From Oscillospiraceae bacterium (lineage in GTDB: Bacteria; Bacteroidota; Bacteroidia; Bacteroidales; WCHB1-69): a DNA stretch of 64,000 bases. Below are positions 1-64,000 of this stretch, in pieces. The position numbers and the translations under genes are program-made. The notes beneath the pieces are model-generated. The model was not told the DNA's origin. It made no database searches and saw nothing but the letters and a program-made list of their open reading frames with translations. Every line of letters starts with the position of its first letter. Position 1 is the first letter of the stretch. The DNA is taken from assembly GCA_963620035.1 (NCBI GenBank), contig CAVEXN010000003.1:36374-100373 (forward strand). Reading direction: 5' to 3'.

Positions 1-798
1 CACATTTACCGACAGCATGTCACGCACCATATATTGGTAGCGCAGCCCTACAGAGGAGCGGGACAGGAATGTGGTGAAGAACGTTGCGAAAGACAGGATG
101 CTGATGCCGCCCAACTGGATGAGTATCATAATGACTATCTGCCCTTTTACGGTAAAGCACGTGCCCGTGCTGACGGTGGCCAGACCGGTGATGCAACTGG
201 CACTGGTGGCGGTGAACAGCGCATCGGTAAAGGAAATCCCGTTGACCGTCATACGGGGCATGCTCAACAAAACGGTGCCGAAAACGATCAGCAGCAGAAA
301 CGAGGCCACCATCAACAACGGCGGGCTAATGTTCATCCGCCCTATCGCACCGCTTGCCTTGGTCAACTCAACCGAAACGATAATCAGGAAATAAACCTGT
401 ATGAACAACAAATAATAGTTCTCGAAATTGCGGGCACTGAATATCTTAAGGTCCACATGGAATACAAATACGGTAAGGAACTGCACTATAAGCAGGAATA
501 TGATGCACCCCTCGATCCACGATTTTTTCAGAAATTCTTTCCGGTGCAGCGAATAGAACAGAAACACGAAGTACTTCAGCACATAAAAGCATAGACTGGA
601 GTGGATGAACACCCGGATGAAGTTCTTTGCGCCAACGGATATGTAGAACCCGTGATAGCAGACGATACAGATGATGGTGGTGAGGGATATGACCGCACTG
701 GCAATTTCCAGCGCACGTTTCACCTTGTCTTTATAGGTGGCAATGTGCAGCTTGTGCCGGCTGTACGCATACTCGTTGTGCGGCCTGCGGGCGAACAT
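1..798 (-). CDS. trkH: K+ uptake membrane subunit, TrkH/KtrB family (first 266 codons; the rest lies beyond the left edge)
   Basis: Absent from the ORF track because it is open at the window edge. Hand translation of the minus strand from ATG 798-796 is stop-free down to nt 1: MFARRPHNEYAYSRHKLHIATYKDK...FLLLIVFGTVLLSMPRMTVNGISFTDALFTATSASCITGL...IQLGGISILSFATFF. It is hydrophobic with TrkH-like 'DALFTATSA.C.TGL'. The start overlaps the trkA stop (TAATG). Confidence 0.8.
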   Translation of the reverse strand, partial: MFARRPHNEYAYSRHKLHIATYKDKVKRALEIASAVISLTTIICIVCYHGFYISVGAKNFIRVFIHSSLCFYVLKYFVFLFYSLHRKEFLKKSWIEGCIIFLLIVQFLTVFVFHVDLKIFSARNFENYYLLFIQVYFLIIVSVELTKASGAIGRMNISPPLLMVASFLLLIVFGTVLLSMPRMTVNGISFTDALFTATSASCITGLATVSTGTCFTVKGQIVIMILIQLGGISILSFATFFTTFLSRSSVGLRYQYMVRDMLSVNV

Positions 799-1493
799 TA
801 CAGGTTTATTTTGATGAAATAGTCTATATCATGATCTTTGCCAAAGAGCACAAATACGTCGCCTTCACGAATGACCGTCTTGTTGTCCGGCACGCCAAGA
901 ATATGCTGCCGGGTGTCTATTCTGTCAGCCACCAGCTCCTCAAAGTTGCGGCGGATGGTGATGAGGCTGAGTTTATGGTTTTCGCGGAAGTCTATATCGC
1001 CGACTGAAAGGCCGATAAGCCGGTTCGGGGTGATGATTTCAGCCACTTTGTAGCCGTCCGGAAGTTGCAGATAGGAGATCATGTTAGGGTTTGTCAACCG
1101 CTCGGCGAGCAGTGTGCCCACCTCATCTTCGGGAGACAGAAACTCCGTAATGCCCATCTTTTCCAGAATGGTGCGTTGGCTTTTGCCCATCACACGGCAA
1201 ATGATGCGTTTTACGCCTAAGTCGAGCAGGTTTGCGGTGCAAAGCAAGCGGCCGATAAAGTCGTTGCCGATGGCCACGATGACAACATCGAAGTTCTGGA
1301 TGTTTTCGTTGTAAAGCGCTCGCTGGTTGGTGGCATCGACACAAACGGCATACGCCACGTCTTCGGAGATGTCTTGGATGACATTGATGTCAGAATCAAC
1401 AACTAACACTTCGTGTCCTCTCTCCGAAAGGGCAAGACTGATGGCTTGTCCAAAATGCCCCGCCCCGATGACTGCGAATTTTTCTTGAGCCAT
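798..1493 (-). CDS. trkA: K+ uptake regulatory subunit TrkA/KtrA (NAD-binding RCK protein)
   Basis: 231 aa with an N-terminal Rossmann motif 'VIGAGHFGQ' and an RCK-C-like C-terminal half. Overlaps trkH by 1 nt, which suggests translational coupling. Confidence 0.9.
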   Translation of the reverse strand: MAQEKFAVIGAGHFGQAISLALSERGHEVLVVDSDINVIQDISEDVAYAVCVDATNQRALYNENIQNFDVVIVAIGNDFIGRLLCTANLLDLGVKRIICRVMGKSQRTILEKMGITEFLSPEDEVGTLLAERLTNPNMISYLQLPDGYKVAEIITPNRLIGLSVGDIDFRENHKLSLITIRRNFEELVADRIDTRQHILGVPDNKTVIREGDVFVLFGKDHDIDYFIKINL

Positions 1494-1516
1494 ACCTTAA
1501 TTTTTTTAAAAGCCGG

Positions 1517-1524
1517 CAAAAATA
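1517..1524 (-). promoter_or_regulatory. Candidate Bacteroidetes -7 promoter box (TATTTTTG on the minus strand) for trkA
   Basis: The plus strand reads 'caaaaata'. The box ends 23 nt upstream of the trkA ATG and matches the TAnnTTTG consensus. Confidence 0.5.
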
Positions 1525-1560
1525 CAAAAAATAGGTACTGCTGGTTTTCAAGTTAAATTC

Positions 1561-1662
1561 ACCCTCACGGCTGCCGCACGAAACAGAGTTTAGAACTTAG
1601 AATTTAGAGTTTAGAGGCGTTACGCGTCATTCCATCTTTCATCTTAAGTCTCACGTCAGCCC
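1561..1662 (-). repeat. Intergenic repeat element, copy 1 (core, read on the minus strand)
   Basis: The reverse complement shares these blocks, in the same order, with 63621-63722: GGCTGAC, AGACTTAAGA, TGAAAGATGGAA, GCGTAACGC, TTCGTGCG, AGCCGTG. It contains four tandem heptamers: CTCTAAA CTCTAAA TTCTAAG TTCTAAA. Confidence 0.75.
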
Positions 1663-1756
1663 TGGGCTTGTGCGTGGGACGAAAAAAGTCTTAATTCCTC
1701 GCCGGCCTCGTGCGCCGGACAAAAAGCGTCTCACGTCCTGCTTTCCTTTCCACGAT

Positions 1757-1779
1757 ATGGAGCCTCGAAGAGGCTCCAT
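1757..1779 (-). other. Perfect 10-bp stem-loop (ATGGAGCCTC gaa GAGGCTCCAT) about 80 nt downstream of the aminotransferase stop
   Basis: Read directly from the sequence. There is no adjacent T-run, so a terminator function is uncertain. Confidence 0.4.
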
Positions 1780-1856
1780 TGTCTCAGGGCAAGGCCTTCA
1801 CCGACGGCTTCGATGCCGGTCTGCACCAAAAACAGACAAGAGCATGCCGACTTCTG

Positions 1857-3089
1857 TTATTTCAGATTCTCAATGGCCTGTTTTATACGGCGGCAAGCCT
1901 CTTTGAGTTTGTCCTCCGAGGTGGCGTAAGAGAGACGGATGCAGTCGTCGTCGCCAAAAGCGCTGCCTTGCACCGTAGAGACTTCGGCATCAAGCAGAAT
2001 ATAGAATGCCAAGTCTTTGGAATCCTCAATGACGGTTTTTCCATACTCTTTGGCAAACTGGGAATCGGCGGGCACATTTTTACCGAAAATGCTCTTGACC
2101 TTCGGGAAGAAATAGAATGCGCCGTCGGGCATGCAGACCTCAAAACCCGGGATTTCTTTAAGCAAGCCAAATACAAGGTCGCGTCTCTTCTTGAACGTTT
2201 CGCGCATTGTGGTAATCGCTTCCGACTGTTTGGGGTCGATCTGCATGGCGCGCAGGGCGGCACGCTGTGAGATGGAACCTGTGGCCGACGTGATCTGTCC
2301 TTGCATCTTGCCGCAAGCCTTGGCAATCTCGAGCGGTGCGCCGATGAAACCGATACGCCAGCCCGTCATGGCATAACCCTTGGATACTCCGTTGACGGTT
2401 ACCACCTGGTCTTTGATGAAATCGAACTGGGCAATGCTCTCATGACCGCCTATAAAGTTGATGTGCTCGTATATTTCGTCTGAAAGGATGACCATCTGTG
2501 GATGTTTCTTCACCACTTCTGCAATGGCACGCAACTCCTCTTTGGAGTAAATCATTCCCGTTGGGTTGGACGGGCTGCTGAAAATCATCATTTTTGTGTT
2601 TGGCGTGATGGCGGCTTCCAGTTGGGCGGCCGTTATCTTGAAACTGTTTTCGATCTTGGCCTGCAAAAAGACACATTTTGCGCCGGCCATCTCCGCAATG
2701 GCCTTGTAAGAAACCCAGTAAGGCGTGGGAATAATCATCTCTTCGCCGGGGTTCACCAATGACATCACCACCTGATAGATGGCTTGCTTTCCGCCCGTGG
2801 ACACGACAATCTGGCCGGGCGCATAGTCGAGACCGTTGTCTCTTCTGAACTTCTCACTTACCGCCTTCAACAGGTCTGCATAGCCGGGGACTGGAGGATA
2901 ATGCGTGAAATTGTCGTCGATCGATTGTTTGGCGAACTCCTTGATGCAGTCAGGAGTGTTGAAGTCGGGTTCTCCGATACTCAGGCTAATCACATCTTTG
3001 CCATGATCTTTCATCTCACGGGCCAATGCAGTCATAGCCAAAGTCTCAGATGCTGCCATTTCCGTAACTCTCTTTGAAAGTCTTTCCAT
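1857..3089 (-). CDS. Class I/II pyridoxal-phosphate aminotransferase (aspartate aminotransferase-like)
   Basis: 410 aa with a PLP-lysine context 'SKGYAMTGWRIGF', plus 'SNPTGMIY' and 'PYWVSY'. Confidence 0.9.
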   Translation of the reverse strand: MERLSKRVTEMAASETLAMTALAREMKDHGKDVISLSIGEPDFNTPDCIKEFAKQSIDDNFTHYPPVPGYADLLKAVSEKFRRDNGLDYAPGQIVVSTGGKQAIYQVVMSLVNPGEEMIIPTPYWVSYKAIAEMAGAKCVFLQAKIENSFKITAAQLEAAITPNTKMMIFSSPSNPTGMIYSKEELRAIAEVVKKHPQMVILSDEIYEHINFIGGHESIAQFDFIKDQVVTVNGVSKGYAMTGWRIGFIGAPLEIAKACGKMQGQITSATGSISQRAALRAMQIDPKQSEAITTMRETFKKRRDLVFGLLKEIPGFEVCMPDGAFYFFPKVKSIFGKNVPADSQFAKEYGKTVIEDSKDLAFYILLDAEVSTVQGSAFGDDDCIRLSYATSEDKLKEACRRIKQAIENLK

Positions 3090-3410
3090 AATTATATTGT
3101 AGTTTTTTTATTATAATAATTGTATTTATCTGTACGTCAAGTTTTTGAAAAAACTTTTTGATTTCTAACGCCGCGGCAAAGGTAGGAAAAATAGTGTCAC
3201 AGAATCATCAGGGAAAGAAAAGTGCCATGTCTTGAATAATATCGATACATTTTCGTCAAAAACTTCATTTTTTTTTCTACTCTGCAGGTCGAAATCTACG
3301 GCCCTCTTTCTTTTCAAGTCGTATTTTTTATTATATATTATTGATTGACAACAGATTAAAAAAACCAATAAAAAAAATATCCTGTCAGTACAACAAAGAC
3401 AAAATAATTA

Positions 3411-3418
3411 TAATTTTG
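3411..3418 (+). promoter_or_regulatory. Candidate -7 promoter box TAATTTTG upstream of rex
   Basis: Matches TAnnTTTG, 30 nt upstream of the rex ATG. It is the only such box I found ahead of the rex-adh-hyd series. Confidence 0.5.
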
Positions 3419-3448
3419 CCACGGTTTAAATAGATAAAAAAATACCGA

Positions 3449-4129
3449 ATGAAGGCGCGGATAGACAAGTCACTGGTAGTATTGAAATCGACATTGAGCC
3501 GGCTTCCATTGTATTACAGCATTTTATGCAAACTTCGGCATGATGGGGAAGCCAACGTGTCGGCATCTGTCATTGCAAAGAAACTGAACCTCAACCAAGT
3601 GTTGGTGCGCAAGGACTTGTCGAGTGTCAGCAGCGAGGCCGGCACGCCACGTGTCGGGTTCAAGGTTGAGCGCCTCTACGAGGACATCAGCAACTTTTTG
3701 GGATACCGCAACGTGGAAGAGGCCGTGCTGGTCGGGGTGGGAAGTCTTGGGCATACACTACTTTCATATAGCGGTTTCCAGAACTTCGGGCTCTCCATTG
3801 TAGCAGGTTTCGACAACGACGAGAACCTAAACGGCATCAAGGTCAATGGCAAACCTATTTTGCCTATGGAAAAAATGGCAAACCTCGTGCGGCGCATGAA
3901 AATCAGGATAGCCATCATCGCGGTGCCTCAAGACCAGGCGCAGATGGTGTGCGACCAATTGGTGCGCGCCGGCATTCAGGCTATCTGGAACTTTGCCCCT
4001 GTCTCGTTAGACGTCACACCCGACATTCTTGTGAAGAACGAGAACCTGGCCGCCTCGCTTGCGCTGCTTTCGCACAAATTGAGCCAGAAAATGAAAAAAA
4101 CAGAGAAACAGCAAAACTGGACACTATAA
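3449..4129 (+). CDS. rex: Redox-sensing transcriptional repressor Rex
   Basis: 226 aa with an N-terminal winged-helix region ('RLPLYYSILCKL...VSASVIAKKL') and a Rossmann domain 'GVGSLGHTLL'. Confidence 0.85.
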   Translation: MKARIDKSLVVLKSTLSRLPLYYSILCKLRHDGEANVSASVIAKKLNLNQVLVRKDLSSVSSEAGTPRVGFKVERLYEDISNFLGYRNVEEAVLVGVGSLGHTLLSYSGFQNFGLSIVAGFDNDENLNGIKVNGKPILPMEKMANLVRRMKIRIAIIAVPQDQAQMVCDQLVRAGIQAIWNFAPVSLDVTPDILVKNENLAASLALLSHKLSQKMKKTEKQQNWTL

Positions 4130-4159
4130 ACATAAAATAAACCCTTAAGCATAAAAAAA

Positions 4160-5377
4160 ATGAAAAGATTCACATTGCCGAGAGATTTGTACCATGGTGA
4201 AAATGCGCTCCAAGCGCTGAAGACCTTTACCGGAAAACGTGCCGTGGTCTGCGTTGGCGGCGGAAGCATGAAACGTTTCGGGTTTCTTGACAAAGCCGTC
4301 TCTTACCTTCAGGAAGCCGGTATGGAAGTCCGACTCATCGAAGGCATTGAGCCGGATCCTTCCGTTCAAACCGTCATGAAAGGGGCCGCAGTAATGCAGG
4401 AGTTCCAACCCGACTGGATTGTGGCCATCGGCGGCGGCTCCCCTATCGATGCAGCCAAAGCCATGTGGATAAAATACGAATATCCTGACACCACCTTTGA
4501 AGATATGTGCAAAGTGTTCGGACTGCCGAAACTGAGAACCAAAGCCAAATTCTGCGCCGTCTCTTCCACGTCAGGCACCGCTACCGAGGTGACCGCTTTT
4601 TCCATCATCACCGACTACGAGAAAGGCATCAAATTCCCGATAGCCGATTTTGAGATCACGCCCGACGTGGCCATAGTTGACCCCGCGCTGGCCCAGACTA
4701 TGCCCCAAAAACTGGTCGCCCACACGGGCATGGATGCCATGACACACGCCATCGAGGCCTATGTGTCCACCGCAAACTGCGACTATACCGACCCCTTGGC
4801 GCTCTATGCCATCAAAATGATACAACGCGACCTCATCAACTCCTACAAAGGCGACACGGAGGCTCGCAACGAGATGCACAACGCACAATGTCTGGCCGGC
4901 ATGGCTTTCTCCAATGCGCTGCTCGGCATCGTTCACTCTATGGCACATAAGACCGGCGCCGCCTTTGCCGACTTTGGAGCTCACATCATCCATGGCGCCG
5001 CCAACGCCATGTATCTGCCTAAAGTAATCGCTTTCAACGCTAAAGACCCTGTCGCGCTGAAACGTTACGGCATCATTGCCGACGAGATGAAACTCGGCGG
5101 AAACACCGATGAGGAAAAGGTTCGCCTGCTCATCGCCGAACTACGGAAGATGAACGATGAACTCAACATTCCCCAATGCATCCAAAACTATGGCGCCGAC
5201 TCCTATCCCTGCGAGTATGGCTTCGTCCCCGAGAATGTCTTTCTCGAAAGACTTCCCGAAATAGCCGGAAACGCTATTGCCGACGCCTGCACGGGCTCCA
5301 ACCCCAGAATACCGTCTCAAAACGAGATGGAAGAGCTGCTGAAATGCTGCTACTATGACTCGGATGTTACTTTCTAA
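4160..5377 (+). CDS. Iron-containing (group III) alcohol dehydrogenase
   Basis: 405 aa with 'GGGSPIDAAKAM' and metal-binding His motifs ('THAIEAY', 'HSMAHKTG'). Confidence 0.9.
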   Translation: MKRFTLPRDLYHGENALQALKTFTGKRAVVCVGGGSMKRFGFLDKAVSYLQEAGMEVRLIEGIEPDPSVQTVMKGAAVMQEFQPDWIVAIGGGSPIDAAKAMWIKYEYPDTTFEDMCKVFGLPKLRTKAKFCAVSSTSGTATEVTAFSIITDYEKGIKFPIADFEITPDVAIVDPALAQTMPQKLVAHTGMDAMTHAIEAYVSTANCDYTDPLALYAIKMIQRDLINSYKGDTEARNEMHNAQCLAGMAFSNALLGIVHSMAHKTGAAFADFGAHIIHGAANAMYLPKVIAFNAKDPVALKRYGIIADEMKLGGNTDEEKVRLLIAELRKMNDELNIPQCIQNYGADSYPCEYGFVPENVFLERLPEIAGNAIADACTGSNPRIPSQNEMEELLKCCYYDSDVTF

Positions 5378-5401
5378 ATACTATATTATTTGACAATTAG
5401 C

Positions 5402-5487
5402 GTCAATGGCTGCGGGCATCCCCTGTTTACAACTTGTTTTCTCACATTGCTCATAATGACTATAGCCTGCGGCCATTGACCTTTTTG
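5402..5487 (+). terminator. Long-range stem (16-nt arms, 2 mismatches, ~47-nt loop) followed by CTTTTTG; possible conditional terminator between adh and the hyd genes
   Basis: GTCAATGGCTGCGGGC (5402-5417) pairs with GCCTGCGGCCATTGAC (5465-5480), and a T-run follows. Confidence 0.4.
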
Positions 5488-5507
5488 ATTGAATTGCAAT
5501 TAATCAA
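5485..5507. promoter_or_regulatory. 23-bp near-perfect palindrome TTGATTGAATTGCAATTAATCAA (candidate operator)
   Basis: Read from the sequence, 32 nt upstream of the 5539 ATG. There is one mismatch between the arms. Confidence 0.35.
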
Positions 5508-5538
5508 CAACATAAAAACATAACAACAGCAACAATCT

Positions 5539-5826
5539 ATGAATATTAAAGTTTGCGTCGGCAGTTCCTGCCATCTGAAAGGCTCTTACGAAGTCATTGA
5601 AGTCTTCAAGGAAATCATAAAGAAATACGATGTTGAAGACCTTGTCGAATTGCAGGCAAGTTTCTGCCTCGGACATTGCGCCACGGGCGTAACCGTAAAA
5701 GCCGACGGCTGGGACAAGCCGACCGTAGAAAAACTGGGTGCAGACGAGTTGTTATTACACAACGTGAACAAGGACAATGCGGAAGAACTGTTCGCAAAAC
5801 AGATCTATCCGATGCTTAACCTCTAA
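5539..5826 (+). CDS. Thioredoxin-like [2Fe-2S] ferredoxin (NuoE/HndA-type fold)
   Basis: 95 aa. Cys pattern C6-x4-C11-x31-C43-x3-C47 ('VCVGSSCHLKG...FCLGHC'). Confidence 0.75.
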   Translation: MNIKVCVGSSCHLKGSYEVIEVFKEIIKKYDVEDLVELQASFCLGHCATGVTVKADGWDKPTVEKLGADELLLHNVNKDNAEELFAKQIYPMLNL

Positions 5827-5838
5827 CGGCCCCGTTTT

Positions 5839-7551
5839 ATGACAAATTTTTTGGAATTGCGAAACGCCCGGTGCAAGGATTGCTACCGGTGCTTACGGGA
5901 ATGCCCCGTTAAAGCCATCAGATTCAAGGGACATCAGGCAGAGATTATTGAAGACCGCTGCATTCTGTGCGGCCACTGCACGCTGATCTGTCCACAGAAC
6001 GCTAAAGTCGTACACAGCGAACTCGACAATGTCAAGGCACTGCTCAACAATACAGACAAGGTTATTGCCAGTGTCGCCCCCTCGTATATCTCCAGTTTTG
6101 GCCTCAAAGATTTTTCAGTTATGAAACTGGCGTTGGCCAAAGTCGGGTTCTATGATGCCGAAGAAACGGCCGTAGGCGCTCAACTTGTGACGGAAGAGTA
6201 TGCTAAACTGCTGAGAACCGGCGAGTTTGAGAACTTCATCACCTCCGCCTGCCCTGCAACCTGCCGTATGATCCAGGAATACTACCCCAAGGCACTCAAA
6301 TATCTTGCCCCGGTGGACTCTCCAATGGTAGCACACGCCAAAATCCTCAAGAAACAATACCCCGAAGCCAAGGTTGTCTTCATCGGACCTTGCATTGCCA
6401 AAAAACGCGAAGCCGAAGAGAGCGAAATCATCGAGAATGTGCTCACTTTTGAGGACTTGGACCTGCTGTTTGAGGAGAAGAACATCAAACTGGACGAAAT
6501 CACCCACGTTGCCATCGGGGGCAAGAAAGACGAGGCACCGAATACTGCAAAAGAATACCCTATCAACCAAGGGATTATCAACTCTTTCAAGGAACTTCCG
6601 ACCGGCTATGAATACATTGCCATCGACGGTCCGAAAAAATGCGTGGAGGCCTTGAGCAACATCGAGTACCTGTCGCACGTATTTCTGGAAATCAACCTCT
6701 GTGTGGACGGCTGCGTGAGCGGTCCTTGTTCTTTGGCAAAAGAGGGCGGCTGCGTGAGAGCCACTGCAGAGATCAGAGAGTATGTGAAGAGAGAACGCGA
6801 AAAAGGCAGTTCCATCGCTCCGGCCGCACTTCCCGAGGTCAGCCTCACTGCCGCACACCAGCGCATACGTAGCCACAGCCTGCCGGCCAGCGAACGCGAC
6901 ATAGAAGCCATCCTCCACAAGACCGGCAAGATGAAACCCGAGGATGAACTGAACTGCGGTGCGTGCGGCTACGCAACCTGCCGCGAAAAGGCCTGGGCCG
7001 TCTATAACGGCTACGCCGACATCGAAATCTGCCTGCCCTATATGCGCCAACGCGCCGAGTCGCTCTCCTACGAGATTATCCAAAACAGCCCCGAAGGCAT
7101 CATCGTGCTCGACTCCGACATGAACATTGTGGACCTCAACAGCAAAGGACGCGAACTGCTCGGCATCGATGACCCTAACGCCAAAGGACGTCCCGCCATC
7201 GATTTCTTCAATCCGCTTGATTTCTGCAACGCCTACAACAAGAAATGCCACATAGACTGCGAGCAGATGTATGTCCACTCTTCCGGCAAATATGTCAACC
7301 TCTCCATCAACTACCTCCAAGGTCAAAATGTGCTGTTCGGCATCATGAAAGACATTACCGAAGATGTCAACTACGAGGACCAGATCAAGAAAGTGAAGAT
7401 GGAAACCTTGTCCACAACGGACGAAGTCATCAAGAAACAGATGCGTGTGGCACAGGAGATCGCTTCCCTCTTGGGCGAAACTACCGCCGAGACGAAAGTG
7501 GCTCTGCTTAAGCTGAAAAAAACGTTAACCGACGAAAAACCGGCGCAATAA
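5839..7551 (+). CDS. hydS: Sensory-type [FeFe]-hydrogenase-like protein with a C-terminal PAS domain (HydS-like, putative group C)
   Basis: 570 aa. Two ferredoxin motifs (CKDCYRCLRECP, CILCGHCTLICP). H-domain motifs 'TSACPATC', 'GPCIAKK', 'LCVDGCVSGP'. An extra Cys cluster 'CGACGYATC...C'. A PAS-like segment 'EIIQNSPEGIIVLDSDMNIVDLNSKGRELLGI'. Confidence 0.8.
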   Translation: MTNFLELRNARCKDCYRCLRECPVKAIRFKGHQAEIIEDRCILCGHCTLICPQNAKVVHSELDNVKALLNNTDKVIASVAPSYISSFGLKDFSVMKLALAKVGFYDAEETAVGAQLVTEEYAKLLRTGEFENFITSACPATCRMIQEYYPKALKYLAPVDSPMVAHAKILKKQYPEAKVVFIGPCIAKKREAEESEIIENVLTFEDLDLLFEEKNIKLDEITHVAIGGKKDEAPNTAKEYPINQGIINSFKELPTGYEYIAIDGPKKCVEALSNIEYLSHVFLEINLCVDGCVSGPCSLAKEGGCVRATAEIREYVKREREKGSSIAPAALPEVSLTAAHQRIRSHSLPASERDIEAILHKTGKMKPEDELNCGACGYATCREKAWAVYNGYADIEICLPYMRQRAESLSYEIIQNSPEGIIVLDSDMNIVDLNSKGRELLGIDDPNAKGRPAIDFFNPLDFCNAYNKKCHIDCEQMYVHSSGKYVNLSINYLQGQNVLFGIMKDITEDVNYEDQIKKVKMETLSTTDEVIKKQMRVAQEIASLLGETTAETKVALLKLKKTLTDEKPAQ

Positions 7552-8711
7552 TGGAACTTTGTCTTGAATATGGCTGTACCTCGCTGAACCATTACGGGGA
7601 GGAACTGTGCGGCGACAATGTGGCCCGCAGCGTCAACGGCAACTATACCACGTTGGTGCTGGCCGACGGGCTCGGCAGCGGGGTGAAAGCAAACATCCTC
7701 TCTACCCTCACTTCCAAGATTCTGTGTACCATGGCCTCCAACGACATCGATATGTACGAATGCGTGGAGACGATTATACAAACCCTTCCCGTGTGCAAGG
7801 AGCGCGGCGTGGCCTACTCCACCTTTTCCGTCATCCATGTCAACACGGAAGGAAAAGGATTCCTGTTCGAGTTCGACAACCCACAGGCCATCTATTACCA
7901 CAACGGCAAGTGCTGCGACTTTGAACGCACCGAACTCTCCATCTGCGACAAACAAGTGTTCCGCTCCGAACTGGAACTCGAAGAAAACGATATTGTAATC
8001 GTGATGTCTGACGGCACCATCCATGCCGGCGTCGGCATGATTCTCAACTTCGGTTGGGAACGCCCGCAGATTATGGAACATCTCGACACGAATGTCACTT
8101 CCGACATGTCGGCACGGGCAGTGGCCTGCCTTCTTGCATCGGCCTGCAACGACCTTTACCTCGACAAGCCCGGCGATGACACGACGGTAGCCGCCGTGAA
8201 AATCCGAAAAAGACAAGATGTCCATATCATGGTAGGCCCTCCCGTGGACAAAAACAAAGACGACTTCTATGTGGGCCGTTTTATGGAGGGAGACTCCCTG
8301 AAAATCGTATGCGGCGGCACCAGCTCGCAAATCGTGGCCCGCTATCTGAAAACGGATCTCAAAACCAGCTTCGATTTTCCAGACAAGGACGTGCCGCCCA
8401 TCGGATATATCAAGGGGGTTGACTTGACCACCGAAGGCGTACTTACCCTCCGCCGGCTGCTCGAACTCTCGGAAAAATACCTGTCTATACAAGACCTCAC
8501 ACCCAAAGTGTTCACAAAAAAAGACGGAGCCTCCTTGCTGGCCGAATTCCTCTTTGAGAAAGGCACCCACATCACGTTCTTTGTCGGACAGAGTGTAAAT
8601 GCCGCACACCAAGGTCTTCCTATCGATACCACGATGAAACTGAAACTTGTAGAGAAACTGGCCCACAACCTCCAAATTATGGGCAAAGTGGTGGAACTTA
8701 ATTATGATTGA
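7551..8711 (+). CDS. PP2C/SpoIIE-family serine phosphatase with an uncharacterised ~170-aa C-terminal domain
   Basis: 386 aa with 'ELCGDNV', 'VLADGLGSGVKA', 'VIVMSDGTIHAG', 'DDTTVAAVKI'. The start overlaps the hydS stop (TAATG). Confidence 0.8.
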   Translation: MELCLEYGCTSLNHYGEELCGDNVARSVNGNYTTLVLADGLGSGVKANILSTLTSKILCTMASNDIDMYECVETIIQTLPVCKERGVAYSTFSVIHVNTEGKGFLFEFDNPQAIYYHNGKCCDFERTELSICDKQVFRSELELEENDIVIVMSDGTIHAGVGMILNFGWERPQIMEHLDTNVTSDMSARAVACLLASACNDLYLDKPGDDTTVAAVKIRKRQDVHIMVGPPVDKNKDDFYVGRFMEGDSLKIVCGGTSSQIVARYLKTDLKTSFDFPDKDVPPIGYIKGVDLTTEGVLTLRRLLELSEKYLSIQDLTPKVFTKKDGASLLAEFLFEKGTHITFFVGQSVNAAHQGLPIDTTMKLKLVEKLAHNLQIMGKVVELNYD

Positions 8712-10192
8712 TTCGATTTTTAATCTTTATAATAATGGACAACACAACAAGAATTTTTGACACTAACGTTCAACTCGTCAAATACAGAGTTCTCAAAGAG
8801 GTCATCAGAAGAGCATACGAGGGAGGGCTTGAGAACGCCTATATGGAGATACCGAAACTGATCAGTCCGGGACCGAAACCCGAAACCCGATGTTGTATCT
8901 ATAAAGAACGCGCCATCATCCAAGACCGCATTCAAGTGGCTATGGGCGGCGACAAGGAGAACCCCAATGTCATAGAGGTCATTGACAGCGCCTGCGACGA
9001 ATGTCCCATCGACGGCATCTATGTAACCCCGGCCTGCCGCGGATGCCTGGTACACAACTGCAAAGAGGTTTGTCCGAAAGATGCCATCACTATCGTCAAC
9101 CATAAGGCTGTGGTGGACAATGAGAAGTGCATAGAATGCGGCAAATGTACCAAAGCCTGCCCCTATACCGCCATCATCCTCCAACACCGCCCCTGTATGG
9201 TCAGCTGCAAGGTGAAAGCCATCTCTATGGACGAGAACCGCAAGGCGAAAATAGACAACAGCAAGTGCATATCATGCGGTGCCTGTGTTTACAAATGCCC
9301 GTTCGGCGCCATTTCAGACAAGTCGCTCGTTCTCGACATCGTGGACATCCTGAAAAAGTCAGAGAACAACACCAAATACAGAGTCTATGCCGTCATTGCC
9401 CCGGCTATCGTTAGCCAATGCCGTTTCGGCAGAGTGACACAAGTTGTTACCGCCATCCGGAAATTAGGTTTCCATCAAGTGGTAGAGGCCGCCCTCGGCG
9501 CAGACATCACCCTCTACCATGAGGTCAAGGAGTGGAGCGAAAAGAAAATGCTGACCACCTCGTGTTGCCCTTCGTTTGTGGCTTTCATTGAAAAGAACTT
9601 TCCTACCCTGAAACAATACGTTTCCTCTTCGGTTTCGCCTATGGTTCAGACCGCCCGGCTCATCAAACACTCTGACCCTACCGCAAAGGTCGTGTTCATC
9701 GGGCCCTGCAGTTCCAAGAAAATGGAATACCGGCTTCCGAAGACCGACGGTATGGTTGACAGTGTGATGTCTTTTGAAGAGTTGCAGGCCTTTATGGATG
9801 CCCGCGGCATCGACACGGCCGCACAAGAAGACACCGAACTGAACAACGCCTCTTTTTATGGCCGCATCTTCGCAAAGTCCGGCGGCATTACGCAAGGTGT
9901 AACGGACGTGGCCAAAGACATGGGCATCGACGGCCTGAAACCTGTTGTCATGAACGGCATTGAAGAGTGCAAACTCAACCTGCTCAAACTCAAGGTGGGC
10001 AAAGCTGCCGAAAACTTCTTCGAGGGTATGGCCTGCGACGGCGGCTGCCTCAACGGACCGCTTTGCATTACCCATAGTCCCAGAAATGTGGTGGATGTGG
10101 AAAAATACGGCAACGAAGCCAAGGAACGCACCATCTACAACTCCGTAAGGCTGTATGACCTGAACAAGGAGAATGACAAAAAACAAGAATAA
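8708..10192 (+). CDS. hydA: Catalytic [FeFe]-hydrogenase (ferredoxin-domain plus H-cluster domain)
   Basis: Canonical H-cluster motifs 'TSCCPSFV', 'GPCSSKKME', 'MACDGGCLNGP'. Two 4Fe-4S motifs (CIECGKCTKACP, CISCGACVYKCP). The start is either 8708 (ATGA overlap) or, perhaps more likely, the ATG at 8735 (MDNTTRIF...). Confidence 0.85.
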   Translation: MIRFLIFIIMDNTTRIFDTNVQLVKYRVLKEVIRRAYEGGLENAYMEIPKLISPGPKPETRCCIYKERAIIQDRIQVAMGGDKENPNVIEVIDSACDECPIDGIYVTPACRGCLVHNCKEVCPKDAITIVNHKAVVDNEKCIECGKCTKACPYTAIILQHRPCMVSCKVKAISMDENRKAKIDNSKCISCGACVYKCPFGAISDKSLVLDIVDILKKSENNTKYRVYAVIAPAIVSQCRFGRVTQVVTAIRKLGFHQVVEAALGADITLYHEVKEWSEKKMLTTSCCPSFVAFIEKNFPTLKQYVSSSVSPMVQTARLIKHSDPTAKVVFIGPCSSKKMEYRLPKTDGMVDSVMSFEELQAFMDARGIDTAAQEDTELNNASFYGRIFAKSGGITQGVTDVAKDMGIDGLKPVVMNGIEECKLNLLKLKVGKAAENFFEGMACDGGCLNGPLCITHSPRNVVDVEKYGNEAKERTIYNSVRLYDLNKENDKKQE

Positions 10193-10194
10193 CA

Positions 10195-10776
10195 ATGCAA
10201 GACAACAACTATCAACAACATATAATTATTTTCGGAGCACCCGGCGCCGGAAAGGGAACCCATGCCGACCTGATGGCCAAACGATATGACATGGTACATC
10301 TTTCTACGGGAGACCTGCTGCGCAAGGAGGTTGCAGAACAAACCCCACTCGGACAGTTTGTACAAAAAGAACTGGACCAAGGGAATCTTGTTGCTGATGA
10401 AATCGTGATTGAAATGGTAGAAAAGGCCATCACCGGCACAGACCGCAACTGTATTCTCGACGGTTTTCCGAGAACGGTGGCACAAGCCAAAGCCCTCGAT
10501 GAAATGATGAGACGCACAGGACAGCATATCCGCTGCGTGCTCTCTATCGAGGTGCCGCGCGAGGAACTCATTCTCCGTCTCGAACAACGTTCGCTGATTT
10601 CGCACCGCTCTGATGACAACGAGGCGACAATCCTGCACCGCCTCATCGAATACGAAACAAAAAGCAAAAACGTCATCGATTACTACAAGGCCGACGGACG
10701 ACTGGTGCCTGTTGACGCTTCAGACTCTATAGAAAACACTCAGAAAAATATCCGCAATGCCTTGTCTCTGTTGTAA
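10195..10776 (+). CDS. adk: Adenylate kinase (short-lid type)
   Basis: 193 aa with 'GAPGAGKGT', 'LSTGDLLR', 'GFPRTVAQA', 'RSDDNEATILHRL'. Starts 2 nt after the hydA stop. Confidence 0.92.
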   Translation: MQDNNYQQHIIIFGAPGAGKGTHADLMAKRYDMVHLSTGDLLRKEVAEQTPLGQFVQKELDQGNLVADEIVIEMVEKAITGTDRNCILDGFPRTVAQAKALDEMMRRTGQHIRCVLSIEVPREELILRLEQRSLISHRSDDNEATILHRLIEYETKSKNVIDYYKADGRLVPVDASDSIENTQKNIRNALSLL

Positions 10777-10817
10777 AGAATAAAACAACGTTTATAAATC
10801 GACAAAAAGCAAATGCT

Positions 10818-13088
10818 ATGTTTACTGTTGTAAAGAAAATTGAGTTCAAAGGTGATACCTATCAGATGGATATCACGGCATCCCGTCTGGCCCAATCCGC
10901 CCTGCCGGGGCAGTTCCTGATTGTCAAGTCGACCCCTAATGCCGAACGCATTCCGCTGACCATTGCCGATTATGACAGAACGAAAGGTACCGTTACGATT
11001 GTCTTCAAAGCCGTCGGAGAGTCAACACGCAAAATAGCCCGGTTCAACACCGGCGATTCTTTCTGCGACGTTGCCGGTCCTCTTGGCAACCCTTCTGAAC
11101 TGGTGAAGATGTCAGACGAAGAGTTGCGCCAGCACCGCATGGTCTTCATTGGCGGCGGCGTGGGCATCGCCCCCATCTATCCGCAAGTGAAATGGCTGCA
11201 CGGCCACGGCGTCACTGCCGACTGCATCATAGGATCCCGCACCAAAGAACTGCTCATTTTCGAAAAAGAACTCCGAAGCGTCAGCAACCTGTATGTCACC
11301 AGCGATGACGGCTCCGTGGGGCGCAAGGGCGTGGTTACAGACGTGCTGCGCGATCTCGTGGCCCAAGGTCACCACTATGATACCATGGTGGCTATCGGTC
11401 CTATGATTATGATGAAATTTGCAACCCTCACCGCCACAGAACTTGGCATCAGGAGCATCGTCTCCCTCAACTCCATAATGGTAGATGGCACCGGCATGTG
11501 CGGCGCATGCCGCGTGTCTGTAGCCGGAAAAACCAAGTTCACCTGCGTAGACGGCCCCGAATTCATCGGTACAGACATTGACTTTGACGAGGCCATGAAA
11601 CGGCAGGCCATGTACCAACATGTTGAGACCCGCAAACAACTCGAACAAGCCGAAATAGAAGAGGGGCACCAATGCTTTATCGGAGGAATCAGCGAGGAGA
11701 CATTCGACAAGCACCACAGAGTACCGGTACTCGAACAGAAACCTGAAGTCAGAGCCAAGAATTTTGAGGAGGTGTGCTTGGGCTACAATGCCGAAGAAGC
11801 CATGAGAGAGGCCCAACGCTGCCTTAACTGCAAAGACCCGCAATGCGTGAAAAGCTGCCCCGTGAATGTCCGAATCCCGGCTTTTATTCGTGAAATCAAA
11901 CAAGGGAACTTTGAAGAAGCCGCCCGCATCATAAGTCTGGATTCTGCCCTTCCGGCAGTTTGCGGCCGTGTTTGTCCGCAAGAGTCCCAGTGCGAAGGCA
12001 GTTGCGTGATGGGAAAGAAGTTCGATTCCGTCGCTATCGGCAAACTGGAACGCTTTGTAGGCGACTGGGGTATCGCACATGACATCACCTTTGAACACAA
12101 GGTGGCCAAAAACGGGCACAAGGTGGCCATCATCGGGAGCGGTCCTTCAGGACTTACCTGCGCCAAGGATTTGCTGGCAAAAGGCTACGATGTAACGATA
12201 TTTGAAGCTCTCCATGAGTTCGGCGGCGTGCTGGTATATGGCATCCCCTCTTTTAGGCTTCCCAAGGATACGGTAGTAAAGAAAGAGGTAGAGAGTGTGC
12301 AGCGTTTGGGTGCGCGTTTTGAGAAAGATGTAGTAGTCGGCCGCACGATGTCTATCGATGACCTGCTCAACAAAGAGGGTTTTGATGCTGTCTTCATTGG
12401 CACCGGAGCCGGTTTCCCGCGTTTCATGAACATTCCGGGAGAAAACAGCTGCGGCGTAGTCTCTGCCAACGAGTTTTTGACCCGCAACAACCTGCTGTTT
12501 TCTTACAAGAAAGGCTACGACACGCCTAACTATATTGGCAAGCGGGTTGCAGTAGTTGGCGGCGGCAATGTGGCCATGGATGCAGCCCGTACCGCATTGC
12601 GTTTGGGTGCGGACGTGCATATTGTCTATCGCCGTTCCGAAAAAGAGTTGCCTGCCAGAGCCGAGGAGGTTCACCACGCCAAAGAGGAAGGCATCGTCTT
12701 CAATCTTTTGTGCAACCCCGTCCGGGTACTTGCAGATGAAAACGGATGGGTCAAAGGCCTTGAATGTGTCAGAATGGAACTCGGCGAACCCGACGCCTCG
12801 GGCAGAAGAAGTCCTGTAGCCGTAGAAGGTTCTGATTTTGTGATAGATGCCGATATGGTCATTATGGCACTGGGTACATCGCCCAATCCGCTGATACGAA
12901 GCACTACTCCACACCTTGACACCGACCGCAAAGGCTGCATCACGACCGACGAGAACGGGCAAACCTCTCGCAAGGGAGTATTTGCCGGCGGCGATGCCGT
13001 GAGCGGTGCAGCTACCGTCATCTTGGCAATGGGGGCGGGCAAAAAGGCCGCTCAAGCCATCGACGAGATGCTGTCAAAAGCGGAATGA
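10818..13088 (+). CDS. Fused NfnA-like (FAD/NAD, [2Fe-2S]) and NfnB/GltD-like (2x[4Fe-4S], FAD, NADPH) oxidoreductase
   Basis: 756 aa. The N-terminal part is PyrK/NfnA-like ('GGGVGIAPI', 'GTGMCGACRV'). The C-terminal part is GltD-like ('CLNCKDPQCVKSCP', 'VAIIGSGPSGLTCA', 'VAVVGGGNVAMDAA'). Confidence 0.8.
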   Translation: MFTVVKKIEFKGDTYQMDITASRLAQSALPGQFLIVKSTPNAERIPLTIADYDRTKGTVTIVFKAVGESTRKIARFNTGDSFCDVAGPLGNPSELVKMSDEELRQHRMVFIGGGVGIAPIYPQVKWLHGHGVTADCIIGSRTKELLIFEKELRSVSNLYVTSDDGSVGRKGVVTDVLRDLVAQGHHYDTMVAIGPMIMMKFATLTATELGIRSIVSLNSIMVDGTGMCGACRVSVAGKTKFTCVDGPEFIGTDIDFDEAMKRQAMYQHVETRKQLEQAEIEEGHQCFIGGISEETFDKHHRVPVLEQKPEVRAKNFEEVCLGYNAEEAMREAQRCLNCKDPQCVKSCPVNVRIPAFIREIKQGNFEEAARIISLDSALPAVCGRVCPQESQCEGSCVMGKKFDSVAIGKLERFVGDWGIAHDITFEHKVAKNGHKVAIIGSGPSGLTCAKDLLAKGYDVTIFEALHEFGGVLVYGIPSFRLPKDTVVKKEVESVQRLGARFEKDVVVGRTMSIDDLLNKEGFDAVFIGTGAGFPRFMNIPGENSCGVVSANEFLTRNNLLFSYKKGYDTPNYIGKRVAVVGGGNVAMDAARTALRLGADVHIVYRRSEKELPARAEEVHHAKEEGIVFNLLCNPVRVLADENGWVKGLECVRMELGEPDASGRRSPVAVEGSDFVIDADMVIMALGTSPNPLIRSTTPHLDTDRKGCITTDENGQTSRKGVFAGGDAVSGAATVILAMGAGKKAAQAIDEMLSKAE

Positions 13089-13136
13089 TGCACACACTAT
13101 GTTGTTATATTTTTCCCAAGACACCTTCCAATATCC

Positions 13137-13175
13137 AAAAGTGCAGACTTCACTATCATGAAGTCTGCACTTTTT
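13137..13175. terminator. Bidirectional intrinsic terminator between convergent genes
   Basis: AAAA GTGCAGACTTCA ctatca TGAAGTCTGCAC TTTTT. The stem is a perfect 12 bp, flanked by an A-run and a T-run. Confidence 0.8.
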
Positions 13176-13203
13176 CCGTAAGCCCCGGCAATCCGAAGCC
13201 TTA

Positions 13204-14946
13204 TTACTTTGCTTCTATATTGCTGCCGCAGTCATTGACAATCATTTTGTACCACTCGTCGCGGTAACGCGGCTGGTCCGGAAATTCACACTGCGGAACC
13301 GTCGTGCCCGTAACCTTGAATTTGCCGTTCTCTTCTTTCTTGACGTTACCGTCGTTGTATTTGACTAAAAGGTAAATGAAGAGGTCATTCCACTCTTTGC
13401 AGACATTGCGCGAAGCCTGGGCCGAGTATGCGTTGAGTTCTTGGCGGGCTTTCTCCGGTTGGCTGTTGCAGAGTGTCTTCATCCGGTCTGTCATATCATC
13501 GATGTCTTTCAGGAATTTGGTTTCCCAGTAAGTCTGTTTTTCGTTCACATGCTTAATCATGTCACAATAACGGGAATAGACAAAGTTGCTGACTTTAGTA
13601 AAAGTCCAGAAGGCAGCGGTGTTAGAGTATTCCGTCATAGAGCCGTTTCCCTCGGCAAATTCCATCGGGATACGGTCAATGCCGCAAAACATCGGGACAT
13701 AGCATGACGATGCAGCATCGTCAACACCGAACCAGAAAATACCGCCAAACCAGTCGGGCAGCCAACTGCGGCATTGAGCCACAAAGGAGAACCCTGTCTG
13801 TTGCGTAGCGGTAGCCCTTTCGTGCAGGTATTCTTTGCCGTTCAGTTCCCAGTTCATAGGACGCCAGCGGTAGGGGCATTTGAAAGGTCCTGCGCCCAGG
13901 TCGTTGGTCATGTCCATCGTTGTCCCTTCGTAATGGTCGCGCATAGCGGCCATCATAAAGCGGGCATCGATCTTGCTCTTGTCGGCGGGCTTCACCCACA
14001 ACGGGAAGCGGTGTGAGAGGTTGTCGCCACGGGCATAATCTTCATACTGTGCCATTTCAGAAGGGTTACAACGATTGAAGAAAGCCCAGACACGAGCTTC
14101 GCAGCCGCGGGCACCGCCAAAAGTAATGGGATTGTAGGCATCGCAGAAACTGAATTTGGCATCGGGTGCATCTTTCGGATAAAGTCCTTTCAGTTTGGCA
14201 AACGATACGACATCGTAGGCATAGACGGTTTCTACCGTGGGCAAGAAAATCTTGTTCAGTTCCTTGCTGGTGATGGAAGTCTTGCCGTCCCGCAGCGGGA
14301 ATGTCGTAATACGCGACTGGTTGGCGTGTCCGCTGACATAGCCGTCAGGGATGCGGCGGGCCACCCACACGGCGCCGTTGCTCCAGCCTTTCACGATTTT
14401 GCCTTTTGCATCAACCATCTTCTCGCCTTTGCCGATGAGGTCCATAACCCAAGCCTCGTTAGGGTCAATGATGGAAAATGACTCGCCCTCGCTGGCATAG
14501 CCGTATGTGTCAAGCAATTCTGCCATCACCTTGATGGCTTCACGGGCGTTCTTGGCACGCTGCAGCGTAATGTAAATCAGGGAACCGTAGTCGATGAGAC
14601 CCTGTCCGTGCATCAATTCCTCAATGCCGCCGTAGGTAGTCTCGCCAATGGCTAACTGCCATTCGTTCATATTGCCCACAACAGAGTAAGTGTGAGACAC
14701 TTGGGGAATTTGCCCAAGCAATTTTCCCGTATCCCATTCCACAATGTCCATCATGGCACCGGCAGGATAATCCTTGGCAGGGCGGTAATAGAGTTCGCCG
14801 TACAGGGTATGCGAGTCGGCGGCGTAGGTCAAGAAGCATGAGCCGTCTTTGCTGGCTCCTTTCGTGACGATGAAATTAGTGCATGCCAATGCAGCCTCTG
14901 CGGCCACAAGGCAGCACAATACAGATAGTAAAAATGCTTTTTTCAT
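13204..14946 (-). CDS. C69-family dipeptidase (secreted)
   Basis: Signal peptide MKKAFLLSVLCCLVAAEAALA followed by the nucleophile context 'CTNFIV'. I trimmed the ORF-track start (15012) to the ATG at 14946, because the upstream extension overlaps the preceding gene. Confidence 0.85.
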   Translation of the reverse strand: MKKAFLLSVLCCLVAAEAALACTNFIVTKGASKDGSCFLTYAADSHTLYGELYYRPAKDYPAGAMMDIVEWDTGKLLGQIPQVSHTYSVVGNMNEWQLAIGETTYGGIEELMHGQGLIDYGSLIYITLQRAKNAREAIKVMAELLDTYGYASEGESFSIIDPNEAWVMDLIGKGEKMVDAKGKIVKGWSNGAVWVARRIPDGYVSGHANQSRITTFPLRDGKTSITSKELNKIFLPTVETVYAYDVVSFAKLKGLYPKDAPDAKFSFCDAYNPITFGGARGCEARVWAFFNRCNPSEMAQYEDYARGDNLSHRFPLWVKPADKSKIDARFMMAAMRDHYEGTTMDMTNDLGAGPFKCPYRWRPMNWELNGKEYLHERATATQQTGFSFVAQCRSWLPDWFGGIFWFGVDDAASSCYVPMFCGIDRIPMEFAEGNGSMTEYSNTAAFWTFTKVSNFVYSRYCDMIKHVNEKQTYWETKFLKDIDDMTDRMKTLCNSQPEKARQELNAYSAQASRNVCKEWNDLFIYLLVKYNDGNVKKEENGKFKVTGTTVPQCEFPDQPRYRDEWYKMIVNDCGSNIEAK

Positions 14947-14977
14947 ATAATTGTTTAATTGTTTATTTTTGATGCGT

Positions 14978-16825
14978 TTATCGTTTTTTCCTGGGGGTTT
15001 TGAATGGCTCATTGCCGAAAGAGTAGGAGATGCCGGCCATTACATTGATGCCGAAATTGTTGAACGCATAATATTTTGAGGCATACTGGCAACCTATGTT
15101 GTTTACGGCAGCCCATGCGGTGAACTGCTTGGTTATAAGGTATTCGAACCCGACACCGAAGTTGAGTATCGGTTTAACTTCTCTTTTGCCGTCTTCGTTT
15201 TTCCTAAGGTCGTTCTCGGCACGATACGAGGCTATGTAAGTGTCCCCGTTCTCGTCGGTGGAGGTCTGCGGCACAAGTGCCCACCGGCCAAAGCCGACTT
15301 GCGCATTCAAGTCGAATACGAATTTTTGATTGAATATGTAGCGGCCGTCGAAGCCGATTGTCCACGAGGGTTTATACCATGCGTGTTCCGGATGCTCCGT
15401 GCCGTTGTTGAAATAATAGCCGTTGTAACTCGCATTGAGGTTCAAAAGCAAGTGGTCAACCGTCTCCCAATTCAAGTTGGCGCAGACATTCAGCACGCTT
15501 GCCTTTTCAGCGTAAGTGACATCAAACTGGTTTTTCAACAGGCTGTTGGTGTCAAGTACAAAGAACGGAAGGTCTCGTACATACGAATAACGGGCCGAGA
15601 TGTGGTAATTCAGCTTCTTGACGATGTTGCCCTTGATGCCGCCGTATATGCTTACCTGAGTTTTGGTGAAGCGTAGGCTGTCAAGGTTCGGTTTTACGTA
15701 AGGGTTCTCGTAGAGGAGGTCCTGCAGGGAATTGTATTCGGATTTTCCGTCCACGCCAGCATATAGGCTCAACAGTCCGCGTACAAGCCCCAACTGAAGT
15801 TCGGCTATGGGATAGACCGGGCATTGGGCTTTGCCGCTCGACACGATGACGGGCACTCCGACACCGGCCAAGATATGGTACTCTTTTATGGTGAAATTCA
15901 TAGCAGGGCGAAACTCCATCTTAAAAGAATTGTCCGCCCTCCTGACGGTACGGGGATTGTTGACCTCTGTGCCGACAACGATAGAATCGCCCCAAGTGTT
16001 GTTGTGATAGTCAAAATTGAAATCCAACTGGTAATGCTGGTATCCTGAAATCTTCAGGAACCGGGTGTCGTATGCTACAAAAGCGCTCACTCCGGCGGTG
16101 TGCTCCATATCCTTGTGACGGGTATGGATAAAGTCGTAGTGCAGTCGCACGTCCTCTTTCACCCGCTTGTCTTCCACCGTATAGTTTGAGCGGATGCCGG
16201 CGTTGAAGTAAACATGGTGGAAACTGTTGCGGATGCTGTCACGGTAACTTTTTTCGTAATAGGAAGAATCAATGCCCCAGTTTCTGTTGTATCCATAGAG
16301 ATTTGCCAGTTCGTGGTTATAGCCGACGGAAGAGTAGAAAGTATAGTTTTTGAAATATCTGTTCAAGAAAAGGTGGGTACGGGTGTCGCTCGTCGGGGCG
16401 TATGCGTATTGTTTCTGTATTTTTCCGACAGGCTCTGCCCAAGAGGAGAAATGGTGGAAGTTGAGTCCGTACGAGAACTTGCTGTTGCGGGTGTTGTGTA
16501 CCGACAACTCCGCAAGCGGTGTTATAGGATACCCGAACCCGACTTTGAGATAGTTCCGGTAATAGCGTTCTTGGAACTCGGGGTTGAATTTGCTGACATC
16601 GATACGGGTTGGAGAGAAAGTGAGTTCGGGTTTCTGCGGAGAGATGGTGTATTTGAAAACCACTTTTTTGTGGACCGTATCGACGATGTCCGCCTGCCGG
16701 TTTATTTTTGAGGCATTGGTAAGTTTGGGCACATAATTGATCAGCAGATGTGCCGAGTCCACACTTTGGGCTCGGAGGGCGGCTGCGCAGGTCATGGCAA
16801 CTGCCAACAGAACGATGCGGTTCAT
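14978..16825 (-). CDS. Putative outer-membrane beta-barrel protein (Porin_10-like, uncharacterised)
   Basis: Signal peptide MNRIVLLAVAMTCAAALRAQ, aromatic/Gly/Asn-rich alternating pattern and a C-terminal '...GISYSFG' beta-strand. The family assignment is from memory and is not verified. Confidence 0.5.
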   Translation of the reverse strand: MNRIVLLAVAMTCAAALRAQSVDSAHLLINYVPKLTNASKINRQADIVDTVHKKVVFKYTISPQKPELTFSPTRIDVSKFNPEFQERYYRNYLKVGFGYPITPLAELSVHNTRNSKFSYGLNFHHFSSWAEPVGKIQKQYAYAPTSDTRTHLFLNRYFKNYTFYSSVGYNHELANLYGYNRNWGIDSSYYEKSYRDSIRNSFHHVYFNAGIRSNYTVEDKRVKEDVRLHYDFIHTRHKDMEHTAGVSAFVAYDTRFLKISGYQHYQLDFNFDYHNNTWGDSIVVGTEVNNPRTVRRADNSFKMEFRPAMNFTIKEYHILAGVGVPVIVSSGKAQCPVYPIAELQLGLVRGLLSLYAGVDGKSEYNSLQDLLYENPYVKPNLDSLRFTKTQVSIYGGIKGNIVKKLNYHISARYSYVRDLPFFVLDTNSLLKNQFDVTYAEKASVLNVCANLNWETVDHLLLNLNASYNGYYFNNGTEHPEHAWYKPSWTIGFDGRYIFNQKFVFDLNAQVGFGRWALVPQTSTDENGDTYIASYRAENDLRKNEDGKREVKPILNFGVGFEYLITKQFTAWAAVNNIGCQYASKYYAFNNFGINVMAGISYSFGNEPFKTPRKKR

Positions 16826-16878
16826 GTTTCGGGTATGAATTATCTTGGCGTTATTGTTCATTGCTTCGGGCTTGAAAA

Positions 16879-19800
16879 TCAGTTTGAAGATGAGTTGTTT
16901 TCCAGTGCGTCTATTGCCGCTATCTTTTCCTGTGCCTCTTTCACAAGGTCATCGCCTTTGTAGTTATCTACGATGCTTTGGTAGGTATGTCGCGCCTGAA
17001 AATAGTTGCCGCGTTCCTTGTAAAGGTCGCCATAGAGGATAAAGGTCTTGGCATACCAGTACTCTGAAGAATAGTTGCTGCCCAGAATGGCCTGTATTTT
17101 CGTCTCGCAGTCATTCTGGTTCCTGTCAACATTCAGCGCCATATCAGCGAGGTGGAAAGCAGCCTCGGCGCATAGGTCATTGGCGCCGGCGTTGGCAAGT
17201 TTTTCATAGCAGTTTTTTGCTGTGGCAAACTCGCCAGTCTCCTTTGCGGAATTGCCCGCGATCAGGAGCGCCTCTTGCAAGAGGTCTGCATCTGTATGCG
17301 TGCTGTTCACGATGGTCATGGCGCTGTTGAGCGACTGGCGGTATTTTTTCAGGAAATAGGCGCAGCGCATAGACCCGTTGTTTGCGAACAGCAATTCGTC
17401 CTCCTCGGTGGTGCTTTCAAGCAGCTTGCTGAAATAAGCCAACGCTTTTTCGTATTCCTTGTCGTTGTATAGGATTGAGGCGGCCTTGTGAAGGGCTGTC
17501 ACGTTGTATTCGGTTCGATAGTTTTTGATGATGGCTTCATAGTCGGCAAGGGCTTCCTGGTAATTCTTCTGTCCATATTCGCACTCTGCTTTGAAGAAAT
17601 GAGCTTTGGCGACGAAAGAGCCGTTAGGGAACTGGCGGAGATAGTCGCCGCATGCCTTGATGGAAGCCTGGCAATCACCCCGGTTGTACTTCGTTTCGGC
17701 CGACTTGAAGGCAATCGAGTCTTGTCTGTCTGCGGATATGTTCATGTTCTTGGTGCGCACATAGTCGAAGAACTCTCCGGTAGAGCCTTCTTCGGTATAA
17801 ATGTTCTCGAGGTTTGCCAAGGCGTCTTTTGCCTCTTGCGAGCCGGGGTAGGTTTCAACCACGTATTTGTAGGTGGAGATGGCCAACTGGCTGTTGTCGC
17901 TGTTCAGATATGCCTGGGCCAAACGTGTATGCACCTGACGGACATACTGGCTCTTGGGATGCTTGCGGATAAAGTCTTTGTAGGCTGAAATGGCATGGAC
18001 GTAGTCGTTCTGTGTATGATAGGTGACGGCCAGGTCATATTCCACGTCGTCGATGTAGGAAGACTTCGGGAAGTTGCTGACAAATTTTTCCAAGGCTTGG
18101 ATTTTCTTTGTGTTATTCTTCTGGTATCCGTAGCATTTGGAAAGTTGGTACAAAGCATAGTCGGCATTGCCTTCTCCCATCTGCTCGCATTGTCCGTAGT
18201 ATTTTATAGCAGAACGGAGATCTTGTTGCATAAAGTAGCAATCGGCAAGGCGTGCCGTTGCGTCAGCGCGCATTGCGGGATCTTTGGCTTGGGCGGCGTC
18301 AAGGTATTTTTTGAAATATTCGGCGGCATCGCGGTAGCGTTTGATCTTGAGGGCAGCATAGCCAAGAGAGTAATTGGACTCCACGTAAAACTCGTTATTA
18401 TGGGCATTGGCCGCACGCTGGTATGTCTGCAGCGCGTAATAGGCATCGCGGTACTGTTCGTTACGGTATTGGGTTTCGCCTTTCCAATAGAGTGCGTTGA
18501 GGTTGATGTCCTTGTCTGCCGGAGAAGAGAGCGTCTTGACCAACATCTGCAGCGCCTCTCTGTGTTTGCGGTTGTTGATCAGTTCCAGCGAACGGAAATA
18601 GGTGCAGCGCTGGTAGGCTTTCAGAATGTCTGGGGTTTTGGTGCTCAACTGCTCTATTGAAGTGATGGCGGCCTGATAGTTCTGGGTTGAAAGGTAGATT
18701 TGCGAAAGGTACGAGGAAGCCTCGTTGCTGCGGGTCGAATTCGGATAAGTGTTGATATAGTCTTCCAATGCCTGAATGGCATTGTTGAAAGGGCTCTTTG
18801 AAATCTCATACTGCAACTTGGCATAATTGTACAACGCATCTTCTTTCACCTCTTTGTCGAAATCATATTTGGCCGCTTGTCTGAAACTCTGTGAGGCCAA
18901 AACCGACTGGTTTGTCTTAAGATAGCAGTCTGCGAGAAGATAATAACTGTTTTGCGTCATCCGGTCGGGATGCTTGTCGTCTATTGATTTTGAAAATAAT
19001 TCTATTGCTTTGGTATAATTCTGTACCCGGTAATAGGTAAAGCCCGCCGCAAAGAAATCGTTCCGTTCCATCTCTACCTTGTCGGAAACCAGAAGTTTGT
19101 CAAAATTGTTGGCGGCCGTCTCATAATCGTTCAGGTTATACTGTGAGAGCGCCACACAGCGCAAAATCTGGAGCTGCCCCACGTCGTTGGCATTCTTCAT
19201 GGCGGGGGCGGTGGCGAGCACATCCTCATAGCGCCCTTGCTTGAAATAAATCTGCACCAAGAAATTACGTACTTCTGACTTGAATTCGGGCTCCTCTTTC
19301 AAAAGCAGGAAATCCTCCAAAGCCGACTCGTACTGCCCGTCCATATAGGCCATATAGGCAAGGTAATAGATAGAACGCAATTGGTAGGGACCTTGCTCGT
19401 CACGGGCTTTCATAAAAAGCGACTTGGCCTGGTCATAGTCGCCCGTCATAAAATAGGCGTAACCTTTCTTGAACCGGTATTCAACAATGTTTTCGGGTTG
19501 TATTTCATTGACTAACAATTCATCAAATTGAAGAATAGCCTTCTTCCATTGTTTTCGGCTGAAATAGTAACGGCCAAGGTAAAAACGGGCTTCATTCACA
19601 AAAGTGTGTACCGGATATCGGTCAATGAAAGCGTGCAGCAGGAAAGCGGCGTCCTGGTTGTCCAGTTTGGCGGCACAAACCCCCATATAGAAAAAAGAGT
19701 TCGTCTTCAAGTCCTGCTGGATGTCCTCGGTATTGTCATAGACATATTTGAAATATTGCTGGGCAGATCCGTATTTCTCCTTGTTGAACAAGTCCATAGC

Positions 19801-19914
19801 CGTTTTGAACTCATAACGGGGCGACTCGAAATTTGCCGTGCGCTGCGCTATGGCCGGTGACAGGCTGCAGAACAAGAAAAGCGTTGCCAGCAGACTTTTT
19901 TCCAATGTTTTCAT
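16879..19914 (-). CDS. Large secreted tetratricopeptide-repeat (TPR) protein
   Basis: About 1010 aa from MKTLEKSLLATLFLFCSLSPAIAQ. It has many A/Y/L-patterned 34-aa repeats ('YYLGRYYF', 'AQAYLNSDN', 'ALYWKGETQY'). Confidence 0.8.
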   Translation of the reverse strand: MKTLEKSLLATLFLFCSLSPAIAQRTANFESPRYEFKTAMDLFNKEKYGSAQQYFKYVYDNTEDIQQDLKTNSFFYMGVCAAKLDNQDAAFLLHAFIDRYPVHTFVNEARFYLGRYYFSRKQWKKAILQFDELLVNEIQPENIVEYRFKKGYAYFMTGDYDQAKSLFMKARDEQGPYQLRSIYYLAYMAYMDGQYESALEDFLLLKEEPEFKSEVRNFLVQIYFKQGRYEDVLATAPAMKNANDVGQLQILRCVALSQYNLNDYETAANNFDKLLVSDKVEMERNDFFAAGFTYYRVQNYTKAIELFSKSIDDKHPDRMTQNSYYLLADCYLKTNQSVLASQSFRQAAKYDFDKEVKEDALYNYAKLQYEISKSPFNNAIQALEDYINTYPNSTRSNEASSYLSQIYLSTQNYQAAITSIEQLSTKTPDILKAYQRCTYFRSLELINNRKHREALQMLVKTLSSPADKDINLNALYWKGETQYRNEQYRDAYYALQTYQRAANAHNNEFYVESNYSLGYAALKIKRYRDAAEYFKKYLDAAQAKDPAMRADATARLADCYFMQQDLRSAIKYYGQCEQMGEGNADYALYQLSKCYGYQKNNTKKIQALEKFVSNFPKSSYIDDVEYDLAVTYHTQNDYVHAISAYKDFIRKHPKSQYVRQVHTRLAQAYLNSDNSQLAISTYKYVVETYPGSQEAKDALANLENIYTEEGSTGEFFDYVRTKNMNISADRQDSIAFKSAETKYNRGDCQASIKACGDYLRQFPNGSFVAKAHFFKAECEYGQKNYQEALADYEAIIKNYRTEYNVTALHKAASILYNDKEYEKALAYFSKLLESTTEEDELLFANNGSMRCAYFLKKYRQSLNSAMTIVNSTHTDADLLQEALLIAGNSAKETGEFATAKNCYEKLANAGANDLCAEAAFHLADMALNVDRNQNDCETKIQAILGSNYSSEYWYAKTFILYGDLYKERGNYFQARHTYQSIVDNYKGDDLVKEAQEKIAAIDALENNSSSN

Positions 19915-20083
19915 ACAAATACTAATTATTTCAATAGATATACAACAAACGAGCAAAGGTAACAAAAAGTATATCTGCTTTTTGTTGTAAAAAATAGAAA
20001 TGTAAACAGGTCTTTTTTGATAATTGCGGGCAAAAGGACAATCTGTTTTGTGCTATTTTTGCGACCTGAAAAAACTACGGGAC

Positions 20084-20644
20084 ATGAACATTATCGGCAT
20101 CACGGGCACTTTAGGCGCCGGAAAAGGCACCATCGTTGATTATCTGGTAGAGCACTACGGTTACGGACACTATTCGGTACGCAAGTTTCTCATAGACGAG
20201 GCACGGCGGCGCAATATGGCGGTAAACCGCGACACATTCGTGACAGTGGCCAACGACCTGCGCAATTCGCACTCTCCCTCTTTCATCGTCGATGAATTGT
20301 ACCGGCAGGCTGAACAGGCGGGGAAGAACGCCATCATCGAAAGTATCCGGACCCCCGGGGAAGTGCTGTCTCTCAAAAAAAACGGGCATTTCACCCTCTT
20401 CGCTATCGATGCAGACCCTACAATTCGCTACCAAAGAATTGTAGGCCGGAATTCCGAAACCGACCACATATCCTATGAGACATTCCTCGAAAACGAACGG
20501 CGCGAAATGTCCTCCTCGAACCCGAACCACCAAAACATAGGAAAATGTATGGAAATGGCAGACTATGTCTTTCAGAACAACGGGGACTTCAACGACTTGT
20601 ACACACAATTGGAGCCGGTTTTATTCAAATTGTCCTGTTCATAA
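20084..20644 (+). CDS. P-loop nucleotide/nucleoside kinase-like protein (AAA-family ATPase, function uncertain)
   Basis: Begins 'MNIIGITGTLGAGKGT' (Walker A). About 186 aa from the internal ATG at 20084. Confidence 0.55.
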   Translation: MNIIGITGTLGAGKGTIVDYLVEHYGYGHYSVRKFLIDEARRRNMAVNRDTFVTVANDLRNSHSPSFIVDELYRQAEQAGKNAIIESIRTPGEVLSLKKNGHFTLFAIDADPTIRYQRIVGRNSETDHISYETFLENERREMSSSNPNHQNIGKCMEMADYVFQNNGDFNDLYTQLEPVLFKLSCS

Positions 20645-20714
20645 AAAACATAGGGGCAGGAGTCTGCATCCGTATCAATTATTATCTTTGCAAAATTTGA
20701 ATCGTTATTTTGTG

Positions 20715-21698
20715 ATGAAAAAGACTCTTTTAGCCATCAGCCTTGCTGCCATTGTTGGCTTTTCGGGCTGCGTAACAAAACAGAAATACAATGAATTGCA
20801 AAGCCAGTACAAGAAATGCCAGGATGAACTGACCTTTGCGAACTCCGAAAATGTTGACTATGCCAACGCCAAAAAACAGCTTACGTCAAGGGTGGACGCA
20901 CTCACCAAAGAGACCGAACAGCTGAAAAAAGACACGTTGTCGCTCTCGCGCAAACTGAAACAGTCCGAGCGCGACCTTGCCAAAGCAGCCAAGGATTACG
21001 ACGACCTGCTCAAGAACTTCGCAGACATGAACGTCAGCAACCAGACCCAAATGAACGACCTGTTGGGCAATATCGACAAATACAAGGACGAACTTACCGC
21101 TAAAGAGGCTCTTCTCAATGCCCAAAAAGACTCGTTGGAGGAGGCAAGGGCTGTCTTGAACGCCAAAGAGCAGCGGCTGCAAGAGATGCAAGACATCCTC
21201 AACCGCAAAGACGAAGAAGTCAAATTGCTGAAAGCAAAAGTCAGCGCCGCCCTGAAAGGGTTTGAGGGCAGCGGACTGCAGGTTCAGGAGAAAAACGGCA
21301 AAGTCTATGTCTCTATGGAAGACAAACTGCTCTTTGCCTCCGGCAGTTGGAACATCAACGAGAAAGGGCTCAACGCCATCAGGCAGATTGCCCGGGTGCT
21401 GGAAACGGAAACGGAAATCTCCGTGCTCATCGAGGGGCATACCGACAACGTTCCCTACAACGGGAACGGACAGATCAAAGACAATTGGGACCTCAGCGTA
21501 ATGCGCGCCACCTCGGTAGTGAAAGCAATGCTGAAAGACAGCAACATAAACCCCGTAAGACTCTCTGCTTCTGGTCGCAGCGAGTATCTGCCCATCGACG
21601 GCGAAGATACACCTTCCGCCCGTGCAAAAAACCGCAGGACGGAAATCATCCTCACTCCCAATCTGGACAAGCTTTTCGAACTTATCCAAAACAACTGA
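20715..21698 (+). CDS. OmpA/MotB-domain lipoprotein with a coiled-coil N-terminal half
   Basis: Lipoprotein signal 'MKKTLLAISLAAIVGFSGC'. OmpA_C motifs 'GHTDNVPY...NWDLSVMRA...NRRTEI'. Confidence 0.85.
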   Translation: MKKTLLAISLAAIVGFSGCVTKQKYNELQSQYKKCQDELTFANSENVDYANAKKQLTSRVDALTKETEQLKKDTLSLSRKLKQSERDLAKAAKDYDDLLKNFADMNVSNQTQMNDLLGNIDKYKDELTAKEALLNAQKDSLEEARAVLNAKEQRLQEMQDILNRKDEEVKLLKAKVSAALKGFEGSGLQVQEKNGKVYVSMEDKLLFASGSWNINEKGLNAIRQIARVLETETEISVLIEGHTDNVPYNGNGQIKDNWDLSVMRATSVVKAMLKDSNINPVRLSASGRSEYLPIDGEDTPSARAKNRRTEIILTPNLDKLFELIQNN

Positions 21699-21706
21699 CC
21701 CTCTTT

Positions 21707-22699
21707 ATGTTTGCTGACCTCCTATTGGCATGGTATGAAGAGAACCGGCGTTCTCTTCCTTGGCGCGGAGAGTCGGACCCTTATAAGATTTGGGTGTCAG
21801 AAATCATCCTGCAGCAGACCCGCGTGCAGCAAGGGTGGGACTATTATCTACGCTTCATAGAGGCTTTTCCTGACGTGCAGACACTTGCTGCCGCCACGGA
21901 GGAGCAGGTGCTCCGGTTGTGGCAAGGATTAGGATACTATTCCCGCGCCCGGAATATGCACTGCGCCGCACAGCAGATCATGGAAAACCACCACGGCATC
22001 TTCCCCTGCACCTACGAAGACCTCCTTAAACTCAAAGGTGTGGGCTACTATACCGCCGCGGCAGTGGCTTCCATAGCTTTCGGGCTGCCCCATCCCGCCG
22101 TTGACGGCAATGTAGTCCGCGTCATCTGCCGCATCTTCGGCATCTGCGATGACACGACACGCCCAAACGTCAGGAGACAAATCACAGACATCTGCGCCCG
22201 GATGATGCCGCCTCAACAGGCCGGCACATTCAACCAGGCCTTCATGGAGTTCGGTGCCGTGTGGTGTACCCCGCGACAACCCCGTTGCGGCGAATGCCCC
22301 TTTGCGCCAGAGTGTTATGCCCTCTCACATCAAAAGACCGAAACGTTGCCCGTGAAAAACAACAGAATGGTCCGAAAGGAGCGTTATTTCCACTATCTTG
22401 TTCATCTGTGCCGACATGAAACGATAATCGAAAAAAGGACAGGACGTGACATCTGGCAAAACATGTACCAGTTTCCTCTCCTCGAAACGGAAGACAACGA
22501 ACCCCTGCAAGGCAAAAACTGCATTGCCCTGTACCGCGAGATGCTGACCCACCAGGTCATTTATGCCCGCTACTACCTGCTGCCACAAGACACTCTGCCG
22601 AAACTAGGTGAAAACCAACAGATTGTTCATATACGCAACATCTGCAACTATCCGATGCCTATCCATGCCGTGAACTTCATCAAAGAATACAAACTCTGA
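21707..22699 (+). CDS. mutY: A/G-specific adenine DNA glycosylase MutY
   Basis: 'SEIILQQTRV', an HhH region and the Fe-S cluster 'CTPRQPRCGECPFAPEC'. The ORF-track start 21347 is rejected because that extension overlaps the OmpA gene. Confidence 0.9.
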   Translation: MFADLLLAWYEENRRSLPWRGESDPYKIWVSEIILQQTRVQQGWDYYLRFIEAFPDVQTLAAATEEQVLRLWQGLGYYSRARNMHCAAQQIMENHHGIFPCTYEDLLKLKGVGYYTAAAVASIAFGLPHPAVDGNVVRVICRIFGICDDTTRPNVRRQITDICARMMPPQQAGTFNQAFMEFGAVWCTPRQPRCGECPFAPECYALSHQKTETLPVKNNRMVRKERYFHYLVHLCRHETIIEKRTGRDIWQNMYQFPLLETEDNEPLQGKNCIALYREMLTHQVIYARYYLLPQDTLPKLGENQQIVHIRNICNYPMPIHAVNFIKEYKL

Positions 22700-22706
22700 A
22701 CAAAAC

Positions 22707-23153
22707 ATGGAAACAGACAAAGACCTGCAATATATGAGAACCGCCCTGAACGAAGCCATGGACGCCTTTGAAGAGGACGAAGTTCCCGTCGGGGCTGTTG
22801 TCGTGCTCAACGACACAATCATAGCCCGGGGGCACAACCTCACCGAGAAACTGAACGATGCCACTGCCCATGCCGAGATGATGGCCATCACGGCAGCCGC
22901 CAACCACATCGGGGCCAAATATCTCAAAAACTGCACACTCTACGTGACCCTGGAGCCTTGCGTCATGTGTGCCGGAGCTATTGCGCACAGCCAATTGTCG
23001 CGCGTCGTTTACGGCGCATCTGACCCTAAAAAGGGATATACACGCTACAATTCTGCCATTTTGCCTAAATCCATCGATGTCACCGACGGCGTAATGAAAG
23101 AGGATTGTTCCGCCATGCTTAAAAACTATTTCCGTTCAAAACGCAAAAAATAG
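22707..23153 (+). CDS. tadA: tRNA-specific adenosine deaminase TadA
   Basis: 148 aa with 'HAEMMAI' and 'PCVMCAGA' zinc motifs. Confidence 0.9.
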   Translation: METDKDLQYMRTALNEAMDAFEEDEVPVGAVVVLNDTIIARGHNLTEKLNDATAHAEMMAITAAANHIGAKYLKNCTLYVTLEPCVMCAGAIAHSQLSRVVYGASDPKKGYTRYNSAILPKSIDVTDGVMKEDCSAMLKNYFRSKRKK

Positions 23154-23211
23154 GGTGTACATCTTCCAAATACCTGACCGTACAAAAGATTAACCTTTAC
23201 AATCTGTCAAT

Positions 23212-24138
23212 ATGTCAAAAAACTACTTCCAACGTTACATCTGGCTCATTGAATTCATCGACAGGCGCAAGTATGCCAGTTTTAATGAAATCAGCAACGC
23301 CTGGATGCGCAGCAGGCTCAACCCGGCGGGAGAACGGCTCTCCGAACGCACCTTTTTCAACCACAAGGCCGCCATTGCCGACGACTTCGGCATTGAAATC
23401 AAAAACGACCGGACCCTGGGCTATTATATTGACGAGAACAGCATTGGTGACGAATCAATAGGCAAATGGATGCTGCAAGCACTCTGCATGAACAATATAC
23501 TGCGCGAAAATGCGGATATGAAAAAATTCATCCTCTTCGAAAAAACACACTCTGACGACAATTTCCTTGTTGAAATTCTCACGGCTATCCGCAACTGTCA
23601 TAAAATAAGCCTCGTTTATCAGACGTTTAGTGAGACTATAGCCACAAGCCGTATTATCAGCCCCTATTGCATAAAGTATTTCAAAAAACGCTGGTATATG
23701 CTCGGTCTTGCCGAAAACGACGGCCTGAAAGTCTATGCGTTGGATCGTTTCCAAGATATGGAAGAACTGGACGAGACCTTTACCCTCCCTGCCGGATTTG
23801 ACGCGGAAGCGTATTTCAGCAACTTTTACGGAATATGGGTTTTTGAATCGGCTCCGCCCGTTGAAATCCGCCTGAAAGTACCGGAATACCGGGCTAAATA
23901 TCTGCACAAACTCCCCCTCCACCACAGCCAAAGGGAAGAGCCGCTCGGTGACGGATATGCCATCTTCACATACCTTATGGTTCCCACTCCGGATTTTGAA
24001 AGCGAATTGCTGAGCCTTAGAGAGGTTGAGGTGCTGGAACCTAAAACGTTTCGAGACCACATTGCAGGAGTTATCAGCAAAATGAATGACATATACAAAA
24101 AGAAACAGCGGCACTCATCCCCCAGAAAAGGCATATAG
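23212..24138 (+). CDS. WYL-domain transcriptional regulator-like protein
   Basis: 308 aa with an N-terminal wHTH-like region. The central segment 'KKRWYMLGLAENDGLKVYALDRFQDMEELDETF' is typical of WYL domains. Confidence 0.7.
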   Translation: MSKNYFQRYIWLIEFIDRRKYASFNEISNAWMRSRLNPAGERLSERTFFNHKAAIADDFGIEIKNDRTLGYYIDENSIGDESIGKWMLQALCMNNILRENADMKKFILFEKTHSDDNFLVEILTAIRNCHKISLVYQTFSETIATSRIISPYCIKYFKKRWYMLGLAENDGLKVYALDRFQDMEELDETFTLPAGFDAEAYFSNFYGIWVFESAPPVEIRLKVPEYRAKYLHKLPLHHSQREEPLGDGYAIFTYLMVPTPDFESELLSLREVEVLEPKTFRDHIAGVISKMNDIYKKKQRHSSPRKGI

Positions 24139-24194
24139 TCAATACTGTATAACATTGACTGTTTGACAGCCTGCCGGAGCTGAAACATGTCACG

Positions 24195-24237
24195 GAACAT
24201 TCACTGCCACATTTTGGCAGTGAATGTTCTTATTTTT
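24195..24237 (+). terminator. Intrinsic terminator after the WYL gene
   Basis: GAACATTCACTGCC acatttt GGCAGTGAATGTTC (perfect 14-bp stem) followed by TTATTTTTG. Confidence 0.75.
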
Positions 24238-24584
24238 GCAGTATGATTGAAACAACGATACAGGCGATGCAAAAGAAATCAAACATAAAATCATACGTCA
24301 GCATTACCTCAAAATTTGCTGACAGATACACAAGGCTTCCATTGAGAGAGACCGCCGGTTTTAAGGCTGGCCACCATTGAGAAAGCCCCATGAAAACTAC
24401 TCCGGAAAACAAAAGACCATTTCCACGGAAGAGGACATCTGGACAATAAACCATGATTGAACGGCACCTCTTCCGTGCCGGGAAATGGCATCCTTTTATA
24501 TTGGTAGTCTTTTGCTTCTGTGAATGCGATACATTCTTGGCAATAATCCTTCTGCATCTTTTCTGATAATCCGTGAAAAAGGCT

Positions 24585-24592
24585 TATTTTTG
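24585..24592 (+). promoter_or_regulatory. Candidate -7 box TATTTTTG upstream of the DUF4249 gene
   Basis: Matches TAnnTTTG. It would give a ~170-nt leader. Confidence 0.35.
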
Positions 24593-24766
24593 CACGCTCA
24601 ATGCAATAGAAATGTTATGCAACAACAGAAACATGCCGCTCTTGTCTAAAATAAGCAAAGAGAACTACGGTTATAGGATGATCAAGACGTATTAAAAACA
24701 ATAGACATCGCTACTTTCGGATTGTTATCAGCAGTTCCCTCTCACAATTATAGAAAACCATCCGCT

Positions 24767-25648
24767 ATGAACATAATGATAAAATATATACGCTTCTGTC
24801 AATTGTTTCTCTATTCAATCTTGATGTCAGGTTGCATTTCAGATGTGGACATCGACAAGCAACTTGACGAAGCCGAAAAACTGGTATTGTATTGTAGAAT
24901 ATGTCCGCAGATTGAAACCACCAGTGTATATCTGACACACACAACCATACTCTTCGAAACCTATACAGATGAACTGTCTGAACCTGTTGCCGGGGCTATT
25001 GTCGAATTATCTTCCGACAAAGTGAACTGGACGCGCGCACACTATGACAACACACAACAACGCTATTTGCTTCCGCAGAGCGAGTTCAGGATAGAAAGCG
25101 GCGCTACCTACTATATCCGGGCTTCCCATCCTGACTTTGAAGAAATATCGGCGGAATGCACAGTTCCTTTTATTCGCAGTATAGACTTGCAACATATTAG
25201 TGAACAAACAATTAACGACACACACGACGGCGAGACTTTTGGTTTTAGCCATATAGACCATTATCTGCAATGGAAAGACTTTCCGGGCGAGGAAAACAGA
25301 TACATGTTCATTATTGGCGACCCGGACCCCGAATCTTCCGCATTGTGGCACTCACTGAAGCTTGTCTATCTCAAAGACAACAAAGAATATACATACGTTT
25401 TTTCTGATGAGGGGCGCGACGGGCAAATCATCAAGTGTTTTTACGGTTATGGATTTGAACACGAAGGGGGTGGAGACAATGAACAATTCGGCGTTGTATT
25501 CCTTGACAATAATTGTTACAGATACGAGAAAAGCGTAATAGATAGTGACAACTCGATGGGTTTCTTCATGTTAGAGCCGCTCCATTTCTACAACAACATC
25601 GAAAATGGATATGGGTTATTCGGAGCCTGCGCAATGACGACAGACTAA
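24767..25648 (+). CDS. DUF4249-family lipoprotein
   Basis: Lipoprotein signal 'MNIMIKYIRFCQLFLYSILMSGC'. The C-terminal 'NIENGYGLFGACA' is typical of the family as I recall it. Start trimmed to the internal ATG at 24767. Confidence 0.65.
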   Translation: MNIMIKYIRFCQLFLYSILMSGCISDVDIDKQLDEAEKLVLYCRICPQIETTSVYLTHTTILFETYTDELSEPVAGAIVELSSDKVNWTRAHYDNTQQRYLLPQSEFRIESGATYYIRASHPDFEEISAECTVPFIRSIDLQHISEQTINDTHDGETFGFSHIDHYLQWKDFPGEENRYMFIIGDPDPESSALWHSLKLVYLKDNKEYTYVFSDEGRDGQIIKCFYGYGFEHEGGGDNEQFGVVFLDNNCYRYEKSVIDSDNSMGFFMLEPLHFYNNIENGYGLFGACAMTTD

Positions 25649-26095
25649 TGCCAGAAAAACTTCTCGGGTCAATAGCAGCATTGAACACACATTTGGCATT
25701 ACATAGCATGTTTTTGGCTGAAACAATGTTAATCCCGAAAAAAAGGTGGCAAAAACTATATACATTAAAAAAAACATAATTCTTATAGAAACAGATTATG
25801 ACAGGAATTGTATCGCATAAAGAATCCTGAAGTCTATAAAACGATTCGGGAAAAACAATAGTTTTGTTTTCCAGAACTTATTTATCTGTTTTACAGTTTT
25901 CTCATTTACAGATAGTTTGAGTGCTATAACGACTAACGTTCACGAAAACGTAGTACTTTATTCTACCTGATTCTTTCATTTTTCAGTGTCGATTGCCATA
26001 AATCAAAGGGAACAGGTCAAATACCCAAAGATTTATTGCATTGACATTTATTTTATATCATTTTAAACACATTAAAAGAACAAGAAAGAACAAAT

Positions 26096-26914
26096 ATGAT
26101 TCTAAACGCTAATTTTGCAGACATATTTACAGAATGTAACAAAAAACACAAGACAATGTCAAATAAATCGATTTCGTGTGCATTCTTCATTCAAGACGAG
26201 GCCAAGCAAACGATGCTGAAAGAGGCCATTGGCAACTATGACACGTTATACATCACCTCGATTTTCAAAAACAGTTTTGAGACAATTGAAAAACTGAATA
26301 AGGTACGACCGCAAGTACTATTCATCAATGTCAGTATGAGCGACATTCTTCGGCACATTACGAGACCTCCACACATTATCGGGGTCTGCGACCAGCCCAC
26401 GAACAGAAAAGTAAAAGAGTTTCTGTCTTGTGGCTTCACAGATTTCATCTATTTCCCCATCGTCGAAAAGAACCTTAACGATGTCATCGGGAAGATTTTG
26501 AATGCAAATTCGTTTTTTCAAGAATTGAATGAGACGCCGGTATTTATGGAAAACGGTATGACTTATGAGGACCACACGAATGGCAATATTGAAACGAACG
26601 TTGCTTATTTCTTTGTACAAGACAAACGCTATGGTAAGTGCAAGATCAATTTCAGCGAATTTGTTTATGCGCAGAGCATCGGTAACGACATTCGTATTAT
26701 GAAAGATGACGAAAGCGCTTTTTACGAGAGAACTACGTTGAAGAATTTCCACAGGAAGCTTGGGCATAATAAATGTTTGAAAATCAACAGATCTATACTC
26801 ATAAATGTAGAAAAAGTAACTCGGATAAACAAGAAGACTGTGACGCTGAATAATGAAACCTTTACCATAACGCGCACATATTATAAGGAGTTCGCCAAAG
26901 TTTTCAACATCTGA
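26096..26914 (+). CDS. LytTR-family DNA-binding regulator with a degenerate (pseudo-)receiver domain
   Basis: C-terminal LytTR-like 'FVYAQSIGNDIRIMKDD...LKINRSILINVEKV'. The N-terminal receiver-like fold has 'VLFINVSM' where the phospho-Asp is expected. Alternative start at 26156 (MSNKSI...). Confidence 0.75.
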   Translation: MILNANFADIFTECNKKHKTMSNKSISCAFFIQDEAKQTMLKEAIGNYDTLYITSIFKNSFETIEKLNKVRPQVLFINVSMSDILRHITRPPHIIGVCDQPTNRKVKEFLSCGFTDFIYFPIVEKNLNDVIGKILNANSFFQELNETPVFMENGMTYEDHTNGNIETNVAYFFVQDKRYGKCKINFSEFVYAQSIGNDIRIMKDDESAFYERTTLKNFHRKLGHNKCLKINRSILINVEKVTRINKKTVTLNNETFTITRTYYKEFAKVFNI

Positions 26915-26953
26915 AACTTCTTACGTAAAAAATAGTATTTTTGCCGCCTTGTT

Positions 26954-27025
26954 GGTCTTGTAGTTCAATGGATAGAACAAAAGTTTCCTAAACTTTAGAT
27001 TTGGGTTCGATTCCCAGCGAGACTA
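26954..27025 (+). tRNA. tRNA-Arg (anticodon CCT)
   Basis: Hand-folded cloverleaf. Acceptor GGTCTTG/CGAGACT (two G:T pairs); D arm GTTC-AATGGATA-GAAC; anticodon arm AAAGT-TTCCTAA-ACTTT; T arm TTGGG-TTCGATT-CCCAG; discriminator A. No CCA is encoded. Confidence 0.85.
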
Positions 27026-28900
27026 CTCCCTTTTATTTTGTTGCAAATGGATAATAATAGCTGTAATGTCGGCCGGGTTCACGCCGCTGATTCGCGAAGC
27101 TTGACCGAGATTGAGGGGCTGTACAGACATCAGTTTTTCTTTTGCCTCCTTTGAAACGCAAGCCAATTGTGCATAATCGAAACCGAAAGGTATCTTTATT
27201 GTATCAAGGTTTGACATTTTTTTCACGATTTCTTCTTCTCGCTTGATGTAACTTTCATATTTGATGGACGTTTCCACATTTTTCAGTTGTTCGGATGTGG
27301 GTTGTTCCGCATCGATATACCCTTGGAATGTCGGGGAGTTTTGTCTTAAATCTTCAATAGTGACTTGTGGGCGAAGAAGCAGTTGTGATAGTTTTACGTT
27401 TTGGGAGATTGGCATAGTTCCTTTTTCAACAAGCATTGCGTTAACAGTTTCCATTTGGGCAAGATGTTGTTTAAGATAGTCTGCTATTTCTTTTTGTTTT
27501 CTATACTTTTGTTCAAACGCATTGAATTGGGACGAGGGAACAAGTCCGATTTTGTATCCTATAGGGGTCAAGCGGAGGTCTGCATTATCTTGGCGAAGCA
27601 GTATCCGGTATTCTGCGCGTGATGTGAACATTCTATAGGGATCCCGTATTCCTTTAGTTACAAGATCGTCTATAAGCACTCCGATATACGAATCAGAACG
27701 CGTAAGAATAAGTGGTTCTTTTTCACGTATGGATAGATGCGCATTGATTCCGGCAATTAATCCTTGGCAAGCGGCTTCTTCATATCCTGTGGTACCATTG
27801 ACTTGGCCAGCAAGGTAGAGATTAGGTATAACTTTTGATTCGAGCGTGTAGTGTAGCTGAGTCGGGTCAAAATAATCGTATTCGATAGCATAGCCCGGAC
27901 GTAGAATGGCAGCGTGTTCGAGTCCTGGAACTTTGTGCAAAGCACGTAGTTGTATCTCTTCAGGCAGAGAAGAAGAAAAACCGTTGAGATAATATTCTAT
28001 TGTGTTGTTGCCTTCTGGTTCAACAAACAACTGGTGTTTGTTCCTGTCCGAAAATCTAACAATTTTATCCTCAATGGAAGGGCAATAACGGGGTCCTAGA
28101 CCATGTATTCTGCCCTGAAACATCGGTGATTTGCCAAAACCCTCCTTTAAAATTTCATGGACATTTTCATTAGTATAGGTAATCCAACAACTCTTTTGCT
28201 CTTTGACAGGAAGCGTTGTCGAGAAAGAAAACTTGGAGGGTTCGTCATCACCTTTTTGTTCTGTCATTCGAGAGAAATCAATGGTTCTTCCATCTATTCG
28301 CACCGGAGTACCAGTCTTGAGTTTTGCGGTTCTTATACCATTTTCGCAAAGTTGGTCGGACAGCATATAAGAAGCGTTTTCGCCCATTCTTCCACCAGAA
28401 AAACTGACTTCTCCTACGTGAATTCTACCATTCAAAAATGTGCCGTTGGTAAGCACTATTTTACGTGCATAAATGGTTTGGCCCAATAATGTTTTAACTC
28501 CAGCAAGACGATTATTTTCGTCAAATACAAGGGATTGAACGGTATCTTGTCGAAGACTAAGGTTTGGAATATGCTCCAACATTTCGCGCCATAAAAAAGA
28601 GAAACGGCTTTTGTCGCATTGGGCTCGCGGACTCCACATGGCAGGTCCTTTAGAGAGATTGAGCATTCTGAACTGAATTGTTGACCAGTCGGTAATAATA
28701 CCCGAACAACCTCCAAGTGCATCTATTTCTCGGACAATTTGTCCCTTTGCAATGCCGCCCATAGCAGGGTTGCACGACATTTGGGCCACAAGTGCCAAAT
28801 TCATCGTGATAAGAAGTGTGGGGCTTCCTAATCTGGCGGCGGCAACGGCAGCCTCACAACCTGCGTGCCCTGCACCTACAACGACAATATCAAAATTCAT
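27023..28900 (-). CDS. mnmG: tRNA uridine 5-carboxymethylaminomethyl modification enzyme MnmG (GidA)
   Basis: 625 aa starting with '[15 protein letters not shown]'. The family is recognisable along the full length. Confidence 0.95.
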
Positions 28901-28931
28901 TTCCCGTGGAACGTATTTATAAAGAAGTGAT

Positions 28932-29366
28932 TTATAGATTATTATTAGGATTGGTCATTACATACAGGTTGATTGCATCAGTCTCTTTCTTCCGCATAGT
29001 CTTTACATCCTCCGGCATTTTGTCTTTATAGCCACAAAGATGAAGTACACCATGAGCCATTACCCTCAGCAGTTCCAGATTGAAAGGGATACCTAAAAGT
29101 AGGGCATTCTCGCGCACTCGCTCCAGGCTAATGATGATGTTCCCTTGGACAAGCTTTTCTATACATTCATCAAAAGTTATAATGTCAGTAAATGTGTTGT
29201 GTTGAAGAAAAAAAAGGTTGCGTTGCAACATGTACTGGTCATCGCAAAAAAGGTAGGATATATTACCGGGCACAAGTGACTCGCTACGAATGATTGACTT
29301 CAGCCATTGTTTATGCTCAAGGGTTAAGTTCAAGGGTTCAACATCAGCGTATTCAAAAAAAATCAT
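28932..29366 (-). CDS. ybeY: rRNA maturation endoribonuclease YbeY
   Basis: 144 aa with the zinc motif '[11 protein letters not shown]'. Confidence 0.9.
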
Positions 29367-30424
29367 TTTGCGGCTTTTATGAATTTTAAAGATTGCTTAT
29401 AACCATCATTGTTCGTTATTCTCAATATGTAGGATCCTTTAGGAATTGATGAAATGTCAACTCCTGAAGAAAAACCGGATTTTGAGATCGTATGTAAAAT
29501 CCTCTTCCCAAATAAGTCAAAGATGCTCAAGTCGTAATATCCTGAATTATTACCGCCGAAATCGATATGTAAAGTATTGACAGCGGGATTTGGAAATAAT
29601 GTTGTTTTTTGTATCAAATCATCACAAAAAGTTGAAATACAATTAGAATTTGTATCCAAAACGGGATAAAATGACCAGTTTAGAAGCGAATCATAGACAA
29701 TTTGCTTTACGGTCTGTTTGATAATATCGGCTTGAGAATCGGATATTTGAAAGCTACTCGTAACTGCGGTCGGATTTTTTGAAAATAAAAGGGAATAAAA
29801 GGTGAATGCAGCGGCGTATGAACCTACTAAACTGGGATGGCTGCCGTCTGATTGGTAAAGATCTATTTCCGGGTGATTGTCTCTGATGTATCTCCACACT
29901 TTTGCAACAGGAGCAACCATGGTCTGGTTATCTTGTGCCATAATCAGATAACGTGCTTGCAATAGGCTGTCCATACCCTCATATGTGCCAAGCGGTGCAT
30001 AATACGGAGCATTTTGGGCATCACCATCCCTTCTGCCCCACGTCATGTAAAACACTATTTTTGCTTCGGGATTGTATTCGCGTATCAAGGCACATAATTG
30101 CTGGGCGTATGGGTAAGACTCTGACATAAATTGGCTGTATGGAAAAGAGGGCAATTGGCTTTGCTCTTGCAAAACCACATAGTCCCATCCACCTTGTTTA
30201 ATCAAGTCTGAAGATACAGCAAGATGTTGTTGAAAAGTGCAACCGCCAGGAGTACTGCTTTGAAAATAAAAATCGTCTCCTGTGGTAGAGGCGATGTCTA
30301 AAATCAATTGTGGTAAATTATTGACGGAGGTATAACTGTTGCCTATGAAAAGGATCTTGCAAGGCGAACATGTGCTATATAATACGATGAGCGTTATCGC
30401 CGCTAATGTAAAAAAACGTTTCAT
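29363..30424 (-). CDS. Secreted SGNH/GDSL-like hydrolase-fold protein with a T9SS C-terminal sorting domain
   Basis: Signal peptide, then 'ILFIGNSYT'. The C-terminal ~80 aa 'LFPNPAVNTLHIDF...GSYILRITNNDGYKQSLKFIKA' is typical of a type A T9SS CTD. Has 4-nt overlaps with both neighbours. Confidence 0.7.
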   Translation of the reverse strand: MKRFFTLAAITLIVLYSTCSPCKILFIGNSYTSVNNLPQLILDIASTTGDDFYFQSSTPGGCTFQQHLAVSSDLIKQGGWDYVVLQEQSQLPSFPYSQFMSESYPYAQQLCALIREYNPEAKIVFYMTWGRRDGDAQNAPYYAPLGTYEGMDSLLQARYLIMAQDNQTMVAPVAKVWRYIRDNHPEIDLYQSDGSHPSLVGSYAAAFTFYSLLFSKNPTAVTSSFQISDSQADIIKQTVKQIVYDSLLNWSFYPVLDTNSNCISTFCDDLIQKTTLFPNPAVNTLHIDFGGNNSGYYDLSIFDLFGKRILHTISKSGFSSGVDISSIPKGSYILRITNNDGYKQSLKFIKAAK

Positions 30425-30837
30425 ATTGAGGATATGTTTTGGTATATTGGTTTATTTAATCTGTTTTGATATAGATAGTTAAACTTTGGTTTCACGTGGA
30501 AATTCAAACATAGTGCCTTATTGTCCGTTGATGCTTCAACGGATCCTGTCAACAGACGGAGTCCCTCTATTTCATTAAATTCAGAAAAGAAGTTTTTGAA
30601 AAATTCTCTATCTGCAGAATACACGATGGTTAATGTGTCAGTATCTATATAAACGGAAAAAGTCACAAATAGATTTGAATTGCTTTCCGACAAATACTCT
30701 GCAATAATTTGCGTAGATAATGAAATATAGCCAAAATCTTTATTAAGACCAAACTGCTGACAAACATCCTCTATAGTGGCGAGGACTGTTTGCGTTAGAT
30801 TGGTTTCATTTAATGGCTTTGTTTCTATGGAAAACAT
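30421..30837 (-). CDS. Hypothetical 138-aa cytoplasmic protein
   Basis: The ORF is tightly packed inside the operon (4-nt overlap downstream, 5-nt gap upstream). I recognise no motif. Confidence 0.5.
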   Translation of the reverse strand: MFSIETKPLNETNLTQTVLATIEDVCQQFGLNKDFGYISLSTQIIAEYLSESNSNLFVTFSVYIDTDTLTIVYSADREFFKNFFSEFNEIEGLRLLTGSVEASTDNKALCLNFHVKPKFNYLYQNRLNKPIYQNISSI

Positions 30838-30842
30838 AACAG

Positions 30843-33800
30843 TTAGTCGATATTGTAAAAATAGTTGTTTGCCTTTTTCTTATAATAGTAGTTTAAATTG
30901 GCAGGAATTGAATGCAACATCTCGTTCTGCTGAGTCTTTTTTGAATCTTCTTTCCATTCTTTTGGCGGATTGGATCTTAATTGCTGCTTGGCTTCTATTG
31001 ACTTTCTTTCATCGTCCTTCTCCCTCTCAATATCTGCTTTTTCACTTTTTAAAAGACGTGTTGTAATAGAATTTTGTCTATCTATAGTCTGTTGGGTCAG
31101 TTTTCGGTTTACCAGTTCTTTTTCTGTCTGCTTCATTTCGTTTATGAGCTGCTCTATACTCTTGTCCCCTACTCCGTTTTCTGATTTCAATGTATTTTCA
31201 TAATCTTCTAACATTTTACGAATGGCTTCCTGTTGTGCTGCCATCTTTGCGAATTGTTCGCTCATGGACTGCTGCGATTTCTGACTTTGCCCCTGCTTCC
31301 CTTGTTGTTCCATCGATTTTTTCAAGGCCTGCATCTGGCGGTTTAATTGCTGTTGAAGTTCCCTTGCAGAAGTTTTCTTGCTTTTTCCTTTTCCTCCTGG
31401 CTTACTGCAAGACCCACCTGACTTGTTGCACTTGCCTTTGCATTCATTTTGCTTCTTTTTCATCTCTTTCATAGATTCCTTGAGCATAAGGGCAAGGTTA
31501 TTCATCGACGTTAATACAAATTGCTGGTTTTTGCTCGTTTCTGAAAGACGGCGGTCTTGGAGCATATTCTGCGATGACGTTAAATAATCCCGAATTTTGG
31601 TTATCTCAGTCTGGACATATGGCTTAACTGCCATTTGCCGGCGCGCCAATGCATTCAGTGAGTCTTCAATTACTAACAAGTTGTCTTTAACCTTGTGCTG
31701 CTTGAGCATAAGGTCTGATACTGTGGCCGAACGTGAACTGGTTTTCTTCGTGGTTTCAAGAACGTTTTCCTGCTCAAAGGATATTTTTACCAAATTGTCT
31801 AATATCTGCCGTAATGTTTCAATATCTTCGGATACTTGCTCAAGTTCACTCTCGTTAAAGTCTTTTTCTAACTGTTGCGCCAATTGCTCCATATCTTCTG
31901 AAGCCTGTTTCTGGTTTTGTGATGATTTTGTTCTGTTGTTCTTTTCAAGGTTCATCTTACCTTGCTCCATTTTCTGCTGTATTTCCTGCTGAAGTTCATC
32001 TGTATTCTTGAAGTCTGTCGGTTCTTCGAGTTCATTGTTCAATTGCTTCAACTCCTGTATGTCTTTCTGAATCTCCTTATACCTTTTCTCTATCTTTTGC
32101 TGTTTTTCCTGTAAATATTGCTTGTCTGTCGTCTTGTCATTTGTCTTTTCTGCATTTGTCTTCAATTCGGCTGAAAGCTCATTTAACTGTTTCACCGCAT
32201 CGGTCACCTTTTTTTCTAATTCGAGTTGCTTGTATAACTGAAGCTGTTGGTCGAGCGTCTTGTTGATGGCATCCGTGTTTGTTTTCAATTTTTGCATCTC
32301 CTTTTGGACCTGATCTTTTGTCGGCGACTTCATCATTTCTTGCAATTTTTGAAGCATAGACTTCATTTCGTCCGTCAATACCCTGTCCATACGTTGCTGT
32401 AATTCCTGCTGTTTCTGAAGCACTCCTGCATCTATTTCCTTATATTGGTTCTCTAAAGAGTTCTTGTTTTGCTGGTTTTGTTTTAACTCTTCTATTTTAG
32501 ACTTAAGTTGCTGATACTGCTCCATTAGTTTCTCCAATTTCTTTTTGTCTTGCCATGACATCTCTTTTTCTTGCATCATCTGGGCCTGCAACTTGTCGAT
32601 ATTCTTCATCAATTGGGATGATTCTGCTACCAAATCCTCATAGTCATTCTTGGTCTGTTCGTCACCTTTCCGCAATTCATTTTCAATTTCTTCAAGGGTC
32701 TTGACTCTGTATGAAGATACTGACGATTTTGTTGACTTTGGACCGTTCACTCCGTCATTGTCGAAAACCTCAAAATAGTAGTCTATTTTATATCCGGGTT
32801 TTAGTATGAACGAGGCAATATCAAAATAGAAGTAAAAGTCTTGGATGGTAATGTCATTCTTAATTCTAATATCCACCACATTGTCTTCTTCAACTATTGT
32901 TCCGTTCTCATCATATTTAGTATAGACAAAATGAAGTTTTGAAAAACCATAGTCGTCTTTTATATTCCCTTTGAAATAGAACCTGTCAGAGTAAATAGAA
33001 TCCTGTTGTGACAAAACCGATATTTCCGGATACATGTCTTTAATGACCGTCACCTCATCTGTCAGGGTATCATTGCTGGTCATGTATTTGTTTTTTCCGA
33101 AAATAGAATAAGTGAAACTATTTTTGGCAAGTATATGGATATTGCAGCTGTTATCTTCTGTGGTATATTCTTTGGAATCACCATTGATGGCAAAAACGAG
33201 GTTATCGCTGTTTTTTGTATAGAATTTCCAATTGATGACAGTACCCTCCGGAACAGTGACATTGCTCACATTTTTTATAATGTCATCATTCTTATGCAAA
33301 TATGCCGGATAATGGAGTTCCATCACAAAGCCTGTAACATTAGGCTTTGGCAATACATTCAACTGATACAAAGAGGATTGCACCTCTTCTGTGGTAATCT
33401 GAAACTCAATGTTCTTTTGCAGGTTTTGAAAAGTGTACGAGAACTCGGAATTAGAAACCTTATTGCACTTGAAATTTCGGTTGTCATAATTTACATAAAC
33501 ATTCTCGGGGAGTTCAGAACCTTTTACCTTAACATTTATAGTAAAATCATCGTACTGGTATGCGGTGAGACCGGGATTTGTAATTTGAAAACTGTATGGT
33601 GAAGGTTTCTCATAAATTGTAGTATGATGAACAATTCGCTTGGTTGATTCGGTAAAAACCTCGCTTTTTACTGAAAAAAACAATATAAACACGGCTATCG
33701 GAACGAGCGTCCAACGGGCTATCTTCTTGGTTTGGGATACAGGAATGGCCTGCACAAATGAATATGCCTTGAATGAGTCAATTTTGTCATCAATGGCGGC

Positions 33801-34190
33801 AGAAAGCAGTTCCAGACTCTCATAGTCGCCTCTATTGAGTTGTTTCTGTAACTCAAAAAGGTTCAACAACTTGTCGTCAATCTGACTGAAATGTTTTCCT
33901 ATAATCTTAGCAATCTGTTCTTCCGTTATTTGCTTTCCGATCCCGCAGAGTTTGAAAACGGGTATCATAATGTAGAAAACGAGATTGCCGGCAAAAAGCA
34001 AGATGAAAGAGTAGAAAAGTATGGACCTTATGATTCTGTCAGAATAAGAGAAATACTCGAAAAGAGAAAATACAATAAAGGTTGACAAAAGGATAACCGT
34101 AAAGAATACAATTCCTTTGTAAAGTTCATTCAGATAGTACTTCTTTATGAATTTACGTATCTTCTCTTGTAATATCTGCTGATTATTCAT
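30843..34190 (-). CDS. Large membrane-anchored coiled-coil protein (DUF4175-like)
   Basis: 1115 aa. N-terminal TM helices, a beta-rich middle part and a ~500-aa Q/K/E-rich coiled coil with a 'CKGKCNKSGGSCSKPGGKGKSKK' patch. The family name is from memory and is unverified. Confidence 0.6.
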   Translation of the reverse strand: MNNQQILQEKIRKFIKKYYLNELYKGIVFFTVILLSTFIVFSLFEYFSYSDRIIRSILFYSFILLFAGNLVFYIMIPVFKLCGIGKQITEEQIAKIIGKHFSQIDDKLLNLFELQKQLNRGDYESLELLSAAIDDKIDSFKAYSFVQAIPVSQTKKIARWTLVPIAVFILFFSVKSEVFTESTKRIVHHTTIYEKPSPYSFQITNPGLTAYQYDDFTINVKVKGSELPENVYVNYDNRNFKCNKVSNSEFSYTFQNLQKNIEFQITTEEVQSSLYQLNVLPKPNVTGFVMELHYPAYLHKNDDIIKNVSNVTVPEGTVINWKFYTKNSDNLVFAINGDSKEYTTEDNSCNIHILAKNSFTYSIFGKNKYMTSNDTLTDEVTVIKDMYPEISVLSQQDSIYSDRFYFKGNIKDDYGFSKLHFVYTKYDENGTIVEEDNVVDIRIKNDITIQDFYFYFDIASFILKPGYKIDYYFEVFDNDGVNGPKSTKSSVSSYRVKTLEEIENELRKGDEQTKNDYEDLVAESSQLMKNIDKLQAQMMQEKEMSWQDKKKLEKLMEQYQQLKSKIEELKQNQQNKNSLENQYKEIDAGVLQKQQELQQRMDRVLTDEMKSMLQKLQEMMKSPTKDQVQKEMQKLKTNTDAINKTLDQQLQLYKQLELEKKVTDAVKQLNELSAELKTNAEKTNDKTTDKQYLQEKQQKIEKRYKEIQKDIQELKQLNNELEEPTDFKNTDELQQEIQQKMEQGKMNLEKNNRTKSSQNQKQASEDMEQLAQQLEKDFNESELEQVSEDIETLRQILDNLVKISFEQENVLETTKKTSSRSATVSDLMLKQHKVKDNLLVIEDSLNALARRQMAVKPYVQTEITKIRDYLTSSQNMLQDRRLSETSKNQQFVLTSMNNLALMLKESMKEMKKKQNECKGKCNKSGGSCSKPGGKGKSKKTSARELQQQLNRQMQALKKSMEQQGKQGQSQKSQQSMSEQFAKMAAQQEAIRKMLEDYENTLKSENGVGDKSIEQLINEMKQTEKELVNRKLTQQTIDRQNSITTRLLKSEKADIEREKDDERKSIEAKQQLRSNPPKEWKEDSKKTQQNEMLHSIPANLNYYYKKKANNYFYNID

Positions 34191-35277
34191 CGTATTCGCT
34201 CTGCGTGCTTTTTACTATATTGAAGAAAGGTCCTTTTATTCTTGAAAAGTAGTGATGCAGCATCCTGTTTTTCCCGAACATGAACTTCAACAGGAAAAAT
34301 CTGAACAGCGGCTTAGCGTGCTTGTTCATATTGTGCCGTTTCCTTAAAATATTATGGAGAAGGCGGTTATAGGAGGTGTCTTTTTGCTCATTCACTAAAC
34401 GCATTTCATAAATCAGCATATCCGTAATCGGTATCTGCACGGGGCATTCTGACTGGCAATTGCCACATAATGTAGTCTGTTTAAAAATAACTTGGCTTCT
34501 GTTGAAAACCGTAAGACAATTCTGCTTCACAATGCCGATAGGCTTAACTTCATTGTTTATAGCGTGCATAGGACAAACCTGTGTGCATCTTCCGCAATGG
34601 ATACAATAAAGCGACTGCCTGAGAAAAACATCTTGCATATAAGGTAGAACGTTCCCGGCATAAAGCAAAACTTTTATGGTAGTTTCATTTTTTGTATAGC
34701 CTAACGTTCCCGTAGTAAGAAACTCGTCCTTTGCGATGTTCTTGAAAGGAATGCGCAGGATTTTAATGTCCGTTATTTTATTGCAGCCGCTTTTCAGATG
34801 CAAGAAAAAGGAAATGTCCTCACACTTTTCTATCAATTGGTCGATGTTGACGACAACGATGATATGCTTGAATTGGTTGAAAAAGCGGCTTGAATGTCTG
34901 TTGAGAAAGATGAAAGAACCGTCTTCAATAACGGCAAAGTCTGCCTGGACGACAAGTGTATCTGCAGCTTCTCGTTCTTTAAGTTCTTCTAATTCAACAA
35001 TATTGATTATATCATTTTTTGTCTCTAATTGGTTTTGTATGTCGAGGCTGTCGATGCAGACTTTGTTGAACTTCTGCTGAGGGAGCATCTTGATGATTGA
35101 TTCCACCAATTGTTCCTCATTCTGAGCCCAATCGAGCGGTATGCCTTTGGGTGTCAGCTGTTTTTCTAAATCATAAAGATGTTTGTCGAGATGCTCAATC
35201 AGGGCGCGGCGGAGCTGGAAAGCCTTGTTACGGCTGTCATTGAAATCGTTAAAACAAGAATCGTTCCCGAACACCAT
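34183..35277 (-). CDS. LUD-domain / 2x[4Fe-4S] protein (LutB-like)
   Basis: 364 aa with 'CIHCGRCTQVCP' and 'CGNCQSECP'. Overlaps the downstream gene by 8 nt. Confidence 0.6.
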   Translation of the reverse strand: MVFGNDSCFNDFNDSRNKAFQLRRALIEHLDKHLYDLEKQLTPKGIPLDWAQNEEQLVESIIKMLPQQKFNKVCIDSLDIQNQLETKNDIINIVELEELKEREAADTLVVQADFAVIEDGSFIFLNRHSSRFFNQFKHIIVVVNIDQLIEKCEDISFFLHLKSGCNKITDIKILRIPFKNIAKDEFLTTGTLGYTKNETTIKVLLYAGNVLPYMQDVFLRQSLYCIHCGRCTQVCPMHAINNEVKPIGIVKQNCLTVFNRSQVIFKQTTLCGNCQSECPVQIPITDMLIYEMRLVNEQKDTSYNRLLHNILRKRHNMNKHAKPLFRFFLLKFMFGKNRMLHHYFSRIKGPFFNIVKSTQSEYDE

Positions 35278-35282
35278 AGCGA

Positions 35283-35711
35283 CTACTTAAGATTTATCTT
35301 TTGGATCCTGCCGAGATGTCTTCCTCCCTCAAAAGCAGTTTTGAAAAAAGTTTCCGTAATATCCATGGCCTCTTCTTCGGAAATGAAGCGGGCGGGCATC
35401 ACCAAAATGTTGGCATTGTTGTGTCTGCGTACCAACGCTGCTATTTCGGGCGACCAGCATAGACCTGCGCGGACGTTCGGGTATTTGTTGGCAGTCATGG
35501 CCATCCCGTTGCCTGTGCCGCATATCAGGATGCCCAGTTGTTCTGGATTATCAGAAACTATGCGGGCCAACGGATGCGCAAAATCAGGATAATCGACACT
35601 GTCTGCACTATGCGTCCCAAAATCCTCGAACTCCATCCGGTCTGAAAACCTGCTTTTCAACTGCTCCTTCAAAGCATAACCGGCATGGTCTGATGCGATA
35701 ACTACTCTCAT
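35283..35711 (-). CDS. rpiB: Ribose-5-phosphate isomerase B
   Basis: 142 aa with 'VIASDHAGYALK' and 'CGTGNGMAMTANK'. Confidence 0.92.
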   Translation of the reverse strand: MRVVIASDHAGYALKEQLKSRFSDRMEFEDFGTHSADSVDYPDFAHPLARIVSDNPEQLGILICGTGNGMAMTANKYPNVRAGLCWSPEIAALVRRHNNANILVMPARFISEEEAMDITETFFKTAFEGGRHLGRIQKINLK

Positions 35712-36094
35712 GTTAATCTATTTTATTGAAGAGGGCAAAAATACATTTTTTATCCGTGTAGCGAAACAGTTTTTTGCTTCAGCTTTCATAGTTTTCTTAT
35801 ATTTCCTTTTAAAATTTAAAAGAAAAAAATCATAATAATCCTGTTGATTTCGTTTGTATCTTTTCGCCTCACCCCTTGAAAAAGTGACTTATCAAAAGTT
35901 GTAAACAGCATATTGACACTACGCCGCATACTAAAAACCTCATTTTCAGTATTACCCGTTTTTTGTGTTTATCCTTTCATTTATTATCAGTTCATTTTTT
36001 ATTTTGAGACTATGTGGATAAAGGCTGTTCAAAATCGAACTTAAGACGGGTATATTTAGTGATAACTTTTTCAGTCGTCAATTTTGAACAATAA

Positions 36095-36140
36095 TATAAA
36101 ACGGCCAGAGAGTGTTTTTTTCATAAAAAGCCGTTTTATA
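36095..36140. other. 11-bp stem (TATAAAACGGC / GCCGTTTTATA) with a 24-nt loop in a long AT-rich spacer
   Basis: Read from the sequence. Confidence 0.4.
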
Positions 36141-36239
36141 AACAATATAATGTTTACAACAACTCAAATAACTGAATATGAGTACGCCCCATATACAGCA
36201 CTACAGTAGATGATGATGATAAGCGGCATTTTATATAAT

Positions 36240-36269
36240 CGCTTATCCATGGATAAGCGTTTTTTTTTT
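36240..36269 (+). terminator. Intrinsic terminator (20-nt perfect palindrome plus T10) with an upstream alternative pairing partner
   Basis: CGCTTATCCATGGATAAGCG is followed by TTTTTTTTTT. GATAAGCG at 36218-36225 can pair with CGCTTATC at 36240-36247 instead. Confidence 0.6.
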
Positions 36270-36303
36270 GTATGGTTATCCTATAATTTCTATTTTTGCG
36301 CCT

Positions 36304-37086
36304 ATGAAAAAAACGACCTTGACAATGTGCTTTCTTTTTCTTTTCCTTATAGGAAAAGGACAGCAGAAGCCATTTTCGGCCAGGGTTTTCGACGGCATCA
36401 CTTTTCAGCCTTTGGCAGGTGTGAGTGTCTATAATATGAATACCGGAAAATTCTCATTTACAGACAAGGACGGGCGTTTTTCAGCGCAAGTGTCGATGCA
36501 CGACACTTTGGTGCTGTCTAAATCCATATACCGTCAACATTTGGTTGAAGTGACGGATAATCTGCTGAACGGAATGGCGGACCTCTTTCTATACTATAAA
36601 GTGACCATGCTTAAAGAGGTGAGGATTTTGGCCATCAATCCTTCTTATGAGGGGTTCAAGCAGGACATCGTGCAGATGCAGTTGCCTGATTATTACATGC
36701 GGGTGCAGGATGTGCATCTTTCTGACTTCGAAAAAGCGAACGCTTCCTATAAAGAAAACGGCAACATTCTTTCGTTGGGCGGCTCCGTCGCCACATCACC
36801 CATCACTTTCCTCTATGATAAATTCAGCCGCAAAAGCAAGATGAGCCGGCTTTACAATGAGATGCTCTCTTACGAGGAAGAGGTGGAGCGCGTGCAGGAC
36901 AAATATAACCGCATTGTTGTGAAAGAACTAACAGGGCTCGACGGTCAGGAACTGCTTGATTTTATGATGTATTGTCGTTTCAGCTACTACGACCTCGTGC
37001 GGTGGAGCGACGAGGAGATAAAGGCCCGTATAAAGAACAGGTTGCTTGAATATCAGTACAATAAAATCAAAGATGCCGGATATTAA
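36304..37086 (+). CDS. Carboxypeptidase-regulatory-like domain protein (secreted, function unknown)
   Basis: Signal 'MKKTTLTMCFLFLFLIGKG', then 'ARVFDGITFQPLAGVSVYNMNTGKFSFTDKDGRFS', which is typical of the CarbopepD_reg fold. Confidence 0.6.
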   Translation: MKKTTLTMCFLFLFLIGKGQQKPFSARVFDGITFQPLAGVSVYNMNTGKFSFTDKDGRFSAQVSMHDTLVLSKSIYRQHLVEVTDNLLNGMADLFLYYKVTMLKEVRILAINPSYEGFKQDIVQMQLPDYYMRVQDVHLSDFEKANASYKENGNILSLGGSVATSPITFLYDKFSRKSKMSRLYNEMLSYEEEVERVQDKYNRIVVKELTGLDGQELLDFMMYCRFSYYDLVRWSDEEIKARIKNRLLEYQYNKIKDAGY

Positions 37087-37309
37087 CAGTTTTCTGAATA
37101 AGAATTTCAACAAGTTCCATATCATAGGAATGTTTGCGGGGGTTACGCTTTCGCTCCTATATTGGTTCAAATCCGGTCAATTCTCCGACAATCCTCTAAA
37201 AAAAAGCATTGTCTTGATATGCGTTTGGGGACTTTGTGTCGGTTATATTACCTTTGATTTCATATTCAATGCCAAAAACAGGAACAACCGCAATCAGAAT
37301 GAAAAATAG
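37073..37309 (+). CDS. Small two-TM membrane protein (hypothetical)
   Basis: The ATG at 37073 overlaps the upstream gene end by 14 nt. Hydrophobic stretches 'IIGMFAGVTLSLLYWF' and 'IVLICVWGLCVGYITF'. Confidence 0.35.
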   Translation: MPDINSFLNKNFNKFHIIGMFAGVTLSLLYWFKSGQFSDNPLKKSIVLICVWGLCVGYITFDFIFNAKNRNNRNQNEK

Positions 37310-37366
37310 TTTATTTTTGCGGTTTTGTAAAATAGAATACTTGAATAACTATAAATTAATTTAATT

Positions 37367-38845
37367 ATGACAGAAAATTTACAAAAAATGATGAACGACA
37401 ATTTCGCCGTTCGTTGGATTGCCTTGATCCTGATTGCCCTGATGATGTTTTTCGCCTACATGTTTGTAGATGTGATGTCCCCATTGCAGACGTTGATAGA
37501 GCAGAGCCGCGGATGGAATCCGAACTCTTTTGGTACTTACGCTGCCTCGGAGTACATTCTTAATGTATGCGGCTTCCTCATTTTAGCCGGTATCATTCTC
37601 GACAAATGCGGCATCCGTTTTACAGGGACGCTGTCCGCATCGCTGATGGTTGTTGGCGCTTGCATCAAGTTCATTGGCGTGAGTGATTGGTTTCAGGCTA
37701 CCGCTTTCTGCGGTTGGCTCAATTCATGGTGGGTAGCCCTCCCGGGTTCCGCCAAAATGGCCTGCCTCGGATTTATGGTATTCGGATGCGGCTGCGAGAT
37801 GGCCGGCATCACGGTTTCAAAGTCGATAGCAAAATGGTTTAAAGGCAAGGAGATGGCTTTGGCTATGGGTGTAGAGATGGCCATAGCCCGTTTAGGCGTG
37901 TTTGCCGTTCTCTCCCTTTCCCCTTTCATTGCCAATAAGTTCAATGGCGCAGTTGACAAACCGGTGCTGTTCTGCACTGTGCTCCTCATTATCGGACTCA
38001 TCAACTTCATCGTTTTCAGCCTTATGGACAACAAGTTCGACAAGCAACTGAGAGCAAACGCAATGAATGTTTCCGAAGATTCTTCCGAAGACGAGTTCCA
38101 TATCAGTGACCTGAAAGCCATTTTCACCAGCAAGATGTTCTGGATTATCGCGCTGCTTTGCGTGCTTTACTATTCCGCCATCTTCCCGTTCCAGAGATAT
38201 GCCACAAACTTTCTGGAATGTACATTGAAAATAGAGTCGAGTGAAGCCGCCAACCTTTTCCGTTGGTTCCCGATTTTGGCCATGGTGCTGACCCCGTTCC
38301 TCGGTTCTTTCATCGACTATAAGGGAAAAGGCGCTTCCATGCTTATGTACGGTGCGTTGATTATGATTATATGCCACCTTTCATTTGCATTCTTATTGCC
38401 GGTTTTTCCGTATAAATGGTTTGCCTTGCTGCTGATTGTCGTCTTAGGCGTCTCTTTCTCGTTGGTGCCCGCCTCGCTCTGGCCGAGTGTCCCGAAGGTG
38501 ATAGAGCCTAAAATTTTAGGCAGTGCCTATTCGCTGATTTTCTGGATTCAGAACGTTGGCCTTTGCTTTGTGCCTAAAATTATCGGAAACGTGCTCAACG
38601 CTTCCAACCCCGGCATTGCAGATGCCCGTTCAGCCGCATCAGAGGCTATTGCCAACGGAAGCCTCAGAGCCGATGTCTTGCACACTGAAACTTCCCTCCT
38701 CTACGATTACACCACATGTATGATTATTTTCGCTTCCTTTGGCGTAGTCGCTTTCATCATGGGTATTTGGTTGAAGATTGAGGACAAGCGCAAAGGATAC
38801 GGTCTTGAACTCCCTAATGTCAAGAAAGATAAAAAGTCTGAATAA
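37367..38845 (+). CDS. Major facilitator superfamily transporter
   Basis: 492 aa with about 12 hydrophobic segments and a central hydrophilic loop. Confidence 0.8.
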   Translation: MTENLQKMMNDNFAVRWIALILIALMMFFAYMFVDVMSPLQTLIEQSRGWNPNSFGTYAASEYILNVCGFLILAGIILDKCGIRFTGTLSASLMVVGACIKFIGVSDWFQATAFCGWLNSWWVALPGSAKMACLGFMVFGCGCEMAGITVSKSIAKWFKGKEMALAMGVEMAIARLGVFAVLSLSPFIANKFNGAVDKPVLFCTVLLIIGLINFIVFSLMDNKFDKQLRANAMNVSEDSSEDEFHISDLKAIFTSKMFWIIALLCVLYYSAIFPFQRYATNFLECTLKIESSEAANLFRWFPILAMVLTPFLGSFIDYKGKGASMLMYGALIMIICHLSFAFLLPVFPYKWFALLLIVVLGVSFSLVPASLWPSVPKVIEPKILGSAYSLIFWIQNVGLCFVPKIIGNVLNASNPGIADARSAASEAIANGSLRADVLHTETSLLYDYTTCMIIFASFGVVAFIMGIWLKIEDKRKGYGLELPNVKKDKKSE

Positions 38846-38896
38846 TTATTCGTGTCAGAAAATCAAAAATTTACAATAAAAATTCGATAAAGAAAA

Positions 38897-38934
38897 AGAG
38901 GGTGGTCTGTCCGGTTGATTGCCCTCTTTTTTTT
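38897..38934 (+). terminator. Intrinsic terminator after the MFS gene
   Basis: AGAGGG ... CCCTCT stem followed by T8. Confidence 0.6.
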
Positions 38935-38956
38935 GAATTCATAAATAAGCGAGACA

Positions 38957-39946
38957 ATGAGGAAAGTCTTTGTAACCGTCACCGTATTGATGCTCTTGGC
39001 AGCGGTTGGCACCTTGTGGTTTGCCAAGGCTCAAGTGTCCGGAACCCGGGAACAGAAGCCGGCATACTATGAAAACACGGTAACCTCTCCCCCACTCCCC
39101 GACACTTTGTCATTTGCCGGTGAAAAGGTGCCATTAGACAAATATTGGGTTTATGAGGCATTGGACAGGGAACTCATTATCAACTGCTATCAACACTCCA
39201 AGACTTTGAGGATTTTCAAGCTTTCATCGCGCATTTTCCCTGTTATAGAGCAGATTCTGGAAGAAGAGGGCGTTCCGGAAGATTTCAAATACTTGTGTGT
39301 GGCCGAAAGCGGTCTTGAGAATGTAACCTCGCCGGCCGCTGCCGGCGGGTATTGGCAGTTCATTCCCGCCACGGCTCGGAAATACGGCCTGGTGGTCAGC
39401 GATGAAATAGACGAGCGCTGCAATCTCGAGAAATCGACCAGGGCTGCGTGCCGCCATCTTAAAAGCTGCAAAGCACAGTTTGGAAGCTGGGCTCTTGCCG
39501 CCGCCGCGTACAACCGGGGAGAGGGAGGCCTGCAGAAAGCCTTGAGCAGCCAGCAGACGGACAACTACTGGGACCTTTGGCTCAACAGCGAAACGTCGCG
39601 TTATCTATTCCGCATCCTTGCGTTCAAACTGATTTTTGAAAACCCACAGGCCTACGGCATACGGATATGCCCTGCCGAAATGTACCAACCGGTACCCTGC
39701 CGCGATACAATTGTCACGGCTTCTATCCTTGACTTGACAGTGTTTTCCCGTCAATTGAACGCCACCTACCGTGAAATCCGGGACTTGAACCCGTGGATCA
39801 AGAGTCAGAGACTCCTCGTTGCAGGTGGAAAATCCTATACATTGAAGATTCCGGACACTACACAGGGCGTATTCAGAACCCGTTTGCAGCAAATAAACAA
39901 TCCCTATTTGCTTCTCGGAAAACGCTCTGCGGAAAGTGGAAACTGA
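38957..39946 (+). CDS. Lytic transglycosylase (SLT domain) protein
   Basis: 'CVAESGLENVTSPAAAGGYWQF' and 'AAYNRGEGGL'. Confidence 0.8.
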   Translation: MRKVFVTVTVLMLLAAVGTLWFAKAQVSGTREQKPAYYENTVTSPPLPDTLSFAGEKVPLDKYWVYEALDRELIINCYQHSKTLRIFKLSSRIFPVIEQILEEEGVPEDFKYLCVAESGLENVTSPAAAGGYWQFIPATARKYGLVVSDEIDERCNLEKSTRAACRHLKSCKAQFGSWALAAAAYNRGEGGLQKALSSQQTDNYWDLWLNSETSRYLFRILAFKLIFENPQAYGIRICPAEMYQPVPCRDTIVTASILDLTVFSRQLNATYREIRDLNPWIKSQRLLVAGGKSYTLKIPDTTQGVFRTRLQQINNPYLLLGKRSAESGN

Positions 39947-39998
39947 ACCTGTAATCCAGTTCACGTAAAAAAAACCGGCATCAGACGGCTAATTTTTG

Positions 39999-40006
39999 TA
40001 CTTTTG
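39999..40006 (+). promoter_or_regulatory. Candidate -7 box TACTTTTG
   Basis: Matches TAnnTTTG, 22 nt upstream of the GTG start at 40029. Confidence 0.45.
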
Positions 40007-40028
40007 CAAGTTTTATTAAGTAAAAAAA

Positions 40029-40988
40029 GTGAAAACTTTAGATGATCAATTCCGGCGGATTCTTGAAGGCAAAGAACCGCACAATTTGTATGACCCTATA
40101 AGATACATATTGCTTCAGGATGGCAAGCGCCTGCGTCCGCAGTTGGTGTCTTTAGCCGTCGAAATGTTGGGCGGCGACATGGAAAAGGCACGTCCTATAG
40201 CGATGGCCTTTGAAATGCTCCACAATTTCACGCTCATTCATGATGATATCATGGACGCTGCCCCGCTGCGCCGCGGAAAAGAGACGGTATATAAGAAATG
40301 GAACAGCAACATTGCCATCCTCTCCGGCGACGCCTTGGCCATTATGGCGTTTCAGCAATTGCTGAAACTGGACTGCGACAAGCAGACCATCATTGACATT
40401 GCAGAAGTCTTTTCTGCCACTTCGCTCGAAATCTGCGAGGGACAGCAGTATGATCTTGACTTCGAAACACAGACTCACGTCTCCATTGCCGACTATATCA
40501 AGATGATTCGCCTGAAAACGGCCGTCATGTTTGCCGGTTGCCTGAAAGCCGGCGCTTTATATATGTCGGCTGACGCAAAAAGCGCACAGGCTCTCTACGA
40601 CCTCGGCCTCAACCTCGGCATTGCTTTCCAACTGGAAGACGATGTGCTTGACGTTTATGCCGACACGCCGGCTTTTGGCAAAACCATCGGCGGCGACATC
40701 CGCGACAACAAAAAGACTTACCTCTACCTGAAAGCGCTTGAACTTGCCAACGAATCACAGAAAAAGCAACTGATAGAACTATTCGCCTCCCCCACCCTGC
40801 ATTTTGAAAAAAAATTCAAAACAGTAAAGGATATTTACGACGAATTGGATGTAAGAGGTGAAACGGAGCATATGATTCGCTTTTATTCCGAAAAATGCCT
40901 ACGGAATATCGCTGACGTCAATACGGCAGAAGAAAATAAAGAAACATTCAGGCAATTGGTGGCCAAACTGATGCACCGAAGTAAGTAG
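40029..40988 (+). CDS. Polyprenyl diphosphate synthase (trans-IPPS family)
   Basis: First and second Asp-rich motifs 'LIHDDIMD' and 'QLEDDVLD'. GTG start. Confidence 0.85.
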   Translation: MKTLDDQFRRILEGKEPHNLYDPIRYILLQDGKRLRPQLVSLAVEMLGGDMEKARPIAMAFEMLHNFTLIHDDIMDAAPLRRGKETVYKKWNSNIAILSGDALAIMAFQQLLKLDCDKQTIIDIAEVFSATSLEICEGQQYDLDFETQTHVSIADYIKMIRLKTAVMFAGCLKAGALYMSADAKSAQALYDLGLNLGIAFQLEDDVLDVYADTPAFGKTIGGDIRDNKKTYLYLKALELANESQKKQLIELFASPTLHFEKKFKTVKDIYDELDVRGETEHMIRFYSEKCLRNIADVNTAEENKETFRQLVAKLMHRSK

Positions 40989-40997
40989 CGTAAAGGC

Positions 40998-42800
40998 ATG
41001 CTGACAAAGCGTCGTTACTATATCATCCTGGTTGCGCTCGGTCTGCTGACGCTTGTTTACCTGGTTTCTCTTTTCAATATACAGGTAATTAAGAAGTCAT
41101 ACAAGGAGAAAGCGAACAGGAACGCATTGCGCTACATAACAGAGCATCCGGCGCGCGGACTCATTTACGACCGCAACGATTCGCTGTTAGTCTATAATGA
41201 TGCCGCCTACGACCTGATGGTGGTGCCTAACGAACTCAGCGAATTTGACACGGCTGAATTGTGCCGTGTACTTGACATTACCAAAGATATGGTTATTAGT
41301 CGGATAGAGAAAGCAAAACGATATTCAATGATTGTGCCTTCGCTTTTTGAACAGCAGATTTCAAAAGAGGACTACGGATTCTTGCAAGAAAAGATGTACG
41401 AGTTTGCGGGATTCTTTGTGCAGGAACGAACGCTCCGGCACTACCCCAACCCCATTGCCGCGCATATTTTGGGATATGTCAGTGAGGTGGATGAGAATGA
41501 CATAGAAAAAGACGGTTATTATAACATGGGTGACTATATCGGCAAGAGCGGCATTGAAAAGGCCTACGAGCATCTGCTCAGGGGCGAAAAGGGCAAGCGT
41601 GTGGTGCTGGTAGATGCCCATAACCGCGAGGTGGGCAGTTATGACAACGGATCGCAAGACATAGTGGCCGTGCCCGGAACCTCCATCTGGAGTACGCTCG
41701 ATATGCAGTTGCAGCGCTATGGCGAAGAATTGATGAATAACAAAAGAGGCAGCATTGTCGCCATCGAACCCAAGACGGGCGAGATTCTATGCATCATATC
41801 CTCGCCAAGTTATGACCCTAATCTGCTGGTAGGCACGGCACGCCCTAAAAACTATAAAAAGTTGCTTGATGACCCCAACAAGCCAATCTTCAACCGTGCT
41901 TTGCAGGCCAGTTATCCGCCAGGTTCTACTTTCAAACTTGCTAACGGGCTTATAGCCTTGCAGGACGGCATCGTCAACACCAACACGATATATTCTTGCT
42001 CCGGCGGCGGTTACCACATCGGCAGCCACACGGTTCATTGTCACAACTGCGGCGGACTCAACATATACACGGCTATCCAGCGCTCATGCAACACCTATTT
42101 TTGCCGGGCTTATTACAATATCTTGTCCAACCGCCGTAAATACAAGAATATACAGGAGGCTTACACCGCATGGCTTGCCTATATGCAATCTATGGGCTTC
42201 GACCAGAAATATGATACCGACCTCCCCTACGAGACGAAAGGACGGATTCCCGAAGCCTCATACTTTGACAAGAAATACCGGGGTAGTTGGAACGGCAACA
42301 CGGTGGTCTCTATGGGCATTGGACAGGGTGAGGCTGCGGTAACGCCGTTGCAGATGGCCAATTTTCTGGCTGTCATAGCCAACAAAGGCTACTATATCAA
42401 GCCACACGTGGTGCGTGCAACGGGCACTAAAGACAATCTATATACAGCTTTTAACGAGAAAATCTATTCAGACATCGAGCCACGCCATTTTGAAACCGTC
42501 CTGGAGGGTATGAAATTGGTGGTGACGAGCGGCACCGGGCGCGGCGCAAAGATCGACGGCATCGAGGTGGCAGGAAAAACCGGCACGGCACAGAATCCCC
42601 ACGGCGCCGACCACTCCGTCTTTGCCCTGATAGCACCTGCCAATGACCCTGAAATTGTGATTTTCTGCTTGGTTGAAAACGGTGGTTTCGGGGCCTCCGT
42701 GGCCTGTCCTATCGCCAGCCTCATGGCCGAAAAGTACCTTACCGGTGAAGTCAAACGCGCAGACCTCGAAAAAAGGATGAAGGAAATGCACTTAAGATAA
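40998..42800 (+). CDS. mrdA: Penicillin-binding protein 2 (elongasome transpeptidase)
   Basis: 600 aa with 'GSTFK' (SxxK), 'SCN' (SxN) and 'KTGTA' (KTG). Sits upstream of rodA. Confidence 0.9.
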   Translation: MLTKRRYYIILVALGLLTLVYLVSLFNIQVIKKSYKEKANRNALRYITEHPARGLIYDRNDSLLVYNDAAYDLMVVPNELSEFDTAELCRVLDITKDMVISRIEKAKRYSMIVPSLFEQQISKEDYGFLQEKMYEFAGFFVQERTLRHYPNPIAAHILGYVSEVDENDIEKDGYYNMGDYIGKSGIEKAYEHLLRGEKGKRVVLVDAHNREVGSYDNGSQDIVAVPGTSIWSTLDMQLQRYGEELMNNKRGSIVAIEPKTGEILCIISSPSYDPNLLVGTARPKNYKKLLDDPNKPIFNRALQASYPPGSTFKLANGLIALQDGIVNTNTIYSCSGGGYHIGSHTVHCHNCGGLNIYTAIQRSCNTYFCRAYYNILSNRRKYKNIQEAYTAWLAYMQSMGFDQKYDTDLPYETKGRIPEASYFDKKYRGSWNGNTVVSMGIGQGEAAVTPLQMANFLAVIANKGYYIKPHVVRATGTKDNLYTAFNEKIYSDIEPRHFETVLEGMKLVVTSGTGRGAKIDGIEVAGKTGTAQNPHGADHSVFALIAPANDPEIVIFCLVENGGFGASVACPIASLMAEKYLTGEVKRADLEKRMKEMHLR

Positions 42801-42808
42801 TCTTAGAG

Positions 42809-44062
42809 ATGTACGCAGACCTGAAGAAAAGAAACACGAACAACTTTGACGCCAGACTCGTCGTCTATTATGTTGCGTTGGTGTTCATTGGTTGGATCAC
42901 TGTCTATTCTACCTGCTACGTCCCCGATGGCAACAATATCCTGTTCGATTTTTCAAAACCCTATTTCAAACAGTTGCTCTGGATAGGCTCCTCGTTGTTG
43001 ATAAGTGTTGTCATATTGTTGGTCGATAAGAATATAATACAGCATTATGCTTATTATTTCTATGCTTTTTGCCTGTTGCTGATGATATTGGTGTTGTTTG
43101 TAGGAAAGGAGATTTCCGGGGCGAAGGCTTGGATCAAAATAGGCAGTTTCAGCATACAGCCCGTAGAGTTCATGAAATTGGCAACGGCATTGACGATTGC
43201 CAAGTTTTTCAACGAGGGTAAAACAAGCGCCGAAAAACGCTATGTGTGGCTGATTGCCGCAGGAATAGTGCTTGTGCCGGTCGTTCTCGTTATGCTACAG
43301 CACGATGCAGGTTCGGCATTGGTGTTTGCATCGTTCATCATTCTGTTTTACAGGGAAGGACTCAGCGGAGGTCTGCTGCTGCTCGCACTCGTGGCGGCTT
43401 TCCTTTCGGTTTTTACCCTTAAGTTCAATGAGATATACGCCATTGCTTTGCTGCTGGTCATTTTCATCGTCTTTATGGTGAAAGACCGGCTGCATAAAAA
43501 GAAAATGAGAAGAGACATCATTGTTTTTGCCGCATCCGTATTGTTCGTGTTTTCGGTTAATGTGCTCTATGAAAATTTGCTCGAACCCCACCAGAAAAGC
43601 CGCGTGGCTTCAATTTTAGGACAGACGTCAGACCCCAAAGGCATCGACTTTAACCTGAACCAGTCTAAAATCGCAATCGGATCGGGCGGATTCTTCGGTA
43701 AAGGATACCTGAAAGGAACGCAAACAAAACTCAAGTTTGTGCCGGAACAAAGCACCGACTTCATCTTCTGTGCCATAGGGGAAGAGTGGGGGTTTATGGG
43801 CACGATGGTTGTCTTTGCCCTATACATCTCTTTGATTGTTAGAATTTTGAAACTTTCGGAAAAAAACAGGATCCCGTTTGTACGATATTACGGATATGGC
43901 ATTGCCGGCATCATTATGGTCCATTTTTTTGTCAATATCGGCATGACTATAGGACTTGTGCCTATCATCGGAATCCCGTTGCCGTTTATCAGTTACGGAG
44001 GATCCTCGTTATGGGCTTTTACGGCAATGCTGTTTATTTTTATAAAATTGAACGATAATTGA
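42809..44062 (+). CDS. rodA: Rod shape-determining protein RodA (SEDS family)
   Basis: 417 aa polytopic protein with 'PEQSTDFIF' and 'LPFISYGGSS'. Confidence 0.9.
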   Translation: MYADLKKRNTNNFDARLVVYYVALVFIGWITVYSTCYVPDGNNILFDFSKPYFKQLLWIGSSLLISVVILLVDKNIIQHYAYYFYAFCLLLMILVLFVGKEISGAKAWIKIGSFSIQPVEFMKLATALTIAKFFNEGKTSAEKRYVWLIAAGIVLVPVVLVMLQHDAGSALVFASFIILFYREGLSGGLLLLALVAAFLSVFTLKFNEIYAIALLLVIFIVFMVKDRLHKKKMRRDIIVFAASVLFVFSVNVLYENLLEPHQKSRVASILGQTSDPKGIDFNLNQSKIAIGSGGFFGKGYLKGTQTKLKFVPEQSTDFIFCAIGEEWGFMGTMVVFALYISLIVRILKLSEKNRIPFVRYYGYGIAGIIMVHFFVNIGMTIGLVPIIGIPLPFISYGGSSLWAFTAMLFIFIKLNDN

Positions 44063-44068
44063 TAGTGT

Positions 44069-45193
44069 ATGATGAAAAAATTGTCAGTATCTCTCCTGCT
44101 TGTGTTGTTTTGTTTCCCTCTTGTTGCCCAAGAACATCAAAAGACCATCCTGTTTCTGATTCCCTTCTACTCAAATGAATATACAGGGCTCAACCTTTCG
44201 TCTATTCGCAGCAGCGATGACATACGGAATATCCCCGCTTTCAGATTGATGGGGTTTTGGGCTGGCGCACAGGTGGCGATAGATGATTATTCAAAAAACA
44301 ATGACGTTCCTTTGCGGGTAGTGGTATGCGATGTTACGGAAGATGTGGATCATTTGAGGAGCATTATGGAAGACGAGTCTCTGATGCGTGAGGTTGACGT
44401 AATAATAGGTCCGTTTTTCAGCAAGACATTTGCCGTGGCTGCCCGTTATGCCAAACAGTACAAAATACCGATTGTCAATCCGTTCACGACAAGAACAGAC
44501 ATTTTGAATGACAACGAATATGTGTTCAAATCGACACCCTCTTGCGACACCCGCCCCGCCATGTTGGCCTATACGGCCGAACAGTTCCCCGACGCGCATA
44601 TCATATTGGTGTCAGATTCTTCTGCCCAAAACAGTAAATATGCTTGCTATTCCCGTTATTTGAAAGAAAAGGGGATTGCATACATTGCAGTGGAAAACAA
44701 AAGCCATTTGATTGCCGCCATGAAGCCAGAGGGCAGATATTTCATTGTGTCTTTCAGCAACGATGCCGCCCGTATGCTTATGCTGTCAGATGCACTGCTT
44801 TACGGGGCGTTTTCAGGCAAATATGTATTGGTAGTGCCCGAAGAATGGCTCACTTCAAAAACATACGACGTGGGTTATTTTTCGCGCTTGAACATCCATT
44901 TTTTCTCCGATGTTTATGTGGATCCGGCCGATGAGGCTACGCTTTTGTTCATTGACAAGTACAAGGAGCGGTTCAGTGCCCCGCCCACACTCGACAATTT
45001 TGCGTTTCAGGGCTATGATGTGACGCGCTTTTTCATCGATTTCGTAATGCACGACAAGGACCTTGACCGGGTAAAGACGGTACCGTTGGCCTATCCGTTG
45101 AGTTTTTACAAGCGGCCGTCGGGTGGATACGAGAATGTGAACGTCCATTTTTTAGAAGTGGTGGACAATGAAATTCAGCCCGTGCGCTTTTAG
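44069..45193 (+). CDS. Secreted periplasmic-binding-protein-like (type I PBP fold) protein, function uncertain
   Basis: Has a signal peptide. The alternating beta/alpha pattern resembles Leu/Ile/Val-binding folds. The assignment is weak. Confidence 0.45.
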   Translation: MMKKLSVSLLLVLFCFPLVAQEHQKTILFLIPFYSNEYTGLNLSSIRSSDDIRNIPAFRLMGFWAGAQVAIDDYSKNNDVPLRVVVCDVTEDVDHLRSIMEDESLMREVDVIIGPFFSKTFAVAARYAKQYKIPIVNPFTTRTDILNDNEYVFKSTPSCDTRPAMLAYTAEQFPDAHIILVSDSSAQNSKYACYSRYLKEKGIAYIAVENKSHLIAAMKPEGRYFIVSFSNDAARMLMLSDALLYGAFSGKYVLVVPEEWLTSKTYDVGYFSRLNIHFFSDVYVDPADEATLLFIDKYKERFSAPPTLDNFAFQGYDVTRFFIDFVMHDKDLDRVKTVPLAYPLSFYKRPSGGYENVNVHFLEVVDNEIQPVRF

Positions 45194-46134
45194 CCTTTCA
45201 GGTTACGGTATCGTTTTATGAGCCATTGTCCCGCCCAAGGGGCGGAGTGATGAATCATAGGTATCTGATAGGGTGCTCCCCCGAAACTGCGGTATAGCCG
45301 TGCCACATTCTCATCTGACGAACCGTTAAAGTCGAGGATGAGATTCTTTCCGGCGTTTTCTTTAATGTATTCATTGAGGATGAAAAACATGGGGCACGAG
45401 GACGAAAGGCTTCCGTCGCGCCCGGAAAACCAGAATAGGGTACGTCCGGGTTCTTTCAGAAACAAAGCGCCCGCCGCCAGTTCACCCGTCGGGGTTATGG
45501 CACCGCGCAGGTCGAGTGCGCCCGCCTTGAGCAACAATACGGCGGTTTTGCGCAAGGTATCATAATCGCGGTCCCTGAAGTTGACGGCTTTGCTTTTCCC
45601 ACGGTATTTCCGGAATAGTCTGATGGTTTGTTCCAGGATGTCCGGATTTTCTGTTATGGACAGCGAATGGCGTAGTGCAATCTTTATGTTCCTTTTCGTG
45701 TTTTGAGAAAAAGATTGAAAAAGGGTGGGGTAGGGCTGCTGCAGGCCCAGTCGGTGAGACACGCATTGCAGGATGTCTGTGCCCAACAGCGATGTGTCGT
45801 TTTCTGTGTTCAGAATGAGGTCAACCTGCCTGAATTTGCGCGGGATGGCATAGAAGAACGTTGAGGTTTTGCTGGCATCGACGGTCTTGGGCGAAAAAAT
45901 GCCGAGACCGGAAATGAAGAACGGGGTATAAATGTAGGGCACCCCCCATTTGATTCGGCGCGGCAGAGGCATGACGGCAGCATAGTCGTCTTCTATCAAG
46001 GCATCCCAGCCTGCATCGGCGGTCAGGGTGTTCAAAAGTCCGAAAGTGGCCAGCCGTGACGCGAACCGCGAGGACAGGACGGTCGAGTCCCATTTTACGG
46101 GGTCAATGTCCCGGTGTCTGACGAAACGAATCAT
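45190..46134 (-). CDS. Hypothetical protein, possibly a FemAB/GNAT-fold acyltransferase
   Basis: 314 aa with 4-nt overlaps with both gpsA and the convergent upstream gene. The family guess is from overall resemblance only. Confidence 0.4.
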   Translation of the reverse strand: MIRFVRHRDIDPVKWDSTVLSSRFASRLATFGLLNTLTADAGWDALIEDDYAAVMPLPRRIKWGVPYIYTPFFISGLGIFSPKTVDASKTSTFFYAIPRKFRQVDLILNTENDTSLLGTDILQCVSHRLGLQQPYPTLFQSFSQNTKRNIKIALRHSLSITENPDILEQTIRLFRKYRGKSKAVNFRDRDYDTLRKTAVLLLKAGALDLRGAITPTGELAAGALFLKEPGRTLFWFSGRDGSLSSSCPMFFILNEYIKENAGKNLILDFNGSSDENVARLYRSFGGAPYQIPMIHHSAPWAGQWLIKRYRNLKG

Positions 46135-47126
46135 ACGAAATGCTCGGCAATGCGTTTCATTTCCGAGGAAACATTGTTGTTTTCATAGAGAATGCCGTAA
46201 ATGGTTTCCACAATCGGAATGTCTGCCAGGTATTTTTTGTTGATTTCGTGTACGCAGCGGCATGCCGTGTAGCCCTCTGACACCATGCGGAGTTCCAGCA
46301 GCGACACGCGCACCGAGAGCCCATGCCCGATCATAATGCCGAAAAGACGGTTGCGGCTGTAAGTGGAGTAGGCCGTCACGAGCAAGTCGCCCAAATAAAC
46401 GGAATCGGAAATGTGCCGGTTCTCGTTGGGGTAGATTTTCGAGACAAAACTCTTCATTTCCTTCACGCAGTTGGCCACGTATGCCGCAATGAAGTTGTCG
46501 CCGTAGCCCAAGCCGCTGTAGATGCCTGCGCCGAGTGCGTAGATGTTTTTCAGCACAATGGACAATTCGGCCCCCATCATGTCACTGGACACGGAGGTGC
46601 GGCAGTAACGGTTCGTAAAGAAACCGGCCACAGTTTTGGCTAGTTCTTGGTTTACAGAGGCTGCGGTCAGGAATGTGAACTTTTCCTGCGCAATCTCTTC
46701 GGCGTGCGACGGACCGCTGATGATAGACATGTTCTCGACGGGGATCTTGAACTGTGTCTGCATATAGTCGCTAATCAGCTGCATTGTTTCCGGCACGATG
46801 CCTTTGACGGCAAGGATAATCTTGCGTTTGTGCAGTTGGCTGCGCTGCAGCGGGATCAGCGTCTGGTGCAAGTATGCCGACGGCGTGACGATGATGACAT
46901 AGTCTGCCTTTGACACTACCGTCCGGAGGTTGGAACTGACGCGCACGTCTTCTGGGTTGATGAATACAGAACTCAGGTATTTAGGGTTATGGCCGTACTG
47001 CACAATGCTTTCTGCCGCCTCTTCGTCACGCACCCACCAATGGATGTGCTCCAGGTTTGACGAGATAATCTTGATGATTGCGGTAGCCCAACTTCCGCTC
47101 CCTATCACGGCCACACGGTAGCGCAT
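46131..47126 (-). CDS. gpsA: NAD(P)H-dependent glycerol-3-phosphate dehydrogenase
   Basis: 'VAVIGSGSWATAI'. Start trimmed to the ATG at 47126 (MRYRVAVIG...); the ORF-track start is 47177. Confidence 0.9.
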   Translation of the reverse strand: MRYRVAVIGSGSWATAIIKIISSNLEHIHWWVRDEEAAESIVQYGHNPKYLSSVFINPEDVRVSSNLRTVVSKADYVIIVTPSAYLHQTLIPLQRSQLHKRKIILAVKGIVPETMQLISDYMQTQFKIPVENMSIISGPSHAEEIAQEKFTFLTAASVNQELAKTVAGFFTNRYCRTSVSSDMMGAELSIVLKNIYALGAGIYSGLGYGDNFIAAYVANCVKEMKSFVSKIYPNENRHISDSVYLGDLLVTAYSTYSRNRLFGIMIGHGLSVRVSLLELRMVSEGYTACRCVHEINKKYLADIPIVETIYGILYENNNVSSEMKRIAEHFV

Positions 47127-47285
47127 GCGGGTCTTCTTGCTTCGTGGAACTACAGGTAAAAAATCTTGCGTTATCATGAAAATGATTTTTCACATTTTTT
47201 AAGGGCGCAAAGATATAAAAAGTTTTCAAGTGATGGTGCGTTTCTACTATTTTAGTACTTTTGCCTTCTCTTAACGTGCATAATA

Positions 47286-48938
47286 ATGAAAAGAATCGTT
47301 CTTTTTAACATTTTGATAATGACGGCATTGGCGATTTCGGCTCAGCCTGCTTCCGTCAAAAATGTCATTGTTATGATTCCGGACGGCACCTCTACGAGCC
47401 TTGTGTCGGCAGCACGGTGGTATCAAACCTATCTTGATTCTTCGCATAACACGCTGTGCATGGACCCTTATTTCAGAGGTTTGGTACGCACCCATTCGTC
47501 AGACGCGCCTATTGGCGATTCGGCCCCAACCACCTCCTGCTACATGACAGGACAACCTACACAGACTTCTTTCGTATCGGTATATCCTGTGAAAACTGAC
47601 CACGACATAGTGCCGGTAGATGCGGCCAAGGCTTACCAGCCGCTGGCAACACTGCTGGAGGCCTCCAAACAGTTGCTTGATATGTCAACGGGGTTGGTGT
47701 TCACATGCGAATTTCCGCACGCCACCCCGGCCGATTGTGCCGCCCACTCCTATAAGCGCAGCCGTTACGACCTCATTATCCCGCAGATGGTACACAACAA
47801 GGTTGACGTTGTAATCGGTGGCGGCGTCAAGTACCTCGATTCTGCCAACCGTGCGTTCCTCGAATGCGAGGGTTACAAAGTGGCTTTGGACAACATGCAG
47901 CAGATGCGCACCTTTTCGGAAGCCCCGTTCTGGGCTCTCTTTGAACCTGAGAGTATGCCCTACGAGATGGAACGTGACACGTCGCGCCTCCCCTCGCTCG
48001 CAGAGATGACCGCCAAAGCCATCGGGGCGCTGTCCCAAAACCCGAACGGCTTTTTCCTGATGGTGGAAGGCAGCAAGATCGATTGGGCAGCACACGACAA
48101 CGACGCCAAAGCGACCATCACGGACTTTCTGGCTTTTGACGAGGCTTGCGGCGTGGCGCTCGACTTTGCGCGCCGCGACGGGAAAACCCTCGTGGTCATC
48201 CTGCCTGACCACGGCAACAGCGCCATCACTTTAGGCAACGCACGCTCTAACCGCAATTACGACAAACTGTCACTCCAGCAGCTGATGTCGCCCATCGACC
48301 ATTACAACCTTTCGCTTTGGACGATGGCTGAAATGATGAAAACGGCACAGACATCGGAATGGCCTGCATTGTTTGAAAAGTATTACAACATCACCCCTAA
48401 CGAGGCCGATATCGATTATTTGCAGTCGGCAAGCGACTATAATCTTTCAAAACATCCCAAGGCGCAGCGAAAAGACAACCTCCCGCTTTCGCGAATGCTC
48501 TCGCAGTTCCTGTACGGCCGCACTTACTTCGGATTCACTACGTTCGGGCATACGGGCGAGAATGTTTTCTATGCCATGTACCATCCTCACGGCGATGCGC
48601 TTTCGGGCTGCGTAACGAACGTGCAGATGCACCAGTATCTGTGTCGCCAGATCGGGCTTGAGGACTCGCTGCCGAACCTGACCGAAAAAATCTATGCCGA
48701 CCATCACGCTGTGTTCAAAGGATTTGAGACGAAGATAGACAGTCTATCGCCAGCACAATACAAACTTACCGTCAAAGGGAAAAACCGAATGCTTACAGCT
48801 AACAGCTTCGACAATTGTGTGTATCTCAAAAGCCGTAAAGAAAACCGGAAGATAGAACTCTCTTCGGTCATCGTCTATATGCCGAAAAACAACACTTTTT
48901 ATTTGCCCAAAGAATTGTCAACCTATCTGCAGCAATAG
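47286..48938 (+). CDS. Alkaline phosphatase family protein (secreted)
   Basis: Has a signal peptide, 'MIPDGTS', 'GDSAPTTSCYMTG' (Ser nucleophile region), 'IDWAAHDND' and 'LPDHGNS'. Confidence 0.75.
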   Translation: MKRIVLFNILIMTALAISAQPASVKNVIVMIPDGTSTSLVSAARWYQTYLDSSHNTLCMDPYFRGLVRTHSSDAPIGDSAPTTSCYMTGQPTQTSFVSVYPVKTDHDIVPVDAAKAYQPLATLLEASKQLLDMSTGLVFTCEFPHATPADCAAHSYKRSRYDLIIPQMVHNKVDVVIGGGVKYLDSANRAFLECEGYKVALDNMQQMRTFSEAPFWALFEPESMPYEMERDTSRLPSLAEMTAKAIGALSQNPNGFFLMVEGSKIDWAAHDNDAKATITDFLAFDEACGVALDFARRDGKTLVVILPDHGNSAITLGNARSNRNYDKLSLQQLMSPIDHYNLSLWTMAEMMKTAQTSEWPALFEKYYNITPNEADIDYLQSASDYNLSKHPKAQRKDNLPLSRMLSQFLYGRTYFGFTTFGHTGENVFYAMYHPHGDALSGCVTNVQMHQYLCRQIGLEDSLPNLTEKIYADHHAVFKGFETKIDSLSPAQYKLTVKGKNRMLTANSFDNCVYLKSRKENRKIELSSVIVYMPKNNTFYLPKELSTYLQQ

Positions 48939-48992
48939 AATCAGAACAGAGAATCCAATATTTTTTCACACAGAACAAATAAACAAGTAAAT

Positions 48993-49946
48993 ATGGAAAC
49001 GACCACACACATCCCGGGTCAGAACGCACATCAGGACCAACAGAATCCGCTTAAGAAATGGGTGATACTATTAGGAATTCTGGCGGCCGTCTTTTTTGCG
49101 ACAACGCTGTACTTCGGTTTCTTTGCCAAGCCGGTGCTCAACCAGCAGTATGTGCAAGTAGAAAACAGCAAAAGGGAACTACAGTCTGAACTGGATTCCT
49201 TGCTGGCTGAACACGCCAAGATAAAGGAACAGTACGGCAGCCTTTCCGAACGCCTCAGCGAAAAAGACAGCATCATTATGGCCAATGCCGCAGAGATTGA
49301 ACAACTGATCCAATCCCAGGCCGACTATAAAAAAATCAAACGCCAGTTGGCTCGTCTGCAGAACATTTCGCAGGAGTATGTGAAAGAGATGGACAAACTC
49401 TATCAGGAAAACAAGACGCTGAAAGAGGAGAACACGACGGTGAAGGCCTCCCTTGAGCAAGAACGCCAAGACAAGGCCAACATCCAGAAGTCGAACGACG
49501 ACCTTACCGCCAAAATCACGGATGCGGCCGTCTATAAAGCCTACAACATCCGCAGTGCGGGCTATATGGTGAAAAACAAAGGCACGGAAGAGCCGACCGA
49601 GAAGGCGTCGCGCGTGAAACGTATCAAGACTACTTTCATACTGGGCGAGAACCCACTCATTGATGCCGGTCCGGTCAATGTGTATTGCCGTATCGCCGTG
49701 CCCGGCGAAGGCGAAAGCAAAGGCAAAGTGCTCACCCCGGGTTCCGGAGACCATTACTCATTCGTGCATAACGGACAGAGACTGCAGTACTCCGCCAAGA
49801 CGGTGGTGCAATACGACAACAAGGCACAGAACGTGACCATCAATTGGAACCTCGAGCCCGACGACAAGGCCATAAAGGGCAAGTATGTAGTACAGATATT
49901 CACTGACGACCAGTTCCTCGGAGAAAGTTTCTTCACTTTGAAATAA
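48993..49946 (+). CDS. Membrane-anchored coiled-coil protein (hypothetical)
   Basis: One N-terminal TM ('WVILLGILAAVFFATTLYFGFF'), ~130 aa of coiled coil and a beta-rich C-terminal domain. Confidence 0.6.
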   Translation: METTTHIPGQNAHQDQQNPLKKWVILLGILAAVFFATTLYFGFFAKPVLNQQYVQVENSKRELQSELDSLLAEHAKIKEQYGSLSERLSEKDSIIMANAAEIEQLIQSQADYKKIKRQLARLQNISQEYVKEMDKLYQENKTLKEENTTVKASLEQERQDKANIQKSNDDLTAKITDAAVYKAYNIRSAGYMVKNKGTEEPTEKASRVKRIKTTFILGENPLIDAGPVNVYCRIAVPGEGESKGKVLTPGSGDHYSFVHNGQRLQYSAKTVVQYDNKAQNVTINWNLEPDDKAIKGKYVVQIFTDDQFLGESFFTLK

Positions 49947-49988
49947 AATCAGGCAGCACTTTTGTCATATTTGTCACAAAAAGAAAAG

Positions 49989-50939
49989 ATGATCAGCAGA
50001 AGATATTTAAGGACAAAGACAATGCAGGCTCTCTATGCTTACAGCATGAAACCGTTCGAGGACCCGTTGAACGCACAGACAGCACTGGTGAAGACGGTAC
50101 GGAATTGCTATACGCTTTTTCTGTGGTTCTTCTCGATATTTCCCGAATTGACCTACTACCGGAAAAACAAGTTGGAGGACCTGAAAGGCAAGCATAACCC
50201 CACGGCAGAAGACCTGAACCCGAACCTCAAATTTGTAGAAAACCAGGTAATTGAACAAATTGAGGACAACACCGTGCTGAAGCGGCTGTTCGCCAACAAC
50301 CGCATCGACTGGTCTAACGACACCGATGTCATTGTACGCCTTTTCCACATCATAGAGGAGACGGAGGAGTATAAAACCTTTATGGCCAATCCGGAAAGAA
50401 GTTACGAAGAAGACCGCAAACTGGTGCTCGCCATCATAGAGAAGGTGCTCGCCCCTGACGAGTATATGCACTGGTATTTCAGCGAGAAAGACACCAATTG
50501 GCTGGACGATTATGAGGAGGCCCTCTCCATGTTGTACCGGAACATTGAACGATTCAAACAGAAAGCCGGAGCCGAAAACAAGATTTTCCCGCTTTACAAG
50601 GATACGCAGGATGAAGAAGGGTTCATAAAGAAACTTTTTGCAGAAACCATAAAGCACGATGCTGAATATGAACGAATCATTGAGGAGAAATTGCACAATT
50701 GGGAACTCGAACGCGTCACGGGTATGGATATACTGTTGATCAAGATGGCCGTTTGCGAGTTCGTGGAGTTCTCCGGCATCCCGATTAAGGTAACGATGAA
50801 CGAATACATTGAGTTGGCCAAACTTTACAGTACAGGAAAGAGTCACGGCTTTGTTAACGGGGTGCTCGACAAATTGCTGGTTGACCTCAAAGAACAAGGG
50901 AAAATAAACAAAACAGGAACAGGACTTTATCAGAAATAA
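49989..50939 (+). CDS. nusB: Transcription antitermination factor NusB (long Bacteroidetes form)
   Basis: Begins 'MISRRYLRTKTMQALYAY'. The C-terminal NusB fold includes '...LAKLYSTGKSHGFVNGVLDK'. Confidence 0.85.
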   Translation: MISRRYLRTKTMQALYAYSMKPFEDPLNAQTALVKTVRNCYTLFLWFFSIFPELTYYRKNKLEDLKGKHNPTAEDLNPNLKFVENQVIEQIEDNTVLKRLFANNRIDWSNDTDVIVRLFHIIEETEEYKTFMANPERSYEEDRKLVLAIIEKVLAPDEYMHWYFSEKDTNWLDDYEEALSMLYRNIERFKQKAGAENKIFPLYKDTQDEEGFIKKLFAETIKHDAEYERIIEEKLHNWELERVTGMDILLIKMAVCEFVEFSGIPIKVTMNEYIELAKLYSTGKSHGFVNGVLDKLLVDLKEQGKINKTGTGLYQK

Positions 50940-50940
50940 G

Positions 50941-51411
50941 ATGAAAAACCACATCTGTCTTTTTATGGCATTCGGCTTGCTGTTGATGGCCGGCTGTAAG
51001 CAGAAACCGGCACAGGAAGGTGATTTCAAAGTGTCGGATGTGCATATACCTCAAACCGCCGCCGGAATTTCTAAAAAGGAAATGGAAAAAATGCCCGTTA
51101 TCCAGTTCGAGCGCACCTCGTACAATTTCGGCGAGGTGGTCAAAGGCGAGAAACTCACCTATTCTTTCAAATTCAAGAATACGGGCAAGTCGAACCTCAT
51201 CATTTACTCTTCGGAGGCCACTTGCGGCTGCACCACGTCAACGCCGCCAAAAGCGCCCATTCGCCCGGGAGAGTCTGGGGAGATTGTTGTCACGTTCGAT
51301 TCACATTCGCAGGACGGAAAAGTGACAAAACGAATCTTGGTCGGCGCCAACACTTATCCCGCGGAGACAATCCTGACCATCACGGCCAACGTGTCATCCT
51401 CAAAACAGTAA
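50941..51411 (+). CDS. DUF1573-domain lipoprotein
   Basis: Lipobox 'LLMAGC', plus 'FKFKNTGKSNLII' and the 'ATCGCTT' motif. Confidence 0.8.
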   Translation: MKNHICLFMAFGLLLMAGCKQKPAQEGDFKVSDVHIPQTAAGISKKEMEKMPVIQFERTSYNFGEVVKGEKLTYSFKFKNTGKSNLIIYSSEATCGCTTSTPPKAPIRPGESGEIVVTFDSHSQDGKVTKRILVGANTYPAETILTITANVSSSKQ

Positions 51412-51457
51412 ACGACATCAATTATTCTATTTTTATAACCAAAATTAAAACAGACTT

Positions 51458-51817
51458 ATGTATCAGATGATTCCCTTGTTGCAAGCAGCCCCTGGTGGCT
51501 CTAAACTCTTCAGCGGTGGCGGCTCCGGCCTTATTTTCATCCTGCTGATTATTCTGGTGTTCTATTTCTTCATGATCAGACCTCAGCAGAAAAGGCAGAA
51601 AAACATTGAAGCCGCAAGAAACAGTCTCAAGAAAGGCGACCACATTGTTACTATCGGCGGTGTTCACGGCAAGATTACGGACGAAAAAGCAAAAAGTTTT
51701 GTCATAGAGGTTGCCCCCGACGTGCGCATCGAAGTTGACAAGAATGCCATTTCCATTTCAGAAGCACAAATTAAAAATCAAAAGACTTCCAAGACCCAAG
51801 AAAAGCAGGAAAAATAA
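51458..51817 (+). CDS. yajC: Preprotein translocase subunit YajC
   Basis: 119 aa with one TM, 'IRPQQKRQK' and 'GGVHGKI'. Confidence 0.85.
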   Translation: MYQMIPLLQAAPGGSKLFSGGGSGLIFILLIILVFYFFMIRPQQKRQKNIEAARNSLKKGDHIVTIGGVHGKITDEKAKSFVIEVAPDVRIEVDKNAISISEAQIKNQKTSKTQEKQEK

Positions 51818-52224
51818 TGAGCATCAGGCAGAAAATCAGATTCCCGTCAGCCGCCTTTCTGGTGTGTCTATTCATTTCTATAGGGATATGGTGCGTCATT
51901 ACTTTCTCTAAGGATTACAGGGTGACGTACAATTATAAGATCCACTGTTACAACCTTCCGGAAGGAAAAGAATCGGTAACGGTGTCCGACTCTGTGCTGA
52001 CGCTGACATTCAACCAGAAAGGACTCAAATATCTTGCTCCGCCATTCATCAGGAAGGACAAGGAACTATACATATCCGTAAAGGATTTGATACAGCCTAA
52101 GAAGAAGATTTCTGTCTATACATTCACGAACAAGGAGTTGCGCGACTATTTGTCGCACCACAATTTCGGTTCAGAACTTGCATCGGTTGATGCCCCGGAA
52201 GTCGTAACCTTTTATTTGCAATAA
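51817..52224 (+). CDS. Small membrane-anchored protein (YbbR-like?)
   Basis: 135 aa with an N-terminal TM. The start overlaps the yajC stop. The family guess is weak. Confidence 0.4.
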   Translation: MSIRQKIRFPSAAFLVCLFISIGIWCVITFSKDYRVTYNYKIHCYNLPEGKESVTVSDSVLTLTFNQKGLKYLAPPFIRKDKELYISVKDLIQPKKKISVYTFTNKELRDYLSHHNFGSELASVDAPEVVTFYLQ

Positions 52225-52295
52225 GACATGAGCCGGTGAATGCACGAGATGCGTCAATGGCTTTGTATGAACACAGACCTTTTGCTCATATCGTA

Positions 52296-52871
52296 ATGGC
52301 AACAAAATACAGAATAGCGCTCACGGGCGGCATAGGCACAGGCAAGACCTACCTTTCACGGCACTTTGTGCAGATGGGCATTCCGGTGTTTTATGCCGAT
52401 GACGAGGCCAAGGCGCTCTATCGCGACGAGGCTTTTGTGCGGAAGTTGTGTACGCTGTTCGGAAAGCGGATACTTGATGCGACGGGGCAAGTTGACAGAC
52501 AAGTGTTGGCCGACATCATATTCAACGATGGACAGCAATTGGCACGGTTGGAACAGTTGGTGCATCCTGCGGTGATGCAGCGTTTTGAACAATGGGCTGA
52601 AATTCAGCCGGGCAACGCAGTGATGATGGAGTCGGCGGTGGTGTTTGAACGAGGCCTTGATGTCCATTTCGATAAAGTGATAGTTGCGGACGCTCCGTTG
52701 GAACTTCGAATCAAAAGGGTACTGAAACGCACCCCGGGCATCAAGCGCGAGCAGGTGCTTCAGCGTATGGACAAGCAGATGCCACAAGAAGAAAAATGCC
52801 GCCGTGCGGATCTTGTCGTCTGCACGGGCGAGACCTATTGCGAAACAGAAAAGGGCGTGCCGCAACCGTGA
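52296..52871 (+). CDS. coaE: Dephospho-CoA kinase
   Basis: 'IALTGGIGTGKT' directly follows the ATG at 52296. The ORF-track GTG start at 52236 is less likely. Confidence 0.85.
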   Translation: MATKYRIALTGGIGTGKTYLSRHFVQMGIPVFYADDEAKALYRDEAFVRKLCTLFGKRILDATGQVDRQVLADIIFNDGQQLARLEQLVHPAVMQRFEQWAEIQPGNAVMMESAVVFERGLDVHFDKVIVADAPLELRIKRVLKRTPGIKREQVLQRMDKQMPQEEKCRRADLVVCTGETYCETEKGVPQP

Positions 52872-52908
52872 CGCGCCCTTTTGCTTTGCTCAAAAAAGCC
52901 TTTGTTTT

Positions 52909-53355
52909 TCAGAATGGCAAGTCGTCAGTGCCGTCCGCCATCGATGGCTCGAACTGGTCGCCCGATGGCGTTTCAAGCGTGTTGTTCGGCATCTGCTGCT
53001 CTGTCGGCGAGTTGGCGTCTCCCGGACCTTTGGGGCTCAATATCGTGAACGTGCCCGCCTCAATCTCGGTGATATAGCGGCGCATGCCGTTGTCTTCCCA
53101 ATTGCGCGTGCGCAATTTGCCCTCCAGGTAAATCATCTTGCCTTTTGTAAGGTACTTCTCGGCAACCTCTGCCAAATTGCGCCAGCAGTAAATGTTGTGC
53201 CACTCCGTGACTTCTGTGCGGTTGCCGTTCTTGTCTTTGTACGTCTCCGACGTGGCCAACGTAAAGGAGGCTTTCTTTACGCCGTTCTCAAAGGTGCGCA
53301 CCTCGGGGTCTCTCCCCAAGTTTCCTACTAAGATTACTTTGTTGATTCCAGACAT
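52909..53355 (-). CDS. ssb: Single-stranded DNA-binding protein
   Basis: Begins 'MSGINKVILVGNLGRDPEVR' and has an acidic tail '...DDLPF'. Confidence 0.95.
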   Translation of the reverse strand: MSGINKVILVGNLGRDPEVRTFENGVKKASFTLATSETYKDKNGNRTEVTEWHNIYCWRNLAEVAEKYLTKGKMIYLEGKLRTRNWEDNGMRRYITEIEAGTFTILSPKGPGDANSPTEQQMPNNTLETPSGDQFEPSMADGTDDLPF

Positions 53356-53380
53356 AGTGTTTTGTTTTTAAAGTTTGCGG

Positions 53381-53388
53381 CAAAGATA
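53381..53388 (-). promoter_or_regulatory. Candidate -7 box (TATCTTTG on the minus strand) for ssb
   Basis: The plus strand reads 'caaagata', 26 nt upstream of the ssb ATG. Confidence 0.45.
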
Positions 53389-53434
53389 ATAAAATTTATC
53401 AAATTGGCATAATATTAAAAATATATTTATTTTT

Positions 53435-54481
53435 TTATCGCAAGGCGGGTTTGTAATAGGATTCGGAGAGTATATTCTGCGCTTCCGGATTTTGCATCAG
53501 TTCCAGCAGGGTAGTGCCGCTGTGGTTCTGCATATACGACTGCACTATTTTCCATCCGAAATAGCATCCCACGCGCCCTGGCGACTGGTTGCCGAAGTCG
53601 CGCGTGAACGGCGTCTCGTCCACCAGTTGCCGTATGGTCTTGTCTTCTTTGGAATAGAGTTTGTTTTTCTGTATAAGATATTGCCAAGCAGCGGCCTCGT
53701 GTCCGGTAATCCATTTCCACTGTTCGTCGGTGTAGCCGATAATGTCTTTCGGTGACGTGTTCGGGAACATGGTCTGGGTGAGAAACAGTTTTTTGCCTTC
53801 CGCAATCATATAGTCAAGTGCAGTGACGGGGGTCTTGTCTGTCATGTGGCGGTAGGCGATAGCCTTGGTGAAACAGTCGGTAGCGATGAATTTCCGCTCA
53901 CACCTTTGGGCAATATATTTCGGCATGCCGGCTTTGGCATAATTAGCGTAGTTTTTGCCTAAATACATGTCGAGGTTGATGAAGAGGTCGTTGCCATAGC
54001 CCCACACAGAGGGTACGTTGAAGTCGAGCCCCGACATCATAGTATAGACGACGGGCAAGGTGTCGTCCGGGAAATGGGAGAGATAGATCCCGAAAGCTTT
54101 GTCCAGCTCCTGTTTTTCCTTGTCAAGATCTGGAAACTCTTTTTGTGTGGCATTGTAGATTTCTTTGATGACGGGGTCGGAAAGGTAGGCTTTCAGCCCA
54201 GCCATCATAGTCTGGTTGTTCCAGCAGTTGTCGGCGATGAGGATTTCGGGCACTTGGCCGTGGAGTTTGCGGACGCTTTCAGACAGATTTTTGCTGTCGA
54301 TGGAGAAGAGCATTTGCTCATAGCGGACAGTCTTGAGGTTCACGTTTCTGGCCTCGTTTTTCTGTTCTTCGGTGCGCTGGGGCAGTGACACTTTGTTTTG
54401 TCGTTGGCAGCCGTTGCATCCGGCAGTGCCGGCAAGGAGGCCGCCGGCAAGGAGTACCATACACATCAGCCGTTTCACCAT
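53435..54481 (-). CDS. gldB: Possible nested in-frame gene: GldB-like lipoprotein from an internal ATG (54481, 54466 or 54460)
   Basis: Three in-frame ATGs precede a hydrophobic core and 'TAGC'. Resembles Flavobacterium GldB as I recall it ('SPGRVG..IGWQIV.SYM', ending 'YKP'). Confidence 0.5.
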   Translation of the reverse strand: MVKRLMCMVLLAGGLLAGTAGCNGCQRQNKVSLPQRTEEQKNEARNVNLKTVRYEQMLFSIDSKNLSESVRKLHGQVPEILIADNCWNNQTMMAGLKAYLSDPVIKEIYNATQKEFPDLDKEKQELDKAFGIYLSHFPDDTLPVVYTMMSGLDFNVPSVWGYGNDLFINLDMYLGKNYANYAKAGMPKYIAQRCERKFIATDCFTKAIAYRHMTDKTPVTALDYMIAEGKKLFLTQTMFPNTSPKDIIGYTDEQWKWITGHEAAAWQYLIQKNKLYSKEDKTIRQLVDETPFTRDFGNQSPGRVGCYFGWKIVQSYMQNHSGTTLLELMQNPEAQNILSESYYKPALR

Positions 54482-55837
54482 CTTGAGTTTCCCGGAGTAG
54501 GGTGGGTATTTGACTTTGATGTCTAACTTGCCCGGAGAGCGCATCACGCTTTTTTCGTGTGAGAAAGTGTCAAACCCGTACTTGCCGTGATAGCGTCCCA
54601 TGCCGCTGTTTCCGATGCCGCCGAACGGAATGTTGGCATTGGCGCAGTGGATGACGGTGTCGTTGATGCAGACCCCGCCGGATGAGGTTTCGCGCAGCAT
54701 CTTCTTGGCCTTTTCTGGATTCCGGGTGAAATAGTAGAGTGCCAGCGGCTTTTCGCGGCGGTTTATGAAGTCTATGACCTCATCGGTCTGTTCAAACTCT
54801 ATGAGCGGGAATATGGGTCCGAAGATTTCCTCTTGCATGGCAGGCGCGTCTGTCGGTACTTCCTCTATGACGGTAGGTTCAATGTACCGGTCTTGGAGGT
54901 CAAAGCGGCCGCCGACTACAATCCGTCCGGTGTTGAGGTAGCCTGTGAGCCGCTGCATAGCCTTGTCTGTGACTATGCGCGGATAGTCGGGCGACAGTTG
55001 CGGGTTGTGCCCGAACAGGTCGCGCACTGCCTCCTTGAAAGCTTGCAGGAAAGCAGTCTTTACCGATTGGTGCACCATCAGGTAGTCGGGGGCAATGCAG
55101 GTTTGACCGCTGTTGAGGCATTTGCCCCACACAATGCGGCGCGCGGCAACCTTGAGGTCGGCATCTTCATCGACGATGCAAGGGCTTTTGCCGCCCAGTT
55201 CGAGCGTCACAGGAGTCAGGTGCTTGGCGGCGGCCTCCATCACGATGCGCCCTAAAGCGGGACTGCCCGTAAAGAAGATATAGTCGAAACGTTCCGCCAG
55301 CAGTTTTTGGTTCACGTCACGGTGGCCGTGGAATACGGAGACCCACGTCGGAGGGAAGACCTCCTGCACGATGGTCTCGGCCAAGGCGGCGGTGGCTGGT
55401 GCGTTTGGCGAAGTCTTCAGTGCCACGCAGTTGCCTGCCGCCACCGCCGCCGCCAGCGGGTTGAACAGCAACTGGAACGGGTAGTTCCACGGCGCAATCA
55501 CCAAAGCCACCCCGTATGGCTCCCTCACGATGCGGCTGCGCGAAGGAAACAGCGAAAGCGGCGTGCCACGGTGCCTGGACTTTGACCACTTGATCATATT
55601 CCGCCTTAATGTCTTCAACTCGTGCAGCACGATGCCAGTTTCTGTAGCATACGATTCAAAGTCAGACTTGTGTAGGTCGGCAGCGAGGGCTTCCGCAATG
55701 TCTTGCTCATGCCGCTGTATGCTCGTGTAAAGTCTGTCTATCATAACCTTGCGTTGCGCAACGCTTCGGGTCCCGCCATTGCAGAAGAATTGCCGCATTA
55801 GGGATATCTTGTCTGTGATTTCAGAATCTGTCATCAT
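53435..55837 (-). CDS. 800-codon ORF: aldehyde dehydrogenase (aa 1 to ~452) continuing in frame into a GldB-like lipoprotein (aa ~453-800)
   Basis: ALDH motifs 'ELGGKSP' and 'GQTCIAPDY', with the tail '...KVKYPPYSGKLK'. There is no stop before 'MVKRLMCMVLLAGGLLAGTAGC' (signal/lipobox). The GldB-like body ends '...QSPGRVGCYFGWKIVQSYM...YYKPALR'. Confidence 0.75.
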   Translation of the reverse strand: MMTDSEITDKISLMRQFFCNGGTRSVAQRKVMIDRLYTSIQRHEQDIAEALAADLHKSDFESYATETGIVLHELKTLRRNMIKWSKSRHRGTPLSLFPSRSRIVREPYGVALVIAPWNYPFQLLFNPLAAAVAAGNCVALKTSPNAPATAALAETIVQEVFPPTWVSVFHGHRDVNQKLLAERFDYIFFTGSPALGRIVMEAAAKHLTPVTLELGGKSPCIVDEDADLKVAARRIVWGKCLNSGQTCIAPDYLMVHQSVKTAFLQAFKEAVRDLFGHNPQLSPDYPRIVTDKAMQRLTGYLNTGRIVVGGRFDLQDRYIEPTVIEEVPTDAPAMQEEIFGPIFPLIEFEQTDEVIDFINRREKPLALYYFTRNPEKAKKMLRETSSGGVCINDTVIHCANANIPFGGIGNSGMGRYHGKYGFDTFSHEKSVMRSPGKLDIKVKYPPYSGKLKMVKRLMCMVLLAGGLLAGTAGCNGCQRQNKVSLPQRTEEQKNEARNVNLKTVRYEQMLFSIDSKNLSESVRKLHGQVPEILIADNCWNNQTMMAGLKAYLSDPVIKEIYNATQKEFPDLDKEKQELDKAFGIYLSHFPDDTLPVVYTMMSGLDFNVPSVWGYGNDLFINLDMYLGKNYANYAKAGMPKYIAQRCERKFIATDCFTKAIAYRHMTDKTPVTALDYMIAEGKKLFLTQTMFPNTSPKDIIGYTDEQWKWITGHEAAAWQYLIQKNKLYSKEDKTIRQLVDETPFTRDFGNQSPGRVGCYFGWKIVQSYMQNHSGTTLLELMQNPEAQNILSESYYKPALR

Positions 55838-55911
55838 TGTAACGCTCTTTTAGGAGCGCAAAAGTACAATTTTTGTCCCCAAAGAAAAAAATGAGGTGTC
55901 AATCTTTTTTT

Positions 55912-55919
55912 TACATTTG
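55912..55919 (+). promoter_or_regulatory. Candidate -7 box TACATTTG for the giant surface-protein gene
   Basis: Matches TAnnTTTG, 76 nt upstream of the ATG at 55996. Confidence 0.45.
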
Positions 55920-55995
55920 CCGCTTCTAAAAAAATTGGTAGACCAGATATTGACTGTAACTATAACACACTAATTATCAACAAATTAAAATCGTT

Positions 55996-58900
55996 ATGAA
56001 AAAAAATCTTTTAGTATGGCTTTCGGTGCTGATGATGCTGCCGTGGGCCTTGCAGGCTCAAAGTTACTACACCGAGGACTTTGAGAGTCTGAGTTCCGGT
56101 TTGCCGACCGGGTGGACACACATTTCCTCATCGGGAACGGTGGCCGTACAGACAGCCTCAACGTATGCCTGTGGTGGCACCCACAGCCTGAAATTCTCCG
56201 GTTCTACCGAGAACATTGTGGCGATGCCGGCTCTTAATGTGGAAATCAACACCGTAGAGCTGACTTTCAGCACAAAACCGGAAGTCACTTATTCGAGTTG
56301 CGGTTCTTTTCAGGTAGGTTATGTAACCTCGTTGACGGGTTTCACCACCTTTACGCCTGTAGCCACTTACAATGTAAGTCAATTCAGTGGTTGTCAGCAA
56401 TTCACGGTCTCCTTTACGGGTGCGCCGGCAGGCAGTTACATCGCTTTCCGCCATCAGCCGCTGTCTACTTACTATTTTTGGTTTCTTGACGACATCAACG
56501 TTTCGGCAGCCCCCAGTTGTACGGCAGCCGGCGAAATTATGGCCGAAAACATCACCTACAACAGTGCAGACCTTTCCTGGACGGGCTGCGAAAGCGCCAC
56601 GGGCTATCAGGTAGCATACAGCACCGGCAGCACCCGCGACGAGAATGCCGTGGTGGTAAATGCCACTTCTTCTACTTTTGCGCTGACAAACCTCAACAGC
56701 GACACACGCTATTATGTTTGGGTACGCTCCATCTGCGGCACAGATTCTGCCCGCTGGTCCACTTCCATCAACTTTACTACACAGGTCAGCTGTTATCCTG
56801 TGGTAAATGCTTCCGCTTCGGAAATAGGCTTTGACCAGGCCCTCGTCTCCTGGAGCACGGTTGACACCATCGGTCTGCTCCCCTCTTCAGTTCAAATCGA
56901 GTACAAGTCATCCCGCGACAATGACTGGACTACAGATGTTACTACTAATGAATATTATAATCTCACCAACCTTACCCCCTCCACCTCTTACACTGTCCGT
57001 TTGCGTACGCTCTGCGACAACGACAACGATACTGCCGCTGTCAAGACGGTTACATTCACCACTACGGCACGTTGCGCAGCCGTACTGAATGCCCAAGTTG
57101 CAGAGGTTACCGGGGACAAAGCTCTCATCACATGGGACTTGAACGAGAATGTAGGTCTGGAACCCTCTTCCGTGCTGATTCAATACAAGTTGGCTAACGA
57201 GACCCAATGGACCTCCGAAACCACGACCGAGAACTACTGGTTCCTTACAGGTCTTAATCCCGGCTCCACCTACAATGTAAGCCTCCGCACGCTTTGCGAC
57301 AATGACAACGATACCGCTTCCGTGCAGTCTCTGTCGGTGTCCACCTCAATTTGTGGTGAAATCTGCGACAACCACTCCCAGAATAGTTATTATGTGCCTT
57401 TCTACAGCAATTACAATTACGGCTATTCACAAACCATCTATCCGGCCACCCAACTCGCAGGACTGGACACCATTACTGGCATTGCTTTCTATGTCAAGAC
57501 AGCGAATACCAGAAACCGTACTATCGATCTTTATATCGGACACACCAACCAAACCACGTTAAGCACCAGCAACTACATTGCTGTCGGCAATATGTCTAAA
57601 AAAACAGACAACTATACACTTGACGTGAGCACTACGGGTTGGGTTGTCATTCCGTTCAGCACTCCGTTTGTATATGACCGCAGCAGCAACATTGTTGTGG
57701 CCGTTGACAACAACACAGGCGGTTATGGTTCATTCCAATTCGCGTCTCACAATGCTACCGAAGGTAATGCCGTTTACTGGTACAGTGATTATACGAACAC
57801 GCAGCCGGGTAACCCCAATGCCGACTATAGCGGTGTGTCAGACCTTGTGCCGGACATCCGCTTCATCGGTAATTGCCTTGACCCGGACTGCGTTGCCCCG
57901 ATGGCTATGCTGACCGGCGTTACGGCCACCACCGCAGACCTTGTATGGGTTGCCGGTGATGACGAGACAGAATGGGTTGTGGAATACAAACTGAACTCCG
58001 AGACCGAATGGACGGAAGCTTCTTCTGTCACCACCACCGCTTACACCATTACTGACCTCAACACTTCATCATACTATAACTTCAGAGTAGGTTCTATCTG
58101 CACCGACGACACACTCTATACAGGAACAATTTCCGCTTGGACAGCATGTGATGCCATAGTTGCTCCGTATGCCGAGGATTTTGAGACATTCTCTACAATG
58201 GTTTCTCCGTGCTGGGAGTTCTATTCCGGTGCAGCATCTGACACGGTTACACACACTTCAGACCTGTCTGCTCCCTCAAACGGCTGGAAATTCACCAACA
58301 CATACGCTTTCGGACTCATACATGCATCTCTGAACATCTATGGAACAGACCGTTACGCATGGATGATTACGCCTGCCTTTGACTTGAGTTCGCTTAGCAC
58401 ACCGACGCTCACATTTGATATGGCTCTAACGAAATACGGCAGTTCCGACCCGATTCCAGACTCTACCCGTCAGCAGGACGACCGTTTCATTGTTCTGGTA
58501 TCTACAGACAACGGCGCCACCTGGAACATGTCCACAGCCACCATCTGGGACAACACCGCTACGGCCGCACACCGTTACGACTATATTTCCACGACAGGCG
58601 AGCAGGTGAGCATTCCGTTGGCACAGTTTGCCGGACAGACGGTACGCATCGCCTTCTACGGAGAATCAACGCAATCAGGCGGAGATAATGAATTGCACAT
58701 CGACAATCTGTCGGTTTCAGAACCTATTACTTGTCTGAAACCCAAAAACCTGGCAGCCTCTAACAGCACAAGTTCCTCTGTTGACCTGTCTTGGACAGAA
58801 ACCGGAACGGCCACCGATTGGATAGTCGAATATGTTTCCGGCACGGAAGCCCCTGTCTCCGTCAACGTTTCCGGCACGCCATCCACTACGGTTACGGGGC

Positions 58901-61900
58901 TGGAGTATAACACGGAATACACTTTCACGGTGAGAGCATACTGCGCTGAAGGCGACACCTCGGCTGTTTCAACACCTATTTCTGCAAAAACCGATTGCGG
59001 CATAGTCTCCCTCCCGTTAGACGAAAACTTTGACTCCTATCCTACCAACTACGGTTCCTATTCATTCCCTGACTGCTGGGGCCGCATCCGCGCTACTGGC
59101 ACAAACTATCCGTACATCAACACAACGAATCATAGTGCACCTAACGGACTCTATTTCTATCAGTCAACATACAGTGGGAACATAACCTCGTATGTCGTTT
59201 CTCCTGAAATAGACAACAGTGTGCAAATGAACCAACTCTTCACCCGGTTCTGGTGCAAAAAATCTTCCGGCAGCGGCTTCGTTGTTGTCGGTATTATGAG
59301 CGACCCTGCCGATGCCACTACCTTTGTGCCGGTTGACAGCATTAACGCAAACTCTACCACCTGGACAGAATATGAAGTCGATTTCTCGCAATATTCCGGC
59401 AACGGCCATTATGTAGCATACAGGAGCCAGATTGATACCCCCAACGTAACTTACTTCAGCATGTATCTTGACGATATCCACATCGACTACATTCCTACAT
59501 GTCTGCGTCCTAACGGCGTAGCCGTATCCGGCATCACCGCTTCTGCTGCCAATGTCACGATCACTCCGCGCGGCAGCGAAACGGCATGGGATGTCCTTTG
59601 CGTTGCCGATACCGTCACAGACATTGCCGATGCCGTATGGGAAACCATCACCGACACGACACACGTTTTGACAGGTCTTTCCGGCAATACTGACTATATA
59701 GTATATGTAAGAACCAACTGCGGCGATGCCACCAGCGATATGATCAACAAGGCATTCACGACAGAATGTGATGCAGAAGATGCTCCCTGGACGGAAGACT
59801 TCGCCGGATTCAACAACAGCCCTTCAGTTTGCTGGAAGAAATACACGGGACTTGCCTCCCTTGTATTCGCCGACTCCGCTATTCTTGTTTCTGGCAGCAA
59901 TTGGAAGTTCAATTCTTCTAATGTATTCAACATAGGTCATCCTAGATTGAACAATTATGGAACAAACCGATGCGACTGGCTGGTTTCACCGAACATAAAC
60001 CTCTCCGCTCTCACGGATCCGGCTCTCGTCTTTGACTTGGCTTTGACAGACTACAACAGAGAAGATGTTGCTGAAAACGCTCCGGATGACAAGTTCATGG
60101 TGATCGTCTCTACCGACGGCGGCGCCACCTGGAGTGCTGACAACGCCACCGTGTGGGGAGACTCAACTGCAAACTACCTTTATAATGAAATCCCCAACAC
60201 AGGACGTCAAGTTGTACTCTCTTTGGCACAATATGCCGGACAGACTGTCCGTATCGCTTTCTACGGCGAGTCAACGGTCAGCAACGGCGACAACGACCTC
60301 CACATTGCTAACGTAGAAGTGGGAGAGATGCCTTCTTGTTCCCGTCCTAACGACATCACGTTCACCGATGTCACCTACAACAGCGCGACTGCCCACTGGA
60401 CAGGCTGCCCAGAAGCCGACAGTTATGAAATCGTCTATGGTATCAGCAACCAGATAGATGCCGCCACAAACGTCACGGAAACCGTATTCGACACTACGAT
60501 GGCATTCCAGGATCTGCGGAGCGAAACCTCCTATTACGTATGGGTTCGCGCAGTCTGCGGCGGAGCCACTTCACAATGGAGTATGCTTTCCTCTTTCACC
60601 ACAGGAATCAGTTGCGCACCGGTAGTCAACGCACAGGTGGTTTCCGTCAGCGCAAACGCTGCGGCCATCGCCTGGGAACAGGACTTCACGGGCGGACTGC
60701 CCGTCTCCTCTGTAATGGTTTCTTACAGACAAAGCAACCAGACCACCTGGACAACGGCAACCACATCCGACAACTATTACTTCTTAAGCGGTCTCACGAG
60801 TGCCACGACCTACAACGTGCAGTTGCGTACCCTTTGCGACAACGATGCTGACACCTCTGCACTCCGCACGCTCACATTCACCACTTCCGCTTGTGGCATC
60901 GAGATTTCAGGTACGAGTTCGCAGACCAGTTACAGTTCACCGTTTTCCGCCAACTTCAAGTATGGTTATTCCCAGACTATCTACCCGGCATCAGATCTGT
61001 CAGGTCTGGACACCATCAGGGGTGTAGCCTTCTATGCCAACTCACAGAACGGCATGCCGCGCATCGTGGATGTTTATATCGCACATACGACCGAAACATC
61101 ATTGAGCACCACCAACTTCATACCTGTCGCCAACATGCAGCAGGTTGCCATTGCCCACTCGATGAACATCTCCGGCGGTTGGGTAACTATCCCATTCACT
61201 ACCCCGTTCGTCTATGACGGCACCAGCAATCTTGTTGTCGCTGTTGACAACAACACTGGTGGCTACTCTGCTTTTAACTGGAGAGGACACACCCCCACGA
61301 CGGGCAACACGGTCTATTGGTATCAAGACGGCTCCGACATTCTTCCCTCAAGTCCCGCAGCTAATAGTTCAAGCACATCTAACATTGTTCCCGACATTAC
61401 ATTCGTCACGAGTTGTGCAGAATCCGACTGCACCGCCCCGCTGCTTATTATGAGCGGCGCCACCGCCACATCAATTGACTTGGCCTGGAACGACAACTCC
61501 AGCGACAACGGTTGGGTGGTGGAATACAGAACAACGGCTCAGGCTGATTGGATTGAAGCCACCAACACGATGGCAGACAACTACACCATTACAGGACTTA
61601 CGCCTTCTACGGGATATGAAGTGCGCATCGGTTCCCTCTGCAGTACGGACACGCTCTATTCCAACATTGTGGAAACCTATACCGAATGCGCTCCCATAGC
61701 CGCTCCGTACAGCCAAGACTTCGACAGCTTCACTACGCTGCCGCGCTGCTGGGAACGCTACAGCGGCATCCCTTCAGATACGGTAACACACACGGCCAAC
61801 CTTACAGAAACGACAATTGGCTGGACATTCAGCAAGACTTCCGTATTCGGTTTGAGACATGCCGCTATTAACATCTATGGCTCAAGTATTAAATACTGGC

Positions 61901-63552
61901 TGGTAACGCCCGAAATCGACTTGACCCCACTGACCAACCCGACGCTCATGTTTGACCTTGCCTTGACCGACTACAACAATGCAAACCCGGTTGAAGACAC
62001 GGCAGGACAACCTGACGACCGCTTCATCGTGATGATTTCAACCGACGGCGGCGCAACCTGGAACATGAACAACGCTACTGTCTGGAACAATAACGGCACG
62101 GGCGACTATGTATTCAACCACATCTCCAACATGGGCGACCAGGTGAGCATCTCGCTGGCACAGTATGCCGGACAGAACATTCGTATCGCGTTCTACGGAG
62201 AGTCAACAGTTTCCAATGGCGACAACGACCTGCACATTGACAACCTGGTTGTGGATGAGCCTATCACGTGTTTGAGACCCTCTGGTCTTTCCTTTACCGC
62301 CACCACAGACAATTCCGCAGCCATCTCCTGGACAGAGAACGGAACAGCTACCGCTTGGAACATTGAATACGGTCCTGCCGGTTTCACACCGGGCTCTGGC
62401 ACTATGGTAGCAGTTACCGCTACTTCTTACACCTTGACGGGTCTTACGTCCAATACCGCTTACGACGTTTACGTACAGTCTGACTGCGGCGCAGGCGATG
62501 CCAGCCTTTGGACCGGCCCCGTCTCATTCTCTACCGCATGCGTTGCTTCTGACCTCCCGTTCGTAGAACTCTTCAACAACCTCACATCTGGAAGCATCCC
62601 TAATTGCTGGGACAACGACGAAACCGAGGGCGACGTATCTAATCCTTGGGGTTATACGGCTGAAACAGAAGGTATTGAAGGCGGTTGCGTGAGGTTCGAC
62701 TCATACCTCAATGCCGAGCACGCTGTCAACTACCTCAAGACTCCGCTGCTGAACCTCACGCAGAATGTTGCACTCTCATTCTACTACAAGAACCCCGAAG
62801 CCGGCGACTTCTCCGTCTATATTGAGGTTGCCGGCACACGTACCCTGCTTGAGGCAGGTCTTGTAGGCGCAACAGATTGGACCCGCAAGTCGTATGACCT
62901 TTCGGCTTACAACAACCAGACTGTGCGAATCGTGTTCAAAGGCACGAGCAACTATGGTTACGGCGACGCCTACATCTACCTCGACAGTGTTATGGTAGCA
63001 ACCGTTGCCGGTCCTGAACCTCAACCTGCCGACACGTGCCATGCTCCCGTTTTGACAGTTTCTGCCGTTGACGTGAACAGTGCAACGTTGAGCTGGACGC
63101 AGGAAGGCACTCCCGACAGCTGGACACTCTATTACAGAAAAGGCACGGACGCTTGGACTACCGTGAATATCACCGCACCGTCTCCGTACGTCCTCACCGA
63201 TCTGATGGCCGAAAGTGCTTACGAGGCTTATATGGTGGCCAATTGCGACAACGTTGAGAGTGCGCACTCCAACACGGTGAACTTCACAACCTTGCCCGAT
63301 GGCGTTGAGGATTACTTGCTTGGACAAACCAAACTCTATCCTAACCCCACCAGCAGTTATGTGACCATAGCCAACAGCAACTGCATGATTGAGACGATTG
63401 AGGTCTATGACGTTTATGGCAAGACCCTGCACGTGCAGCAAGTGAACGACCACACGGCTGTGCTTTCTGCCGACGGTCTGGCTAACGGCATGTACTTTGT
63501 ACGGATCGTTACCGACAAGGGTGTGGTTGTCAAACCTTTCACCAAACGGTAA
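55996..63552 (+). CDS. Giant (2518 aa) T9SS-secreted multidomain surface protein (FN3 repeats, choice-of-anchor-J/MAM-like domains, unknown 176-aa module)
   Basis: Signal peptide 'MKKNLLVWLSVLMMLPWALQA'. Many FN3-like units ending '...Y.V.VR..C......S......FTT'. Three domains contain 'DDRF(I/M)V..STDGGATW...LAQYAGQ.(V/I)RIAFYGES...LHI.N'. T9SS CTD at 63331-63549 ('KLYPNPTSSYVTI...GMYFVRIVTDKGVVVKPFTKR'). Confidence 0.85.
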   Translation: MKKNLLVWLSVLMMLPWALQAQSYYTEDFESLSSGLPTGWTHISSSGTVAVQTASTYACGGTHSLKFSGSTENIVAMPALNVEINTVELTFSTKPEVTYSSCGSFQVGYVTSLTGFTTFTPVATYNVSQFSGCQQFTVSFTGAPAGSYIAFRHQPLSTYYFWFLDDINVSAAPSCTAAGEIMAENITYNSADLSWTGCESATGYQVAYSTGSTRDENAVVVNATSSTFALTNLNSDTRYYVWVRSICGTDSARWSTSINFTTQVSCYPVVNASASEIGFDQALVSWSTVDTIGLLPSSVQIEYKSSRDNDWTTDVTTNEYYNLTNLTPSTSYTVRLRTLCDNDNDTAAVKTVTFTTTARCAAVLNAQVAEVTGDKALITWDLNENVGLEPSSVLIQYKLANETQWTSETTTENYWFLTGLNPGSTYNVSLRTLCDNDNDTASVQSLSVSTSICGEICDNHSQNSYYVPFYSNYNYGYSQTIYPATQLAGLDTITGIAFYVKTANTRNRTIDLYIGHTNQTTLSTSNYIAVGNMSKKTDNYTLDVSTTGWVVIPFSTPFVYDRSSNIVVAVDNNTGGYGSFQFASHNATEGNAVYWYSDYTNTQPGNPNADYSGVSDLVPDIRFIGNCLDPDCVAPMAMLTGVTATTADLVWVAGDDETEWVVEYKLNSETEWTEASSVTTTAYTITDLNTSSYYNFRVGSICTDDTLYTGTISAWTACDAIVAPYAEDFETFSTMVSPCWEFYSGAASDTVTHTSDLSAPSNGWKFTNTYAFGLIHASLNIYGTDRYAWMITPAFDLSSLSTPTLTFDMALTKYGSSDPIPDSTRQQDDRFIVLVSTDNGATWNMSTATIWDNTATAAHRYDYISTTGEQVSIPLAQFAGQTVRIAFYGESTQSGGDNELHIDNLSVSEPITCLKPKNLAASNSTSSSVDLSWTETGTATDWIVEYVSGTEAPVSVNVSGTPSTTVTGLEYNTEYTFTVRAYCAEGDTSAVSTPISAKTDCGIVSLPLDENFDSYPTNYGSYSFPDCWGRIRATGTNYPYINTTNHSAPNGLYFYQSTYSGNITSYVVSPEIDNSVQMNQLFTRFWCKKSSGSGFVVVGIMSDPADATTFVPVDSINANSTTWTEYEVDFSQYSGNGHYVAYRSQIDTPNVTYFSMYLDDIHIDYIPTCLRPNGVAVSGITASAANVTITPRGSETAWDVLCVADTVTDIADAVWETITDTTHVLTGLSGNTDYIVYVRTNCGDATSDMINKAFTTECDAEDAPWTEDFAGFNNSPSVCWKKYTGLASLVFADSAILVSGSNWKFNSSNVFNIGHPRLNNYGTNRCDWLVSPNINLSALTDPALVFDLALTDYNREDVAENAPDDKFMVIVSTDGGATWSADNATVWGDSTANYLYNEIPNTGRQVVLSLAQYAGQTVRIAFYGESTVSNGDNDLHIANVEVGEMPSCSRPNDITFTDVTYNSATAHWTGCPEADSYEIVYGISNQIDAATNVTETVFDTTMAFQDLRSETSYYVWVRAVCGGATSQWSMLSSFTTGISCAPVVNAQVVSVSANAAAIAWEQDFTGGLPVSSVMVSYRQSNQTTWTTATTSDNYYFLSGLTSATTYNVQLRTLCDNDADTSALRTLTFTTSACGIEISGTSSQTSYSSPFSANFKYGYSQTIYPASDLSGLDTIRGVAFYANSQNGMPRIVDVYIAHTTETSLSTTNFIPVANMQQVAIAHSMNISGGWVTIPFTTPFVYDGTSNLVVAVDNNTGGYSAFNWRGHTPTTGNTVYWYQDGSDILPSSPAANSSSTSNIVPDITFVTSCAESDCTAPLLIMSGATATSIDLAWNDNSSDNGWVVEYRTTAQADWIEATNTMADNYTITGLTPSTGYEVRIGSLCSTDTLYSNIVETYTECAPIAAPYSQDFDSFTTLPRCWERYSGIPSDTVTHTANLTETTIGWTFSKTSVFGLRHAAINIYGSSIKYWLVTPEIDLTPLTNPTLMFDLALTDYNNANPVEDTAGQPDDRFIVMISTDGGATWNMNNATVWNNNGTGDYVFNHISNMGDQVSISLAQYAGQNIRIAFYGESTVSNGDNDLHIDNLVVDEPITCLRPSGLSFTATTDNSAAISWTENGTATAWNIEYGPAGFTPGSGTMVAVTATSYTLTGLTSNTAYDVYVQSDCGAGDASLWTGPVSFSTACVASDLPFVELFNNLTSGSIPNCWDNDETEGDVSNPWGYTAETEGIEGGCVRFDSYLNAEHAVNYLKTPLLNLTQNVALSFYYKNPEAGDFSVYIEVAGTRTLLEAGLVGATDWTRKSYDLSAYNNQTVRIVFKGTSNYGYGDAYIYLDSVMVATVAGPEPQPADTCHAPVLTVSAVDVNSATLSWTQEGTPDSWTLYYRKGTDAWTTVNITAPSPYVLTDLMAESAYEAYMVANCDNVESAHSNTVNFTTLPDGVEDYLLGQTKLYPNPTSSYVTIANSNCMIETIEVYDVYGKTLHVQQVNDHTAVLSADGLANGMYFVRIVTDKGVVVKPFTKR
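56515..60333 (+). repeat. Intragenic super-repeat copy 1 (aa 174-1446)
   Basis: Module order: FN3a-FN3b-FN3c-X-FN3d-CoAJ-FN3e-MAM-like-FN3f-CoAJ. Matches copy 2 module by module, for example 'YYVWVRSICG' vs 'YYVWVRAVCG' and 'LRTLCDNDNDT' vs 'LRTLCDNDADT'. Confidence 0.8.
60334..63291 (+). repeat. Intragenic super-repeat copy 2 (aa 1447-2432)
   Basis: Same module order as copy 1, minus FN3c and the terminal CoAJ domain. It is diverged at the nucleotide level. Confidence 0.8.
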
Positions 63553-63576
63553 ACCGTTATACGAATAATGAAAAAA

Positions 63577-63602
63577 GGGAGGCTTTCGTCTCCCTTTTTT
63601 TT
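63577..63602 (+). terminator. Intrinsic terminator of the giant gene
   Basis: AAAAAA GGGAGGC tttc GTCTCCC TTTTTTTT. The stem is 7 bp including one G:T pair. Confidence 0.75.
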
Positions 63603-63620
63603 GTCCGGCGCGCAATCCTC

Positions 63621-63722
63621 AGGCTGACTTAAGACTTAAGACGTATGATGAAAGATGGAACAATATGCGTAACGCATCTAAGATCCAAGATCTAAAGTCT
63701 GATTCGTGCGCTAGCCGTGCAA
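63621..63722 (+). repeat. Intergenic repeat element, copy 2 (core)
   Basis: Shares ordered blocks with the reverse complement of 1561-1662 (see copy 1). Contains heptamers ATCTAAG ATCCAAG ATCTAAA. Confidence 0.75.
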
Positions 63723-63758
63723 GTACGATTATTCAGCATTATATGTCGGAAAAAACAT

Positions 63759-63766
63759 TACCTTTG
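63759..63766 (+). promoter_or_regulatory. Candidate -7 box TACCTTTG followed by CCGGC
   Basis: Lies 24 nt upstream of the ATG at 63791. The geometry and the trailing CCGGC match the trkA box at 1512-1524. Confidence 0.5.
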
Positions 63767-63790
63767 CCGGCATACTATCAGCAGCCAACG

Positions 63791-64000
63791 ATGAACCAAA
63801 AACAAAAACAGGAGATCATAGAAAGCGGAAAAGATTTCTTCCGTTCAACAATAATCCCAAACCATATAAAGAACCTTGAGAGCCTTAGCCTGAAGAGCTT
63901 TAATATCAACCCTTTTCTGATAAACTATTTGGCCGCATTTCTTTGCGGTAATACTGAACCCGAAAGTATAGCGAAAGCCTTGGTTTATCCGCGAGTTCTT
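63791..64000 (+). CDS. Hypothetical protein, N-terminal 70 codons (runs off the right edge)
   Basis: Hand translation: MNQKQKQEIIESGKDFFRSTIIPNHIKNLESLSLKSFNINPFLINYLAAFLCGNTEPESIAKALVYPRVL. Open to the window end and has its own -7 box. Confidence 0.6.
   Translation, partial: MNQKQKQEIIESGKDFFRSTIIPNHIKNLESLSLKSFNINPFLINYLAAFLCGNTEPESIAKALVYPRVL

Follow-up and report, generated by a model that had tools for sequence, protein, structure and literature searches.

How a sensory-type [FeFe] hydrogenase would pass on an H2 signal when it is encoded beside a PP2C phosphatase, with no partner kinase, is the question raised by a gene cluster in the 64-kb stretch of Bacteroidales DNA that was analysed here (the window). 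The initial annotation regarded the cluster as possibly one 9.7-kb unit headed by rex, whose missing kinase made it an anomaly and a new signalling puzzle. Comparison with relatives leads to a different placement. The locus very probably represents, in Bacteroidales, the known hydS/hfs cluster for fermentation control, which would make it the gut/rumen Bacteroidales version of a set of genes that has already been described. Within it, a phosphatase domain without a Pfam match and a nearly invariant helix motif in the hydrogenase provide two new leads.

Gene content and order

The eight co-directional genes annotated before are all present as open reading frames with the domains ascribed to them. 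On the forward strand, the series opens with rex (3449-4129), which encodes an NADH/NAD+-sensing repressor with Put_DNA-bind_N and CoA_binding domains, a winged HTH and a GxGxxG motif (NF003994, 265 bits, cut-off 130). It is followed by adh (4160-5377), an iron-containing alcohol dehydrogenase gene with Fe-ADH and ADH_Fe_C domains, and by fdx (5539-5826), which occupies the HfsA position and encodes a 95-aa thioredoxin-like [2Fe-2S] protein (PF01257; Cx4C...Cx3C). The genes hydS (5839-7551), for a HydS/HfsB-type putative H2-sensing [FeFe] hydrogenase with two Fer4 domains, an H-domain, an FeS domain (PF04060) and a PAS domain, and PP2C (7551-8711), for an HfsC-type SpoIIE-family phosphatase (PF07228 over aa 31-218), precede hydB (8735-10192), which encodes a group B monomeric [FeFe] hydrogenase, the HfsD/HydA2 counterpart. 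The series ends with adk (10195-10776), a short-form adenylate kinase gene (NF001381, 201.5 bits, cut-off 187), and nfnAB (10818-13088), a fused NfnA-NfnB-like oxidoreductase gene (NF009414/PRK12778, 1105.4 bits, cut-off 1103).

The junctions are as tight as had been claimed, apart from a 161-nt spacer between adh and fdx: 30 nt separate rex from adh, 12 nt fdx from hydS, 2 nt hydB from adk and 41 nt adk from nfnAB, while hydS and PP2C overlap by 1 nt (TAATG). PP2C and hydB overlap by 4 nt if the TTG at 8708 is used and are 23 nt apart with the ATG at 8735; the latter start yields a 485-aa product and is the one called in the sister MAG contig L082, in which the eight-gene layout is identical.

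Comparison with known clusters

The plasmid pRUMAL01 of Ruminococcus albus 7 carries an eight-gene cluster with the order rex-adhE-phosphotransferase-fdx-fdx-hydS-PP2C-hydA2 (Zheng et al., 2014; Greening et al., 2019, PMC6776011), and its expression is 111-fold lower under low-H2 conditions (PMC6776011). The identity and order of the genes and their homology with those of R. albus are direct observations in the window: the rex, ADH, thioredoxin-like [2Fe-2S], PAS-hydrogenase, PP2C and ferredoxin-only hydrogenase genes have the same order and orientation, and the hydS/PP2C overlap is common to both loci. Over their full length, the proteins share 39% (HydS, 573 alignment columns), 45% (PP2C, including its C-terminal domain), 53% (HydA2) and 43% (Rex) identity; Fdx2 is 53% identical to the 95-aa protein over 57 aa, and AdhE is 35% identical to the window ADH, with the match confined to the ADH half. 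The R. albus cluster lies on a Clostridia plasmid and has an APH-family kinase, two fdx genes and a bifunctional AdhE, whereas the Bacteroidales locus, probably chromosomal to judge from its housekeeping flanks, has no kinase, one ferredoxin-like gene, an ADH-only gene, adk and fused nfnAB appended, and no canonical Rex box that could be found.

Descriptions of the hfsABCD operon of Thermoanaerobacterium saccharolyticum give four genes and name no kinase (Shaw, 2009; Eminoglu, 2017, PMC5707799). Its small protein, PAS-bearing [FeFe] hydrogenase HfsB, serine phosphatase HfsC and HydA2-like HfsD match the window core, a correspondence that relies on the papers themselves equating Hfs with HydS/HydA2 of R. 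albus and not on Hfs sequences. As described, hfsABCD is not headed by rex-adh, unlike the window cluster. Genetic evidence gives this operon a regulatory role linked to alcohol dehydrogenase (Shaw, 2009; Eminoglu, 2017, PMC5707799): deletion of hfsB increases adhE expression and ethanol yield, which needs hfsC and hfsD (PMC5707799), and hydrogenase activity is lower after deletion of the whole operon and higher after deletion of hfsB alone (Shaw, 2009; Eminoglu, 2017, PMC5707799).

Whether the neighbourhood persists in relatives, a point raised by the initial annotation, was addressed with 80 species-level loci from Bacteroidota, Clostridia, Treponema and Erysipelotrichaceae. The fdx-hydS-PP2C-hydB core is kept in nearly all of them, as is a small [2Fe-2S] gene upstream of hydS, and in 62 of 78 loci hydS either overlaps PP2C or directly adjoins it. 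Upstream of the core, rex and adh/adhE recur; rex together with an alcohol dehydrogenase gene is found in the window, in L002, L005, L082 and L084 and in many Clostridia loci, and rex is present in 17 of 67 related loci, i.e. missing from most. Relatives encode a full AdhE at the adh position, while the window adh matches residues 456-868 of the AdhE model and, by this alignment, corresponds to the ADH half only. The partners of the module also differ: in L005, Nfn and a trimeric group A hydrogenase come after it, with no group B enzyme there, and L009, L011, L013 and L015 have no group B gene behind it. The sensory module is thus not bound to a single catalytic partner.

Sensory-type and catalytic-type hydrogenases

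The earlier classification of the 5839-7551 product as sensory-type is borne out by the hallmarks of M2f/group C enzymes (criteria taken from PMC8163306). The proton-relay cysteine is replaced (TSACP instead of TSCCP, aa 135-139), Met353 is replaced by glycine, as in TmHydS, GPC occurs at aa 183-185, and a Cx2Cx4Cx16C cluster motif towards the C-terminus (aa 373-398) is followed by PAS (aa 412-514). The sensory-type substitutions are seen directly in the protein. HydDB defines [FeFe] group C3 as 'phosphatase-linked' putative sensory hydrogenases (PMC5037454). The window HydS, likewise a PAS-bearing H-cluster protein encoded beside a Ser/Thr phosphatase, is a putative C3 member on the strength of its architecture, phosphatase linkage and identity to R. 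albus HydS, with the subgroup (C3 versus C1/C2) assigned from gene context alone. The sensing role of group C hydrogenases is putative in every organism. At its C-terminus, the window HydS carries a nearly invariant helix motif of 29 aa (7435-7521, forward strand). In 78 loci of several phyla, most columns of its core (ending.AE.K) show a conservation of 95% or more, and no Pfam or PDB match was obtained for the motif.

The downstream enzyme has a catalytic-type active site with TSCCP and MACDGGC. It corresponds to HydDB group B, with 538.8 bits against a cut-off of 450 for TIGR04105, the NCBIfam model of group B1, and is presumed to be ferredoxin-dependent and H2-evolving.

The phosphatase and its C-terminal domain

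The active site of the window PP2C is intact. Among 68 diverse homologues, the metal-binding residues D22, D39-G40, D154-G155 and D209-D210 are each invariant or at least 90% conserved, and this conservation of the catalytic motifs holds with or without a kinase at the locus. The protein belongs to the SpoIIE family, and its AF2 model (pLDDT 92) finds SpoIIE, RsbU and RsbX as best PDB folds. In Bacillus RsbP, a PAS domain lies upstream of the phosphatase, an arrangement that resembles the PAS/PP2C pairing here; the window PAS differs in sitting on a separate protein, HydS, and neither a STAS substrate nor a HATPase kinase is encoded nearby, unlike in the RsbP/RsbU/SpoIIE systems.

The remaining ~165 aa (8205-8708, forward strand) form a conserved alpha/beta domain that has no family assignment. 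The domain has no Pfam match in the window protein, and across 40 members the Pfam matches are scattered and non-significant (best E 0.0065). It is matched by 850 clusters at 50% identity; among full-length matches it always lies at aa ~220-390 of ~390-aa proteins, and shorter ones look like fragments. The fold shows a weak likeness to methylglyoxal synthase (MGS) (E 0.01, TM 0.42-0.47), and the domain has a conserved GGT(T/S) loop similar to loops that bind phosphate. Such a C-terminal domain is not known from the Bacillus RsbP, RsbU or SpoIIE phosphatases.

The missing kinase

The kinase of R. albus, encoded between adhE and fdx, belongs to the APH family of phosphotransferases. No homologue was found by tblastn anywhere in the 64-kb window, and no kinase, HATPase or STAS domain occurs in the cluster genes or in window ORFs of at least 180 aa, which agrees with the earlier statement that the locus lacks a kinase and a STAS/anti-sigma partner. 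Within this scope, which outside the cluster takes in ORFs from 180 aa upwards, PP2C is not accompanied by a STAS substrate and an RsbW/SpoIIAB-type kinase as in a partner-switching module. The expectation that known loci of this class carry a kinase holds for the R. albus hydS locus and fails for most others. Among related loci with enough upstream DNA to judge, the APH-family kinase is present in 19 of 59 and absent in 40, including all 15 Bacteroidota species loci, to which two near-identical metagenome contigs can be added. Given these counts and the absence of a kinase from the description of hfsABCD, the kinase-less locus is the common form, and the APH-family kinase is an accessory feature of the R. 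albus form only. The kinase-less state can thus not be viewed as an anomaly; nor is the puzzle particular to the window: it extends to the whole class, with or without a kinase. The Bacteroidota PP2Cs fall in a clade with kinase-bearing Firmicutes, a placement that suggests lineage-specific kinase loss.

Transcription signals and Rex control

A Bacteroidetes-type TAnnTTTG -7 box (TAATTTTG, 3411-3418, forward strand) and a short conserved leader extending to 3448 precede rex. Box and leader ('..TTTAAATAGATAAAAAAATA..') are conserved ~30-40 nt before the rex ATG in the six Bacteroidales loci that keep this intergenic region. A scan of the forward strand from 3400 to 13200 returned this single match, with ~3 expected by chance, in agreement with the earlier observation that the box occurs only before rex and not before adh or the 5539 gene. 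The large hairpin described between adh and fdx is also present (5402-5487, forward strand). Its 16-bp stem has arms at 5402-5417 and 5465-5480 that are 88% complementary, encloses a 47-nt loop and is followed by CUUUUUG, as in a terminator or attenuator; the whole 161-nt spacer folds at -35 kcal/mol (z = -3.6). The hairpin is conserved in L082, and by eye L001, L002, L005 and L018 each have a different GC-rich inverted repeat at this position.

Upstream of rex or fdx, no match to the Rex operator (TTGTGAAnnnnTTCACAA or TTGTTAAnnnnTTAACAA) was detected with up to three mismatches; the sole weak match in the window has three mismatches and lies downstream of nfnAB. None of the Bacteroidota loci has a canonical Rex box, nor was a shared palindrome found; a divergent Bacteroidota Rex motif may exist. 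Firmicutes relatives have clear canonical boxes before adhE, fdx, hydB or rex. As no canonical operator is present, Rex control of the window cluster is inferred from adjacency only; together with the terminator-like hairpin after adh, this leaves the single Rex-headed 9.7-kb transcript proposed in the initial annotation unproven. Most transcripts may end at the hairpin, and the region before fdx shows no promoter; the absence of other -7 boxes still allows read-through from the rex promoter.

Possible modes of signal transduction

The R. albus and T. saccharolyticum clusters suggest, by analogy, the following steps for the window cluster. Transcription would start at the rex promoter, probably with partial read-through of the hairpin. 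Build-up of H2 and NADH would lead to production of the alcohol dehydrogenase as an NAD(P)H sink, of the ferredoxin-only hydrogenase, and of Nfn for ferredoxin/NADH/NADPH exchange. HydS, as a slow, high-affinity enzyme, would report H2 to PP2C through its FeS/PAS/C-terminal helix region; the two genes would be coupled in translation, and their products probably form a complex. PP2C would then alter the phosphorylation state of some target. Since a PP2C needs a phosphorylated substrate, some kinase must exist, and it would lie outside the conserved core, either encoded elsewhere or a general kinase.

An alternative that appears unlikely, despite several points in its favour, is that the [2Fe-2S] protein, HydS, PP2C and the group B enzyme form one multi-subunit hydrogenase, in which HydS and PP2C, as structural or allosteric subunits, directly modulate the catalytic one, with no phosphorylation cascade controlling transcription. 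The T. saccharolyticum papers treat hfsABCD as subunits of the main hydrogenase and report deletion effects on activity; the invariant gene order with overlapping or very short junctions is typical of complexes, the kinase is missing from most loci, and both the additional domain of PP2C and the invariant tail of HydS resemble protein-protein interfaces. However, conservation of every PP2C metal-binding residue argues for real catalysis, the group A partner in L005 and the lack of a group B gene in L009, L011, L013 and L015 speak against a single catalytic partner, and hfsB deletion alters adhE transcript levels. It is highly improbable that HydS-PP2C acts independently of a kinase on Rex, or directly on ADH, hydrogenase or Nfn, within one Rex-controlled operon of 9.7 kb, as the initial annotation implied. 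The lack of kinase, STAS and HATPase domains in the cluster and window ORFs of at least 180 aa, the single -7 box, rex as the sole DNA-binding gene of the cluster, the recurring Nfn linkage in L005 and L037 and the suggested lineage-specific kinase loss speak for this idea, but most loci lack the kinase and hfs is described without one, so nothing about the kinase-less form is specific to the window; with rex in 17 of 67 loci, an obligatory output through Rex is excluded, the search for a Rex operator gave none and the terminator-like hairpin follows adh.

A combined reading, quite unlikely as a whole, would make HydS and the HfsC-type PP2C an obligate two-protein H2 sensor without a dedicated kinase. 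The HydS helix would dock on PP2C and the MGS-like domain would bind a phosphorylated metabolite or phosphoprotein, so that the pair would combine H2 level with metabolic state and act directly on the co-encoded redox enzymes; this kinase-free mode would be the sole one in Bacteroidota after acquisition from Clostridia.

The adk-nfnAB extension

The adk-nfnAB pair is lineage-specific, and Nfn linkage recurs in two other arrangements. The fused product comprises NfnA-like FAD/[2Fe-2S] and NfnB-like GltD modules (DHODB_Fe-S_bind, Fer4_20, Pyr_redox_2) and is predicted to act as an NfnAB-like NADH-dependent ferredoxin:NADP+ oxidoreductase. It is conceivable, although not the favoured reading, that adk and nfnAB are mere neighbours of the hfs-like cluster, placed there by chance or insertion history and functionally unconnected with it: adk has a housekeeping role, apart from the window only L082 and L083, the sister contigs, have it after hydB, and in the common gut relatives L084 and L085 the cluster ends at hydB. 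Against this, the gaps are 2 and 41 nt, with neither a promoter box nor a terminator before 13137, and two further loci, L005 and L037, combine the sensory module with split nfnA and nfnB genes, in a different order in each. The bidirectional intrinsic terminator that had been reported as a perfect 12-bp stem at 13141-13170 is real and perfect, and its arms are longer, 16 nt each (13137-13152 and 13159-13174), with A and T runs at the flanks. It separates nfnAB from a convergent peptidase C69 gene (13204-15012).

Gene content and known relatives of the cluster

The best-supported reading takes the locus as a version, in Bacteroidales, of the hydS/hfs fermentation switch, which is already known. 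Gene content, order and homology are directly observed. ORF listing and family scans place eight co-directional genes on the + strand at the coordinates first reported: rex (3449-4129), an iron-type alcohol dehydrogenase gene matching the ADH half of AdhE (adh, 4160-5377), a gene for a thioredoxin-like [2Fe-2S] protein of 95 aa (fdx, 5539-5826), hydS (5839-7551), a SpoIIE-family PP2C gene (7551-8711, 386 aa), hydB for a monomeric group B [FeFe] hydrogenase (8735-10192; TIGR04105 539 bits, cut-off 450), adk (10195-10776) and a gene for a fused NfnAB-like protein (10818-13088). In HydS (570 aa), the H-cluster domain is accompanied by two 4Fe-4S motifs, one additional FeS motif and a PAS domain. 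For hydB, the ATG at 8735 is the most probable start and is also the one called in a sister contig, and the junctions from rex to nfnAB measure 30, 161, 12, -1, 23 (or -4), 2 and 41 nt. The series ends, between convergent genes, in an inverted repeat whose 16-nt arms match perfectly (13137-13174), so that the tightly spaced series with a closing terminator described in the initial annotation is confirmed.

A search of a plasmid collection returned pRUMAL01 of Ruminococcus albus 7, whose annotated order is rex, adhE, a 'phosphotransferase', two (2Fe-2S) ferredoxin-domain genes, an H-cluster/PAS protein, a SpoIIE phosphatase and HydA2. Full-length matches between the window proteins and their counterparts reach 39% identity for HydS, 45% for PP2C, 53% for HydA2 and 43% for Rex. 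Expression of this 'putative eight-gene cluster' in R. albus falls 111-fold when an H2 consumer holds H2 low (PMC6776011). The four-gene core of the window (fdx-hydS-PP2C-hydB) is equivalent to hfsABCD of the Thermoanaerobacterium literature, and gene context places the window HydS in the HydDB class [FeFe] group C3, which is entered there as 'phosphatase-linked (putative)'.

A locus survey with one genome per species yielded 80 loci, found in Bacteroidota, Clostridia, Treponema, Erysipelotrichaceae and others. Nearly all of them keep the genes for the [2Fe-2S] protein, the PAS-hydrogenase, PP2C and the group B hydrogenase in this order, often with rex and adh or adhE upstream. The R. albus-type cluster is widespread in rumen and gut Bacteroidales, and their phylum is now known to rank among the major H2 producers of the gut through its group B hydrogenases (PMC12578642). 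In one close relative (L001, 5814-7293), the group B hydrogenase is spread over two reading frames (5814-6569 and 6565-7293), owing either to an assembly error or to a frameshift that has made the gene a pseudogene.

Kinase-less loci are the majority form

The initial annotation regarded a PP2C lacking a partner kinase as an anomaly. The product annotated as 'phosphotransferase' in R. albus is a eukaryotic-like kinase of the APH family; no homologue of it is present in the whole 64-kb window, and window ORFs of at least 180 aa contain no kinase, HATPase or STAS domains. While the absence itself is confirmed, its anomalous character is not: of the 59 related loci whose upstream DNA extends for 5 kb or more, 19 contain the kinase and 40 do not, and it is missing from all 15 Bacteroidota species loci. 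It is also absent from L084 and L085, where the order rex-adhE-fdx-hydS-PP2C-hydB represents a layout that is very common in the gut. Loci without the kinase form the majority, and the window is not peculiar in this respect. APH-family kinase genes were located at 6049-6798 of locus L081 and in 28 other loci (e.g. L007, L023 and L063). Seventeen of the 19 kinase-bearing loci in the survey possess adhE (Fisher p = 4e-7), with the kinase gene placed between it and fdx. The kinase may be an accessory gene whose function is linked to AdhE and not to the sensor.

Promoter, operator and the hairpin after adh

A scan of the + strand of the cluster detects the Bacteroidetes -7 box TAnnTTTG a single time, at 3411-3418 before rex, in agreement with the first reading. 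The box and the leader that follows it are conserved in the six Bacteroidales loci that retain an intergenic region at this position. The leader, which separates the -7 box from the rex ATG, reads '(C/G)GATTTAAATAGATAAAAAAATA(T/C)CGA' (window 3411-3448; L082, L084, L018, L005 and L002) and might serve as an operator or a translation signal; its sequence does not fit a canonical Rex box. A consensus scan allowing up to 3 mismatches identified no canonical Rex operator in the window. The related loci were covered by a search for the best site before each rex and a degenerate scan of all loci, neither of which yielded a canonical operator in any Bacteroidota locus, and a search for shared palindromes in the Bacteroidota upstream regions found none. 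In Firmicutes relatives, clear canonical Rex boxes precede adhE (L055, L061, L063, L064, L069 and L077), fdx (L034, L057, L072 and L075), hydB or rex and mark the cluster promoters; a perfect box, TTGTTAATAAATTAACAA, lies 43 nt before hydB at position 6460 of L049.

The hairpin noted between adh and fdx is confirmed: the surrounding 161-nt spacer has a folding energy of -35 kcal/mol (z = -3.6), a U-run follows on its 3' side, and the hairpin is kept in the sister MAG. Inspection by eye of four further loci (L001, L002, L005 and L018) shows GC-rich inverted repeats at this place too, with a different one in each. With such a pattern a terminator or attenuator is a better fit than a specific RNA element, and Rfam returned no known RNA element in the cluster, including this spacer, at E <= 1. 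Loci that begin with fdx (L003, L004, L017, L020, L021 and L029) present a clean TAnnTTTG box before this gene, and none precedes fdx on the + strand of the window. A sigma-70 promoter scan was set aside as uninformative for Bacteroidota. For the proposal of one Rex-headed unit the evidence is divided: rex is the first gene, the sole -7 box lies before it, no other gap is long enough to contain a promoter and the sister MAG has the identical eight-gene set, but a canonical Rex operator is lacking and the structure after adh resembles a terminator. Partial read-through from the rex promoter into fdx and beyond would be the most economical reading of these sequences.

HydS, PP2C and a possible interface

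The H-cluster pocket of the window HydS is of the sensory type. The proton-relay cysteine is replaced (TSACP), a sequence hallmark of sensory enzymes, and, as in TmHydS, a glycine stands in place of Met353; the hydB product retains TSCCP. These substitutions support the earlier assignment of HydS as a putative sensory hydrogenase. Within HydS, conservation is highest in the last 30-40 residues, which form a nearly invariant helix motif (7435-7521; 78 loci, several phyla), for which no Pfam or PDB match was obtained. A by-eye likeness of this tail to 'EIA..LG......K..L' gave rise to the idea of a helix-turn-helix as DNA-binding output; a GerE-, sigma-r4- or Fis-type fold is unsupported, as hhalign comparisons against GerE, NarL, RpoE, RpoD and Fis scored no higher than shuffled templates.

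Close homologues of the window PP2C number in the thousands among Bacteroidales MAGs. The phosphatase site is intact: across 68 diverse homologues the metal-binding motifs are invariant or at least 90% conserved, regardless of kinase status, and therefore PP2C is presumably active, with its substrate phosphorylated by something encoded elsewhere. At 50% identity, 850 clusters share the C-terminal domain (8205-8708, about 165-168 aa), whose conserved motifs are GPP, CGGT(T/S) and D..TEG. In full-length matches it always follows the PP2C domain, to which it is fused, and occupies aa ~220-390 of ~390 aa in total. In the window protein, these 168 aa have no Pfam match at E <= 10, the domain in 40 homologues gives scattered, non-significant Pfam matches (best E 0.0065), and a sequence profile search against PDB returned no significant match. 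An AF2 model of the domain is alpha/beta (pLDDT 88), and its best Foldseek PDB matches, which are weak, are methylglyoxal synthases. Here, hhalign aligns the invariant GGT(T/S) loop to the TGTTG phosphate-binding loop of these enzymes at 14% probability, and a methylglyoxal-synthase-like fold can be tentatively proposed. A fold search with the full-length protein matched the phosphatase half alone. The domain is not a kinase; Pfam, the PDB profile search, Foldseek and hhalign gave no sign of a hidden kinase or STAS in these 168 aa. Taken together, this C-terminal domain, the conservation of the HydS tail and the overlapping or abutting hydS and PP2C genes (62 of 78 loci) suggest a HydS-PP2C complex.

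Origin, neighbours and mode of action

In a neighbour-joining tree without support values, the Bacteroidota PP2Cs fall into a clade with those of kinase-bearing Firmicutes, at 68-73% identity. The window PP2C is 68-73% identical to Clostridia MAG PP2Cs (compared: L007, L010, L012, L014, L016, L023 and L024); the Alistipes protein is similarly close (70%) and that of Tidjanibacter more distant (60%). This placement and the high identity suggest that the cluster may have passed from one phylum to another and lost the kinase; mis-binning of MAGs could also explain the close Bacteroidales-Clostridia identity. Adjacency by chance is a rival to a functional role of adk and nfnAB in the cluster, and the comparison treats the two genes differently. 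For adk, which follows hydB solely in the window and its sister contigs (L082 and L083), a functional tie to the sensor module is doubtful. Such a tie is plausible for Nfn: Ca. Limimorpha (L005, 5795-17534) carries rex-adh-fdx-hydS-PP2C, split nfnA and nfnB and then NuoE, NuoF and a group A trimeric hydrogenase, which replaces the group B enzyme after the sensor module, and a Clostridia MAG (L037, 2273-11697) has adh, nfnA, nfnB, the kinase, two fdx, hydS, PP2C and hydB, with an ADH 79% identical to that of the window.

By analogy with work on R. albus and T. saccharolyticum, the cluster would be induced at high H2 or NADH, HydS would sense H2, and PP2C would relay the signal to some phosphoprotein. 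Two other readings have to be weighed against such a relay. The four core products could assemble into a single multi-subunit Hfs hydrogenase with PP2C as a subunit. The kinase-independent, Rex-targeted pathway of the initial annotation agrees with the kinase-less window, but not with its lack of a canonical Rex operator. The signalling puzzle is also not specific to this arrangement: recent papers on putative sensory [FeFe] hydrogenases ask for the identification of interaction partners, and the signal route is already a recognised problem for the whole class. Three comparative leads narrow the search for the signalling interface, namely the adhE-linked kinase, the PP2C C-terminal domain and the HydS terminal helix.

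Other features of the window

Within an otherwise housekeeping stretch, a WYL/WCX-domain regulator (23212-24138) and a LytTR DNA-binding protein (26096-26914) are encoded. On the - strand, one ORF of 800 aa (53435-55837) combines aldehyde dehydrogenase and GldB gliding-motility lipoprotein domains; it could be a genuine fusion, or two genes might have been read together. A very large secreted or surface protein of 2518 aa (55996-63552) combines BNR and MAM domains with numerous FN3 repeats and has a T9SS sorting domain at its C-terminus.
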